Part shown: positions 1-64,000 of the stretch, piece by piece
How positions within the stretch are numbered: the stretch's first letter is position 1
Layout: every line of letters starts with the position of its first letter
Assembly (NCBI RefSeq): GCF_964199755.1
Contig: NC_133896.1
Span: 203,207,471-203,271,470 of the forward strand
Length of the DNA: 64,000 nucleotides
Reading direction: 5' to 3'
Source of the DNA: Larus michahellis
Lineage: Eukaryota
Notes under the pieces: model-generated
What the model was told of the DNA's origin: nothing
Seen by the model: only the letters and a program-made list of their open reading frames with translations
Database searches by the model: none
Made by a program: the position numbers and the translations under genes

Positions 1-2145
1 CTGATGTTCATTATAGGCTTGCTTTGTAAGCTTTGTGCTGTGACTTGATTTTAAACTTGATACAAATGCTTTTAGAAATAAATGTATAGTTCCAAAAGGA
101 TGTAGAGTAACAGAGAACTATTATTTTACAAAGGGAAAAATATCCATAGCAAGACAGGTAAGGGTAGTGTTTATTTCCACAGTATTTGGATTTTATCTCA
201 CTGGAGAGATTTTTTTTTTTCCTCCAGCCCATTAACAACCCCCCCTCTACAACCAAAAAAACCTGACCCCAAAAACCTGCAGTAGACCTTTAAATAGTAG
301 ACCTTTAATTGTTGATCTTAGCATACTCTCTCAACATTTCTCATAGAATTGCAACTTTATTTTTAACTAGCCTTTACCTGTGCCATTTGCGACTTTTCAT
401 CATGTGGGACAGTGGGGAGCTGGAGTATTTTCAGTGATGGCAACCCATCTGCGTGATAGCATTATTAGAAAGCAAGGTGCCTCTGTGACAGATTTAGTTA
501 GTGTTGGGCTGACCTGTGCAGGACCACTCATTTTCACATTGTCTTCTGCAGCAAACAATTTCTAGAATAGAATCTACATACCTCATCATAGCACTTAACC
601 AGATCTGTAATGCTAAGTGCAGCTGATAAACTTTTAAATAAGGATTTTTAAAATTTTTTTGGTAACTCTCTGTGTTAATGAGGATTATTGACTATGCCTT
701 GTTGCCAGCTGTGCCAGACGTTGGCATGTGCAGTTCAGACACTTGGCGTGTACTTTTCCAGCCCTCAAGACAGCAGAAAAAAAGACCTTTTTTTAGTGCC
801 TCTATTGTGGCATGGACACTGACTGCTTTTCATCTGTTGCTGAACCTGATCCAGTGAATTAACGGTTTACATCAGTGTCCCACCAAAAAGAACGGGCAAT
901 CGAGTGCTTAGCTCTTAAGGTCTGCTTTGAAGCTAGGAGGACCTCTGAGGTATAGCTAAAATGCCACTGTGACCTCTCGCTGAAACTCTGCAAGGCCCCA
1001 CTCTCTCCTTGTGTTACACTCCCTGGTTGTCCTCCTGTCAGAGCTGACTCTGCCTGAAATTGGCTTAATAATATAGAGGTTTGATAGCATAGGTTGCTAT
1101 ACCCCACCCTGGAAGCAGTATTGAGTGCATTTGTATGACGCGGAGGATAAGAACTTCAGTCGAAGGATAAGCATACACTACCTGTGTGAGGCCAGCTGAT
1201 TAATTAGGCTGGTAAGCAAGCCAATAACAGATAATTAAGCATTGACTGCACTAAGCACTGCCATCATGATAGTCCTGCAGAGTACTTCTAGCCTATGAAA
1301 ATAAAGGTTTATCCTTATATTGGCAGTTTAGACTTCTTTTCCTTCTATATATTTGGTCACTGAATGGATGACACCAAAAAACAGTTTTAGGACATATTCA
1401 ACTGTAATTCTCTTGAATTGCAACACAATCTTCTACCTGCTACATGAACTGATCGTGCTTGTGGCTAGGTAAGAAGCATCCAACTTGTGCATACCTTTGT
1501 TTTGGTTTAGTGTCGTAGGGAGAAGAGGTCTTGGCGTTTCTCATTACTAAGCTCAAATGAGTTCTGCTTTTCAAAATTATAGTGTTTTTCTCTATTGCTT
1601 CTAATAAACTTGCTTAGCAATTTACATGTGCTTCTGTGTTGCATGGATTGTTTTTGCTAAGCAGCTTGCAGTTGGCATAATGTATATGATCAAGCCAAGG
1701 GCTGCAATTTTAGTAGCAATATGTTGGATGCAGTGGTTTCACTGACTGCTGTGATATGTGTACTCAGGGCAGGTAATAAAGAGGCAATTTTGCATACCTG
1801 TAAATAGTCATAGTGCTGTATCTGCTAAGTTGCCTGCTTACAATGATGTACATTTATATATTCATTACTAAAGAAGTTACAGTTGTGATGAGAGGTGAGG
1901 TTGATTTTTTTTTTTATTTTAATAAAAATAACAAGTTTAGTAGTCTAGGAACACATCAGTTTTCTTGATACCGTTGTATGTTGTCATGACTTAAAATGTA
2001 GATTAGATTCCCGAGGCTTGTCTTCTTCCATTATCAAATTTTGGATGCATGTTTTTGGCTGAAAGGGGTGGGTTATCGGTGGTGGTCTGTGGAAAATGCA
2101 TCACCACCAGTCTTAAAGTTGATGATATTTCATAATAGATGGAAA

Positions 2146-2162
2146 TTATATATATATATAAT
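2146..2162. repeat. (TA)n microsatellite
   Basis: A tatatatatatata run is seen directly. Confidence 0.8.
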
Positions 2163-2972
2163 CAGACTTTTTTCTTTCTTATAACAACGTGAGAAAATGT
2201 TATGAAGGCAGTTTTACCTACCTGTTGAGTTATGTTAGTGGGTACTGGCAGAGTGGTATTTCCTAGTGCAATTTTACGGCTAAGTGATCTTCTGAAAATA
2301 TGTTTCTAAGTTCTAAGTCTACCTCTTACTGTGAATCAGAATTTTGGAGGAGAGCGTTCTGTCCCTTTCAATTCTAACAAAACTTCTCTTGGTTTTCATG
2401 TACTTTTACTATAATAAATTAAATTTCAATGCAAGATTTATTTATGTCATATTACACGTAATTTTTTGTGAAGTCGAGTGCCATCTTTGGTATTGCTTTT
2501 AGACGTTAGGCTAATACACTGTAACTCTATATACAGTTAACATAATACTGGTAGAATAGTTCTTGCAAATGTTTATTTATATGTTATGATCCCTAAAAGG
2601 TCAAGTTACCTTATAGCTGCCAATTACTGCAAAATCACTTGAGTTTTTTTGTGAATTTGTAGTGTGTATAGTGCATAGATATGCTACATGAACACTTCAA
2701 TTCCTGCACATAAGCCATACAGCTATATTTAGCTGTAAAGTTCAGGATTTTCAAATACACTTGTCAGATTGTGTAATGCAACATACCAGGGATTAATGAA
2801 AATCTGTTTAAAAGCAGATGATTGAGATAAATGTACAGTCTCAAAGAATATATTTTTTTTTATTTCAAGTATTGGAAGTTTTGTACATTTGGCTTTTTAA
2901 ATATTGTAAATTGTTTGTTTATTCTTGTAAAATTCAGATAGGACAGCTCTAAGTATAGATTGTTTTGCATAG

Positions 2973-3142
2973 ATGCGTTTAGCCCAGCACCTGCTGGTAA
3001 CCAAGGCCCTCCTCCAATGATGGGTATGAATATGAACAACAGAGGAACTTTACCTGGCCCTGCAATGGGTCCTGGTCCTTCCATGGGACCAGAAGGAGCT
3101 GCAAATATGGGAACGCCAATGATGCCAGATAATGGAACAGTG
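2973..3142 (+). CDS. PSPC1: Penultimate coding exon of a DBHS-family RNA-binding protein (PSPC1-like). It encodes a Pro/Gly/Met-rich low-complexity segment, (D)[56 protein letters not shown].
   Basis: Open frame flanked by acceptor ttttgcatag|AT and donor ACAGTG|gtaacg. The composition and sequence match the recalled PSPC1 C-terminal region. It is in-frame (phase-compatible) with the next exon at 6504. Confidence 0.7.
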
Positions 3143-6100
3143 GTAACGTATCACAAATTTAATTACTTTGAATAGCTGTCATGTCTCATGGCCCATTTCT
3201 GTTACCAAAGATATTTTCACACTCAGGAAGAACATGTTATGTGTGTTGAATCTGTTAAAAGTAATTAGTAAAACTTGTTCATGCAAATAATTTACAAGAC
3301 AGAAGGGAAATCTTTATTTAACTTACTGTGAAAATCTTGCTTCCCTTAGGAATGGGACGAGTTCTTTGATAAGTAAGCAGACTTCGAACTGATGTTAGAA
3401 TATACAGCACTTGTAGCAATACTTTATGTGTATGACCTGTCATGGAAAACTCACTGAGAGAAGGAAATCCCTTCTGTCAAATGAAGGAACATCATACCGG
3501 AGTTGTCTGTGAATTTAAGCATTTGCTGTTATTTCTTTTGTGAAATTAAATTATATATATTAGCTTGTTGGGAGTTTTGATGAACAGTTCAGTGTTAGAA
3601 GCTATGTAGTGTGAAGATATCTTTGTGTGAACTATTTAATTTTTTTAAAGCAACTTTAGTGTTTTTTCTGTTTCCTTTCTAACACTGTTGAAAGCATGAG
3701 ATTATGACAGTAATTACTCCACTTAGAAAATAAGTATGCCAACAGCTGTTAGGGATAACTGTCATATCAATACAGGAAAAATAATATTGCCCAGTTCCCA
3801 AGGGTGGTAGGGAATATCTTGTATACAACTGGAATTTTTTATCAAGAGTAGATATGCCATTGGAATGCAGTTGGAGCACTAGCCATTTTTGCTCTGTTCT
3901 CATAGCCAGTCATTTTTCCTAGCTGTAATGTCTTACGTAGAGAAACAACTGTATATTTTGAACCTGATTTTTACATAGTTTTCAGTATTGTTCTCTAAAT
4001 GGATATTTGGGATGGTCTAGTGGTGGTGTGATATAAAGGAGTATATAGTATAACCAGTGATTCCATTATAGTTTTATTGGAACACAGAAGCATTTTATAG
4101 CAGTATTTTTTTTTATACATGCCTTTTCAACAGTATCCATCTGCATTTGAGCAATCTGTATAATGAATCATGGACAAAATCCTTTGTTACTTAGAGGAAA
4201 ATGAGATTTTGATTGAGCACAAAATACCTAATGAGTCTGGTCTTTTATCAGTTAAAGGAGAGGATCTCACTTCGCATCATAGGAGCCAGCTCATTTTATC
4301 AGTCGTTATCACAAAACTGGTGGTGAGGGGGGGTGGGGCAAGGGGGAGGAAATGCTTTTCACAAAATACTGTTTTCAGAGATGCTTTTGCTGGAGACCAC
4401 TGTGTTACTGGTCACCTCTGAAACATTCTCTTGTGATTATATAGACACTGGAAAAGAGGTGTAAGGAAAAGAACGTGGTATTGTAAATCATCGTATCTAT
4501 CTCAAACTGTTGTTTTTCTACAAAAAGTCATTCCAGGTATGGAAATGTAGAGAATATACTGACACTTCAAAGTCTATGTCTTAAAAAAAATATTTTTTTT
4601 ACTTCCATTTTCTTCTGCACACTACTGAAGGACAAATTAGATGGATTTTTTGCCTTTTTATTTTTTTTTTTCATTTTGGACTTTCAAAGCTTTTAATTTG
4701 GAGGGCAGGTCCCTACAGAAAGGCATAGCCTTATTGTATTTTTCCAGTTGTTGGAAAAACACTTTAAAGATCCTTTGAGGGCTGTCTGCTAAACCACTGT
4801 AAGAGTTAATTTCAGTTTCCAATGAAGGAAATGGAGAATATGCTTTATAGACCAGAAATATGGTTTTTATTTTTTAAATCTGATGTTTTTCGGAAGTCTT
4901 TTAGGGGAAAGTTGGAGTAATAGTCTTTTTGTTCCACTGCTGTCTTTTGAAATGTATTATCTTTGAACATTTTAAAAATAGCTTTTTTTTTTTCCCCCCC
5001 ATACTTTATTGTAGATAGCTAATTCCTGCAGTTTTCTCATTAGCTGGAGAGAGGGGTCCTTGTTGGAAAGAGGACTTGACTTTTTGTCCAAAAGTCAAAT
5101 GGTAAAAATTATCAGGAGAATGTGATAAGCTGTTTGTTGAAATTCATATCCATTGCTAACAATCTGGCATGAGTTAAAGATATTTTTTTTAATAATTTTT
5201 CACCAGTGCTGCAGATTTTTAGGTACGTTGGGGCAGTAGTAGATCTTTATGCAGTTTTTGAAGTAACTTTTTTCTTATTCAATGTCAAATTTTAAACAAT
5301 GCACATATATACAAACGTGATCTAAGATATATATTTTTATCTGTACAGATATAATGCTATTTTAATATATATACACGAATTAACAGACATTAGAACTGTT
5401 GAGCTCTACTGCTATTACTGGAGTTACACTTTCAGAAGAATTCTTCTCTGATTTGGGCATATAAATAAAGCGCTAGTCTTGAATGCTTTTGTCAAACTCT
5501 GAATACCTGGGCAGTTAATGTAGATCTTTGTACAAAAGGATTTCTTCTGAAAGCATAACTGTGCTCAGCAGGTGAATGGTGAGTTATTTCAAGATATGAC
5601 TGTACCATATATCTGTGCTTTTAACGGTTTATGTTATATTGAGTTAATGTTTTAAATTTCATAATGTGGGGTTCTATTTTTAAACACTTGCATAAATACT
5701 GAACTATAAGTGCTCAGATGCATGTTTTCTGGTTTAGGTCTTAATTGCTATAGCTAATAAATCTGTGTAAGCACATATACCTTTATTAATATCAGGCACA
5801 GAACTAATGAAAATAAACATGGAACATTAACTGGATTTTCATATTATATTGTTAATTCAGATGAAGCTTTAGATATAAAGTTGTTTTTAAACTAAGCGTA
5901 GTGCAGTTATGCATTTTGTCACTAGCTGTGTCAGTTTATTTGGACTGAGTTTTGAAAGTCTTAACTAAATATTCCTAGTGCCATACAAAAGGCTGACTCC
6001 AGGTATATCCACAGCTATATAAATCTTCAGGTTATATTGCTATTAAGACAATAAACCTGCAGTCTCTAGAAATACAAAGCTGGGGGTTTTTTTTCCTAGT

Positions 6101-6503
6101 TTGACAATGTTTCTGTGTCTTAATTTATTTAAGGGAGAAGCATTGTAGTTGGTACATGAGGCAGAATAGGGCTCAGGTATAAAATTATTGTTTGCTGTCT
6201 CTTCTGTTACATAGAGAATATGTATTGCTTCAGTCATGCTTGAAAGGATGAAGCTACATTCAGCACCAGAGTTGATCTTAATACTGAAGTTTTTAATTTT
6301 TAATTTACTTTACAAAGTTGGAGCATAACATTAGCACTCTTTAATTTCTAGCTCTTCTTCCATAATAACTAATTCAATTGCTCCTTTCTTCCCTCTATGT
6401 GTGATCCTGATTCTGCTGGACTATCTGCTGAACTTCATGACATCACCACTTGTGGTTTTTGTTGTAACTCACATTTGGCCTGTTCCAAATGGACTTGTAT
6501 TAG

Positions 6504-6689
6504 CATAATGAGAGATTCCCTCAAGGAGGTCCATCACAGATGGGTTCACCTCTGGTTAGTAGAACGGGCTCTGAAACTCCTCAGCCTCCAATGAGTGGTG
6601 TAGGTGCCGTGAGTGGTGGACCTGGTGGCTTTGGTAGAGGAAACCCAGGGGGCAACTTTGAAGGACCTAACAAGCGTCGCAGATACTAA
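6504..6689 (+). CDS. PSPC1: Terminal coding exon of the PSPC1-like gene: [61 protein letters not shown], with TAA stop at 6687-6689.
   Basis: Acceptor ttgtattag|CAT. The translation ends ...[12 protein letters not shown], the characteristic NONO/PSPC1 C-terminus, and the [12 protein letters not shown] version fits PSPC1. Convergent placement relative to MPHOSPH8 matches the gene order recalled from mammals. Confidence 0.75.
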
Positions 6690-6953
6690 AACTTATTTCA
6701 TTCCTTACTGTTTAGAAATTCCAGTAAAACTATACAGTGATATGCCTTTATAATTTTAGCTGTTACCTGGAAACGGTTTTATTGTTATTGTAGTCTTTAA
6801 AACAGTTTCTTTTGTAAAACTTTTTTTGTATTCAGTCATAGGCTTTGTAGTCTAGAGAAGAAATGATGCGGATCATTATGTAAGGCAATGTGTTTGTGAC
6901 TAGCAAAATACAATGTGTGACTATGCTGTAAAACGTGCAGTTAACTGGTTACA

Positions 6954-6959
6954 ATAAAA
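6954..6959 (+). promoter_or_regulatory. AATAAA candidate polyadenylation signal about 265 nt downstream of the PSPC1-like stop codon.
   Basis: The hexamer is seen in sequence. Assigning it to this transcript is inference. Confidence 0.3.
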
Positions 6960-9900
6960 TATAAAAATAACTTGAAAGGATTTTGGGAATGTTATTACTA
7001 ATACTGGGTGAGAATAATTTTACGATTAATTATAAGTGGCATAATTTTCATTCTTATGTAGTTTCTACTGTGTGTCAAGAAGGCTCCATTCTTAATAGTA
7101 ATTCTTTTTACTGCATGTTGCAGTATGCAGTGTACTATGAACAATTTATAACACAACTGCTTTTGTTTTGACTTTTGAAGAGCATCAAATTTTATACAAA
7201 GTGTTCTCAAGGATACTGTGTCCATGCATCTCAGTCTCCCTTTGGAAACTTAGTCACAATAAGCTCATCAACCGAGTATATCTGTTACTCAGATTATTGG
7301 AAAACATAACTTGGGGGGAAAAAACACCCCACCTTTGGAGAGGAATCTGTATGTATGCTTTATTCATAACAGTATGAATGAATTTACCTAAACCATATTT
7401 CTACAAAAGAAAAATTGTTGTCATCTGTGTGTTCAACTGATCGTTAAAGTATCTTGCCGTTGCAAGGGAGGAGACATTTGTGCGAGCTGGTTTAAAGCCT
7501 TCCACTGTGTAATGCATTATTATAAGTATACGTTTCCCCTCGTGGTTGGTTTGAATAGAAGCAAGTCTGTTACTAATTATTAACTGTTTAATTAGGAGGC
7601 AAGTACATGTTTTTCCATTAAAATAATTGTTCATTTATAGTAGAGTAATATGCATTTAGAAGGATTGCACATGAGTATTCTTGATAAGTGTTTTACAAAA
7701 GGATGAATTTGAAAAATACGCTTTTCCAACACAACTTAGGCTAGATTTGCTGATTGAGTCTTAAGATAAAACTGATGATAAAGCTAATAAAAAGCTTATT
7801 ATGATTCAGATTTTGTCAGTCCTGGAAGATGATGGAAAAGACCTATTGGTTCTATTCCTGTAATGGCAAGAAAGTAGGAATACTTTTGGTTAGTATTGCT
7901 TTTTTCCTGTGCAAAATAGTTGTAAAACATTAGTGTTCTGTTTTTATTAGTTCACTCACATTTTCAGAAATAGAAATTTCTAAAATTTATCTGCATGAAT
8001 AATGATACTAAATTTACTAAAAACTGATTTTGAGATAACATGGTGCCCTAATTGTATCGAAATTGTATGTACATAGCTCAAAGCATGGGATGCAAACAGC
8101 AGAGAGAGTATGTGTGCGTTACTTCTTAACATAGCAGTGATGGTGAACTGAATTGTGAGCAAATGGGTAGCAGGAAAATTGTGGCATTGCTGGCATTTTG
8201 GAAATACACTTACTTAGTTTTCCAGTGTTATATGGCTTAAAATAGAGATTGTTTTCATACAATTCAGGAGTTATCACATGTGACGTTTGTAACTACTAAG
8301 CATTTTCCTCTAGACTGTCTTTAATGTTGCCCCCTTTTGCTCGACTTGAGATAGGTGCTACACTTTATAGTTTGTAATGCAAGAGTGAGTTAGGTTTAAA
8401 GTCTGAAATATTCTTTCTCCTACTTCATATATGTATCACGTTACAGCACTAAATCTTCCAAAAAAACCCCACAACTGGTTTTACTTAGCCCACTGTTCCT
8501 AAAGCTCAACATTTGGGAAAATAGCTGTTTTTTCAGTAGGTATAAACTAGTGTTTGCATATAGCAATTACTTAAACTCTCTGCTTTGGTGTACTGTGTTC
8601 AGTTGAAAATGCAGTTTACATCAGTGTCTAGTAAGGTGACTAGGTTACTTCTATCTCACATTTTCTGCCCTTGTACATGGCGTTTTTTTATGGGGATTGA
8701 GAAAGTACTGGTGTGAGTTGGTAATTCTGAACTGTAAAGCTGAAAGGGGAACGTGTTTTAAATGTAACTTGAACTAGATTCAAGAGGTCTGTTCAGTTTT
8801 TCAGAGGAAAGGGCTGTGTTTTTCAGTCCTTTTGGCTAACTACTGTAGATTTGTTTAGATATATACAACCTCATCCTTGTAGTATCTGAGTCTGTTTCAG
8901 AAGTATATTAAAAACACCAAATCTGCAAAAAGCGGTTTGTTCTTTGTTGCCAACCTCATGCTATTTTAAGTGCATCTTTGTTGCGCTGCATTTTTGCTAG
9001 CAAGCAGATGTATGTATGTATATGAAAGTTATTTTAGATTTTAATTAATATTAGTGATTTTCATTCTACAGTTGTGAGCTACCTTCTTGTAAAACTTGAC
9101 TTGGATGGCTCTGCTGCATGGTAGCAGTGGATTTGTATGCTGTCCTTATTGCAGAAAATCACCTCATCTCTTTTTAAATATCCATGAACCACACCTTGAA
9201 GTCCTAAAAAATAAATACTGAAATGTTGAATTTGGGCACATTTTAAAGATTTCTTGAAGAATTCCTATTGTAGCTGATGACAGGCTCCCAAATTCTGCTC
9301 TTCCTGAAAGCTTTCTTAGGGCTGTCTCTCCATATTGATTGTATACAGCTCAGCTGTAAAGGCAGTGATTTTCGTTTTGCCGTATGTCGTAGTAACTGAC
9401 TGTAACTATAAGATAAAAACATAATTTTGTTAGAAAAGGAATGGTCCCAATTTGATTCATAAAAATGGTATGTAGATACAGCCAAGGAGAGTTTTTGCTT
9501 GAAAGTGCTGCCCATATGCTGGAAGCGGTTAATTTTTCTTGTTTGTCTTCTGGCCAATTAGTCTTATCATTTTTTCTGTGTATACATATGCTTAAGTTTT
9601 TAACTGTCTTTGGTTGGTTTGACTAGAAAGCGTAGTGAAGTCCTCACTCTTTCTGCTATATACTGTGGTAAAACAAATAAGCTTGGAAAGGATATGAAGT
9701 TGACAACTACAGTGGACTTAGTTTTGGTTGTACTTACTGAGTTTTTAAGTTATTCCTGAAATTTCAGACTAAACTGCTTAATTTTCATGTGAGATACAAT
9801 TTTAATACTTAAAGATAGCAAAACTTTCCTATTTAAGTGAAAACAAACAAAAATAACCCACCACCAGAATCCAGCTTGTCTAACTGCATTTGCATTTATC

Positions 9901-12900
9901 ACCTCAGTCATTTGAAGGGGAGTGACTTGGCACTTGAAAAAAGTTAAATTCCTTTTGGTTGTGATTTAATTTCTTTGTATTTCTGTCCATTGTGCTCATT
10001 AGGTAAAGCACATTGATATCTTGGGAAACCTGGTGGCGGTTCAAATATATTTAACTATTTATTTCCTAAGAAAAATACAAATTACTGTCGATTACCTAGA
10101 AAGAAAATTCCTGACTCTAACTTGTTGTATTTGTTGTCCACATCTATTTTATCCATTTGGACATAAAGATACAATAAACTGGAGATTCTTATTAGAACAA
10201 AAGGTTATAATAGATGGCAAGAAGACAACAAGAACTAAATGTTATGTTAATTTAATTTTAACCATAATGCAAGAGGATTTTATAGTGTGCATTCTTTGAG
10301 GAGCATTCTGGTCTAAAGTATACTGTCATATTTTAAAATATTATACCAAGTTCATTTTTCCCATTTGATTTCCACTTTTGATTTCAGATTTTAACTTGAA
10401 AAATAGAATAATCTATAATTACAGATTCTTTTGAAAGGTACTAAATACAAATGCACTGACTTGTATGAAGTACTGACTGTTAAATGGTCATAATCTGCCT
10501 TGAAATAATTTGTATAAAAAATGCTGAAATAACCAATCTAAAGGAAGATTCTCAAGTTAAAACCAGAACCCCCTAGGCCTTCTGAAGGGAGAAGATGCTT
10601 TGAGGGCAAATGAGTAGTGTGCTCTGATGGCATGAAGCTCATTTTACTTAAGCATGTTGTGGAAACTAATTTTTTTGCATAATTCTTAATATTTATCTTT
10701 TTTAATAACAAGTTGGATCATAATTCTTCCCTTCTTGGTGAAGACAATTCAAAATAAACGGCAATTGAACTATTAAAATGGTAGGAGAGGCTGGGTAGCA
10801 ACTGATGGGGTCAGTTTACATTGGACCGCAAACATGAATGGTTTCTCAGTCCCATTCCTGAGACTTAGTGGTGCATATCCATAGGTGGTTTTATGGAGTC
10901 TGCATCCAGCATCTCCTGTTAGCTTGTGCTTGGGGACAAGACTTGGGAGAGCATGTATTTCAAATGCAATTTAATTGTCTTCTCAGGAGCCCTCAATTTA
11001 TTAATTTGGGCACTGTGCTGTCATTAAGATGCAGAACCATCTTGGATTTGGTGCTTTCCTCTCTTAGCTCACTTCTAGATTGAGGCAATACCAGTCCACA
11101 AACTTCCCCAATTCCTAAACAATGAGGTGGGAGTGAGTGTGTCCTATAAAAAATACAGAGGTTGAACATTACTCCTTTAGAATATTGGCTGTCCAGTGCT
11201 AGTTTAGTGGCAAATGTTGGACTGCATTAACCCAAAAACATTTGCCCTCTTAAAAACCCATTCAATGACATGTGAGAATTTAATAACAATAGAAGGATTG
11301 ACTAAAAACTCAGGTATAATTTTTCCCATTGGATTAGCTTTTTTGTTGCCTTTTGGGATATAGCATAAAATGTACTTAGTCTTAGTAGGTGGCTTTACCA
11401 ATGACGTTTTGCTGGTAAGAAGAAACCTGTTTTATTAATAGTTTTGGGGTTTTCCCCATAAAATATTTAAAAATCATATCTGTAGGCATTTTGAGGTTTG
11501 TTTTCACAGTAATACATTAAATACTCAAGTTTACCAAAATTATCTATGTCTAAAAGGTAAGTTGTAGAAAAGATAAACTGAATATTGAATTTTCATGAAA
11601 ACAATACTTTTGATAATTTTAAATGCATGGAAACAAGCCCTCAATGTGTTCATTTTCAGTGGGATAGATTTAAATAGGTCTTTTCCATCTTGAACTTCCT
11701 TAAGCTACTATGAAAATTAATATAATTGAAATTTGGAGATATTCATATTAATGACCTCAGACTGACTTCTAAAAGGAGTAAGAGATGAGTTTATTCAGAA
11801 AAGCAGTTTAGAACAGCAACCATTTTTTCCTAATTGAAGGAACTATTCAGAAAAGTTTAAGTTCAGAGATAAGCATAGCATACTTATTTATGGGTAAAAC
11901 TATTTAAAAAAACCTCTTTCATATAATGATTATTTTATACCCAAGTCAAGTTAAAAGAAAAAAAAAATTCTTTGTAAATGTGGGTAAAAGCTAATTGATT
12001 TGTATGTAGTCCCTCAAATAGAGGACAAAATGCTTATAAGAGGTATGAGATTCAAAAGGAACTTAACTGTGTTACTGCGTACGTGTGTTGATAAGTTTTT
12101 TCCATTTGTTTTGGTAAATGGTTTATCTAGAGCTTCTATTGTTCCTAGTTTTGCTAGTGTGCTTTTATATCGTATTTTCTGTAGAGTAAAGCATAGCTGT
12201 ATAATTTGATTGAATTTACATGTGAACTGTATGTGGGACTTCAAGTGCTTGACTGGAAAGAAGCACAGTGAGAATAAAGATACTGTTCTTGCCTTCAATT
12301 TCTCAGTAAAAAAAAAAAAGTTACATAGAGCCTTGAACAGGAATAAGCATGAAAGATCCTGTATGTGAATTAAAAAAAGATGGGAGAGGGGGAATAAAGT
12401 AACATATTAAAAATGGGAGAAACGTGGTTTAATTTTATGTCTATAGCAGATTCACAAAAATAACTTTTATGCATGTTAAATGTGAAAAGCACAAAATAAC
12501 TAATTTTTAATGGAAAAGATGGAAATACTGGTTACATTAGTATGTTGGATTTTTTTAAACTTTGAGTTTAGTATTGTGAAGATAGCCAAAGAATATCAGA
12601 AAAACTGAAATGAATTAATGTTCTGTAAAATTTTAATATTCATGGGATGTAGGGTGGGGTCACCGCAGTTGAATGTTTCTTCTGTGTTGTTATGAAATTG
12701 TTCTGTCGGACTTGGTTTTGGTGGCTGAATACAGCAACTGTATACAGCGTACACACCTCATGTCGTAAGTATGAAACAGCTGATTTTAAGATTGTTAGCC
12801 TCTCATCAAACCAGTGAGAATCCAGTCTTAAACTTGTGTCACAGCCACAGAAGCACCAAACAGAAGATTGTGTAAAGGAAAATAAAATAGTGGATATTTT

Positions 12901-15900
12901 ATTAGTAATTACAGGATAGGATTAATGTATTTCCATTAGGTTTTTTTGCCTTAATTTCACTGTAATCAATTTTTTATTTATGTGAAAGCGAAAGTAATTT
13001 TATTCTCAGTGAATATTTGAAAGAAAAAGACCCCATCGAAACAAAACACCCCTCCCCCCAAAAACAGTGCCTAACATCCACCCTCCCAAGCAAAACAGGT
13101 TTTCCTTCTTTAAATAACCACATACACCTAAGCAAGTTGGAAGAGGAAATGTAGTAAATGTAAAAAGATGTAAAAACAAGGATTTACTGTAATTCTTTTT
13201 GCAGCTGTTTGCTCTTAGTGTTCTGCGCATATTGATGTGTTTCTTTTTTTTTTATAAGCTCCATTACTGTTCATTATTTGCTGTAAAAGGATTTATTCTG
13301 CAATGTTGATACTAAGGTTTAAATATTTTTATCTAGTGTAAAATTGCAGGAAAAAACTCTGCATAAACTAGCTATCGCAGTACTGTAGAATGCAGTCTTT
13401 GAACTGGCAGCTGAAAGTGGTCTTTCAAGCTGCTTACAAGTGTTTTAAATATTTGTATGCTAATGGAAAATTTGAATTCTTTGCGTGCATATTTAAAACA
13501 ATAATTCAGTCCATGCATTGCTGCAGATAGCCTTTTGCCCTCCTTGCTGCTTGGTCCTGCTTCCTGCCTGCTTTGTCCCACCCTCACATCTCTGTGCCCA
13601 TGCGGTGAGCAGGGTAAAAGAAACCTGGTGAAAATTACTGATTCTGCTCATTTCAGTGTGGAAGGAAAGAACAGCAAGGAGTGAGCAGTAGAGCAAGACT
13701 CTTCAGAACTGTCTGGATGTAGCTTAGTTTGTGCTGTATCAGCATCTCTGTGCCACATAGAGAATGTAGTTTTATGTACGTGTTTGGATGACTTTTCAGT
13801 ATTTCTAAGAAATACATAGCTTAGAACAAATTAGGTGAGAAATATGTTGAGAGCTTTAGATCTCTGAATCACATGGTTATGTTTTACATTCTTAGTGATA
13901 GCTGGCCCAAGAGGGCAAGTATCTGAAGTAATGAAGGGAAAAAAACTGTACACTAAAATGTTGAGCCAAACTGTATGTGAGCTTGATCTGTCTGTTCACT
14001 TTCTGCAGTTGCCAAGAAGGTTACATGCCAGCCAGTAAAATATGGAAAATAGTGTCCTTCATGATTTCTCCAGGAAAGATGATATACACAGTTGTTTTAG
14101 AGAAGCAAGACTATTCACATGTACTTTTTCTTTGAAGAAAATACGTGAACTGCAGTTACAAAGATGGGAAATACTGTCTTTTGAAATGTTAACGTTCTTC
14201 ATTCTTTGATACAATAGCACCAAAGTGTTCCATGTATTATGTTCCAATATTAAGGGAGAGAGCATGTGAAAGGTAAGCTGCAGCTCCAGTTCTAATCAAC
14301 TTGAAATCAAAAGCCTTTTCCAGAAGGCACAGAAAGAAAACTTCAATAATGAAACAGTAGTTCATCTTCAGTTTTGTTCCAATGTGGAACATTGTGCTTC
14401 TAGAACTTCCAGCATTGTATCAGTAGCAGTTCCTCAACTGACGCTTTCAGAACCAGAGCTGTGCCAAGTAATACAAATAAAGTTTCTGCCTTAGCGTGTG
14501 AAGAATGCAATTATTACATTTCAAAAACTGAATGTTCAGAGTTTTTAAAGAGAATGTATTAAATAATTGTCATGTATTGGATTACTGGTTTAAAAGTAAA
14601 AATTATGTTAACTTGGCAATTGGGATGGCTATGCTTTAAGAACCATTTTGGTATACGTGCCAGTTTATCGTTGCCATGTTGTGCTTTGTGTAGTTTTTGT
14701 GATATGACCTAATGCATGTTCAGCATCATTCTTGTATCACAGTTGTGTACAGTTTCATATTTTATTCACACTGCTGAATGCAAATGTCTGTAGAAGGGGG
14801 GTACTTAGAGCATTTGTTTAGCACTACGTAACTTGTTTAGGAGGAGTTTTCATTGCTAAGCTTGCTTTCTGTTTTGTGTTTGCTCTGCATGTTTTCTGCA
14901 AAATATGCTTTTTCTATTGCATATGGGGAAAGAGTAGCAAGTCATGAAAATGTGTTTATTAGGAAAGTAAACGGATGTCCTGGATGCCTCTAACTGCTTT
15001 TAAAATGACTGGCTCAGGGGAATAAAATAGCTTGGTATACTTTCATGCATAATTACATCTAGATTTTTTTCTTGCTCATGGACCGTTTCAGTATTAAAGA
15101 TAAAAAAAATTCTGAGTTTTAGTTTCCTTAGATAGTCTGGTTTCATCACAAGCATGTGTACAAGACATGAAATTAATCACAAATTACTTGATGTTTGCTC
15201 TGAATAGTACTCTAACTCCCCAAGATGTATTAAACTTAAAAAAAAATAATTATTTTGAGTTTCATCATTTTAAAGTGAAACTTAAAAAATTGTATTGAGT
15301 GAGAGTAAGCCAGTCCACTGCGGGGTGGGAGAAAGTACAAATCTCTGGAGAAATCATGCTCTTGTTTTGAGTTGCATTATGTTACTGGGCATGCATATTT
15401 TACTTTTTAAATTGGGACTATAGTGCGAAACTCTTTGTTATGAAGACTTAACAAGAGATATAATGTGTCTTATTAGTTATGAGTATTAATTGTAAGTTAT
15501 AAGTATTATTTCATAAGTTATAAAAATTAATTTATTGTTAGCGTCTTAAAAATAGAATTGGTTAGATCAGGCACATGTACTTTACTGGAGATGATGGCGT
15601 GTAGTATGAATATCAGAAAGAGGATAATTCAAGTGATGGCAGTTACCAAAGACTGATAATATGTTGTGCCCTTAAGCTTAGTTGGATAAAAACTGATATT
15701 GAGCGTTATTCTTACTACCTTTGAAGTTAATTCTTTCATACATCTTTTTCTTCTTCCAGTTTTAGCTATAAACCTGAATTCCCCAGGTGTCTGATATTTT
15801 TGGGAAATAAATACTGATTTTAAAACTTTGCCCAGAATCTTGATGCTACATTTGCATTTCTCCTTTGTTGTGTCAAGGAAGCTGAATGGTGTATCTTTAC

Positions 15901-18900
15901 AGAAGGTGGAAAAACTTAATTTTACTAGAGGTCTTGCATATTTACGAAGTATTTGAACTCTAAATCTTTCACTGGTCTGACAATTGAGGACATTGTGACT
16001 CGACTCCAACCTTCCATTAGTATTATTGTGAAAATTTTGCAAGCTTCTGCAAAACTTCAGAAGTGGTGTGAGGATGTAGTGTGACATACTGACTATGGGA
16101 TTGGGCCAAATCATTCATCTTTGAAGATTGTCACTGGCCTGCTCTGGGTATCCTTATCCATTCCACTTAGGACTTTGTTTCCTATTCTGTATTCCAGGGT
16201 GGGTTTTTTTTTGTTGTAAAAGGCTTTAAGTTTTCATGATGATGTGGAGGACATAAGCTGCATAAAACTTTATTTGGGGGTTGTAATATGGAAACAGGTT
16301 AAAGAAAAGTATCAGATGCACAGTAAAAACAGTTCTTTATATGATTTGGCAAGTCATTACATATCTCTCCATGAGTGTTTTGTTAGTATATGAATATCAT
16401 GCATGTATTCTTAACCTGTTGTGTCATTATAAAGGATTTATGGCCCTTCCTAAGGGGGGGTGTGTGGAGGGAAATAATTAAATGACAGAATACATGGGAA
16501 CTTAAAAAAAATAGATAGGTACCCATTCTTGACTCCTAGGTGTGTGGACATGCTAATGTGGAAAAGTAAAAGTAGGTAAGTGTTCTTCATGGATTTACAG
16601 GTTGGGGAGATAGTAGTGTGGAAAAGCATGAGGATGTGGTTTGAACTCCTCTTTCAGTTTGTTTCTTCTAAAAATTTGGAAGCTACCAGACAGTATAAGA
16701 ACCCCAGACATGACTCTTGATAAACTTAATCTAAAATTCTTAAATGTTGTTTCAGAGTTCTGCTACAAATAAAACCAGTTCAACATAAGCGTGCAAATAA
16801 AATACATGCTTTAATGGACAAAGTAAGTCTGAATCCTGTGTTTCACTAAGATATGGAGAAGCATAGTGTTATTGGGGAGTTGGATATATTTTCTTTTAGT
16901 TTTAGGTTTTGTCTATATAACCTTAAAGGAACAGAGGTGGAACTTTATTAATGACATGCAGGGAAAGGCCAAATATACAAGACAAAATTGTGCTGGGAAA
17001 AGGACTGAAGTTCAAGCATATGTAACTTAATCTACCGATGCTTCCAATAGAGGACTTCTGTCATCAGTTTAGAGAGCTCCTGCTTAAAAACAAATGCTGC
17101 CCAAGTGTGGTCCAGCTCTCATTGCAGGAAAACGTCATCTTTGCCTTGATCGTGACCAAACCAGAACAGGACTATCAGGATTTAAGTTTATGAAGAAAAT
17201 AATTATCTTGCCACAGCGATAACTCTGAGTAGTTGAACAGTCAGCACCTGACGTAGCTTGTGTGCTGATCAGGTAGGTGACTGTCAGAGCCTTCCCTGGG
17301 CTTTGGTGTGGTAGTGCCTTTGGTTGTTCCAGCAGTAGCTTCACCTGCCTCAGTTAATGAAGTTCCTTTATGCTTACAAGGATGCTTTTCAAAGTCTTCA
17401 TCTCTTCTGCTTAGCAAATTTCAGTCGCACAGTGGCAGCTACTGCAGCTGGGTGTTGAGGTTGGTATAGTCGTGGAGCGCCTAAATCAGCGTTTGCTCTT
17501 ATTAGTTTACACCTTTCCGGTCGTAGCAGTGCGCTTCCAAATGATACCTTTCGTGAATTATAAACTTGGCATTCTCAACGAGGTATTGATCTGAGCAAGC
17601 TTGAGTAGAGACTTAAGAAATTTTAAAAAAATACAAACCAGTTACACTTGTACTGTCAATGACAGAAATTCCTTTCATAATTCAAGGTGTGTTACAGAAA
17701 ACAAATCTGTTGGATGATTATTGCAGTCTGATTCCATAATTTTATAATAAAGATGTGAAGACTTGGTTCTGCCTCCAGCTGATGAGGTTCATCTTTAAAC
17801 TCTTTGGGCATTTACTTTAGTTTACACAGTGTGGTGTAAACTAGAGTCACACAAAATTTATGCATAAATATACCCTGTCAGAGCACAGTCGGCAATTGGG
17901 TGCTGATCAGATGCAAGATTTTGCAGAGCTTGAAATGAAAGTAAGTTGACTGAAATAGATTGTTAAATAAGATGGAAATAAAGTTATGAGAAGGCAAGAA
18001 CAAGGTTGAGCAGAATAGGAGAGCAAACTGAATGCTTTGAAGATGGTTCATAAAAAGTAGTGGAAGAACCTGATAACAGGTAAATGTTCTGTTAACCTTT
18101 CAAAGAAATTGGTGCATCAGTATGCAGAACTTCGGTTTGAAATGCAGACTTCGTTGGAGAAGCTGCTGCTTGCTTATGTGGAGTTTCTTTTTCAAGACGT
18201 AGTAAATAATTTTTGTAGTGTCTTTAATAGTTTGTAGTGTCTTTAAATGGATGGTTTTTCCTTGTGTACATCAAAAGTCATAAACAGGTAACTGAAGGAA
18301 CAACTTTGTTTTAGCATGTGTTCATAACTGTTTTCTCATTGTGTTGATACTTAGAAATTTGTCACCTGACATAATTTTGATAACTTATTTTTAAATGCAT
18401 ATTTTTAATGTGAGAATTATAGTATGAGCTTGCATCTTGAAATCTGAATGAACTATGCTGAAAAATAGTGCCAACGGTCAAAATATTTGATTAAAAACAT
18501 TTTAGTCTTGAACATGATGCCAACCGACTGCCTTTGTATGTAAGATGATAACTAAAGGAAATTCTTTCTTTCTTATCATGTGGTCTTGGCTTAGTCCAGT
18601 GCAAACGTGGTTTCAACATTAAGGCCTTTGTTGTTCTCAAGTGAAGAAAGTTGTAGTCAACTGGAGTGTCTTTTAGGCGGGTAGGTGGTGGAAGGGTTAA
18701 TTTGAATAGTATTCCTAATGCACACTGAGATGCTTGAGAGTTAATCTGTTACTCAAATGTGAAATTATTCCTAGTATCATGCTTTTCGGTCCTCTACATG
18801 TTAGCAGGTGCTTTCTTAGCTCTGTGTATATGAGAGATGAGGCTTAATTTTTTAAAAAATTTATGATAGTCACTTAGAAAGCTGTTTCACTTTGTGTAGG

Positions 18901-19684
18901 AATAATAACTTTATCTTACAGGTACTAGCCACTTCTACTAAAATAAAGAAAGTATAATGGTACTAGAAAGTTGAGCTAAATCTTACTTCGAGCAGCATGA
19001 GCAATATGTCCAATTGTGCAAGTAAAGGACAAAAAGCCATGCTTAAAGCCAAGCTTGAGTCTCAGCTTGTCAGATGATGAAGCTTGTACAACAGTAGCAA
19101 GTAGAGAATCTCTGCTCTTCAGTTTTATGCGGTTGAGTTCACCGCATATTCTGCCTTAAAATTTTTCACAGGTTTCTTGGTGATGTTATGCACAACTTTT
19201 TAGCCCAGGTCTGAGTAGTAATCTGCTTAGACTGGGTAAGTGCAGGCTTGGTTTGTTGCAAGGACTAGTTATGTCATACTGAGAGAGATGTGTAAATGCC
19301 TTCATCTCTACAAAACACAAGTTTTCATGAGAAATGGTACCTTTATTGAACCACCTTTGTGGGTTTTTTTCGTAAACAGGTAAGTCTTTATGTCAGTGGA
19401 CCAATATGTGATAGAGCATTTGCAGGATACCCTGCAGTTTATTAATGCTGTTCTGTTGTCTTTGTTTTGAAATACAGATTCCATTTCCTGTGTATGTCCA
19501 AACTAATGTAAGATTTCCTTTTTTCTACCAAATATGGCTTTATTATGGTGGAAGCTGGAAGCTTGTGTTCTGTATTTGTCATGGAATAATCAGAGATAGA
19601 AATTGTCACCCAGCAGAGTTAGTACAGGAAGAACGTTACTTAAATGCACAATGAATTACCAAATCTTGTGAAAGAGCCAGAGGC

Positions 19685-19925
19685 AGTGGGCACAAACTGA
19701 AACACAGGAGAACACCAGGAAAGACATTTTTAATGTGAGGGTGACTAAGCACCGGCACAGGTTGCCCAGGGAGGTTGTGGAGTCTCCATCCTTGTAGATA
19801 CCAAAACCCATCTGGATGTTGTCCTGGGCATCGGCTCTAGGGGACTCTGCTTGAGCAGGGGGGTCAGACCAGATGATTTCTGGAGGTCCCTTCCAACATT
19901 CCCTTCTGTGATTCTGCTATCTAAA
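19685..19925 (+). mobile_element. CR1 LINE 3' terminal fragment, sense orientation.
   Basis: Contains gcccagggaggttgtggagtctccatcc … ccagatgatttctggaggtcccttccaacattcccttctgtgattctg, the canonical CR1 3' end with an ATTCTGTG-type terminus. Confidence 0.85.
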
Positions 19926-22900
19926 TAAAGCTTTGTCTTTATTGAACTTTATGTGAATTAACATTAAAACCCTATTACATGCTTAGGCATTTGAATGCTT
20001 CCTTACTGGGTTTCATTTCAATATAGATGTATGTATTGCTTAGTATTGTTAAATTTTACATTTTCAAATGAAGCATTTCAAAGATGAAAGCTCTTTGAGT
20101 GAATCTCGAGTTGTTGCTCTTTATAAGGACCGTGCGACCACAGCTTGCCCTGCCCTTTCCCCCAGCACAGTCTTATGGCTTCAGAGATTTTAGCCCCACA
20201 AAGATAATCAATTCTGCTGTCATTATTTTGGAAGAGGAGGTTAGGACACTGGCCTAACTTGGCACCTGCTGCAAAAATGACAGGTAAGGAATCCTGCAGG
20301 AGGGAATGGGGAGCATTGTGTGAAGTTGTGTAAAGCAGCATTGCTAACACTTCAGAAGTAAATGTGCTGTGTATCGGTGAGTTTCACAATTCCTTAAAAA
20401 TGCTGTTTTTTTTAAATTAGAGAAAGTTGGATTATGCACAATCTAGGAAGCTTCCCTTAAAACTAGATTCCCCCATAGTTTTTGGAAGATCCAAAATATC
20501 CTTAACTAGTGAGGTCATTACATCTTAACTGCATATATTTTTCTGTAATAATAAGTTTATGCTGATTTTCTGTAGTTTTAAAACTCTAAAATCTGAGAAA
20601 ATTGTCTTAGGCTTTGCCTATGCACATTTTTGCTACTTTAATTGTAATTATTTTGAAATCAAACAATCTATATTAATAAAACTGCCTATTTAAATGTCTT
20701 CAAAATTTTCCTAGTGGTTCTCTCATCTCAGATTGCATAACTGTAAGCTTGTTTGCACAGCATGTAGCGCAATGGTATTGTCACTTGTCTTAAAGTAGTA
20801 GAGCAGCAGTGATACTACTTAACTGTATGCTAGCTGTGCTGGTTTAGTATCTCAGTAACAGCAGACTTACAGATTTGTTTCAAACTCTGTAGGTAAACAA
20901 GCCATTGATTTTCTGTGAGAGAATAACTCTAAATTTCTAGAACCTTGCATAAAACAAGCTCATGAAATTTTAACTAACTTCCAATGCTGAGTGATGCAAT
21001 GGTTTTAGATGTTTTTGATCAGACAGGTTTCTTAAGTTTTCTTTGTTAATTGGTGAAGTAACATCTGTAGGTCATTATTTCTAGGTGAAAGATGATGAGG
21101 GTTAAAGGTTATTCCATTGCTCCTTCAATGGTTTTGTACTTCCTGGTTGTTCATGGTAAGATGAAGTATCACAAAATGCTCAGGAGCTTTGCATCCATGT
21201 AAGAGGGCATGTGAGTTCTGAGTGGAGAAAATGAACTGGTAGATGTTCTTCCAAGCTGCTCAACAGGAACACAGTCATTGAAAGTAGAAACCTGAACATC
21301 TGAAGACATTCCTGGTGCATTAATGACAACACAAGGAATGTTCATGAGCAATATAGGGGAGGGGTCCGTCTTCAAAAAATACGGGATTGAGTTGCTGTTT
21401 CTTATAAGATTATTTTAATGACTTTGTATGACTACAGACTCACAGTTTACAGAATTTTGCAAAAATATAATGTATATATTTATATATAAAATATATATAA
21501 AAATATAACTAATTATACTGTGCAATAGAAGTCTGCGTCATGTTAAGAAGTTAGACTTCCTTTCTGCTGATCAAATACAAATTTCTTTGAAATAGTAGAG
21601 AATCTTTACTAAAAAAAGGATCCTTCTTTTCTATAAAATGCACTGTCTTACATCTAGGAACATAATGATTTGCAAATTAATCATTTTTATTAAATTTACA
21701 AAGTACTTAAAATTTCAGTTTCTTCAAATTCAGGCCTTGCTTAAGCTGCCCAGATGAAATCTTTGTCCTTTCTGTTTAAACGTTTTCAGACATGCTCATT
21801 ATTCCCAAATACTGAAGAAATAGTTTAACCGCTGCATGAGTGAAGTTTTGAAGTCCAGGCAAAACAGAAAAAAAAATGTCTCTTCATCATAGTATTGTCA
21901 CTGATAACGGGTTTATTAACCTAGCCACTGGTAATGGCCACTGTTCATTCTTTTTTGAAATCTGATTCCAGAAGAGGAGCATTAGTACATTCACATTCCT
22001 CATTCTGTGTAAGATCCTAACTTCAGATACTCTATAAATTGAAAGTTGTAAATAAATTAAAATGTTTTTGATAGTCAAGAAAACGAAATGCTTGCTGTCT
22101 CAGTTCGAGTAGTATTTGCCCATTTGTTTCTAGGATCTTAATTTTCCTTTTGAGCCTTAATTTGGTAAGGTTCACTTTTTCCCTTAAATGCTTCTAGCTG
22201 TCTGCAACTCTAAGCTCTTAAGGAGAGAATTTGGGGAACTTAAGATTGGGAAAAGTTATGTTGCAGTTTGTCTCCTGTAATCACTGGCAGCCATGTAATG
22301 ATGCCCAGGTGACAATTTCTTTTCCCTCTCATGGCTTTATTGTTGCAAATGTGTGTGTTTGCCCTCAGCAGGGGCTCTTCATGAGTAAGGTGAGCAGGTT
22401 TGGCCAGACTTGAGTAATAACTGAGAGAAGAATGGGGAAGAAAAGATTGCTTGACCATTTAAAAATGTCTAGTGCTGTATTTTCTGTTAGTACGTCAGCA
22501 GCCAATGTTGTTATCTGTTACCTTTTGATAGGTAAACCTGAACAAATGCAAACATGAACACAGCTCTGCGGATCATCTCGGGTTCCCTTTGGAAACCCCA
22601 AGTAAATGGGAACAAGGGATTGTGTGTTTTCCTGAGAACAGCTCGGCATTGGAATTCATTCCTTTCTGTGATGGATAGTGGCTCTGCTACTCTCAAAGCG
22701 CAACCTGTGCCTGCTGGTGCAAAATGTCCTATGGTCCACTTCAGTGGGAGTCAAAATTTACCCGTGCTGCTGTTCTGTGTTGCTAGGTAATTTTAAAAGT
22801 AGACATAAAATAAAGGGGGAAATGGAGGGAAATAACAGGTCGGGGGGAAGCTCTTTGTTACAGTAACCACCAAAATTACAGTTAATTTAAAAAATAATTT

Positions 22901-25900
22901 AAAAAAAAGGCAATCTGTTGTGTCACTGAAGGCAGTGGAGCTGTGTAGCATCAGTGTGCAAGGTAAATGTAAAACTTCCTTCATTGTTGTAGATCATCAC
23001 GGCTGTTTCTGCCTGGTGTGCTGCTGTGGCAGCTTGGAGCTTGGCTCGCATAGCAGTTCTGTATTGGAAAGACAATACTGGCGTGTACTCTAAGCTGAAA
23101 ATATGTTACTTGAGATGGGTTGTATTGAGGAGCTGGTTTTTGATTTTTCCTTGGTAATGGCCCAATACTTGTACAGTACCGGTCAGTTTGTGCGTGGTGC
23201 ATCTGTTCTCTTCGTAATAGGCATGTTTATCATGCTGTTAGCCTTTTAGAATATTTCAGATTCATTTTGCTTGGCACCATACCCGCTTTGAGCTTTAATT
23301 TAAAGAAAAGCTATATCATATGAATGAAGGTGTTTCAGAGCCTGTTACTTTGAAAATAACTATTTGCTGTGTTCCTGCACACTCTTAAAAATCCCTTTTT
23401 TTAGCACTAGCACTAGGATTTGTTCAGGTCTAACAAAATAATTACTGTTAATCATAAACAGTAGGATTTATATAGCATAGAGAGGTTGGAATGGTCTTAA
23501 CTTCTTGTAGAGAGACAATCCTGAAGAAATAGTGCAGTGGTAGAGACATACTGTTTAAACAGCCCCCACCCCGTAATAATAACAACTTTATAAGTATTTG
23601 AGTTATGGTAAATGATTAATTTGTAAAAACTACCATATGTTCTTCGTGGCTGGTTCTTAGAGGTTGTCTTCAAAAACATACCAGAATTATTTGGCTACAG
23701 TTTTGTCACTCGTATCTACTGGTTGCCAACAATCCGTCTCACTGCTTCCTCTTCCGTAAATCTGCGTGGCCAAGAAAGAGACGGTAACTAGCATATGCTG
23801 GCTGTTAGGGAAACTGGAGAGACTGTGTCAGGCCTTTGGAGGTCTTAGCGCTGCTGTTTGTAGATAGGGGAACAAAGGAAGAAAAGCTTAATTATTATGG
23901 TTTTTTCATAATATTAAAATATAGACTGAAGGGTGGGCAGTTTCTAATTGTAGCTTCTCTTTAAGACGGATACATACTTATCAGTAGCTGGATTAGTTTC
24001 ACTATGTGAAGGTCATATGCCGGGACACTAATATTTGTCCAGGTGACAACGGCAGCTTGGTCCTCAGTAAGGCTGACAGTCATCACTGTGGCCATTATTG
24101 TATTTTACCTGCTAAATTATTTTAGTACTAGCACTTGTAAAATTACAGCTCTAGTTTTAAAAGGTTAGTAGGCTGTGCTCTATCATACCTGCTTTAAGAA
24201 GAAAGTGCCAACTAGCTGAATGCCTGCGTTACGGAATAATTAATTAAACTTTTGAAACTGGATATATGACAAGCTGCACCATGGCGGGGGGAAATGAAGC
24301 AAATGGAAGAATTGATGAATTAACAGCACTTTAAATAGAACTCAGACATTAAATTGTGCCAACATTGAAATCACATTTATTCTGAGCTGCTATCCTCAGC
24401 CTTTTTTTAGCTGTATCTGATAAGGTAAACGCTACCTTTATTGTAAGTGTTTGTGGTTGTGTGTTGTAATTTGCACGTATGTCACTTCTGAGTTGCTTTT
24501 TGGGGCTGTTCCTGAAGCAAAGCTAGTCTGAAAGGTGCAACCTGTGTGTGGCTTTCCAAAGTCTTTTTCTAAGAAATATCTTGCAGGGTGCGCTAAGTTT
24601 ACTGATCATCAAACAGGACCTCAAGACGTTAGTAAATTGTTTAAGAAGTCTTTGTCTGGGAGCATACAGAGTTCTTTATCCCCTTGTGCTGCTATAAGGG
24701 GGGTTTTCCAGGCAGGCTGCCTCTCTCCAGACATTTCTTCAGAGCTCCTGGGCTCTGCAACGTGTTTCTATGTCTGCTTCTCCAGCCTGAGGAACGGATT
24801 ACGTTAAACCTATCAAAGACTGCAGTACTTGCACGTTATTTTAAAATGGATGTATTTGTGGAGAAGAGGTGATTTTAATTGGGGGTGGGGGAGGAGGGAA
24901 TGTGTGCGTATGGACGAAAGCTGTTTTGAAGCCTGAATGGCTGGGGCAGAAAACTCTTGAATTTTAAACTTTGGATAATTATTTTGCATGTAGACTCTGG
25001 AAGAAAACACACAGAGTTCAAGATGGGTACTCTTATTTATACTTTCAGTTATTATTTAGGCCTTTTTGAATATAATTAAATAATTTTAATTATGAATTAA
25101 CAAGTGTACTCTGACTTGCTGTTTGTTCTTCCAACCACGCTTACTGCATATGCAAGCAGATCTATTGCAGAAGTTTTAAAATTACAAAAGTCTTAAACTT
25201 TTGCATCAATTTCTAATGCTTTTAGTATTAAAACATATTTTAATGAAACTCATGTACAGTTCTGTTCTGAGATGTTATTATAAAGTAGGACAACATTTTA
25301 TTTCAGTTGTATTATTTTCATATATAGCTTTTAAGTATCTGTTAAATGTCTGTAGCACAGCAGGCTGCAGAATGGGGGAGGAGACTGTATTTGTGCTTCC
25401 ATACCCTCAGTACAGCTGCAGTGAGAGCAGTTAGTTCTCAAGTTTCTTTAATAACTCTGTGTTGTGTGCAAGGGATCCTACTTATTGCAGTGGCAATAAT
25501 ATGAGAAGGATGAAATGTCACTTTGGCCACATGCGTTGGTAGGCCCAGAAGATGACAGTGTTGTGTTTATGTGTGTTGTAAAAACCTCTCCAAAGAGAAT
25601 TGGCTTGGGGCTCTTTGGAGCAGAACAGCACTTAATCTACTCCAAGCAGAAGTATGAAAATCTAGGAACTTGTTAATGTTCTTGGAACAGCTGTTTTTTA
25701 ACTGCTGAGGTAGTAAAATCAAATTTAAAATCTTTAGAGAAATCTGTGTAGTGACAAGTGGTAAGAATGGGTAGAGAATAAATGGATTTTTTTTTTCCTG
25801 GTAATGTGAATTTTTATTATGGTTTATTTCTCCGTTTTATACTTATGGGTATTTGGAAAGAGAAGTTACTGTATTTTCTAGTTTGTTTGAAGTGTTGTTT

Positions 25901-26817
25901 ACTGTCTCTTTATTTTTTAGGTTACTACTAAAATCTTAAAATGCAGATGAAGACGGGCTTGTGCAGAATCCTTCTGCTATCTTATGCATACAAAAGGGAA
26001 TCCTAAACCAAGTTTTAGTACAAGGTACGTATTAGGATATTTGGCTTTATTCAGCAATTACTGAAATTAGGAGCCCTCTTCTTGTTCACATTTGCAATTT
26101 GATGTAATTCCGCTTCTATACTTCACACTAATCCTTGCCTTCAGGTAATGTAATTCCTTGCATAATTCCTGTGATGTGTTAACATGTTTTTAAAGGACTT
26201 GAAGTACATGTACACAGCCTCTTGCAGGCAGCTCAAAATCTGGCTGGCCATAATGTGTCTTACATCCAAAAACCAGAGTGGCACATTACTGTAATGCCAT
26301 GTCTGAGCTACTGGATGTTATTGATACATTGTGCTCAGAATCCAGTTTGTATGATCAACATAGTAGGTTCTGTTTCTGAACAGTCCTCGGGATTAGCCAG
26401 TAGGTTTTAGTCCGGAAGGCTGTGTCCATGTACTCTGTAAAACCTGGAGTCAAGTTCAGTTAGCGTACATCTACCCTGGCTGTTGGAAACATCTCTGTGG
26501 GGCTGACAGATACGAAGGTTTTAAGGAGAGATTTATGCAGCTTGGTTCAGTAGTTCTGATAGTTTTGAAATTCCAAAATAACAACCGAATATCCAAAACA
26601 TCATAAAGTAAAAATAATTTTAAATACTGATGGTATTTCACTGAGATGTGCAAGTTCTACTGATAAAGCAAAAGGAATTTGGGTTAGTTCTCCACTGTGT
26701 GTGTTTGGCCTAGTACATGGACTCAGAGCACTCTGTATAGTTGTGTTAACAGTAAATAGAGAACTATATATATATAAAGAACAAGATATTTAAAGCTATT
26801 TATTAATGACATGCGAA

Positions 26818-26892
26818 AGAAGTCCCTGCCCATGGCAGGGGGGCTGGACTAGATGATCCTCAAAGGTTCCTTCCAACCCAAACTATTCTATG
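26818..26892 (+). mobile_element. Short CR1 3'-end fragment.
   Basis: Contains ggctggactagatgatcctcaaaggttccttccaacc … attctatggttct. Confidence 0.7.
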
Positions 26893-27534
26893 GTTCTATA
26901 GTAGTACTTGATATGATTTATGGCAAATTAGAACAATACTTTTACTGATTTCCAAGTCAGCTGGTAAATTAGTATGGCAAGTAAGCAGTAAAACTTCAGA
27001 GTTGCATGGGAAGTATAAACATGATGGGGTCCTTGGTCGTTCTGTAAAAAGTATGGGAAGGGCAACATCTTTCTGCAGACACACATCTCAAACTGTACTG
27101 TCAGTTATACTAGAAAATTGCTGATGTGGTCTTTGATTCCCAAGATTGAAGTAGTGCAAAATTTCTACCCCAGTTAGGCAGAATCTTATTGTACTCTCCA
27201 CAGAAGCTCTGTCTCCTTCCTCTCCCCGCACCCCACCCCTCCCTGGGCTTTTACTCTACCTGCTATGCCTTGTTGCATTTTTCACTTAGGTAGAGCTGCT
27301 TTGTAAAGGACTTTCCCAAAGAAAAAAATTTCTCTGTGCACATTTCAGATGGGGAGTTGGAGCCCTGCTCCCCTCCCGAGTGTTCAGGTCACCCCAGTAA
27401 TGCGCTGTGTACCAGACAGTCTGGTAGTTACCCTTGCTGCTGGAAATTACTTCTCACCTGAGCCCTGCAGTGCTAACTCCCACCTCGCCTCTGCAGCTGA
27501 AATTGTGGCAGGTTTTTTCACAGAATCCCACAGT

Positions 27535-27768
27535 ATCTGAGGTTGGAAGGGTGCTCTGGAGATGGTATAATCCAAATCCCTGCTCAGAGCAGGATGTCGG
27601 GTAGAGCAGGTTGCCCTGGATGATGTCCATTTTGTTTTGGTGTCCAAGGAGTGGGAACGCCACAGCCTCTCTGGGCAGCCTGTACCAGTGCTTGGTCACC
27701 TTTACTAAAAGTTTCCTGATGTTCACAGGGAGACACCTGTGTTCTGGTTTGTGCCCATTGTCTCTGGT
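27535..27768 (-). mobile_element. CR1 copy B, 3'-terminal part. It is separated from the rest of copy B by the insertion of CR1 copy A.
   Basis: The reverse-complement CR1 3' terminus (cacagaatcccacagtatctgaggttggaagggtg…) encodes the ORF2 C-terminus on the - strand (…[32 protein letters not shown]…). Confidence 0.75.
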
Positions 27769-28868
27769 CACAGAATGATAGGGGTTGGAAGGGACCTCTG
27801 GAGATCGTCTAGTCCAACCCCCCTGCCAGAGCAGGGTCACCCAGAGCAGGTTGCACAGGAACGCGTCCAGGCGGGTTTTGAATGTCTCCAGAGATGGAGA
27901 CTCCACAACCTCTCTGGGCAGCCTGTTCCAGTGCTCTGCCACCCTCAGGGTAAAGAAGTTCCTCCTCATGTTTAGGTGGAACTTCCTATGCTCAAGTTTG
28001 TGCCCATTACCTCTTGTCCTGTCCCCGGGCACCACTGAAAAGAGCCTGGCCCCATCCTCCTGACACCCACCCTTTAAGTATTTATAAGTGTTGATAAGAT
28101 CCCCCCTCATCTGTCTTTTTTCCAGACTGAAGAGACCCAAATCCCTCAGCCTTTCTTCATAAGGGAGGTGTTCCAGTCCCCTAATCATCTTGGTAGCCCA
28201 TTGCTGTACCCTTTCCAGCAGTTCCCTGTCCCTCTTGAACCGGGGAGCCCAGAACTGGACACAGTACTCCAGATGCAGCCTCACCAGGGCAGAGTAGAGG
28301 GGGAGGATGACCTCCCTTGACCTGCTGGCCACACTCTTCCCTATGCAGCCCAGGATGCCATTGGCCTTCTTGGCCACAAGGGCACATTGCTGGCTCATGG
28401 TCATCCTGTTGTCCACCAGGACTCCCGGGTCTCTTTCAGCTGAGCTGCTCTCCAGCAGGTCAGCCCCCAACCTGTACTGGTGCATGGGGTTACTCCTCCC
28501 CACTTGCCCTTACTGAATTTCATAAGGTTCCTCTTTGCTCAACTCTCCAGCCTGTCTGTGTCTCTCTGTATGGCAGCACAGCCTTCTGGTGTGTCAGCCA
28601 CCCCCCCCAGCTTTGTGTCATCAGCAAACTTGCTGAGGGTGCACTCTATCCCTTCATCCAGGTCATTGATGAATATATTGAAGAGCACTGGACCCAGTAC
28701 TGACCCCTGGGGAACACCACTCGTCACTGACCTCCAACTAGACTCTGTGCCCCAATCACAACCCTCTGAGCTCTGTCTTTCAACCAGTTATCTATCCACC
28801 TTCCTGTCCATTCATCTAACCCACTCTTCCTTAGCTTCCCTATGATGCTGCTGTGGGAGACCGTGTCA
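27769..28868 (-). mobile_element. CR1 copy A, 5'-truncated, about 1.1 kb. It carries the ORF2 RT C-terminal region and 3'UTR and is inserted inside CR1 copy B.
   Basis: Starts cacagaatgataggggttggaagggacctctggagatcgtctagtccaacc. The - strand ORFs carry the CR1 ORF2 motifs [40 protein letters not shown] and …[21 protein letters not shown]…. Confidence 0.85.
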
Positions 28869-29300
28869 GGTCCTGTCCCTGGGCACCACTGGGAAGACTC
28901 TGTCACTGTCATTTTTATACCCTCTCATTAAGATGTTTATAAGTATTTATAAGATTTCACCTTGCCTTCAGTCCCAGCTCTTTCAGTTTTTTATAACATT
29001 AAAGATGCTCCAGTCCCTCAATTGTCTTCCATTCACTGAACTCAATCCAGTATGTCCACGTCTCTTGTACTGGGGAGCCCAACACACAGGACACACACTC
29101 CAGATGTCTCACCAGTGCTGAGTAGAGGGGAAGGATCATTCTCTCCATATGCTGGCAACTTTCTTTGTAACACAGTGCAGGATGTCATTGGCCTTCTTTG
29201 TGGCCAGGTCACATTCTTTGCTCTTGGACTTGCTGTTCACCAGGGCCCCCAGGTCCTTACCTGCAGAGCCTCAGTTCCTCTGCCATACATCACCGTGTTG
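28869..29300 (-). mobile_element. CR1 copy B, 5' part. It resumes the copy B sequence after the copy A insertion.
   Basis: cctgtccctgggcaccactgggaag… is collinear with the homologous portion of copy A (ctgtccccgggcaccactgaaaag…). Copy B-left ends …gtctctggt and B-right continues cctgtccc…, as expected for one interrupted element. Confidence 0.7.
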
Positions 29301-29784
29301 GTTGGCGTTTTAAGGTGAGTCTGGTGTCCCCGGGAGTTGAAGTCAGAGTCCAGTCTCTAGGTTCTTCTACTGGTCCTTTTATTCTGCTGGGGTGAGTCCA
29401 CCCTTTTTCCTTTGTTCGTACCGCAGCTTCCATAGTCAACAGCACCTGAAAGGGACCCTCCCATTGGGGAGTTTTTACTCTCCATGTTTTTACTAAAACC
29501 CATTCTCCAATTTTAATGTTATGGATCTTAAAATCCAACAGCGTAGTTTGTGGGAGCAACCCTTTATTTCTTAGTTGTTCCAAGTTCTTTGCAATCTGCA
29601 TTACATATTGTTTAATACTAGCCTCCCCTCCTTCATAAGTAGCCATTTCCTGCTGTGAAGCCAAGAAGGGCAAACCAAACATCATTTCATAGGGAGAGAC
29701 TCCGAGATCCGTTCTGGGTTGAGTTCGAACCCTGAGTAATGCTAAAGGGAGGCACTTGACCCATGACAGTTGAGTTTCTATCAT
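29290..29784 (-). CDS. ERV integrase C-terminal domain ORF (164 aa), ending at the truncation junction.
   Basis: Contains …IKIGEWVLVKTWRVKTPQWEGPFQVLL…, an SH3-like integrase C-terminal domain. The stop codon lies directly at the boundary with CR1 copy B. Confidence 0.75.
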   Translation of the reverse strand: MIETQLSWVKCLPLALLRVRTQPRTDLGVSPYEMMFGLPFLASQQEMATYEGGEASIKQYVMQIAKNLEQLRNKGLLPQTTLLDFKIHNIKIGEWVLVKTWRVKTPQWEGPFQVLLTMEAAVRTKEKGWTHPSRIKGPVEEPRDWTLTSTPGDTRLTLKRQPTR

Positions 29785-29804
29785 TAATTTGGTTAAAGCC
29801 TTTT

Positions 29805-30410
29805 TTAAAGTCTGATCATTTGTTCACCCCTTCCTGAGCTTTGGGGATGCCATGGAGTGTGTAACTCCCATTGAGTACCTAAGGCTTGAGTTATCTGGGT
29901 GATTATTTTGGAGGTGAAATGCGTTCCTCTGTCAGAGTCTATTCTATGAACCATTCCGTATCTAGGAATAATTTGTTCTAGCAGGATCTGTGTTACTACA
30001 TTAGCCGATGTTCTAGTGAGTGGAATTGCCTCCACCCAATGGGTAAGATGGTCTACTAATACCAAGAGAAACTTCCACCTTTGGACTTGTGGAAGTTCTA
30101 TAAAATCCACTTGTATACTTTGAAGGGGGCGTAAGGCCAACTCCCGCCCTCCGTGGATGGGTTTTCTCATTACCTTTTTATTCACCTTTTGGCAAGTTAT
30201 ACACCTATTGGTGATTTGTTTAGCTGCTCCGAACACCCCTATGCATCCAAATTTTCTAAGAAAGTGATCGCAAATGGCCGGTGTTCCCCAGTGGGTTTCT
30301 CTATGCAATTCCACCAGTATTTTTCTTGCTAATGTTTTATTTACTATCTGATGCCCATCAGGCAACACCCATTTTCCTTCCAGAGTCTTTTCTCCTCCCA
30401 TTCTAGTCAA
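29805..30410 (-). CDS. ERV integrase N-terminal zinc finger plus catalytic core (201 aa ORF).
   Basis: HHCC spacing (HRETHWG…CITCQKVN), catalytic D in IQVDFIEL, D in IDSDRGTHFTS, E in HPQSSGRGEQMIRL. Confidence 0.8.
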   Translation of the reverse strand: MTRMGGEKTLEGKWVLPDGHQIVNKTLARKILVELHRETHWGTPAICDHFLRKFGCIGVFGAAKQITNRCITCQKVNKKVMRKPIHGGRELALRPLQSIQVDFIELPQVQRWKFLLVLVDHLTHWVEAIPLTRTSANVVTQILLEQIIPRYGMVHRIDSDRGTHFTSKIITQITQALGTQWELHTPWHPQSSGRGEQMIRL

Positions 30411-30449
30411 TTCCTTTTCTTCAGCTTCAGTGAATTCAGGAATATTATC

Positions 30450-32210
30450 TCACTCCTCTTTTCTCTGTTGAACAACTAATGATTTCTCTTCCCCATTTTC
30501 AGCAGCCTCTTTCGCCTCTTGGTCTGCTAGATTATTTCCCCTTATTTCTGGTGTTAATCCTTTCTGATGCCCCTTTACGTGGACTACTGCAATTTCCTTA
30601 GGCAGGGTTAAAGCTTCTAATACCTTCAATATTAACTCCTCATGAACTAGTCCTTTTCCTTTTGAAGTTAGTAATCCTCTTTCTTCCCAGATTTTTCCAA
30701 AAGTATGTACCACCCCAAATGCATATTTAGAATCTGTATAAATAGTTCCTTCCTTATGTGCTAGAAATTCTAATGCCCTTTTTAAGGCATATAACTCACA
30801 GCTTTGAGCAGACCAATTAGATGGCAGTTTTCCTTCTTCTGTAATCGTCGTGTTACTCCCATCTATTATTGCATATCCAGACATTCTTTTCCCTTGCATA
30901 CACCTAGATGATCCATCTATGTATATCTTTTCTCCTGCTGATAGGGCTTGGTTGGTCGAATCTTCTCTGATTTTTGTCTGATAATTTATTACTTCTAAAC
31001 AATCGTGTACTAGTTCCTCTTTATGTTCCCCATACAGAAACTGGGCAGGATTTTGATTCTTACCTGTTACCAAGGTTAGGTCTTCATTGTCTGGTAAAAT
31101 GGCCTCATATTTCAACATCCTAGAATCTGTCAACCATTTATCTGCTTTCTGATTTAAGATATTCCGTACAGAGTGTGGAGTGTGAACTATCAGCTTACCC
31201 CTGAAAGCGAGTTTTTGACTTTCTTCCACAAGTATCGAGGTAGCGGCTACCGCTTGGATGCATATTGGCCAACCTCGGCTGACTGGATCTAATAATTTTG
31301 ATAAGTACGCTATTGGTTTCCTCACCCCTCCCCATCCCTGGGCCAAAATTCCATGGGCTGTCCCATTTTCCACATTGACAAACAAATGGAAGGGTTTCTC
31401 TAATGATGGTAGGCACATAACCGGAGCTTTTATCAGTTTTGACTTTAGTTCTTCTAGTTTTTCTTTGTCATTCTGTGTCCACTCTGTCTTATCTTCCCCC
31501 ATCAATTTTTCATATAAAAATTTCACTGCCTGGGTATACCCCTCGATCCATAATCTCCAGTACCCTAGTAGTCCTAATAACTTCCTTACTTCTCTTCTTG
31601 TAGTTGGGGGTGGGAGGGATATTATTCCAGCAATCCTCTTGGGGTTTAATTTGCGGCTTCCCTGACTTATTATATGCCCTAAGTATCGTACTTCAGGTTC
31701 TACAAATGGTAACTTTCCCTTGGAAACCCTTAAACCTTTCTCTCCTAAAAAGTTTAATAACTGAATTGTTACTTCTCTGACTAATTTTTCTTCTTCCCCT
31801 GATATTAATAAGTCATCTACATACTGAGTGATTTGAGTTTTCGGAGGGGTGTGAAAAGATTGTAACAGCTCCTCCAGAGCCTGTCCAAACAGGTTGGGAG
31901 ACTCTGTAAACCCTTGAGGTAGCTTTGTCCATCTGAGCTGCTGTTTATGTCCGGTGTTTGGGTCCTCCCATTGAAAAGCAAAGATATCTCGACTTTCCTC
32001 AGCCAGGGGACATGCCCAAAACGCATCTTTTAAATCCACTACGCTAAACCAGCTATGTTCTGGGGGAACTTTGCTCAGAAGGGTATAAGGGTTTGGTACA
32101 ACATGGTACCGAGTTAAAGTTCTCTTATTCACCTCCCGTAAGTCTTGCACTAACCTGTATGTCCTGTCAGGTTTCTTTACAGGTAGGATAGGAGTGTTAT
32201 GAGGAGACAT
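30450..32210 (-). CDS. ERV reverse transcriptase-RNase H (586 aa uninterrupted ORF).
   Basis: Contains LPQGFTESPNLFGQAL, YVDDLLISG, and the RNaseH motif IYIDGSSRC…GYAIIDG. Confidence 0.85.
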   Translation of the reverse strand: MSPHNTPILPVKKPDRTYRLVQDLREVNKRTLTRYHVVPNPYTLLSKVPPEHSWFSVVDLKDAFWACPLAEESRDIFAFQWEDPNTGHKQQLRWTKLPQGFTESPNLFGQALEELLQSFHTPPKTQITQYVDDLLISGEEEKLVREVTIQLLNFLGEKGLRVSKGKLPFVEPEVRYLGHIISQGSRKLNPKRIAGIISLPPPTTRREVRKLLGLLGYWRLWIEGYTQAVKFLYEKLMGEDKTEWTQNDKEKLEELKSKLIKAPVMCLPSLEKPFHLFVNVENGTAHGILAQGWGGVRKPIAYLSKLLDPVSRGWPICIQAVAATSILVEESQKLAFRGKLIVHTPHSVRNILNQKADKWLTDSRMLKYEAILPDNEDLTLVTGKNQNPAQFLYGEHKEELVHDCLEVINYQTKIREDSTNQALSAGEKIYIDGSSRCMQGKRMSGYAIIDGSNTTITEEGKLPSNWSAQSCELYALKRALEFLAHKEGTIYTDSKYAFGVVHTFGKIWEERGLLTSKGKGLVHEELILKVLEALTLPKEIAVVHVKGHQKGLTPEIRGNNLADQEAKEAAENGEEKSLVVQQRKEE

Positions 32211-32390
32211 ACAGGGTTCAAGGGTCCCATCAGAGATGAGTCCTTCAATTACTGGCTGGAGGCCTTTTTTCCCTCCATTGAAATGAGGTACTGCCTGACT
32301 CGTATGGGGTGATTCTCCCTTTCTATAGAGACTTTGATTGGTTGGATATTCAGACCTCCTCTGTTACCGGCCACCGCCCAAACTTGCTGA

Positions 32391-32783
32391 TTAATTTTGG
32401 ATTTGTCCTCCTGACTTAATATTTTTTGCAATCATTTTCCCCTCCTCGGGGATTACTCCAACCCCCAGCTGGATCCGCAAGTCTCTTCCTAACAAATTGC
32501 ACCCAGCTCCAGGCACTAACAAGATATTCCCTACACCTGTTTTGTCATTATCTTCAAAAACCACCTGCTTGATCACCGGGGCTTTAAAACTTGTCCCCTT
32601 TGCTCTCATTACATTAATTACTTCTTTATTTATAATGCTTCCTTTAGGTATGTTACAAACACAAGTTCGCTCAGCTCCTGTATCTACTAGAAATTCTAAT
32701 ACTTCCTCCTGGGGGCCCACTCCTAGGTTTATCAAGGGCTCAAGGTGAGAGCTGTCCCCCAGGAGGTAGAGCCCCTGACACCT
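32391..32783 (-). CDS. ERV aspartic protease region, in the same frame as the gag stop codon.
   Basis: Contains LVDTGAERTCV. There is a frame break between this ORF and the RT ORF (32210-32391). Confidence 0.75.
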   Translation of the reverse strand, partial: RCQGLYLLGDSSHLEPLINLGVGPQEEVLEFLVDTGAERTCVCNIPKGSIINKEVINVMRAKGTSFKAPVIKQVVFEDNDKTGVGNILLVPGAGCNLLGRDLRIQLGVGVIPEEGKMIAKNIKSGGQIQN

Positions 32784-32786
32784 CTA
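32720..32786 (-). promoter_or_regulatory. Candidate gag-pro UAG read-through signal (gammaretrovirus type).
   Basis: gag ends UAG and pro continues in the same frame. The downstream sequence UAG AGG UGU CAG GGG CUC… resembles the MLV purine-rich spacer plus CAGGG stem start. The pseudoknot itself is not verified. Confidence 0.45.
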
Positions 32787-34338
32787 ATCCTCAATTTCTC
32801 TAAACATTTTCTGATCTTTATCCCTTTGAGGACATTCCTTCTTAAAATGCCCAAGTTTCCCACAATAGAAACATCCACTTCCTTCATTCCTTTTCTCGGT
32901 TCCCAATGGTCCCCTTCTGGGAGGGATCTGATTCCCTCCAGAAGTCTCCTCCTGCCTCTCAGGATTCCGTCCCATCCCCCCCATCACCCTGGGATTTTTC
33001 TGAATATTTCCTTCCCTCATAGTGGCTACCATGATTTTAGCTTTTGCTGTAGCCTTCTCCTCATCTCTTCATAGGTACACTTTCTGAGCTTCCCTCCATA
33101 CTTCATTCAGGCCCCAATCCTGCCAGTCCTCTAGTTTCTCTAATTTTCTTCGAATGTCTGGCCAGGCGTGTGTAACAAATTGAACTCTCAGTAATGTTTG
33201 CCCCGCGGGACTCTGAATCTATTCCTGAGCACTGTCTCATGTCACGTCACAGCCTTTCAAGCCATTCGGTCGGGGTTTCCTCCCTTCCCTGCTGCCCATC
33301 AAATGCTTTGGTTATGTTCTGCCCTCTAGGGGTGGCTTCTTTTATACCTTTAATAATTAAATTTCGATAATCACTCACGTTCTTACGACCCTCTACATCA
33401 TTTTGATTCCAATTTGGGTGTACTATTGGCATCTTCTGGTCCCCAGGTGGGCCTTGCTGATTTTCCCGTTCCCAAATTCTCATCCCAGCTGTTCTAATCA
33501 TTTGCTGTTCTTTGGGAGAAAATATTATTATCGACTGCATTTCCTCCCAGGTATAAATATTAGGGCCTAGGAATTGGTCTAATTGTTCTGATAGGCCTAC
33601 TGGTTCTTCCAGTAACCCTTTTAATTCCTTTTTAAAGTTCCTGACTTCAGTGGGAGTCAAAGGAACGTTTACAAAGCCTGTCCCCCCTTGTGCTCCCCCC
33701 AGGGGTACTTCCCTTAAGGGGAATAAACTAACTCCTGGTGTTTCCTGCACCGTGTCTTGGTCTTCCGATTCCTTTACTTTAACAGAAGTTTTCCTCCCTA
33801 ACCTAGGAGAGTTTGTAAGTGACACTTTTTCAGTTAACCTCTGAGACCTGTCTAACCTTCTCCTAGCACTAGGTGTAGCTCTTTTCCCAGGAGAAGGGGG
33901 GGCTGTTGGAGGGAGGCGGTAGGGAGGGGGCAAAACTTCCAGAGGATCTCACCACTTCTCCTTTTCTTCCCTTGGGATCTCAGATATTTTAAAGGTACTA
34001 ACTCCTTTTGGCCAAATCTCCCCTTTCCAGCAGGAGGCATATTCACTCTCCTCTGGGCTGAAGGATTCTTTAGAGTTTACATAAAGGTTTAAAGCCTGGC
34101 ACATCCACCCTTCAAAGGACCCATGTCTAGGCCAATACAAATGGTCTGCTCATATAGGTTCCTTTGTCCATTCTGTCATACAATACTGAATCATTTTAAC
34201 TTTATCCTTATTTTTAGTATCCGGATCAATATTCCAATTAGCCAATTTTATCCCTAAAGGACTGTCTTGGGGTATATCTGCCGGCACTTTCCTGCTCCCC
34301 TGTTCCCTGGGACTCTTTTTACTTATCTTTTGTCCCAT
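32784..34338 (-). pseudogene. ERV gag, spanning MGQ-start matrix, PPPY-containing region, capsid with an MHR-like segment, and nucleocapsid CCHC. It is broken into at least four frame-shifted ORF pieces.
   Basis: MGQKISKK at about 34338; MPPPYRLPPTAPPSPG; …TKAFDGQQGREETPTEWLERL; CFYCGKLGHFKKECPQR. gag terminates with TAG at 32784-32786. Confidence 0.75.
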
Positions 34339-34805
34339 TTCAGCGGGGCTGTCTTCCACTCACCACAGCAGTCAAGCACCCAATTTTCCCGGGGCTGTCT
34401 TTCACTCAATATCTGACGCTTCGTCTCTTCACCGGCCAATTCCTTCGCGGGAGATTGGAACTCGTGGGAGATTGGAACCGTGGTTAGAAAGACTCCACAC
34501 TCGCTCCCCAGATCCAGACTGTCTGGTCCGAGTTCCACACACACAACAATCAAGCCCCAAACCCACCCAACCAAGCAGTACTTAACAGTCCTGTTTTCTT
34601 GCCTGGGTCTTCATGCACAAGAATTATGGGCTACCGTGGTTTTTCCTGGGGAGACTTACCCTTTTTGCTTTATGAGTCCCTCCTCTTGTGGGATTATCAG
34701 CTTGGAGTCTCAACAGGCACTAGGAAGTCCTCCGAGCAGGCTGCCGAAATCGGTGGGGTGCACCTCCTGCTCGGGGTCTCGGAGCCCACTGGGACCAAGT
34801 GAATT

Positions 34806-34823
34806 ATCCCGGACGAGCCCCCA
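34806..34823 (-). promoter_or_regulatory. Primer binding site complementary to the tRNA-Pro 3' end.
   Basis: The - strand reads TGGGGGCTCGTCCGGGAT, 18/18 identical to the MLV-type tRNA-Pro PBS, immediately 3' of the LTR end. Confidence 0.9.
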
Positions 34824-35300
34824 GAATTGTAATAAACAGCCAGATCCCTTAAACAGAAATGGCAGTTATTTTATTATAGGGACAAAGTCAATAAAGCAAA
34901 AGCACAGCGCTGGGTGCATGACTCAAGTCAGAGGCACACCAGCTAACACTTCACCCACGTCTTACATACATTCAATATTGCATACGTATTCACTATTTTA
35001 GGCAGAGTAATTGTTTACGATGATTATCTTTAGTCCCTTTTCTCTTCTATTTGTGCGTTTCCTTCTAGCAATTGTTTCTGAGGATCGATGATCTTCAGTT
35101 CCCTTTTCCCGTGCATCTGTTTCCTTCTGGTAGGATCGATTATCATCAACTCCCTTCTCCTATGCATCTGTTTCCTTCTGTTAATCATTGTGGGGTCTTT
35201 TGGAGAAGTTCTCTTTTGTTTCTCTCGGATGTTTTCTTCATAGCTGCTGTTAGTTGTTATCTTAGAGGTTTCTCATGTTTCCTAATTTACTAAAGGTTAG
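34824..35300 (-). repeat. ERV 5' LTR (U3-R-U5). The upstream (higher-coordinate) boundary is uncertain, at about 35300-35480.
   Basis: U5 ends at the PBS. There is a sense-strand AATAAA at 34870-34875 (+ strand tttatt), a TATA-like TAAAATAG at about 34995-35005, and U3 direct repeats. No 3' LTR copy is present to define the other edge. Confidence 0.6.
35054..35180 (-). repeat. About 2.5 copies of a roughly 50-bp tandem direct repeat inside LTR U3 (enhancer-type repeat).
   Basis: aggatcgatgatcttcagttcccttttcccgtgcatctgtttccttctg and taggatcgattatcatcaactcccttctcctatgcatctgtttccttctg, preceded by the partial gtgcgtttccttctagcaattgtttctg. Confidence 0.7.
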
Positions 35301-38300
35301 TTATCCTTCTAAGTCAAATATTCATAGCCTTGTTATAATGGCGAAAGCCAACAATACCTTCACAGGGGGAAGGGGGCTGAGGAGGTGGGAAGACTGATCG
35401 GCACCTTGTTTCGCCTTGCCCTTTACTAAGGAGTTCCCTGTCATTTTCTAGTGGTAATAAAATTGTAATATAAAAATCATCAGACAATAATGTCTAAGTT
35501 ACACCAGGCTCTGGAAATAAACAAGCTACAAGCACTTACTCTCAAAATCTAAAAAAGACAATACAGTTAAAACTTTATCACACATGTAGTAGTAACAGAA
35601 AAAAACGACTTAATTTTTTCAAAGTTTGACTCAAAAGAGATTTTTCTATGCACCTGACATTCTGTCCTGACCGTGTAGCTGTTGGGAATTCAGCCTTCTC
35701 GCTTGTCCTTAGGTATCAGAGTGTCCCTGTGTGAAAGAGCCATTTGGCAGCCTCAGCGTTTGGCAGCTTTCCCAGGCATCTCGGGGCTTTTCTGTCCTCA
35801 ACTTGGAATTTCCTTCCTGTGAAGGGAAAAGTGGGTGGCCAAGGTTCCTTGGAGATACAAGTGTTTCTTTGACTGTCTAAATAATGACTCCTCTCAGTGG
35901 AGTGATAAAATCCTTTCTTTCTCTTTCCCCATTATTCCTTTGTGTGTGTGCGTGCACTTCAGATTGCAGCCTGAACCTGACTGACAAAAGCCTAATGGCC
36001 TAATTAAATGGCATTAAAAATCGAGGGAAGATTAGATAAAAATCTAAGTGGATTGAATTGTATTTGGGGCAGAATGTGCAATAGCAAACTGTGAAAAAGT
36101 TGCAAAAGACTCAGGGAGAGGGAGTCACATCAGTCACTTGGAAAAAAATTGTACCTGCTCAGTTTGATCTTCCTTAGCTTGTCGCTGAGCTGCATTTTGT
36201 AGAGCCGAGAGCTGGCCGCGGCGTGTCTCTGCACTCCCTTCTTCAACGCCGAAATAAATTTGCGCACAGTTCTGTTACACCAGAAAACGCGCTGGGCTCC
36301 CATTTAGTTGGTATTGAGGTCAAAGTCTGCTGTCAGGCTGCTGCTGCTGGGGGTTCCTGAACAGCGGTAGAGAATTCCAGAGAACCTCTTGGAAGGGCTA
36401 TCTGGGAAAGCGTTCGCATTTCCCAGCTCTTTATCCAACTGCATTTGCTAATGCATTGCTCTGTCGTTCGCTATTTGAGTTCTTGTAGTTTGCTGTACTC
36501 TGATTACAAAAGTACATTTTCAAGGAAGTTACCACTTCAGTCTCTCTCGTAACTGCTCACCTGAATCATATTTATTTCCTGAAAATGTTCTCCATTCCTT
36601 TAGGCCGTACACTCTCAGAACTGAAGATGACTTTCAGTCACACCCTGATCATGTGCAAAGTGCTGCTCTTCAGGCTGGAGTTACAAGGACCATCAGGGGT
36701 GAGAATATAGTCACGTTGTCACTCAGAGCACTTAACAGTGGTTGTGACTTTTGTGATGGAGTCTGTTTCCTTTGTGCTCTGTTATCAGTCTCTTTGCATT
36801 ACTTTTGTGCCCAACACCTGTTCTTCTTTTCTCTGTTTCTCTCTATGCTCTTGGGCACAAGAATAGTGCTGTTATCCAATAACACAGTAATTAAATCTGT
36901 GGAGAAGGATGGATTCATCACTCTCACATTACCTCTATTCTTTCTGCTTGTAGACAGGCCTGCCCTGCCCTGCGGGACCGGAGGGAATAGGGCTGTTTGA
37001 AATGATGGGGAGAGGGACCAGCACGGAGGTGGTGTGTCCCCCACCAGCACCCCGGACTGGAAAAGACACATCCCTCAGGAAGAACCTGAATCAACGTCTG
37101 CTTGCAACACTGGAGATCCCTTTTCCTGTAGGAGGGGATGAGTTACAGCTTTTGTGACCTTGTGCTCTTCAGCCTCTGGCAGAGAAGGTGGTACCCGCTG
37201 TTCAGCAGAGTTGAGGGTTTCACAGTAAAGCTGATGTTGGCCAACTCTGATGTGTAACTGAGGCCTTCGCTCCCTTTTTATCTAGACTGTACTGGAAGCA
37301 GATTTTCTTTCCTGATCTCCGATACTAGTGCTGGGAAATGGTGTTGGTACCAGGGTTGAAGTTTGTACATGCTACAACAGGAATCAGTGTAAATGATATA
37401 TTAAAAGACTGCTCCTTGGTTAAATGATTTGTTTGGGACTAAAAAAAAGCCTTTAGAGTTAAATTAAATGAGTAAGAAAGTATTTTTAAGCACTAAAGTA
37501 TGTGATAAAAGATAGGAAATTGATGACTTTTATATCTAAAGAAAAAACGACAGTGTGGATTATGTTTAGGTTGCAGTAGAGTTTCAAAGAGCACAGAAGT
37601 CTTAGTTACCTAGAGGCAACTGTGTGAGCCACCAACAGCTGGAAAGGACTGGAAGGAAATGGTAACCAACGGGGAGATTAAGGCTGCAGTAAGATTTCAC
37701 TGTCCATGCAGTTAAATAGCCCAATAAAAAGATGAAAAACAAAAACCATGAGTGAAATGAATAATGAAAAATGAATTTTGATGCGATGACAATTGCACTG
37801 TAATATATCACCATTTTTTTTCAGGGTTTCTGTAGCTATTATAAAACCGTTTCAAAGTAATCGGTGAATAACAGGATGCTTATTTTCTATTTCCTGAACT
37901 CAGCAAGGCAGTGAACCTGAGCCAAGGGCCTGGCAGGAACCTCACCGGGTTCAGAAAAGGCGAAGGCGAAGTCCTGCAGTGGGTACGGAATAACTTTGAC
38001 GCAGTTGTGCAGCCTGGGCACAGACTGGTTGCAAAGCAACTTTGCAGAGGCTGATCTGGGAGCCCTGAGGGACAAGTGAAGATCAAGGTGTCCAGCCCTG
38101 CCCGGGCTCTGTTGGAAGAGCACAGCTGAGCTGCGGCAAGGATAGCAATCGTTCCTCTCTGCTCAGCGCTTCTGGGCTCCTAAAAACAAGATACATATGG
38201 GAACAAGTCCAGCGGAGGCCACCAAGATGATCAGGAGGTTGGAGCATAAGAGCCACGGGGATGGACAGTGGGGTTTGTTTAGTCTAGAAGACAGGAGGTC

Positions 38301-40589
38301 GGAAATGGAAGCAGGTAGAAGAGATGGAGCCAGGCTCACCTTAGAAGTCTTGTATAATTTTCAGCGTATGCAAGTGTTGCATCATCAACATCACTAATAA
38401 CAGCAGTGCAAGTCAGTACTGCCTTGCTGTACTTAGTTGCTCTCCCCGCACCGTGGAACCACTGTCAGTTCCTGAAACCCCTTTGTGTCAGGAAGGGTGA
38501 GCGCGGGGGAGCCAGGCTGGGGGCTGTGTGGGTTTAGGGATCCTCACCCTACTGTTTACAGAAATATGAACTGTTGAATATTGAGACAGTAGAGCTGACG
38601 CATCCAGGAAAGCAAAGGGAATTTCAAATGCCTGCACATCTCCTGTGCAAACTTACAGGATGTCACAACTGCCTTGGTAAAGCCTTTTTAAGAAAAATAG
38701 TAAATCTGCACATAAGCACGGTGTTCGCAGGCAAACTGCTGTAGCAGGCCGAACTGGGCTTTTCTTCCCCAGATTCACATTCTCTCCACTTGGCTATTTA
38801 AAGTGTACAAGTAACAGCTCCAGGGAGCAAGAGTTCTTGTCAGCGAGGGTTTGTGATAAGGATCAAGATGTCACCACCCATGTCATCTTGTCCTCTAGTT
38901 CTGGTTGGAAACATCTGTGCTGCTGGAACATGCCCAAACAGTTGCGATGAATCCAGTTCTGGAGCAGGCAGGGGTCTCCCTGGCTGTGGTGACAATGTCT
39001 TGCACATGGTTGCAGTTGTAAAAGCAGAGCTGTCGCTGCCATGAGAGGAGCGAGGAAACATTACGGTCTGAGCAACCTACTATAAACGAGCCTGGGCCAA
39101 GTCACTAACCACAGAGGAATTCCTTACAATTCAAATCAGGTAGGAAGTATTACAGAAATTATTGGAAAATATTCAGTTATAGCTGTCCTGCACAACAGCT
39201 GAGATTGCTGTGGAGAACCAGTTGACTTGAAATCAGAGAATCATCTTCTGCCTGGTCCCTTCCTCCTGGCTGCTATAATTGAGGTGTTTCAGATTTTTTT
39301 TGAGACCCTTTTTTAACCTTAATTTTTACTGCTGCCTCTGTCCTGCTCAACTTTGTATTCTGTGCTGTCTTTTGCCCGCCTTTAGTATTTTTTTTCTTAA
39401 CCCTTGTCTTTGCCTTTTGCTCAAACATCTTAAGACAGGCTCCCTATTTATATGGGACACAGAAAAGCTGAGGAAGTTTAAGACATCAGGCTCCAGTGAT
39501 GGGTTTGCAGTGCGTGCCCCTGCTGCACCATAGCTTAGAAAAAGGTGGCTGTTCTAGTTCTCTTGTGTTCTTAGGAGGTGGGACTCTGTCACAGCCCCAC
39601 GTTACGGAGGGAGACTCAGCAAAACTAGAGACCCTGGGGATGGGTTCCTATAGCAAAGTGGTCTCAGCTCCCATCCTACTGGGCTGTGGCTGCTCTCAAA
39701 CACGGACCTGAAGGGAAGAGATTTTACATGGGCTGTTTTCCAGTACAGTATGGAAAAGCAAGGTACAAGGAGGTAGGACAGCCCCCAGGCACCCTGAGCT
39801 GGCAGCTCGCTCTGCTCTCTGCAATCTCTGTCTTCCATCTATTGAAACAGCTTTGTTCCATCCAAACTGATCAAAACATCTCATTTTTGAAAGACAGGTG
39901 CAGGAAGGCAGGAAGCACAGAGGAGCTGTGCTAAAATCAGCTGCATCACCCCCAACCTTCAGTAGCTGTGCAAGAAGCCAGGAACACGAGTACTGAGGAT
40001 GTGGCAGTGGAAGATAATGGGTCCAAGCCTTCAGAACAGTTCACAGACCAGCAGCTGCTCAGCCCTGCTGACAGGGAGCAGCAAGAACTTCAAAGTTATT
40101 TCACCACAGTGCCCAAATAAGGGTTGTTTTTTTTATTGTAGCTACTTTCTCTTCATCCTTTGTCCACCAAAAACCTTTTTCTTAGCACTTGGATAAAACC
40201 CATATAATAAAATCAGACAAAAACCAGCTTCAAACATCTTTTCATGTGTCTTTTATGCATCTTCAGTAGGGATTTTGAATTTATATCAGCAATTAAGAGA
40301 GAAAGATAACTGCAAAATCCATCCCTCAAATGCATCATGAACCCAAATTTTATTCCCATGTCCTATAAAACTCCTCCCTCTCTCCCAAATGCTTTAAGGA
40401 AAAAAAACAACCACCAAACCAAACCCCCACACAAAACAAACCGCCTCCAAAATTAATAGCCTTTGACAAACTACCTGCTGTGTCAACTCTTGGAGCATTA
40501 CCAGACATTTTGAGGTTAGACTGTACAACAGTTTCTAAAAAGCATCTATATTATATGGACATTTGTTCAAAAACATTTTGTCCCCCCAC

Positions 40590-40700
40590 CTGGAACGGCT
40601 CAAACATTTAACACGTGCTGTACAGCGCTGAGCGCATGCGCACGACACCCTGACGCGGACAACGCAGGAGTGATTGAGGAAGGGGTCACTGCAACAGAAG
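40590..40700. promoter_or_regulatory. CpG-rich islet containing a perfect GCGCATGCGC palindrome (NRF1-type site) at 40632-40641.
   Basis: About 9 CpGs in 100 bp within otherwise CpG-depleted DNA; the palindrome is seen directly. Any promoter function is inference. Confidence 0.3.
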
Positions 40701-43700
40701 GAAACACCAGCAGCCCCTTTCCTTATGTTACACACAGTGACTAAAAAACTGCAGCTACACAAAGTCCCAAGTGCTGGTGGTGGTGACATCCCCGATTCTC
40801 AGCCAGTGCTCTTCATGCATTTCAGGTGTTCACGCTTCATAAAATGAGGTATCATCTAGCATACTCCCGAGAGCTGGAGGTACCAAGTCTGTTCAAAACC
40901 AGACTTGTGAACATCCCGTCAACACTGTTTGTTTGCAAAAAGGAAAGGCAACTATTCTAAATCGAACCAGAAAGGAGCAGCTGTATGTCATGTTGCTGTT
41001 CTAGTTTCATACAGCTTTATGTGACATTCCACAAAATTGAAATAGTGTGCTTTGTTACGTACTCTTTCAGCATCTCTTAAATAGGAAAGTTTTAAACTTT
41101 CACAAACCAAAAATTAAAAACGGGTTAACTGAACTTAATATTAAGAAGTCACATTTCTTAAAAGGTTGCTTACTACATCTGCACCATTTTGATGGTGAGC
41201 ACTCAAATACGTTAAGAATTTATCCACAATAGTTTTGCTAATAAGATAGGCACATAGTGGCATGTAAACTACACGTGGCAACCAGAACAGCAAAGGCACA
41301 ATCTGGACTTTTTTTTTTTCTTCCTCTTTTTTCCTTTTTTTTTTTTTTTTAAACTTTCAAGATCTTGATTAATTTACAAAGAAAAATATTCTATACTTCA
41401 TGCAGAAGTATTACAGTTGTATTTTATAGCACAGGACCATTACAGAACTGCTGTCACCTGATAAAATGGGTCATTTAAATAATAAAATAAAATAAAAAGG
41501 TAGCAGCTCTTTGCACTGAGGAACTGAATTTTTGACTGAAAGGGCAGTACATGTTCTCATCTGTCAGGCTGAGAGTATCTGGAACCCTCTATGTATCTTC
41601 TCGTCTAGAAAAAGCCTCGCCTGCACAGTCAAGGTAGTTACAACTTCTCTGGTTCGCTATTTTCAGCTTAACGTTTGTTTTCCCATCTCTCTCGATTAAC
41701 CACTCAGAAGCTGAGACCTCTCTACAATTCTCCATTGCTTCTCTAACACAACAGTAGTTTTAAACCGCTGCTTGCGATCCTCTGTGAGTGGAGCCTGTTC
41801 AGGTGTCTTTGTTCGCACCTGCAGCCCCAATCGCGTTTGTTCAGAGGGAATCGCTCTGAGCCGCTTTCTCACTGGGAGACACCAGCAGGAAAAGTTTCAA
41901 ACCAGAACCCGGCCCTCAGCAATTCTAAGTTAAATCTAATGCAGTGACTTCAAAGTGTAATTTCTGCCCACGGCTCTAAGAACATGACAGTTCTGCATTT
42001 TACATAGAAACATTACAGTTGTTAGAGTAAGTAGAAAATTTTAGTTTACAAATCAAAAAGATCTTTCTATTAAAAAAGACATTTTACGTAGTTACCTTAA
42101 ATAGTTCTTATATGCACCATTCCACATTGTGGAAAAGCTGAAATATGCAGTCTGGACTCCACGAGTTAAAGAAAACCAGAATTATATGTATTGGCACAAA
42201 TACTTACATCTACATCTGTACAAAGTAAAAAAAGCTGACAACCCTGTCCCGGCGGCGCAGCGCACTGAGCTGCTCCCCAGCACACGCTTTCCTACGGGAC
42301 TGCCAACGAGTGACAGCCAGATGGGAACTGGTCTTCAGAGCGTGGTGCCAAAAAGCTCCAAACTGCTTTGTCAGTCTCTGAACAGAGGAATGAGGAGTAG
42401 CTCCAGAAGAGCCTCAGTCCACGCAGCACATGCGGCGCCAGGGTCACTGCAACTGCACTCGGTAGGCGCCTATTAGCAGCTTTACCTGGAAAAGCAAACA
42501 AAGGTCTCGTATAAAGGTTGTTCACACGTAACTACTGCGTTAAACACTTTTAACAGGGAAGCACGAGAAAAGGCACACAATTGCTACTGACTAAGATAGG
42601 GGGGAAAAAAAAGGAGGTGTCAATCTGTGTTTAATCAAATGAGTTCCTGGCAGCCCTACTGAAACAGGAATGGCTTGTGAAGGACCCGAGTAGAGCACCA
42701 CTGCCTGAGGTGGTGCTGAGTTAGCCACAAACCTGAACTAGGCACACACGCGTACTTTCATCTGAATATGGAGTTCAATTTTTTTCATTGTAAACAAACA
42801 AACAAAAAAAAGCACAATAAAACACTTAAGAGTATAAGTTTTAAAGCTGAAGATCTAGAAAATTTACTGGTGCATCTTCCAAGGATAAAAACAAATTCTA
42901 CCAGAATGGGATCTGTTATTCATCTTGCAACATGTAGTGGGACTATTGCCCAAACCACCGGTAAAATACAACAGACTACTGAAAAGCAAACTGCATATCC
43001 TAGTAAATACTTCCAAGTTTTCCCGAACACGCAAGCATAAACATTGGTATGCAAAAAATAACTGGCACTCTGTCTATCTGTTAGTCGTTAAATTCACAAT
43101 ATAAATGGGGAAACTGTTTAGCTGTAACATCGTTGTATCCTGGTGCGTCAACAGTTCTGACATTACGACAGAACTAACACCCTTGGAGTGTTCCTAAGTT
43201 CTGGCAATGTCACAGGATGGAGCTCTAACGGATGGGAACTGGGATGAGGAGACAGTGGGAAGTCCTCAGTTTTACAGTTACAACATACAAGTAGGAAGCA
43301 TTTAGACTACGGAAGAGTTATTGTATAAAAAAATTAATATACACATTTAATTCTGAGAGCATCCTGTACCTTGGCAGTAGGAGCTTCTGCCAACCGTATA
43401 AAAAGCTTGTTAAGGCCTGCAGTAGGGCTGAAGGAATAAATAAAGTGACTGTCCTAAAGGGAAAAAGAAAATGCACAGAGTTAATGGCAGGATACGGCTG
43501 GAAGCGCTGTATGAGTGGACTAACAGAACGCAACATTTTAACATTCAGCCTTTTTTGAAAGTTGCGTATACTGCAAAGAACTTTTGATGCAACGACAGAG
43601 AAAACAAGACAACTTTAAAAAGCATGCACAGCAATGCGTTTAATTTAAAAAAAATAATATCAAGAAACAGAAGTTAATCATTAGAAATATGAGGGAGGTT

Positions 43701-43789
43701 ATTAAAACAAAGCAAAGTAGTTATATTTAAGAACTTAACTTGGGTCAAAAATTTGAGAAGCCAGGTGAATTTGAGAAGTGAAACAGCTT

Positions 43790-43950
43790 TAAATTCAGCA
43801 TTCCCACCTGCCTGCTCAAACCAAGTCCCAGAAGGGCTGAGGCTGGAAGGGACCTCTGGAGGTCATCCAGTCCAACCAGGCACCGCCTGGGGCTCACACA
43901 GGGCCACCCAGAAGCAGCTTGCCCAGGACTATGCCCGCGCCTTTTAAAGC
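43790..43950 (-). mobile_element. CR1 fragment from the 3' region.
   Basis: Contains ggctggaagggacctctggaggtcatccagtccaacc…cacagggccacccagaagcagcttgcccagg. Confidence 0.7.
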
Positions 43951-45248
43951 ATAAGTTTTTATGGAGTCTGGTACGTGCAAGGTTTGTGGTTCTCTCCATA
44001 TACAAAGAAAAATTAAGTTTTATTTAAAAAACCCCACCCCATCATGATAAAAAAAAAGCTTCATCACAATACTCAAAATACAAATTAAGGCACTAAGATT
44101 TCCCAGGCTGCTCCATAAAGACTTTATAAAGCAGTTTTTCAGTCAACCAGTTACAGGAAAAGATTTACCAAAAATACAGGGAGCTGGAATTTGTCGTTTA
44201 AAACCACAGCTTGTACACTGCATGGTCCACAGAGCCGAGCAATGACATCTTTACCAAAGAAATTTGCGTGGAAAACAAAGAGAAGAATTCCAGATCCTGA
44301 AAGGGAAGTCACATGAATGCAACATGAGATGCCTTAGAACAACCGCATACACTGAACGTTTGAAGACAGTTAGGTACAATATATATAAAAATATAAACAT
44401 TATATTGTATATATATTGAACACCAATGGAGTATCAAAGCAACATGCAGAAATCCAATAATCTCCCACGCCAGCGGATCCCAGCACAGAACACAACTGAC
44501 TCGGTCACTAAGTTGAGGTCTTTTGGCAGCAGAAAGAATGTGACGTGGCTGTTCGAAAGGCGAGCAAACGACAGGGCAATGCTCGGTGTGGTTCACCTCT
44601 CTGTTTTAGGTTTATCTAAGGAGAGTTACGGAATTTAATGTGCTTTGGCTTGTCTGTTCCCTTGGCAGGGAGAAGCGAGCCAAGTCAATTATAGAGCTTT
44701 ATGAACTGCACTGAAATTCAATAAGCAACAGCCTTCAATACCCACAAATGCCTCATTTTAATACATAAACTTACATAAGGTTTCTTAATTCTATCAAGGA
44801 TACCAATAATTAAGAACTGGAAGACTTATATTACAACTCTTAACAACCAGAAAACCAGGCAGACACAACCACTTTCCATCTTAGTTGAAGTGGTATTGCA
44901 GTCACAGTCATGTATTATTTCAAGAAAAATCGCTATCAGTAGACGTTTTCCTGATATACTCCAAAGGTGAATAAAAACGACTCGGCTAAGCCAAGCATTA
45001 GAGGTTAGTATCTGGATTCCTGAAAGAATGAAGACACGTTCCCAAGTATCTTGGGAATTTCATTCCCAGCTTTTTCAAAGGGTCTAAGGGCAAACCAGAG
45101 TTGACTGATGCTGGCTGCTTTTTATAGTGTTTCTAGACTGTGTTTGTATCATGCCAGCGCTGAGACTGTCCTCGGAGACTCCCATGTGTTAGGTACTGTC
45201 TACAAAACAAGACGATCCACTATGAGATTGTCTAAATACGCTCTTAGA

Positions 45249-45343
45249 TTAAGATTTTTCAAAATTATTAATTCTAAGGTAAACCGCTCCTTTCCTATAA
45301 TACCTGTCACTTAGCTGTGTAACCCTCACAGGGCTAACGTAAC
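45249..45343 (-). CDS. MPHOSPH8: Tentative terminal MPHOSPH8 coding exon: (G)YVSPVRVTQLSDRYYRKGAVYLRINNFEKS* with TAA at 45249-45251.
   Basis: Acceptor tcctctgttcacag|GT is phase-compatible with the 45626 donor. It is short and has no recognisable motif, so it is weak. Confidence 0.3.
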
Positions 45344-45625
45344 CTGTGAACAGAGGAAAGAAGTGGTGCATGTGGCAATAAAAAAACCTCTTAAAAACAA
45401 AGATACACACAAAGCCAACCCACAACGCATCAAAACATCGTTGTTCTCCCTACACTCCGTAACTGGAGCATCCTTAATGTAATGTACTGCAATACAGTAA
45501 GTCATACAAAAATAATTTCACATAGCAGATACTGTAAGACATACTTACAAGGCAGTTTCTTAAAAAAACAAAGCCCAAAATCAAACCAACCCAAACACCA
45601 TCACCACCACCCCAACCCCCCCTAC

Positions 45626-45780
45626 CTTCTGGCACATTTTGTGGGGGTTTATAGTTAAAATCCGTAGAAAAGTCTGGCCCTTCACAGAGACGATGACATG
45701 CAATTGGAAAGACCGGCTCCAGCAAAGCAAGACGAGCTTCAAAATAATCCCTGATGGTATCTTCTGCTACTCTGGAGAGC
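45626..45780 (-). CDS. MPHOSPH8: MPHOSPH8 C-terminal-region exon: (T)LSRVAEDTIRDYFEARLALLEPVFPIACHRLCEGPDFSTDFNYKPPQNVPE(G).
   Basis: Strong acceptor tgtttggtctttcag|G and donor G|gtagggg. It is phase-compatible with the 50414 donor and the coding composition looks conserved. Assigning it to MPHOSPH8 rests on phase and position. Confidence 0.55.
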
Positions 45781-47729
45781 CTGAAAGACCAAACAAGCGA
45801 GGCATGTATTTCACATCATAAAATGACTTTACCAGACAGACCTCATGAAAGCTGACGCAGAAAAGGATTCCGGGATTACCTTTTTGGATTCCTGATTTTC
45901 AGGAGCGAATGCCTTCATCACTCCAACATCATTTACACACAGATGAACCCCAAGCCCCAATACTTTCTTAATAAAGTATTGATCTATCAGGTCCACAATA
46001 ACAAAAAGCTGAGACAAATGCACTGCGGCAGCTTGAAAACCATTCCAATTAGCCAAGTATTTTGAAGGCTCTTTATGTACAAAGATGTCCCTGAAACAAC
46101 AGCACGTTCCTCGTGGCTAAACAGAAAGAGGCACCCACTTCCCCAGCCTGGCTGACTCACCAACCTGATGCCAAGTAAGTCACTGTATAATTTTACCGGC
46201 AATACTATTGGAAAAATGCAGGTCCCGGTTAAACTCTACTAATAATGCAGTGAAAAAGTAGCACGGCTACCATTAAAGAGCCAAACTGGGAGGGGTTGGG
46301 GTTTTTTTGGGTGTGGGGAGGGTTTAATTTAAGCGAGTAGTGCAGCCTTCAAAGACGGACCACATTAACCAACAGCATTTGGCACCTTTACAAGCAGGTT
46401 ACCAAGTAATCCTCTTCAGAAAGCCCTTTTGACACAAATGGGTTTTAAAAGCTTTTGCAAGGCAAAGGTCCCGACTCTCAGCTTTGCAGCTTTTTCAGCT
46501 GTTGGTCAGAGCAGAGTCCCCCGCTCCGTGCCAGCCAAGACCACCATCTGCAAATTTCTAAAACTGACGCGTTTGGCAGCAAAGAAGCCACACGAACTGC
46601 CACACCAAAGCAAGCCCAGAGCTTCCAGATGCCAGACAAAGCCGTATTAAATATGGGAAATTAAACAGCTGTCTTTTTTCAGTACACTGTCCTAGTTTCC
46701 AGCAATCTGATTTAGAGGCATCTAAAACTAGAGACTGCAGCCAAATCACACCTCTCCTTACATCTACTTAATCCCTTCTAAAATCCCCTGTGTTTGCAAC
46801 CACAGCATTCTGCAACAACAAGATCCGTAATTCAGTTTTTCTGTGCAAAAATATTCCTCTGTTTCAAACCTATCACTAAATCATTCGACAGGGTGGCCTG
46901 GAGAACCAGCCTCATGGCTTTGGGTTATTTTATTTTGTTGTTGTTTTCTGATTTTATTTTAAATTTTGACCTTTTAATCTGTCCCAAGGTGATGTGTGTC
47001 ACTGCCCTGGGCCTGTCCTCACAGAAGCTACTCTATTTCTGATCATCTTTATTTTTCCTTTTTGCTTCGTCTGTTTTTGCAATAAGGTAACTGGAATGGT
47101 ATGTGCTATTTAAGGCATTCAGACACCATGGATTTACATTTTATTTTCAGATCTGCTACTGCTATATTATCTTCCCTTTTTGATTGACAAGAAGCACTGA
47201 ACTGGTACTTTCAGGTAACGAATCTAGAAGTTTCCTCAGTCGGTAATTACTCCCTGTATAATTGACATTACCACAGTGATACCCCACAGACATCAGATTA
47301 GCCAAAACTGAAAGTGGCAGATTTTAAACAGGAAACAAACCGGAAAAGGCATCAAATAGCAAATGAGTGACAAAGTTTCAATACACTGAACAGCAGGTAC
47401 CAGAGCACTTCTATCTGCATCCTTGCTGTTGCCTTCAAACCCTTCACTCACAAGTCATGATTTCCTTCCCTGGGGGAAAATCAACATACTCCACTTATCC
47501 ACTTCAGCTGCCCCTGCTGACTTTAACTTCTACGTTTGAAAAATTATTATTAGTTTTTACGCTGTTAGCACTTATTTTTTTCCCCATTTAGCCTGCTGTA
47601 GGAAGAAAACATTCCTTCTAGCTTCTATCTGCTCAGGAGAGATGTTCGATGCAGTGATCTACAATACCTCAGACAAGCTTTACAGTGTGTTAAAAATACT
47701 GGCATGACAATACTTTCCTCCCAGTATGA

Positions 47730-48745
47730 AACCGGATCAGAACACTGGGTCAGCAAAAATCATTAGCACAAAGTCTAGCTGGAAGCCAGTCGCTACTGAA
47801 GTACCCTCGAGGTCAATACTGGGTCCGGTCCTGTTTACCATCTTCATTAATGGCCTGGATGACGGGGCAGAGCGTACCCTCAGCAAGTTTGCAGGGAACA
47901 CAAAACTGGGAGGAGTGGCTGATATACCACAAGGTCATGCTGCCATCCAGCGGGACCTTGACAGGCTGGAGAAATGGGCCAACACGAACACCATGAAGTT
48001 CAACAAGGAGAAGTACAAAGTCCTGCACGTGGGGAGGAACAACCCCAGGCACCAGTACGTACTGGGGGCCAGCCAGCTGGAAAACACCTTGGCAGAAAAG
48101 GACCTAGAGGACACCAGGCTGAACACGAGCCAGCAACGTGCCCTTGCTGCAAAGGCCGACGATGCTAAGCTGCATTAAGTCAAGTATTGCCAGTAGTCCA
48201 ATGGATTCCCCTCTCCTCATCACTGGAGAGACCACACCTGGCATACTACATCCAGTTCCAGGCTCCTAAGAGAGACATGGAAATACTGGAGAGAGCCCAC
48301 AAAGATGACGAAGGGAGTGGAGCATCTGACACAAGAGGAAAGGCTGAGAGAGCTGGGACTGTTCAGCCTGGAGAAAAGAAGGCTCAGCAGATCTTATGAA
48401 CATGTATGTATCAATAAACACCTGAAGGGAGGGGGCAAAAAACAATAGAGCCCGGGTCTCTTCAGAGGTGCCCAGTGACTGAACAAGGGGCAATGGGCAC
48501 AAACTGAAACACAGGAGGTTCCCTCTGAACACCAGGAAAGACATTTTTACCATGAGGGTGACTGAGCACTGTCACAGGTTGCCCAAGGAGGTTGTGGAGT
48601 CTCCATCCTTGGAGATTTTCAAAAGCCGTCTGGACAGGGACCTGGGTAACCAGCTCTAGGTGGCCCTGCTTCAGCAGGGGGGTTGGACAAGATGACCTCC
48701 AAAGGTTCCTTCCAACCTCACTCATTCTGTGTTGCTGTGATTCTG
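47730..48745 (+). mobile_element. CR1 LINE, 5'-truncated, about 1 kb (ORF2 RT C-terminal part plus 3'UTR).
   Basis: + strand ORFs contain ILGPVLFTIFINGLDDGAERTLSKFAGNTKLGG… and …LERAHKDDEGSGASDTRGKAERAGTVQPGEKKA. The 3' end reads …ggttccttccaacctcactcattctgtgttgctgtgattctg. Confidence 0.85.
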
Positions 48746-49514
48746 TAATTTTGTAACTGAGTTCCTTTAGAATTGCTAGGCAAATACAACCTTGCCCAGG
48801 AAATGTATTTATTTGTATTTTACTGGTTTGCACTAATACTTTTTCTACCTGACATTTCACTTTGCAAACGTTCCACAAATTTCTCTGCCTTACAGAAGCA
48901 CTCCCTAACCTCCATTATGACCTCCGCTGCAATTATTGTATGGGAGTGTTTGCTTATAGACCTATAGACCTATTAGACTTTTTAGATATTTTAGTATACT
49001 TAAATTTAGTATTAAATAAGATTATAAAGGAAAGAGCACTAATAATTATTTAAACCAGAGTAAGAATATTGGTAGTACTACAGCACGTATCAGTGACCAC
49101 CACACGGCAGTTTCTGTCAAGACACATGTAGGACATTAGCTGATGGGAAACACAAGAGATCAGAGACAGAAAACAGCCAGGGCTTTCTAAACACTAAAAT
49201 AGAAAAGAATGAGCTTGGACTACAAATTACTTGACAGCCTGTCTTATATTATATAGATAAATCGTTAGGATAAAATCATCATAAAACAATAAAAGGATCT
49301 TGCACGGAGACAGTGTTCTTCCGCACTAACTATGCATTCATGGCAAAATCTCACCTGCTGCAGAAGCTCTGAGACTGTCCTTGAGTCTACTCCAAGTTTA
49401 AACATTGTTGACTACAGTTTTCTGTCCTGATATGTTAACTATCAGTATTCCTACAAATTGATATTTTAAGAGCTTGCTCTTTCAATGTTTAAATGCTCAC
49501 CCGCTCTAGACAAA

Positions 49515-49590
49515 CCTACTTTGGCAGGGGGGTTGGACTAGATGATCTCCAGAGGTCCCTTCCAACCCCTACCATTCTGTGATTCTCTTT
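49515..49590 (+). mobile_element. CR1 3'-end fragment in sense orientation.
   Basis: Contains ggcaggggggttggactagatgatctccagaggtcccttccaacccctaccattctgtgattctc. Confidence 0.75.
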
Positions 49591-49610
49591 GTCTCCGTTT
49601 AGCGTCCATA

Positions 49611-49810
49611 TTCACAGAATCACAGAATGGTTTGGGTTGGAAGGGACCTTGAAGATCATCTAGTTCCAACCCCCTGCCATGGGCAAGGACACCTCTCACT
49701 AGACCAGGCTGCTCAAAGCCCCATCCAGCCTGGCCTTGAACACTTCCAGGGATGGGGCATCCACAACCTCCCTGTGCAACCTGTTCCTGTGCCTCACCAC
49801 CCTCACAGTA
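49611..49810 (-). mobile_element. CR1 3'-end fragment in antisense orientation, tail-to-tail with the fragment at 49515-49590.
   Basis: Contains cacagaatcacagaatggtttgggttggaagggaccttgaagatcatctagttccaacc…. Confidence 0.8.
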
Positions 49811-50413
49811 TATTCATCAGCTCAGTACATTTTTACATGACGTGAATGTTTCACATACCACATACAGTACGTTACACTTCAGTCATTCTGTTCTGCATGA
49901 AGATTTTTATTTTCATTATTTACTGGCCTAAAAGTTTTACCCCTGGCACTGTCAGCTCACAGCTAACGTTTAAGGGTCCAACAACACCCTATCTATCTGC
50001 ACTGTCTTTGCATGGTGTTTTTGTTTGGCATTCTTTTGTTTGTTTCTGATTTTTTTAAATGCTTTTCTGCAAGGTATTTTATTTGGCATGCCCTAATAAG
50101 GGTTTACAATCAACTGTCCAGCGCTTTTTAGTTTTCCCGGCCGCTGCATTTCCAGTTTAATAAATCTTTCACTTCTAGTAATCCCCTTTTTCTTCTTTCC
50201 ACCTTTCTACTCAGTGTTTAAGCAAGTGTCTGCTAATTCTCTTAGCTCACATAGTTTTCATTTCACATGATTTATTAGTTCACTTTCTGCCCAAATCACA
50301 TCTGTTTTCTTTCCTAAAATCCCTCCCTCTTCCCCTTGACTTAAAACTGAAATTATGACATGCCGAGTATTGCAAACTTCACCAGAACAAACTTCAAAGT
50401 ACAGTTTACTCAC

Positions 50414-50568
50414 GTTTCCAAATGACTCTTGAGCTGCTCGTACACCAGGACGTTATTACATTGTTTTGCAAAATGCAGCGCGCTGTTCTGATGTTTTGAC
50501 AAAATGTTACAGTCTGCTCCGCTTTCAATCATAAGCCGCACTATATCAGAATTCCCTCTTTTACAAGC
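50414..50568 (-). CDS. MPHOSPH8: MPHOSPH8 ankyrin repeat exon: ACKRGNSDIVRLMIESGADCNILSKHQNSALHFAKQCNNVLVYEQLKSHLE(T). It ends in the donor AC|gtgagt rather than at the apparent TGA.
   Basis: Acceptor tttctgcacag|GCT. The TGA at 50410-50412 overlaps a consensus GTGAGT donor, and phase 2 is completed by the G at the start of the exon at 45780. Confidence 0.75.
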
Positions 50569-52528
50569 CTGTGCAGAAAGCGAGAAGACGGAAGGATGGA
50601 CAACAATGACAAATCCCCCGTTAGAAAACAGCACAACACTGAAGTAAGCAGAAGTGCAGAAATTAATTAAAAAAAAATAATAGTTACAATTCGGAAAAAC
50701 AAGCTTAGATATTTGCTCTGCAAATGCTAACACAACTTGAAACTCAGGATCCCACTCCATAAATGTTTTATCTTTACCCAGGCACCACTACACATCTGAT
50801 CCCACAGAAGCAGCAACACTCAGGATTACCAAGTGGACTAGGGAAAGAAAAATAGAAAATAGATAAACCCCTAAAGTTCTGTGAAAATATCTAATCTGCT
50901 GAAGTTCAGAACTGTAAACTTTCTTGCAATTGTTTATCCGAATAAATGGGTTTCTGCAGAACTATTCAGAATTACTAAAGCAACACTTCCAAGTGCCTGT
51001 TCCTAGGAATCTCAGTTCAAATGGTACTCCAGGCATGCAGTAAGTTAACAGAATTTGCCCCGAATCGTTGTTTAGCTATGTTAGACAGTCACTGTTTCCA
51101 AGGCCGTTCAGTGTTACTTACGGCATGAATTTCAGGGGATGTCAACCAAAGACTTGACAAAAGTACAGGGAAGTCTAAAGAAAGCTTTACTTTGAAGAAC
51201 GCAAACGCACTCTCTTGGTCACTTGCTTTTAAAACACTGACAATTCAGGGAAAGGCACGACAGATATACATTTCTATCTTCATGAGGCCTTTCAAACGTT
51301 ATCTTCTGAAATTTGTTTCAGCTCTGAACTTTCATCTGTGCTTTCAATCCATAATCTTCCATAAATAAATAAAACCACCCACAGCCCCCCAACAAAATCC
51401 CACAAAAATCAAACACCATCTCAGAGAAAAAAAAATTAAGTGCCAAGAATTCCCCCCCCCTTCTAAAAGGTACGATCCAACTCCTACAGTTAAATGATAG
51501 TGACTTGATAAACACATTTATATGTTTATCCGCACACAGCTAAACTTGTTCCAGTAAGTTACTGGAAATGAAGATGCTGTTCTTTGTATCTGCACAGCAA
51601 AACAAATACCCAGAATAAGTCACTGTAGGCTGCCAATTATAAAGTGTGTACAGCTGTGCATCACATATCAATATGTATTATGTATTAAATACATTAAAAA
51701 CAGTGAAGGTCAAAACTGAAGTTCATGGAGGCAGCCAAATTATGAGGAGATTTTGGACTGAAGTGGCTGAGGAAACCACAAGTGTGTTATCATCTTCTTT
51801 ACAGAAAATGTGAATTCCCCACACTTGTTAAGCTCTGCAGAGGATAGAAGAGAAACAATCCCACATTGTCTTGGACAGAAAAGCTTTTGTAGCCTCTTCT
51901 GCAAACAAACTGCCTCACGCAGCCTACATATAAATATAGCGTGTTTATCAGCAAGGGGAACTTTGGTGAAATTATTTGATCCAAACAAAAAAAATATTAA
52001 GAGGACTACAGACTGTTTTAAGGGTCTTAGAATTTTCCCATTACAACAAAATTAAAAGAAAGGAAAATTAAAAATTTCCTTTGTGATGGGGGAGTAAAGG
52101 TGCAGAACAGGCAGTGGGAAGGAGACTGCAAACCAGTTATTTTATTTCTGTCCTGCAACGAAACGCCAGAAGTCAATCACAGCAACACCCAAGTGAAAGA
52201 TTCTCTTTTCTGGAATTTTTCTCTTTCTGCTGACAACCAGATTATCTCAAGTTTAAGATCACATCTGCATTTCTTTGAGCAAAACAATGGAAGAGGATGA
52301 TGAGCCACATTTAGCACTGTATGCTGACAGCATCTGCATTTATTGTTTAGATATAACAGTATGTTACAAAAATGGATTAAAACACTGCCTAGATGAGTTA
52401 AGAGTAGTATTTGCATTTCAAATATAGTACATGTTCCCTAAATCAATTCTACAAATACGTTTTTATGTTTTATTAGTTTGCCAAAAGTATTTATTATTAA
52501 ACCGCACCAGGACAAACATTGAATTTAC

Positions 52529-52615
52529 CTTCATTAAAGCAGTTTCACCACTGCTCTGCTGCATGTTCACATACGCCCCAGCTTCCAGAAGAATAGCTAC
52601 TGTTGTTAGAAAATT
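52529..52615 (-). CDS. MPHOSPH8: MPHOSPH8 ankyrin repeat exon: NFLTTVAILLEAGAYVNMQQSSGETALMK.
   Basis: Acceptor gggtttttttcag|AAT and donor AAG|gtaaat. 29 codons. Confidence 0.8.
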
Positions 52616-53430
52616 CTGAAAAAAACCCACAAACCCACAAGACAAGTAAGTAGAAAATATTCTGGTTTTGTTTCAGAATATATAGCGACATTTATTTAAA
52701 AATCCATCAGTAAAATCCAAAGCATGAGGCATGACACAATTAACATTGTTCTCTCCCATGGCTAGCAAAGAGCAATTCAGATTCAGGCAAGTGGACAGCC
52801 GTGAATATTTACAATTCTTACTTTTTTCTAGATCTTGCAGTAGTGAACAGCACAGGAAGAAAACAGTACGTTTGCATTAACCAACAAACTGGAATCAAGC
52901 CCCCTTCTGGCCTTGTACCTACTGCACACAGGAAAACACATGAACCAACTTGAAAAGAGCGCACCCATGAAACATTCTCTAACTTACTAGTCTAGTTGGT
53001 CTGAGCTCGAGCAGAGCTCGCCACCATCTCCATCTCCCAACTCTCAAATAGTAAACCCTGCTTAATCAGAGATTTGCTCTCCAAGTCCCCCAAGTTTGGA
53101 TCCTGTGTAGCGGGAGATCGTAACAAGCAATTCTAACACAAGAACTTCAGCCCCCACGACAGCAAAATTCAGAGACATCCTTTGCCTCCACTCCTTTACC
53201 TCCGCTTTCCCTCTAGGTAACCCTATGATATTTTCTACTCAGGGTAGGGTTTGTGATCAGGATTTATTTACACTAGAGTAATCACAGCTGCTGAAATTAT
53301 GCAGTTAAGGTCACCCTGCTATATCCTGCTAAGTACCTTTTAGGCATCATCCAAGGGAAAAAAATTGCGTACCACTTTAAATGTAAGTAAAAGAGCCAAG
53401 AAACACAAATACAACAATAACGAAGCCAAC

Positions 53431-53571
53431 CTTCTCAGCAGCATGTATCAATGCAGTTGTTCCATTTTTCTGTCTACCATTAACTTTAGCTCCTTTCCTG
53501 ATTAGGACCCGGAGAAGGTCATCGTGCCCACCAGCAGCTGCAAGCATTACTAGGGTCATTCCACTTGAGTC
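53431..53571 (-). CDS. MPHOSPH8: MPHOSPH8 ankyrin repeat exon: DSSGMTLVMLAAAGGHDDLLRVLIRKGAKVNGRQKNGTTALIHAAEK.
   Basis: Acceptor tcttgttgcag|GAC and donor AAG|gttggc. Ankyrin consensus (G-T-L--AA--G-----LL--GA--N). Confidence 0.8.
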
Positions 53572-54714
53572 CTGCAACAAGAATCATTGTATTAAAACAA
53601 AAATAAAAAAATTAAAAACTTTAAGATAAATCAAAGCCGAAAGACAAAAATTGCAAGTGCATCAACAGATTTCACAGAGATTCCCCTCCCTGGCAGAAGA
53701 ATTCACACATGCATGGCTGCCAAATACTGACAAACTATCACTTCCCGCTTCTCTTGTCCACAGGCCTCACACTCTGAGCTCCATAATTTGCAAAACCCAT
53801 AACGTTCCGAGGACCAGAATAAGAAGGAGGAAAGCCAGAACAAGCCAGGAAGAAAGGCAGCAAGGTATCTGAGGGTGGAGAAAACAGCAAGACAGTGGAA
53901 GACGAAATCAGCAGCCACTGGAGGAAAAATACGATGGCTCAAGACACCTGCTACCACAATGCTGCTTTGGGATTTTATCAAAGCATGAGGTGACTTCTGT
54001 GCGTGGCCAGTCTCCTCACTCATTCTTGAATTTTCCACCAGACACTACAATTCAAAGATCACATACTTGCCTCAGTAGTTCATTTGGCATTTTTTTCTAC
54101 TATGCTACAGAAGTCTTAGCATAATGTATAGTTCTCAAAATGCTACATAATGCAACTATACGAGATCACCAGTGAAAACACTGATACCAGAAATCTTAAT
54201 TCTCAAAAATGGAACTACATTACTATTTAACAGGAAAATAGATCCTTCAAAGAAAAAACATTTAGAACACAGCTGATGAAGAACTGGCAGCAAACTAATT
54301 ATTCACGGAGTTAAATGGTCCCAGCCTGTCGAACAGAACATTCAATTTTATTTTATTTTTTATGTATAGACTTTTTACATAGTTTAGCCACTTCACCTAA
54401 TGGGTATCATCATTCCTTACACCATGTAAAGTTCTACATTTAACATTCAGTTAAATCCAGTGTGCAAATCTGCTGCAAATGCAGCTACTGGGATGCTTCT
54501 ACCAATTTTACTTCTATCAAACTTAATTTTTTCTTTGGAAGAAGTGGAAAACAAATATCGAAGACTCAAACTCTGTACTCCCTTTTCTCAGTTTCTGCTT
54601 TTTTTCCAAGGTGAGACACAAATCTGCTACGAGGAAGAGGGGAAAATTTTTCAAATCCAAATTTGTACTCTTTCCTCCCATTCCCCTCCGATACTTCTAC
54701 TGCAGAAAAATTAC

Positions 54715-54803
54715 CTCTTGATCCAGATTATATTCCTCGTTTGAAGAAAGTGCCATCTTTACTGTCATATAATCCCCACTTTTAACAGCATCCCTCAGGA
54801 GCG
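54715..54803 (-). CDS. MPHOSPH8: MPHOSPH8 ankyrin repeat 1 exon: (T)LLRDAVKSGDYMTVKMALSSNEEYNLDQE.
   Basis: Acceptor ttttattttctag|CG and donor GAG|gtaatt. It is too short to appear in the ORF track and was found by manual translation. Confidence 0.75.
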
Positions 54804-54881
54804 CTAGAAAATAAATTCAATGCAGTTATTTCACTTTGAAACACCATCTAAGAAATACCCCTTCCTCCCAGCAACTACTCA

Positions 54882-55008
54882 CTACTTGATATCGGTTCTG
54901 TCAACACATGATTCTCATCTTCTCCATCAAGATGCTTCTGAAAGTCTTCTAGTGTCAGCCATTCTAACTGCATGTCCATACCCAAACTCAAGACTTGCTG
55001 CTTGCCAT
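54882..55008 (-). CDS. MPHOSPH8: MPHOSPH8 exon: (N)GKQQVLSLGMDMQLEWLTLEDFQKHLDGEDENHVLTEPISS.
   Basis: Acceptor …tacatggtag|AT and donor A|gtgagt. Matches the MPP8 ILSLGMDLQLEWMKLEDFQKHLDG region. Boundaries are good to about ±1 nt. Confidence 0.75.
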
Positions 55009-55453
55009 CTACCATGTATAAGATTTTACGAAAGAAAAAACATAAAATAAGTCACTTATAAATTTCCAAACCATTCACTGCTTGCCATTGCTTCAATGAT
55101 CGATCAGCAGCTTAACATCCTACTACTTTTCATTCAAAGAGACTCTGGAAGTCAGCATGGAACGGTTCCAAACAATGAAGGCTATGTTACAAATGGACAC
55201 AAAATGCTTTTACCTGAAACAAACTGCTTATTTGTTGTAAGAAATCAGGCTGAAGTGGTAACAGATGGTGAACACTCCATTACTGTAATAGCAGAAACAC
55301 ACTGAAAAGTTATCAATGAGTTTCAAAAGAAAACATCCTTTCAGCCTCCTGGGGAGACAAGAATTGGAGCACTAAAAGATGCAAACAGGAATGGAGAAAA
55401 TATTAACTGCAATGCTCAACTTTCCCTTGCATTTGTTTCTACCTACTGCTCAC

Positions 55454-55705
55454 TAGAGCTCTCCATTTGACACAAATCCCCACCTACTCCATCGCCTTCT
55501 GCAGCAGTGTAAGTCCATGTGTCTGTTCCATCTCTTATTATGTTCCCCCTTTCCTTGTACACCTTGCTGTCTTTTGATTTTGATTTTTCTATGAATTTAT
55601 ATTCTAGTGAAGATCTTTTTCTTTTGCAGTTATTCTCAGAATATTCACTTTTTTCCTCTGAAGCTACATTAAACAAGTCAAATGCACGTTTGATGTCCTT
55701 AAAGC
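55454..55705 (-). CDS. MPHOSPH8: MPHOSPH8 exon: (S)FKDIKRAFDLFNVASEEKSEYSENNCKRKRSS…RDGTDTWTYTAAEGDGVGGDLCQMESS.
   Basis: Acceptor tctcttaatattctag| and donor A|gtgagc. The RDGTDTWTYTAAEGD block parallels human RDETDTWAYIAAEGD. Confidence 0.75.
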
Positions 55706-56828
55706 CTAGAATATTAAGAGAGTTACCAAGAGTAACTCTTGAGCCACTAAAGACTATTACTTAACAAAGTTTAAATGAGTGACCAGAGTCCGTTTAGAAG
55801 AGGTCTGTTCTCTTTCCGTATGTTAATCATTGCTGAAGTGTAGCAGCAAGCTTAACAACATAAGCCAAAAATCAGGGAGAACTAGTTCACCTCCAGCTGC
55901 CCTGACAAGCCTGAGTTCTGACTGCTTTCAACACGGTACTGTCTTCTTTTAAAGAAATATAGTTTAGAATTATGTGTAAATTACTACTTTGAAAATACAG
56001 TTCAGTATCTGTAATGAACTAACAGAGGACACGTGCTGTATAAGGAAAAATAATTAATCATTGTTTGTTACTATTTTTCTTGAGCATTGTCAGCATCCAT
56101 GCTACTTTTAGTGAAAGATGTCTATCTAGCAACAGCAATTTGAACCATCACAGCTCCTCCTGTATCCATTCACGATTATCAAAGGTGGAGTTACCCAGCT
56201 TTCCTCAGTTCATCAGAGTAGTGAGGGAATTTATCCTGAATAAAATCATCCAGAATTTTACTGAGATCAAGAGTGGTAACATTAATACTCCATTATACTA
56301 CTAAGAATAGAAATAAAACCCAGACATTTTTCTTCTTGTATCAAATCATTCAGTTCTGGTGATATTTTAAGGGTTGTATAAGGTAACTCATCATTGTGGT
56401 TAAAGGAAGAGGCAAGAAATTTGTCTAATGGGAACCTCTATTAGTTTTTCTAAACATTGAAAGTGTGTATTTATAATGTCATCTGAACACTTCAGGAACA
56501 GCCAATAGTTGGATTAATTCTTCTAAAATAAGATTACTGTTACATGCTACAGAAGCATAGTTGACAATATTAAATGCAAAAGGGCAAAATCTTGACTTGT
56601 CTACAAACACATTAGATTCCTATACGCTTCCATGCTTCATACATGAAAGTACAGCATTCGCATGAAGCATATATTAACAAAGCCATTAAACAGCAGACTT
56701 CTTCTTCCAAAAATAAAAGCAGAAATTCTTGTTTCTAGCATGTGGTACAAAAACTATACTAGTAGAAATAAGAGGAGAATGTCCTGAAGGGTGTTCCCCT
56801 TCTCCCTTTTAAAGCAGTTCGAACTTAC

Positions 56829-56925
56829 TTTTTAGGCCCTTTTGTTCTTTCCCACTCTTTTCTTCTTTTTCAGACTCTTTTTTTTGAGGTTTTTCTTTTG
56901 TTTCAGTTTTTGTTACTTCTTTCTC
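56829..56925 (-). CDS. MPHOSPH8: MPHOSPH8 small exon: EKEVTKTETKEKPQKKESEKEEKSGKEQKGLK.
   Basis: Acceptor tctatcag|GAG and perfect donor A|gtaagt. It keeps phase between the large exon and the next exon, joining as …GLK-S-FKDIKRAFDLF. Confidence 0.65.
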
Positions 56926-59840
56926 CTGATAGATTTGAGAACAAAGATCAAATTAAAGTGGTAGAGAAAAAATGGAAAATAAACTTTCACCACTCCAATG
57001 AGAAAACATATTTAAAAGTAATACTACTCAAACCCGTATACAACAGACTTAAGAAGAATTAAACAGGCGTGTCAGAAGTTAAGTCTGTGAAAGCTTCTTC
57101 TGTGAAAGAAGAGGTGTTATTTCCAAAATAAAACAAATTTAATTCAGACTTTTACTGCATCCCAGCCACGCAAAGTACTTTATGGCATGAGATGCAGATA
57201 TGCCAAACCCAGTATTTTTGAAGTAAATTCAAAATGATGACCTTTTCATTTGTTCCAAATATCAAACCTGAATAGAATGTAATTATTTTACAGTATTTGA
57301 AGCCCCGCATTCAAAGTGGTTACGATAGCACTGACTTGAACCTTAACCTGAGAAAACTTGACATTTGTATACAGAAGGTTCCAAGTTTTCCAGTTTACAC
57401 ATACAGAACATTACGGCAAGAGTAATTTGTGAAAAACATTCAGAAAAATCCACCCAAACTCACCATATCCCCACAGAAGACTGAGCTTAGCAATATCACA
57501 GAAGAAATTTATGGTAGATGTAGATATACAATCAAATTCGCCAAAACAGAATTGAACTGCCTCCACCAAAGGCTGCCTTTCTCATCCCGTAATCCTCTCT
57601 CTCCATTCAGCCAGCAAATTCCAAACTGCAGAGTAGGTGGGACAAGGCTCCTTGGCATTGTTTTGTATCAGCCCCCGACACTAACCTGGGACATGGAATA
57701 GCCCTGGCTTTCTGAAAAACTGCCCCAAAAGAAGTCCCCATCAGAACTACCAACTGAATTTATCATTAAATGCTGCCATTTCTTTGACACACAAAAAAAT
57801 AGATTGATTTGGTGTATCATGAGGTGTTAGCAGAGCTGAGACATTTAATCTGTATTTCTCATCATCTCCCCTCCAAAAAACCCTTAGCTTTTGATCATTG
57901 ACATTACTACCTAGTAGCACAGACAGCTGTTGATGCCGACAGACGCTCAGCATTTAGGAGGGGACCCGTAACTTACTAAAGGGATTACCAGATACTTGCT
58001 ACTCAGAGAGGCTGTTAAAACCAGTAATCCTGAATTCTATTCCAGATTTCCAATTACCGATCAGATGCACAACGTACACTGCACATTTATTTTTGGAGAT
58101 AAATAAAGTGGAAAGAATCGTTCAGCATGCAAACTGACTCCAAATAGACAATACTATATTATAAATTGACATGACAGTGTTCTGTAATCAGAGCTACGTA
58201 AGGAAAGTAGCTTTCATTTTCAGACAGGTAGCTGAAACACGTGCAATGATTTTATTTGGAAAGAGTTATCAGTTATCTGCTTGGGCCAATAACTTAGTGA
58301 AGTCAAAAAACCTCTAGAACTCTCCACCAAACCCATCCATATAGTAAATCCACAGAAAACACTGTTTGAGCCTCCTAGAAAAAAAAAAAAAAAGCAAAAT
58401 GCCCTCCTTGGTACCTTGGAGCACGACCTCCTATGGAGCACAGCCATGAGAAAGGCATACAGCAACTTACTGAGAGTGCTGGCTGAAGAGCCATAAGCAA
58501 ACTGCTGATTTCTTCACGTTTGGGGTGACAGGATTTTTATACTACTTGTAAATAAAACAGAATTCCAAAGATTTATCTGGTATCACTACTGATGTCTCTC
58601 TCTCATGAACGCTATAGCCTTGAACTACAAGAAAATACTTGAGTAATAGAGTGTCATACCATTTCAGTTAATTAAATAACTTTTTGAAACTGGACTATGC
58701 CTCATAGTAATTGCTTAACCTTGTTTACAAGAGCTTTCACCACTAAATTCCTGCAAAAACACTACTTTGTGTAGCTCTGCTCTGAGATTATTCCACATAA
58801 TTCTCTACCCCAAAACTTCCTTGTTTAAGTCAGCCTACTCCATACATACAACAGTCTTAAGCAGAGGACCACAGCTGAACTGACAGAAGAAACTTGCCAC
58901 CACAAAATTATGGCCTCAAAAGAAGTGGGATATAATCCACTAAGTATCAAGGTGTTTCTGAGCAGAAAGTGGCTTCTCTGAGCAGTCCAAGTTTTATGAT
59001 CTGCAAACTGCATTAGAACAGCTGAAAGAAATTATATTCTCAGAAACATTCCAGAAATGCTGTTTTATTTTTTCCATTATTTTTTTCCCTTTACCTTTAC
59101 TATCCTGCTCTTCTTAAAACACTACCGTACTAAAGAAGGAAAAATAAATATTCCAATATTTGTTTACCTCATTTCTTAGAACAGGTACAGCATTTGTAAT
59201 TAATATGAAACCATGTCATGAAACTAAGCATTCTCTATAAGCACCCCAGGAATTCCAACAAGACAAGCCAGCTGCACAATTATCTGGGAGACTCCAGTTT
59301 AGAAGCGATTTCAGCATTCCAATTCTCAGGTAGGTACCAACGCATGTAAGGTATAATGGAGTGGCTGGCTTTTGAGAGAGATCAAGTATTCGTTTTAACT
59401 CAAAAGTGCACTTCATTGTGCCATGTTGGATGGACAGTTGCTCAAGACTGAATGTTTTACTAGACAAGTAGAAAAAAAGTCAAACTGCGGCAACTGTTGA
59501 AGGTGGGGGGAACAAAGCTAAAAATGACAGCATGCTTTGGAGGAACAGTAAATTTAATTCTAAGTAAGTACACAAAAAAACCAGGAGAAATTCATACTCT
59601 CACATTTTGAGACACCCTTCTCCCCTAAAGCAGTCCCTCCTTTATAGAGTTCAGGATCCAGAAATTTTTCAGTCTCTCCTCTACATTGTGCAGTGGGCTT
59701 TCTTTAGCATCCCCGGGCCATTAACTTTCCAATTTGTATTTTCTTCTTTGCCATCATGAACAGTAGCCTTTTGAGATATCTGTACCTTGCAGGTTTGATT
59801 TAACCTCCAGCCCCCACCCCAATGCCTTAACATTGCTTAC

Positions 59841-60695
59841 CTCCCCAGCTGAATCAGTGGACTTGGATCCTCTTTCATCAGCACCCAATTTCAAACCCTT
59901 CTGCACTGGTGAAGGAGCAGGTGACACTTTCTCCAACTCTCCCGGTACCGTTTTTATTTTTTCTTGACCTTTTTGCTTTTTGTGCATGCTTTTCTTCTCT
60001 AAATAGATATCCTGAGTTTCCACTTTTCTACCTTCCTCTTTATAATCTTCAGCTTTCTGAATTTTTTTCTTCTTTCTTTTAATCTTAACATCAATACTAT
60101 CATCTTCATTACTCGCTGATCCATCAAGATGTCTATCGGCAACGGAATCTTTTTCAGCAAGTTCTTGTTCCAGTCTCTCTTCTCCACTTACTAGCTTTTG
60201 CTTCTCATCTTTATTTTCAGAATTTAAGTCTGAATTTTCATTATCAGTTCCTTGAGAAAACACATCATCGAGAGTACTTGACTCTGAGTCAAACTGAACA
60301 TCTCCACACTTCTCCTTCCGTGATTTTTTATTTTCTTTAGAATCTTCTTTAGATTTTATTTTTAAATCTTTAACATCTCCCTTCTTTTTCTTGATTTCTT
60401 TAGTATCTTCTTTCCTTTGCTTCTTTGGGTCCTTTGAATCCTCCTTGGTTTCTGAAGTCCTTTTTTTTGGTTTTGAATCTGAAACCAAAGTATCTGAGGA
60501 ATTTTCACAGTCTGTTCTGGGTTTTTCTTTGAGTTTTGCAGACTTAGACTTTTTCTTCTTCAGATCATCTGGACTTCTATCCTCTCCATCTTTTGACTTC
60601 TTCTTTTTTTTCTTTGGTGAAACATCATCTTTTGTTTCACTTTGCCAGTCACTGTCAGATTCTGCTTCAAATACATCATCATTTAGAGATAGTTT
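59841..60695 (-). CDS. MPHOSPH8: MPHOSPH8 large K/E/S/D-rich low-complexity exon (285 codons): KLSLNDDVFEAESDSDWQSETKDDVSPKKKKKK…STDSAGE.
   Basis: Acceptor ccttaccttttag|AAA and donor GAG|gtaagc. Its length is a multiple of 3. The RLSLN-DIFEA-SDSD start matches the MPP8 linker region. This is the 244-aa ORF from the track, extended to its splice sites. Confidence 0.8.
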
Positions 60696-61594
60696 CTAAA
60701 AGGTAAGGAAAAAAAGAAACATTTCTTTCTCCACTGAAATGTATCATTTGGGTGTAAACTACACAAAAATGGTAGTGGTAGTGCTTGGAAAAGTAAATCT
60801 TTAAGCACTTGAATCTTTTTGTCACTGCAAATATCATTCCTAATTTGCAAATACAGTTTTAGCTCACCTAAATTACATTACTAACCGTTTGAATGACAAT
60901 CAATATATAAACAAAGTCAAGTAAACCAATCAGACATCCAACAATCACATTCCAGAACAGAAACAGATCTGAACTATTTTACATCAAAAACAATTAATCT
61001 GACTTTGTAAAATTTACCTATAGGTTTCCCAGAAGAAGGGTACCAGTTTTCAAAAAAAGACTCTTACTCTTCATTTTCAAACTGACCAAGCGGTTCAGTT
61101 AAAAAAAGAAGAGAAAAAGCCATATGCTGCTTTCTTGCAATTAATTTTTCTGTATTCCTATCCTAGCAAATTTTATGGCTAACATGCAAAAACTCATCAA
61201 TCTATTACACAAAGACGGAAACTGAATTGAGCTGTGCCCACCTTCACAGACAAGACAGTGTGCATGTGGGTAGGGAAAGGGGGTTGCTCATGTTGTCAAA
61301 AATAAAACAAAATGACCATATATCATTTATATAGTCCTATTAAAAGGTGAAATAACTTTTAGAAGGATTTAGAGTCTACAAGCAAACTTGTCAATTAATA
61401 ATAAAAAAAAGTCCTTAACCAGAGAGCAGCAACAATATTCAGTTTCACATGAAGCAAAATACTTATGGATCAAAGAGATGCTTTAAGTCTTCCTATTTCC
61501 AGGTCCCAAATGTCTTCCCTTCTCCCTCCCCCCATTAGCAGAGCCCAGATAGGGAATACGTCTTCAGTGGAAGATATTAAAAGGTGAAACACAC

Positions 61595-61750
61595 CTGTAG
61601 GTCTTTTTTAACAGGTTTAGGCTTATTGTCCACAATTTTTTTTCTGAATTCAAGCAGCACTTCTTTGCAGTCTTCCAAATGAACCTCTGGTTCCCAGGTA
61701 TCATCATCGGAAGTATATCCTTTCCACCGTACTTTGTAGAGAATTTTACC
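61595..61750 (-). CDS. MPHOSPH8: MPHOSPH8 chromodomain exon: GKILYKVRWKGYTSDDDTWEPEVHLEDCKEVLLEFRKKIVDNKPKPVKKDLQ.
   Basis: A canonical chromodomain core (YKVRWKGY…TWEPE…L) nearly identical to the recalled human MPP8. Flanked by acceptor ttttttcttacag| and donor CAG|gtgtgt. Confidence 0.85.
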
Positions 61751-63399
61751 CTGTAAGAAAAAACCCCAACATTTAATACAATACAGCACCGTATTCATCA
61801 TCTACTCAATTCTTGGGGATCTTGGTGGATATATCATTTTGTGTATATAGAAATGAATATAATGGGAGTTCAACCCAATGTTGACATAAGAATTCTCAGA
61901 ATTATTTCCATCTGCAACACATACTGAACTACGTATGTTGTAGAACATTTCAGTAGTTGGAGTGGTTTTATCAAAAACATTTGTAATATCTAAAATTTGT
62001 TCAGAACCACAGCTACAATGTACAAATCATAAATTCATAGTCATTTTAGCAAAATGGATTTTCTGACAGTTATGAAACTTTTTTAAAGTTGTAATACTTC
62101 TATAAAAATTCTAAGCTTGAATTGCTTCTTTTCTTCTCTTTGCTGAAAAAATTGATATAAAACCTTGAAATTTATAATGCATTAATACCATTCACCTGGT
62201 TTTATATTGGAATTTATAACGTTAGATTTGTAATCAGTGCTGCTTTTGATAAACTGAAATACCAACAATTAGAAAAAACACAAAGCCACCAGTGAGATCA
62301 AGTTAGACCTAGACAAAATCTGAGTATGTGCATCTCAGTGGAGTTAGTTACAAAAATTTTGGTAAAAGATTACACATGAAACCCCTAAACCAATTGTTTC
62401 AATAGTATTTATCTTCACCATAGGATGAAATTGCACCTTTAAGTCTCTATCTTGTTATTTCACTAGATTAGAAAGTTTTTTACCATGTAAAATAAACAAC
62501 CCCAAAAACATTGTACCAAATCATCTTTTGCCTTTCTCCTAAATAAAGTAGTCTGAATCCTTATGTTTCTCAAGATAGACTCCTTTTCTTGTTGAGAAGC
62601 AAGGCTTATCAGCTTGGACTCAGCACGTTGCTGATATAGCCAGACAAGTGGCAACTTGGGGCCTCCTGCGCCAAGCTTAACGAAAAAGCAGAGACATGTC
62701 CTATGAAATCAATGCGGTCACCTTTGTTGACTAAACCTCTTCAAAACAGATGTATGACAAAAGCTAGCATCAAACTTAAGAAAATCCATTGTCCATACAG
62801 AAAAGGTAATAATGAATTTGAGGCAACATAGCCATTCCTGAACTTCTTTTCTAAGAAAACAAAACAACAAACTAACGACCAAACCCCGAAAAAAAGTATT
62901 AGCGAATGTACCACAGAAAGCACCTTTGGAGATGAAAAATAATAATATCTCTTTCTAGGAAAAACAGATTGATAACGCTCTGAAAGATCCTACACTGCCA
63001 ACCAAGCCCAGAGAAGGAAAGCTTCAGAACTGTCATTTGACACTTACTATTAAATCTATTTATATCCATAAATGTATGTTTTTGCCTGAGCACCATTAAC
63101 CTTTGACTAAGTGTATATATATGCCATTAAACTTTAGCAATCAACTCTACTTACAATCTTCTGTATTTTACTTACCGGACATATAAATAAATAGCCTATA
63201 TTCAGACACATTAGTGTAATACTTATAATTTAGCTTAACCATACGCTCTTGATTTAGGAACTAGTTTTCAAAATCATGTTCACTTGCCTCTGTCTCTTTC
63301 TTCTAATGGCTGTACTCATGAAATAAATGACAAGTAACTTTCTTATTACAGTCGCAGAATAACTTCAGTTATCAGGGATCTCAAGAACTATCAAGTAAA

Positions 63400-64000
63400 A
63401 TGCCCCGCTCAAAGCGGGGCCAACTAGATCAGGCTGCTCAGAAACCTGCCCAGTCAAGTGTATCTATTCAGATTTCCCCGTGTTCCAGCTTGTGCCCACT
63501 GCCTCTCTCATCCGTTCACTGTGCACCTCTGAGAAGGATCTGACTCTGTCCTCTCTACATCCTCCCATTAAGTAGATATAGATACCACTATGATCACCCC
63601 TGATTCTTCTCTTCTTTTGGCAGAGCAAACCCAGCTGTCTCAGGCTCTTGTGCTCCAGCTCCCTAAACTGTTTTCATAACCCTCCACTTCAGTACGCCCA
63701 TGTCTCTTCTGTCCTGGGGAGCCCACAACTCTGACACAGCACTCTGGGTGTATCTCAGCAGTGCTGAGAAGAGGACGAACCATCTCCCTCGATCTGCTGG
63801 CTATACTCTCAGATGCTGCTATCCGCCTTTGCTGCAAGAACTGCTGACTCATGTCCACATCTGTGGGGACTCACGGCTCCCTTCCTGCAAATCTGCTTGC
63901 TAGCCAGCTGGCCTCTCACCTGTGTCTGGTGGTACAGGGCTATGCCATTTCAGACACAGGGCTTCAGTCAGCTGCAGAGCTACTGTTACACCCTTGTAAC
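63400..64000 (-). mobile_element. CR1 fragment from the 3' region, antisense, running to the window edge.
   Basis: ccagcttgtgcccactgcctctctcatcc…tctgtcctggggagcccacaactctgacacagcactc… is collinear with the ctgtccccgggcaccactg…cggggagcccagaactggacacagtactccag segment of CR1 copy A. Confidence 0.65.

What the first reader, a model, noticed from the sequence alone, without database searches (positions are those of the whole stretch)
29290..35300. Gammaretrovirus-like ERV with an exact tRNA-Pro PBS and an in-frame UAG gag-pro junction.
The - strand carries a near-complete 5'LTR-gag-pro-pol provirus. Its PBS, TGGGGGCTCGTCCGGGAT, is 18/18 identical to the MLV-type tRNA-Pro site. gag starts with MGQ (myristoylation context) and has a PPPY late-domain motif. 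gag ends in UAG with protease in the same frame, the gammaretroviral read-through arrangement, followed by UAGAGGUGUCAGGGG…, which resembles the MLV spacer and stem. The RT-RNaseH ORF is 586 aa without interruption, while gag is shattered into frame-shifted pieces. The element is therefore old but not ancient. Class-I ERVs with these gamma hallmarks are a minority of avian ERV content.
Basis: partly seen in the sequence, partly recalled or inferred. Interest (0 to 1): 0.6.

Follow-up and report, generated by a model that had tools for sequence, protein, structure and literature searches.

The report
Degraded, 3'-truncated gamma-like bird ERV
This is an ordinary dead copy of a gammaretrovirus-like endogenous retrovirus in a bird genome, with its 5' LTR, tRNA-Pro primer site, gag, protease and polymerase but no envelope gene or 3' LTR, from a group that is common in birds, not rare.

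Summary
On the - strand there is a putative 5' LTR, then an exact 18-nt tRNA-Pro primer-binding site (34823-34806). gag follows (MGQ start, PPPY, Gag_p30 capsid, one zinc knuckle) and ends in UAG (32786-32784). Protease is in the same frame, followed by a 586-aa RT-RNase H ORF and integrase.

The RT matches MLV/XMRV RT far better than any other solved RT. The nearest proteins are ERV pol proteins of songbirds, at up to 79% identity.

Downstream of the UAG I find an 8-nt spacer and two interlocking helices. They sit at the codons where MLV has its read-through pseudoknot, and 13 related bird ERVs give moderate covariation support for them.

Three corrections:
- gag is broken mainly by four in-frame TGA codons plus one frameshift.
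- pro-pol carries three frameshifts and one TGA.
- env and the 3' LTR are absent from the whole window. pol abuts an older CR1 fragment.

The rarity claim is wrong. Published surveys put gamma-like ERVs among the two most abundant ERV groups in all bird genomes.

Verdict: an ordinary new member of a known kind, of low interest.

The parts
34828..35364 (-). Putative 5' LTR (U3-R-U5). The 3' end (...TTATTACA) is well placed. The 5' start (TGTGAAGG at 35364) is a guess.
   Evidence: It lies directly upstream of the PBS. The end motif GTTTATTACA+ATTC+PBS parallels GTTTATCACA+ATTA+PBS and related forms in relatives whose LTR pairs are defined. Semi-global alignment of the L002/L003 LTRs starts at 35364, but scores only 0.5-1.9 sd above shuffles. 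There is no second copy in the window.
35081..35180 (-). 51-bp tandem duplication inside the putative U3. It is enhancer-repeat-like by analogy only.
   Evidence: Tandem Repeats Finder: period 51, 2.0 copies, 85% matches.
34870..34875 (-). AATAAA polyadenylation-signal motif, 42-47 nt before the LTR end.
   Evidence: Read directly from the sequence. Function is inferred.
34824..34827 (-). 4-nt spacer ATTC between the LTR terminal CA and the PBS.
   Evidence: Relatives have ATTA or ATTT at the same place.
34806..34823 (-). Primer-binding site, 18/18 complementary to the 3' end of tRNA-Pro.
   Evidence: Unique exact match in the window. Identity with the MLV PBS-Pro and with a tRNA-Pro 3'-end primer comes from PMC4587795 and PMC10993922.
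34339..34805 (-). 5' leader (untranslated), containing a 17-bp tandem repeat at 34445-34483.
   Evidence: No Rfam family matched.
32784..34338 (-). gag pseudogene: MGQ start, PPPY (33930-33919), Gag_p30 capsid, one CCHC knuckle (32876-32826). It ends in TAG at 32786-32784. Lesions are TGA at 34152, 33951, 33249 and 33071, and a frameshift near 33210.
   Evidence: Pfam Gag_p30 E=2.7e-11 and zf-CCHC E=4.4e-7. The only PDB capsid hits are gammaretroviral MLV-type capsids. Lesions were mapped against the intact Hirundo gag.
32705..32783 (-). Candidate read-through signal:
- spacer AGGUGUCA, 32783-32776
- S1 GGGGCUC (32775-32769) paired with GAGCCCU (32741-32735)
- S2 CCUCCUGGGGG (32766-32756) paired with CCCCCAGGAGG (32715-32705)
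- loop UGAUAAACCUAGGAGUGGG, 32734-32716
   Evidence: Segments verified. The duplex for S2 is -33.9 kcal/mol against -14.6+-3.4 for shuffles. Across 13 related junctions, 79.6% of cells are paired against 30-61% when partners are slid, and there are 22 double-change cells against 11.5+-2.8 in shuffles. Single-sequence MFE z-scores are only -0.7 to -1.6. No Rfam match.
32391..32783 (-). Protease (VDTGA at 32687-32676), in frame with gag.
   Evidence: Pfam RVP E=1.1e-5. Frame shown.
32211..32390 (-). End of protease and N-terminal part of RT, thrown out of frame by two 1-nt indels in A6 runs (about 32426 and 32266).
   Evidence: Frame comparison with Hirundo pro-pol. Sequences shown.
30450..32210 (-). 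Uninterrupted 586-aa RT-RNase H ORF (YVDD at 31823-31812), ending at TGA 30452-30450.
   Evidence: Pfam RVT_1 8e-27 and RNase_H 2.7e-21. PDB: MLV/XMRV RT 482 bits, foamy 142, Ty3 80, HERV-K 62, HIV about 54.
29293..30449 (-). Integrase: zinc-binding domain, core and C-terminal domain with GPF at 29457-29446. There is a 1-nt deletion near 29822.
   Evidence: Pfam Integrase_H2C2 and rve. MLVIN_C scores 26.5 bits, below the 29.2 cut-off. Alignment to the Hirundo IN runs to 29305.
29270..29300 (-). Break point. ERV homology stops and an older, 5'-truncated CR1 fragment begins in the same orientation. env, PPT and 3' LTR are missing.
   Evidence: Sequence. No LTR copy and no env-like sequence anywhere in the window.

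Best explanation
The region is a fossil provirus of a class I (gammaretrovirus-like) endogenous retrovirus in a bird genome, on the - strand. It belongs to the same broad group as the 'avian gamma' ERVs that are abundant in songbirds.

When active, the virus would have worked as follows:
- It primed minus-strand DNA synthesis with host tRNA-Pro annealed to the PBS just after the 5' LTR.
- It made Gag from the MGQ (myristoylation-type) start.
- It made Gag-Pro-Pol by occasional read-through of the gag UAG. Read-through would be promoted by an 8-nt spacer and a downstream pseudoknot placed as in MLV.

The copy is now dead. It has five in-frame TGA codons and four frameshifts. A later deletion, or less likely a rearrangement or assembly mis-join, removed env, the polypurine tract and the 3' LTR, so that pol abuts an older CR1 fragment.

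What is shown: the gene order, the domains, the PBS identity, the frame relationship and the lesions. What is inferred: tRNA-Pro priming, read-through, pseudoknot function, the LTR 5' boundary and the deletion history.
For: - The exact and unique PBS-Pro lies at the expected place.
- Pfam finds Gag_p30, a single zf-CCHC, RVP, RVT_1, RNase_H, Integrase_H2C2 and rve in retroviral order on one strand.
- The RT scores 482 bits to MLV/XMRV RT, against 142 or less for any other solved RT. The capsid hits only gammaretroviral MLV-type capsids in the PDB.
- The nearest proteins are bird ERV pol proteins at up to 79% identity, with 705 hits at E<=1e-10.
- The in-frame TAG followed by an 8-nt spacer is conserved in 12 related bird ERV junctions. 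One further junction has TGA.
- S1 and S2 show compensatory changes and beat the slid and shuffled controls.
- S1 3' (GAG CCC, Glu-Pro) and S2 3' (codons for Val-Gly-Pro-Gln) sit at the codons homologous to MLV's S1 3' and S2 3' arms. The MLV layout is taken from PMC13517186, combined with my own recollection of the MLV sequence.
- The GPF motif is present in integrase, as described for the avigamma1 clade (PMC3482500).
- A related Hirundo rustica provirus (L001) has two 99%-identical LTRs, an intact gag and a gamma-type env. This shows what a complete relative looks like.
Against: - There is no second LTR and no target-site duplication, so the LTR boundaries and a true provirus structure cannot be proven.
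- No epsilonretrovirus or other class I reference was available, so 'gamma-like' rests on MLV being the best solved relative and on architecture, not on a phylogeny.
- MLVIN_C is below Pfam's gathering score.
- The XMRV protease was not recovered by phmmer for the protease domain.
- Spacer position 1 is A, not the G reported as conserved in 19 gammaretroviruses.
- Single-sequence folding is not significantly better than shuffles.
- No Rfam family matched at E<=10.
- The covariation test uses related coding sequences, and the structure was derived from them.
Confidence: 0.9

Rival explanations
1. The element is class I but closer to epsilon-like or 'intermediate' lineages (WDSV, HERV-W, marsupial ERVs) than to true gammaretroviruses. 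On this view 'gammaretrovirus-like' overstates the relationship.
For: [quoted passage not shown] RT identity to MLV is moderate. My reference set held no epsilonretrovirus.
Against: The stop codon, spacer and helices lie at the MLV-homologous codons inside the protease N-terminus. In WDSV the stop is at the penultimate residue of NC, and no pseudoknot was detected there (PMC13517186; PMC3835772). The PBS is Pro as in MLV. The capsid hits gammaretroviral MLV-type capsids only.
Confidence: 0.25
2. The 586-aa RT-RNase H ORF is kept open by selection, through host co-option or use in trans by other copies, rather than by chance.
For: None of the nine lesions falls in the 1761 nt of this ORF, which is 35% of the coding length.
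Against: With nine random lesions, a lesion-free stretch this long somewhere in the element is expected about 20% of the time (my own broken-stick calculation). The ORF lacks the RT N-terminus, which is out of frame. It has no promoter or start context of its own. No identical gene product is on record.
Confidence: 0.04
3. The missing env and 3' LTR are an assembly artefact, with contigs mis-joined at a repeat, and not a real deletion.
For: The break lies exactly at the edge of a CR1 repeat. Two of the four frameshifts are in A6 homopolymers, a typical long-read error site.
Against: The CR1 at the junction is itself an old fragment split by a second CR1. It is continuous with unique flanking sequence. 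Nothing else in the window looks chimeric. Raw reads were not available.
Confidence: 0.08

Closest known systems
Avian gamma-like ERVs ('avigamma1' clade of Bolisetty et al. 2012; the gamma ERVs counted by Cui et al. 2014)
   Same: Bird host. gag and pro-pol in one frame (the 0,0 strategy). One zinc finger in NC. GPY/F motif in integrase. Abundant in songbirds (PMC3482500; PMC4272516).
   Different: This copy has no env, so the clade's gamma-type env with an immunosuppressive domain cannot be checked. Its RT is at most 79% identical to any protein found, so the exact family is not identified. I did not place it in their tree.
Moloney murine leukemia virus (genus Gammaretrovirus)
   Same: Identical 18-nt PBS-Pro. 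MGQ gag start and a PPPY late domain. Gag_p30 capsid. UAG, then an 8-nt spacer ending in GUCA, then a helix starting at +9. Helix arms at homologous codons and a GAUAA motif in the long loop. RT 482 bits.
   Different: - Spacer G1 is A.
- The S1 hairpin encloses 27 nt, against about 8 in MLV.
- S2 has its G-run on the 5' arm, where MLV has the C-run 5'.
- About 14 nt lie between the S2 5' arm and the S1 3' arm, where MLV has none.
- Relatives have 4-nt U5-PBS spacers and apparently 5-bp target duplications.
- The host is a bird.
Reticuloendotheliosis virus (the only known exogenous avian gammaretrovirus)
   Same: A gammaretrovirus that infects birds and uses gag UAG read-through (PMC13517186).
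   Different: REV is reported to be of mammalian origin with no endogenous forms in the surveyed bird genomes (PMC4272516). The nearest relatives found here are native bird ERVs, not REV. I made no direct sequence comparison with REV.
Epsilonretroviruses (WDSV, and the unclassified SnRV)
   Same: Class I. gag-pro read-through in a single frame.
   Different: In WDSV the stop codon is at the penultimate NC residue, and no downstream pseudoknot was detected. From my own knowledge, WDSV uses a His PBS. Epsilon-like ERVs are rare in birds.

Membership tests
Class I (gammaretrovirus-like) ERV | RT closest to gammaretroviral RT | tested here: met
   phmmer against the PDB: MLV/XMRV 482 bits, foamy 142, Ty3 80, HERV-K 62, FIV/HIV 52-58. 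The reference set lacks alpha, delta and epsilon RTs.
Class I (gammaretrovirus-like) ERV | gag and pro-pol in the same frame, separated by one UAG | tested here: met
   TAG at 32786-32784, with the protease continuing in the same frame.
Class I (gammaretrovirus-like) ERV | p30-type capsid and a single CCHC knuckle in NC | tested here: met
   Pfam Gag_p30 43.8 bits (cut-off 27.4). One zf-CCHC stretch. Gammaretroviral MLV-type capsids are the only PDB hits.
Class I (gammaretrovirus-like) ERV | Integrase C-terminal domain of MLV type with a GPY/F motif | tested here: inconclusive
   The GPF motif is present at 29457-29446. Pfam MLVIN_C scores 26.5 bits, below its 29.2 cut-off.
Class I (gammaretrovirus-like) ERV | Gamma-type env (immunosuppressive domain, CX6CC) | tested here: not met
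   There is no env in this copy or anywhere in the window. The feature is absent through truncation, so it is uninformative about the family. The relative L001 has an env with an ISD-like TM.
Complete provirus | Two LTRs flanked by a target-site duplication | tested here: not met
   The LTR/leader sequence occurs once in 64 kb. pol abuts CR1 at about 29290.
Complete provirus | PBS complementary to a tRNA 3' end just downstream of the 5' LTR | tested here: met
   18/18 match to tRNA-Pro, 4 nt after the LTR's terminal CA.
MLV-type read-through signal | 8-nt purine-rich spacer with conserved G1 and G5, and functionally important G2, U6, C7 and A8 | tested here: inconclusive
   The window has AGGUGUCA. 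G2, G5, U6, C7 and A8 are present, but G1 is A. Relatives have GGAGGUCA, GGGUGUCA or AGGUAUCA.
MLV-type read-through signal | H-type pseudoknot starting 8 nt after the stop codon | tested here: inconclusive
   S1 cells are 90% paired with 2 covarying pairs. S2 cells are 78% paired with 5 covarying pairs. Both beat the slid and shuffled controls. Thermodynamic z-scores are weak. There is no experimental test.
MLV-type read-through signal | Match to a curated Rfam model | tested here: not met
   No retroviral RNA family matched at E<=10 in 29000-36000.
Genus Gammaretrovirus sensu stricto | Monophyly with MLV, FeLV, GaLV and REV in a Pol phylogeny that includes epsilon and other class I lineages | not tested
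   No reference sequences for these lineages could be obtained with the tools.

The most novel reading that the evidence does not exclude
The gag-pro junction of this bird ERV lineage may carry a conserved, enlarged variant of the gammaretroviral read-through pseudoknot. It has the same position and spacer as MLV. It differs in a 27-nt S1 loop, an internal loop of about 14 nt, and an S2 whose G-rich and C-rich arms are swapped. The recent review of animal-virus read-through signals that I read lists gammaretroviral ERVs only from mammals (PMC13517186), so this variant may be undescribed.
Probability: 0.3. Interest if true: 0.3.

Novelty: new member of a known kind. Interest (0 to 1): 0.1.

Why it matters
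It matters little. The element adds one more dead copy to a well-documented and abundant class of bird ERVs. It shows no sign of host function.

Two modest points may be useful. First, related bird ERVs switch freely between tRNA-Pro, tRNA-His and initiator-tRNA-Met primer sites while keeping the same U5 end. Second, their read-through signal looks like an enlarged version of the MLV pseudoknot. That could serve as natural variation for people studying how pseudoknot geometry tunes stop-codon read-through.

Tried and rejected
- The exact 586-aa ORF is not on record in the assembly collection, so the source genome and other copies could not be found.
- An exact-match scan for the U5-PBS junction in metagenome and viral contigs gave 0 hits.
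- A protein-guided scan of metagenome contigs found only relatives at 69% identity or less.
- The Rfam scan of the element gave only chance-level hits.
- ARAGORN found no tRNA genes in the window.
- Alignment of the relatives' LTRs to define the LTR start is barely above shuffles. I therefore give 35364 only as a guess.
- Single-sequence folding of the junction gives z = -0.7 to -1.6. I do not rely on it.
- I considered an alternative S2 register (31-38 with 78-85 in alignment A2). It scored lower than the register I report.
- I considered selection on the RT ORF and judged it unsupported, because a lesion-free stretch of this length has about a 0.2 chance.
- I considered an env-less retrotransposon design and rejected it. 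Such an element would still have a 3' LTR, and the related L001 has an env.
- PDB searches with the integrase and the protease were uninformative for genus assignment. The best integrase hit is PFV, and the protease hits only HIV protease weakly.


Full report
**Observation**

I read 28500-36500 on the - strand and listed the ORFs. The 18-mer TGGGGGCTCGTCCGGGAT occurs exactly once in the window, at 34823..34806 on the - strand. In 128,000 strand positions about 3e-6 chance matches are expected. The same 18 bases are the MLV primer-binding site for tRNA-Pro (probe TTTGGGGGCTCGTCCGGGATTT, PMC4587795). They are also the first 18 bases of a primer stated to hybridise to the 3' end of human tRNA-Pro (PMC10993922).

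gag begins at 34338 (MGQKISK) and PPPY is at 33930..33919. gag ends in TAG at 32786..32784. The protease (VDTGA, 32687..32676) follows in the same frame with no intervening stop. The ORF 32210..30450 is 586 aa.

**What the genes are**

Pfam finds the following in retroviral order on one strand:
- Gag_p30
- a single zf-CCHC
- RVP
- RVT_1, RT_RNaseH and RNase_H
- Integrase_H2C2 and rve
- MLVIN_C (this hit is below the gathering score)

Comparisons with solved structures:
- The RT-RNase H ORF scores 482 bits to MLV/XMRV RT. It scores 142 to foamy virus, 80 to Ty3, 62 to HERV-K and about 52-58 to FIV/HIV.
- The capsid part of gag hits only gammaretroviral MLV-type capsids.
- Integrase and protease were uninformative for genus.
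- Integrase has the GPF (GPY/F) motif at 29457..29446.

The closest proteins in 5.8 billion are ERV pol proteins from birds. They come from Cyanistes caeruleus (78%) and many Hirundo rustica loci (up to 79% over substantial coverage). In total 705 hits have E<=1e-10.

These features match the published 'avigamma1' description: the 0,0 strategy, one zinc finger, GPY/F and a gamma-type env (PMC3482500).

**State of the copy**

I aligned the intact gag and the pol pieces of a related Hirundo provirus (L001) to the window.
- gag has in-frame TGA codons at 34152, 33951, 33249 and 33071. Three of these sit where the relative has Arg, which is consistent with CGA-to-TGA decay. gag also has one frameshift near 33210.
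- Between protease and RT, two 1-nt indels in A6 runs (about 32426 and 32266) put 53 codons out of frame.
- A TGA at 30452 ends the long ORF.
- A 1-nt deletion near 29822 breaks integrase.

So gag is broken mostly by stop codons, not frameshifts, and pro-pol is not intact either.

Five stops in 1671 codons imply roughly 2% divergence since inactivation. With typical bird neutral rates (my own knowledge, about 2-3e-9 per site per year) that is of the order of 5-10 million years, with wide error.

The lesion-free 1761-nt stretch is not remarkable. With nine random lesions, a gap this long is expected about 20% of the time (my own broken-stick calculation).

**What is missing**

The LTR/leader sequence has no second copy in the 64 kb. 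tblastn with the relative's env pieces finds nothing. No env-like ORF lies downstream.

ERV homology stops at about 29305-29293. A CR1 fragment begins there in the same orientation. That CR1 (29285-28890, continued near 27690-27454) is itself split by a second CR1 (28885 to about 27700). It is far more decayed than the ERV, so it is the older element.

The simplest history is integration near the CR1 followed by a deletion that removed env, the PPT and the 3' LTR. A mis-assembly cannot be excluded without reads.

**LTR**

The LTR's 3' end is well supported. Relatives with defined LTR pairs end ...TTTATCACA or ...TTTTTCACA, followed by a 4-nt spacer (ATTA or ATTT) and the PBS. The window reads ...GTTTATTACA + ATTC + PBS. 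An AATAAA lies at 34875..34870, and a 51-bp duplication at 35081-35180.

The 5' boundary is uncertain. TGTGAAGG at 35364 resembles the TGTGAAAAG start of the L002/L003 LTRs, and semi-global alignments start there. Those alignments score barely above shuffles.

**Read-through signal**

After UAG comes AGGUGUCA, then GGGGCUC. From the review of read-through signals (PMC13517186), MLV has an 8-nt spacer G1-A8, with S1 starting at G9-C33 and S2 closing with G18-C58. Its functionally important loop-2 bases are G35, G36, U38, A39 and A40.

The window keeps G2, G5, U6, C7 and A8 but has A at position 1. It has two interlocking helices:
- S1: GGGGCUC (32775-32769) paired with GAGCCCU (32741-32735)
- S2: CCUCCUGGGGG (32766-32756) paired with CCCCCAGGAGG (32715-32705)

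The 19-nt loop between S1 3' and S2 3' contains GAUAA, as MLV's loop does. At the codon level, S1 3' covers Glu-Pro and S2 3' covers Val-Gly-Pro-Gln. These are the positions of MLV's Glu-Pro and Val-Gly-Gly-Gln arms (the MLV sequence is from my memory and is consistent with the numbering).

I collected 13 junctions from related bird ERVs.
- Twelve have an in-frame TAG and one has TGA. All have an 8-nt spacer, and in the Hirundo copies it is GGAGGUCA.
- The duplex between the S1 interior and the downstream arm is more stable than mononucleotide shuffles in all 11 sequences tested (fraction of shuffles at least as stable <=0.014). For the window it is -33.9 against -14.6+-3.4 kcal/mol.
- On the 13-sequence alignment, 79.6% of cells pair, against 30-61% when partners are slid. 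There are 22 double-change cells against 11.5+-2.8 in shuffles (0 of 500 shuffles reach the observed value). S1 is 90% paired with two covarying pairs, and S2 is 78% paired with five.

Caveats apply. The sequences are related and coding. The structure was derived from them. Single-sequence MFE z-scores are only -0.7 to -1.6. No Rfam model matches. The full 11-bp S2 with a 2-nt L1 is probably not sterically compatible with S1, so the working S2 is likely the 6-7-bp G/C core.

I rate the pseudoknot as likely but unproven. It would be an enlarged variant of the MLV one: a 27-nt S1 loop, a 14-nt internal loop, and S2 arm polarity swapped.

**Comparison with the literature and novelty**

That is contradicted.
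- Cui et al. found beta- and gamma-related ERVs the most abundant in all 48 bird genomes, for example 322 gamma of 725 in zebra finch. They also report an expansion in oscine passerines (PMC4272516).
- Bolisetty et al. found 470 gamma-like ERVs of 1,221 in zebra finch and 208 of 492 in chicken (PMC3482500).

The element is a new copy, possibly of an uncatalogued family, within a known and abundant kind. I could not run RepeatMasker/Dfam, search the source genome, or build a phylogeny with epsilon and other class I references. 'Gamma-like' therefore rests on the MLV-best match and the MLV-type architecture.

**Verdict**

The finding is ordinary, with interest 0.1. The only mildly novel thread is the conserved enlarged read-through pseudoknot in this bird lineage.

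Noticed in passing
window 59754-60488 (-) and about 52466-52672 (-): A 244-aa ORF matches bird MPHOSPH8 (MPP8, a HUSH silencing-complex subunit) at 80-91% over the part covered by the partial bird MPP8 entries in the NCBI records. An ankyrin-repeat-like exon lies about 7 kb downstream. The ERV is on the same strand, about 17 kb further downstream. Whether it sits in an intron or beyond the gene's 3' end was not determined.
   Followed up: partly
window 27454-29285 (-): Nested CR1 LINEs. An old 5'-truncated CR1 (29285-28890, resuming near 27690) is split by a younger CR1 that carries a 349-aa ORF remnant (27454-28503). More CR1 RT fragments lie at 47726-48178 (+).
   Followed up: partly
L001 7081, L002 11345, L003 7234, L004 2630, L005 3562, L010 14289, L015 5522, L017 1393: Related bird ERVs use different primer sites. 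L001-3 use an initiator-tRNA-Met-type PBS (TGGTAGCAGAGGATGGTT). L004, L010 and L017 use tRNA-Pro. L005 and L015 use a tRNA-His type. The tRNA assignments for Met and His are from my memory. The L001-L004 LTRs end in CA followed by a 4-nt ATTN spacer before the PBS. L002 and L004 appear to have 5-bp target-site duplications (ATTGC, AGAGA) rather than the 4 bp of MLV.
   Followed up: partly
L001 6658-17650 (Hirundo rustica QRBI01000210.1): A nearly intact, young relative. Its LTRs are 99% identical, its gag ORF is 714 aa, and env is present. It has an array of 60-bp tandem repeats in the leader (7965-8572). One premature TAA lies eight codons before the gag TAG.
   Followed up: partly
one search hit list (P0063, P0064, P0068): RT relatives from a stingray (Hypanus sabinus), a skate (Leucoraja erinacea) and a corn snake (Pantherophis guttatus) are 57-59% identical to this RT. 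That is closer than several other bird ERV lineages (45-48%). It hints at cross-class transmission of this retroviral lineage, or possibly at contamination.
   Followed up: no
window about 32426 and about 32266 (-): The two frameshifts that knock out the RT N-terminus are opposite 1-nt indels in A6 homopolymer runs, 160 nt apart. If they are sequencing errors, pro-pol would be open from the gag UAG to the TGA at 30452.
   Followed up: no
window 34445-34483: A 17-bp tandem repeat (2.4 copies, GTTCCAATCTCCCACGA on the - strand) lies in the ERV leader between the PBS and gag.
   Followed up: no
L007 2674 and L003 about 1840 (-): A more distant bird ERV lineage (about 47% RT identity) has an in-frame TGA instead of TAG at the gag-pro junction, followed by a GGAGGACC or AGAGGACC spacer.
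   Followed up: no
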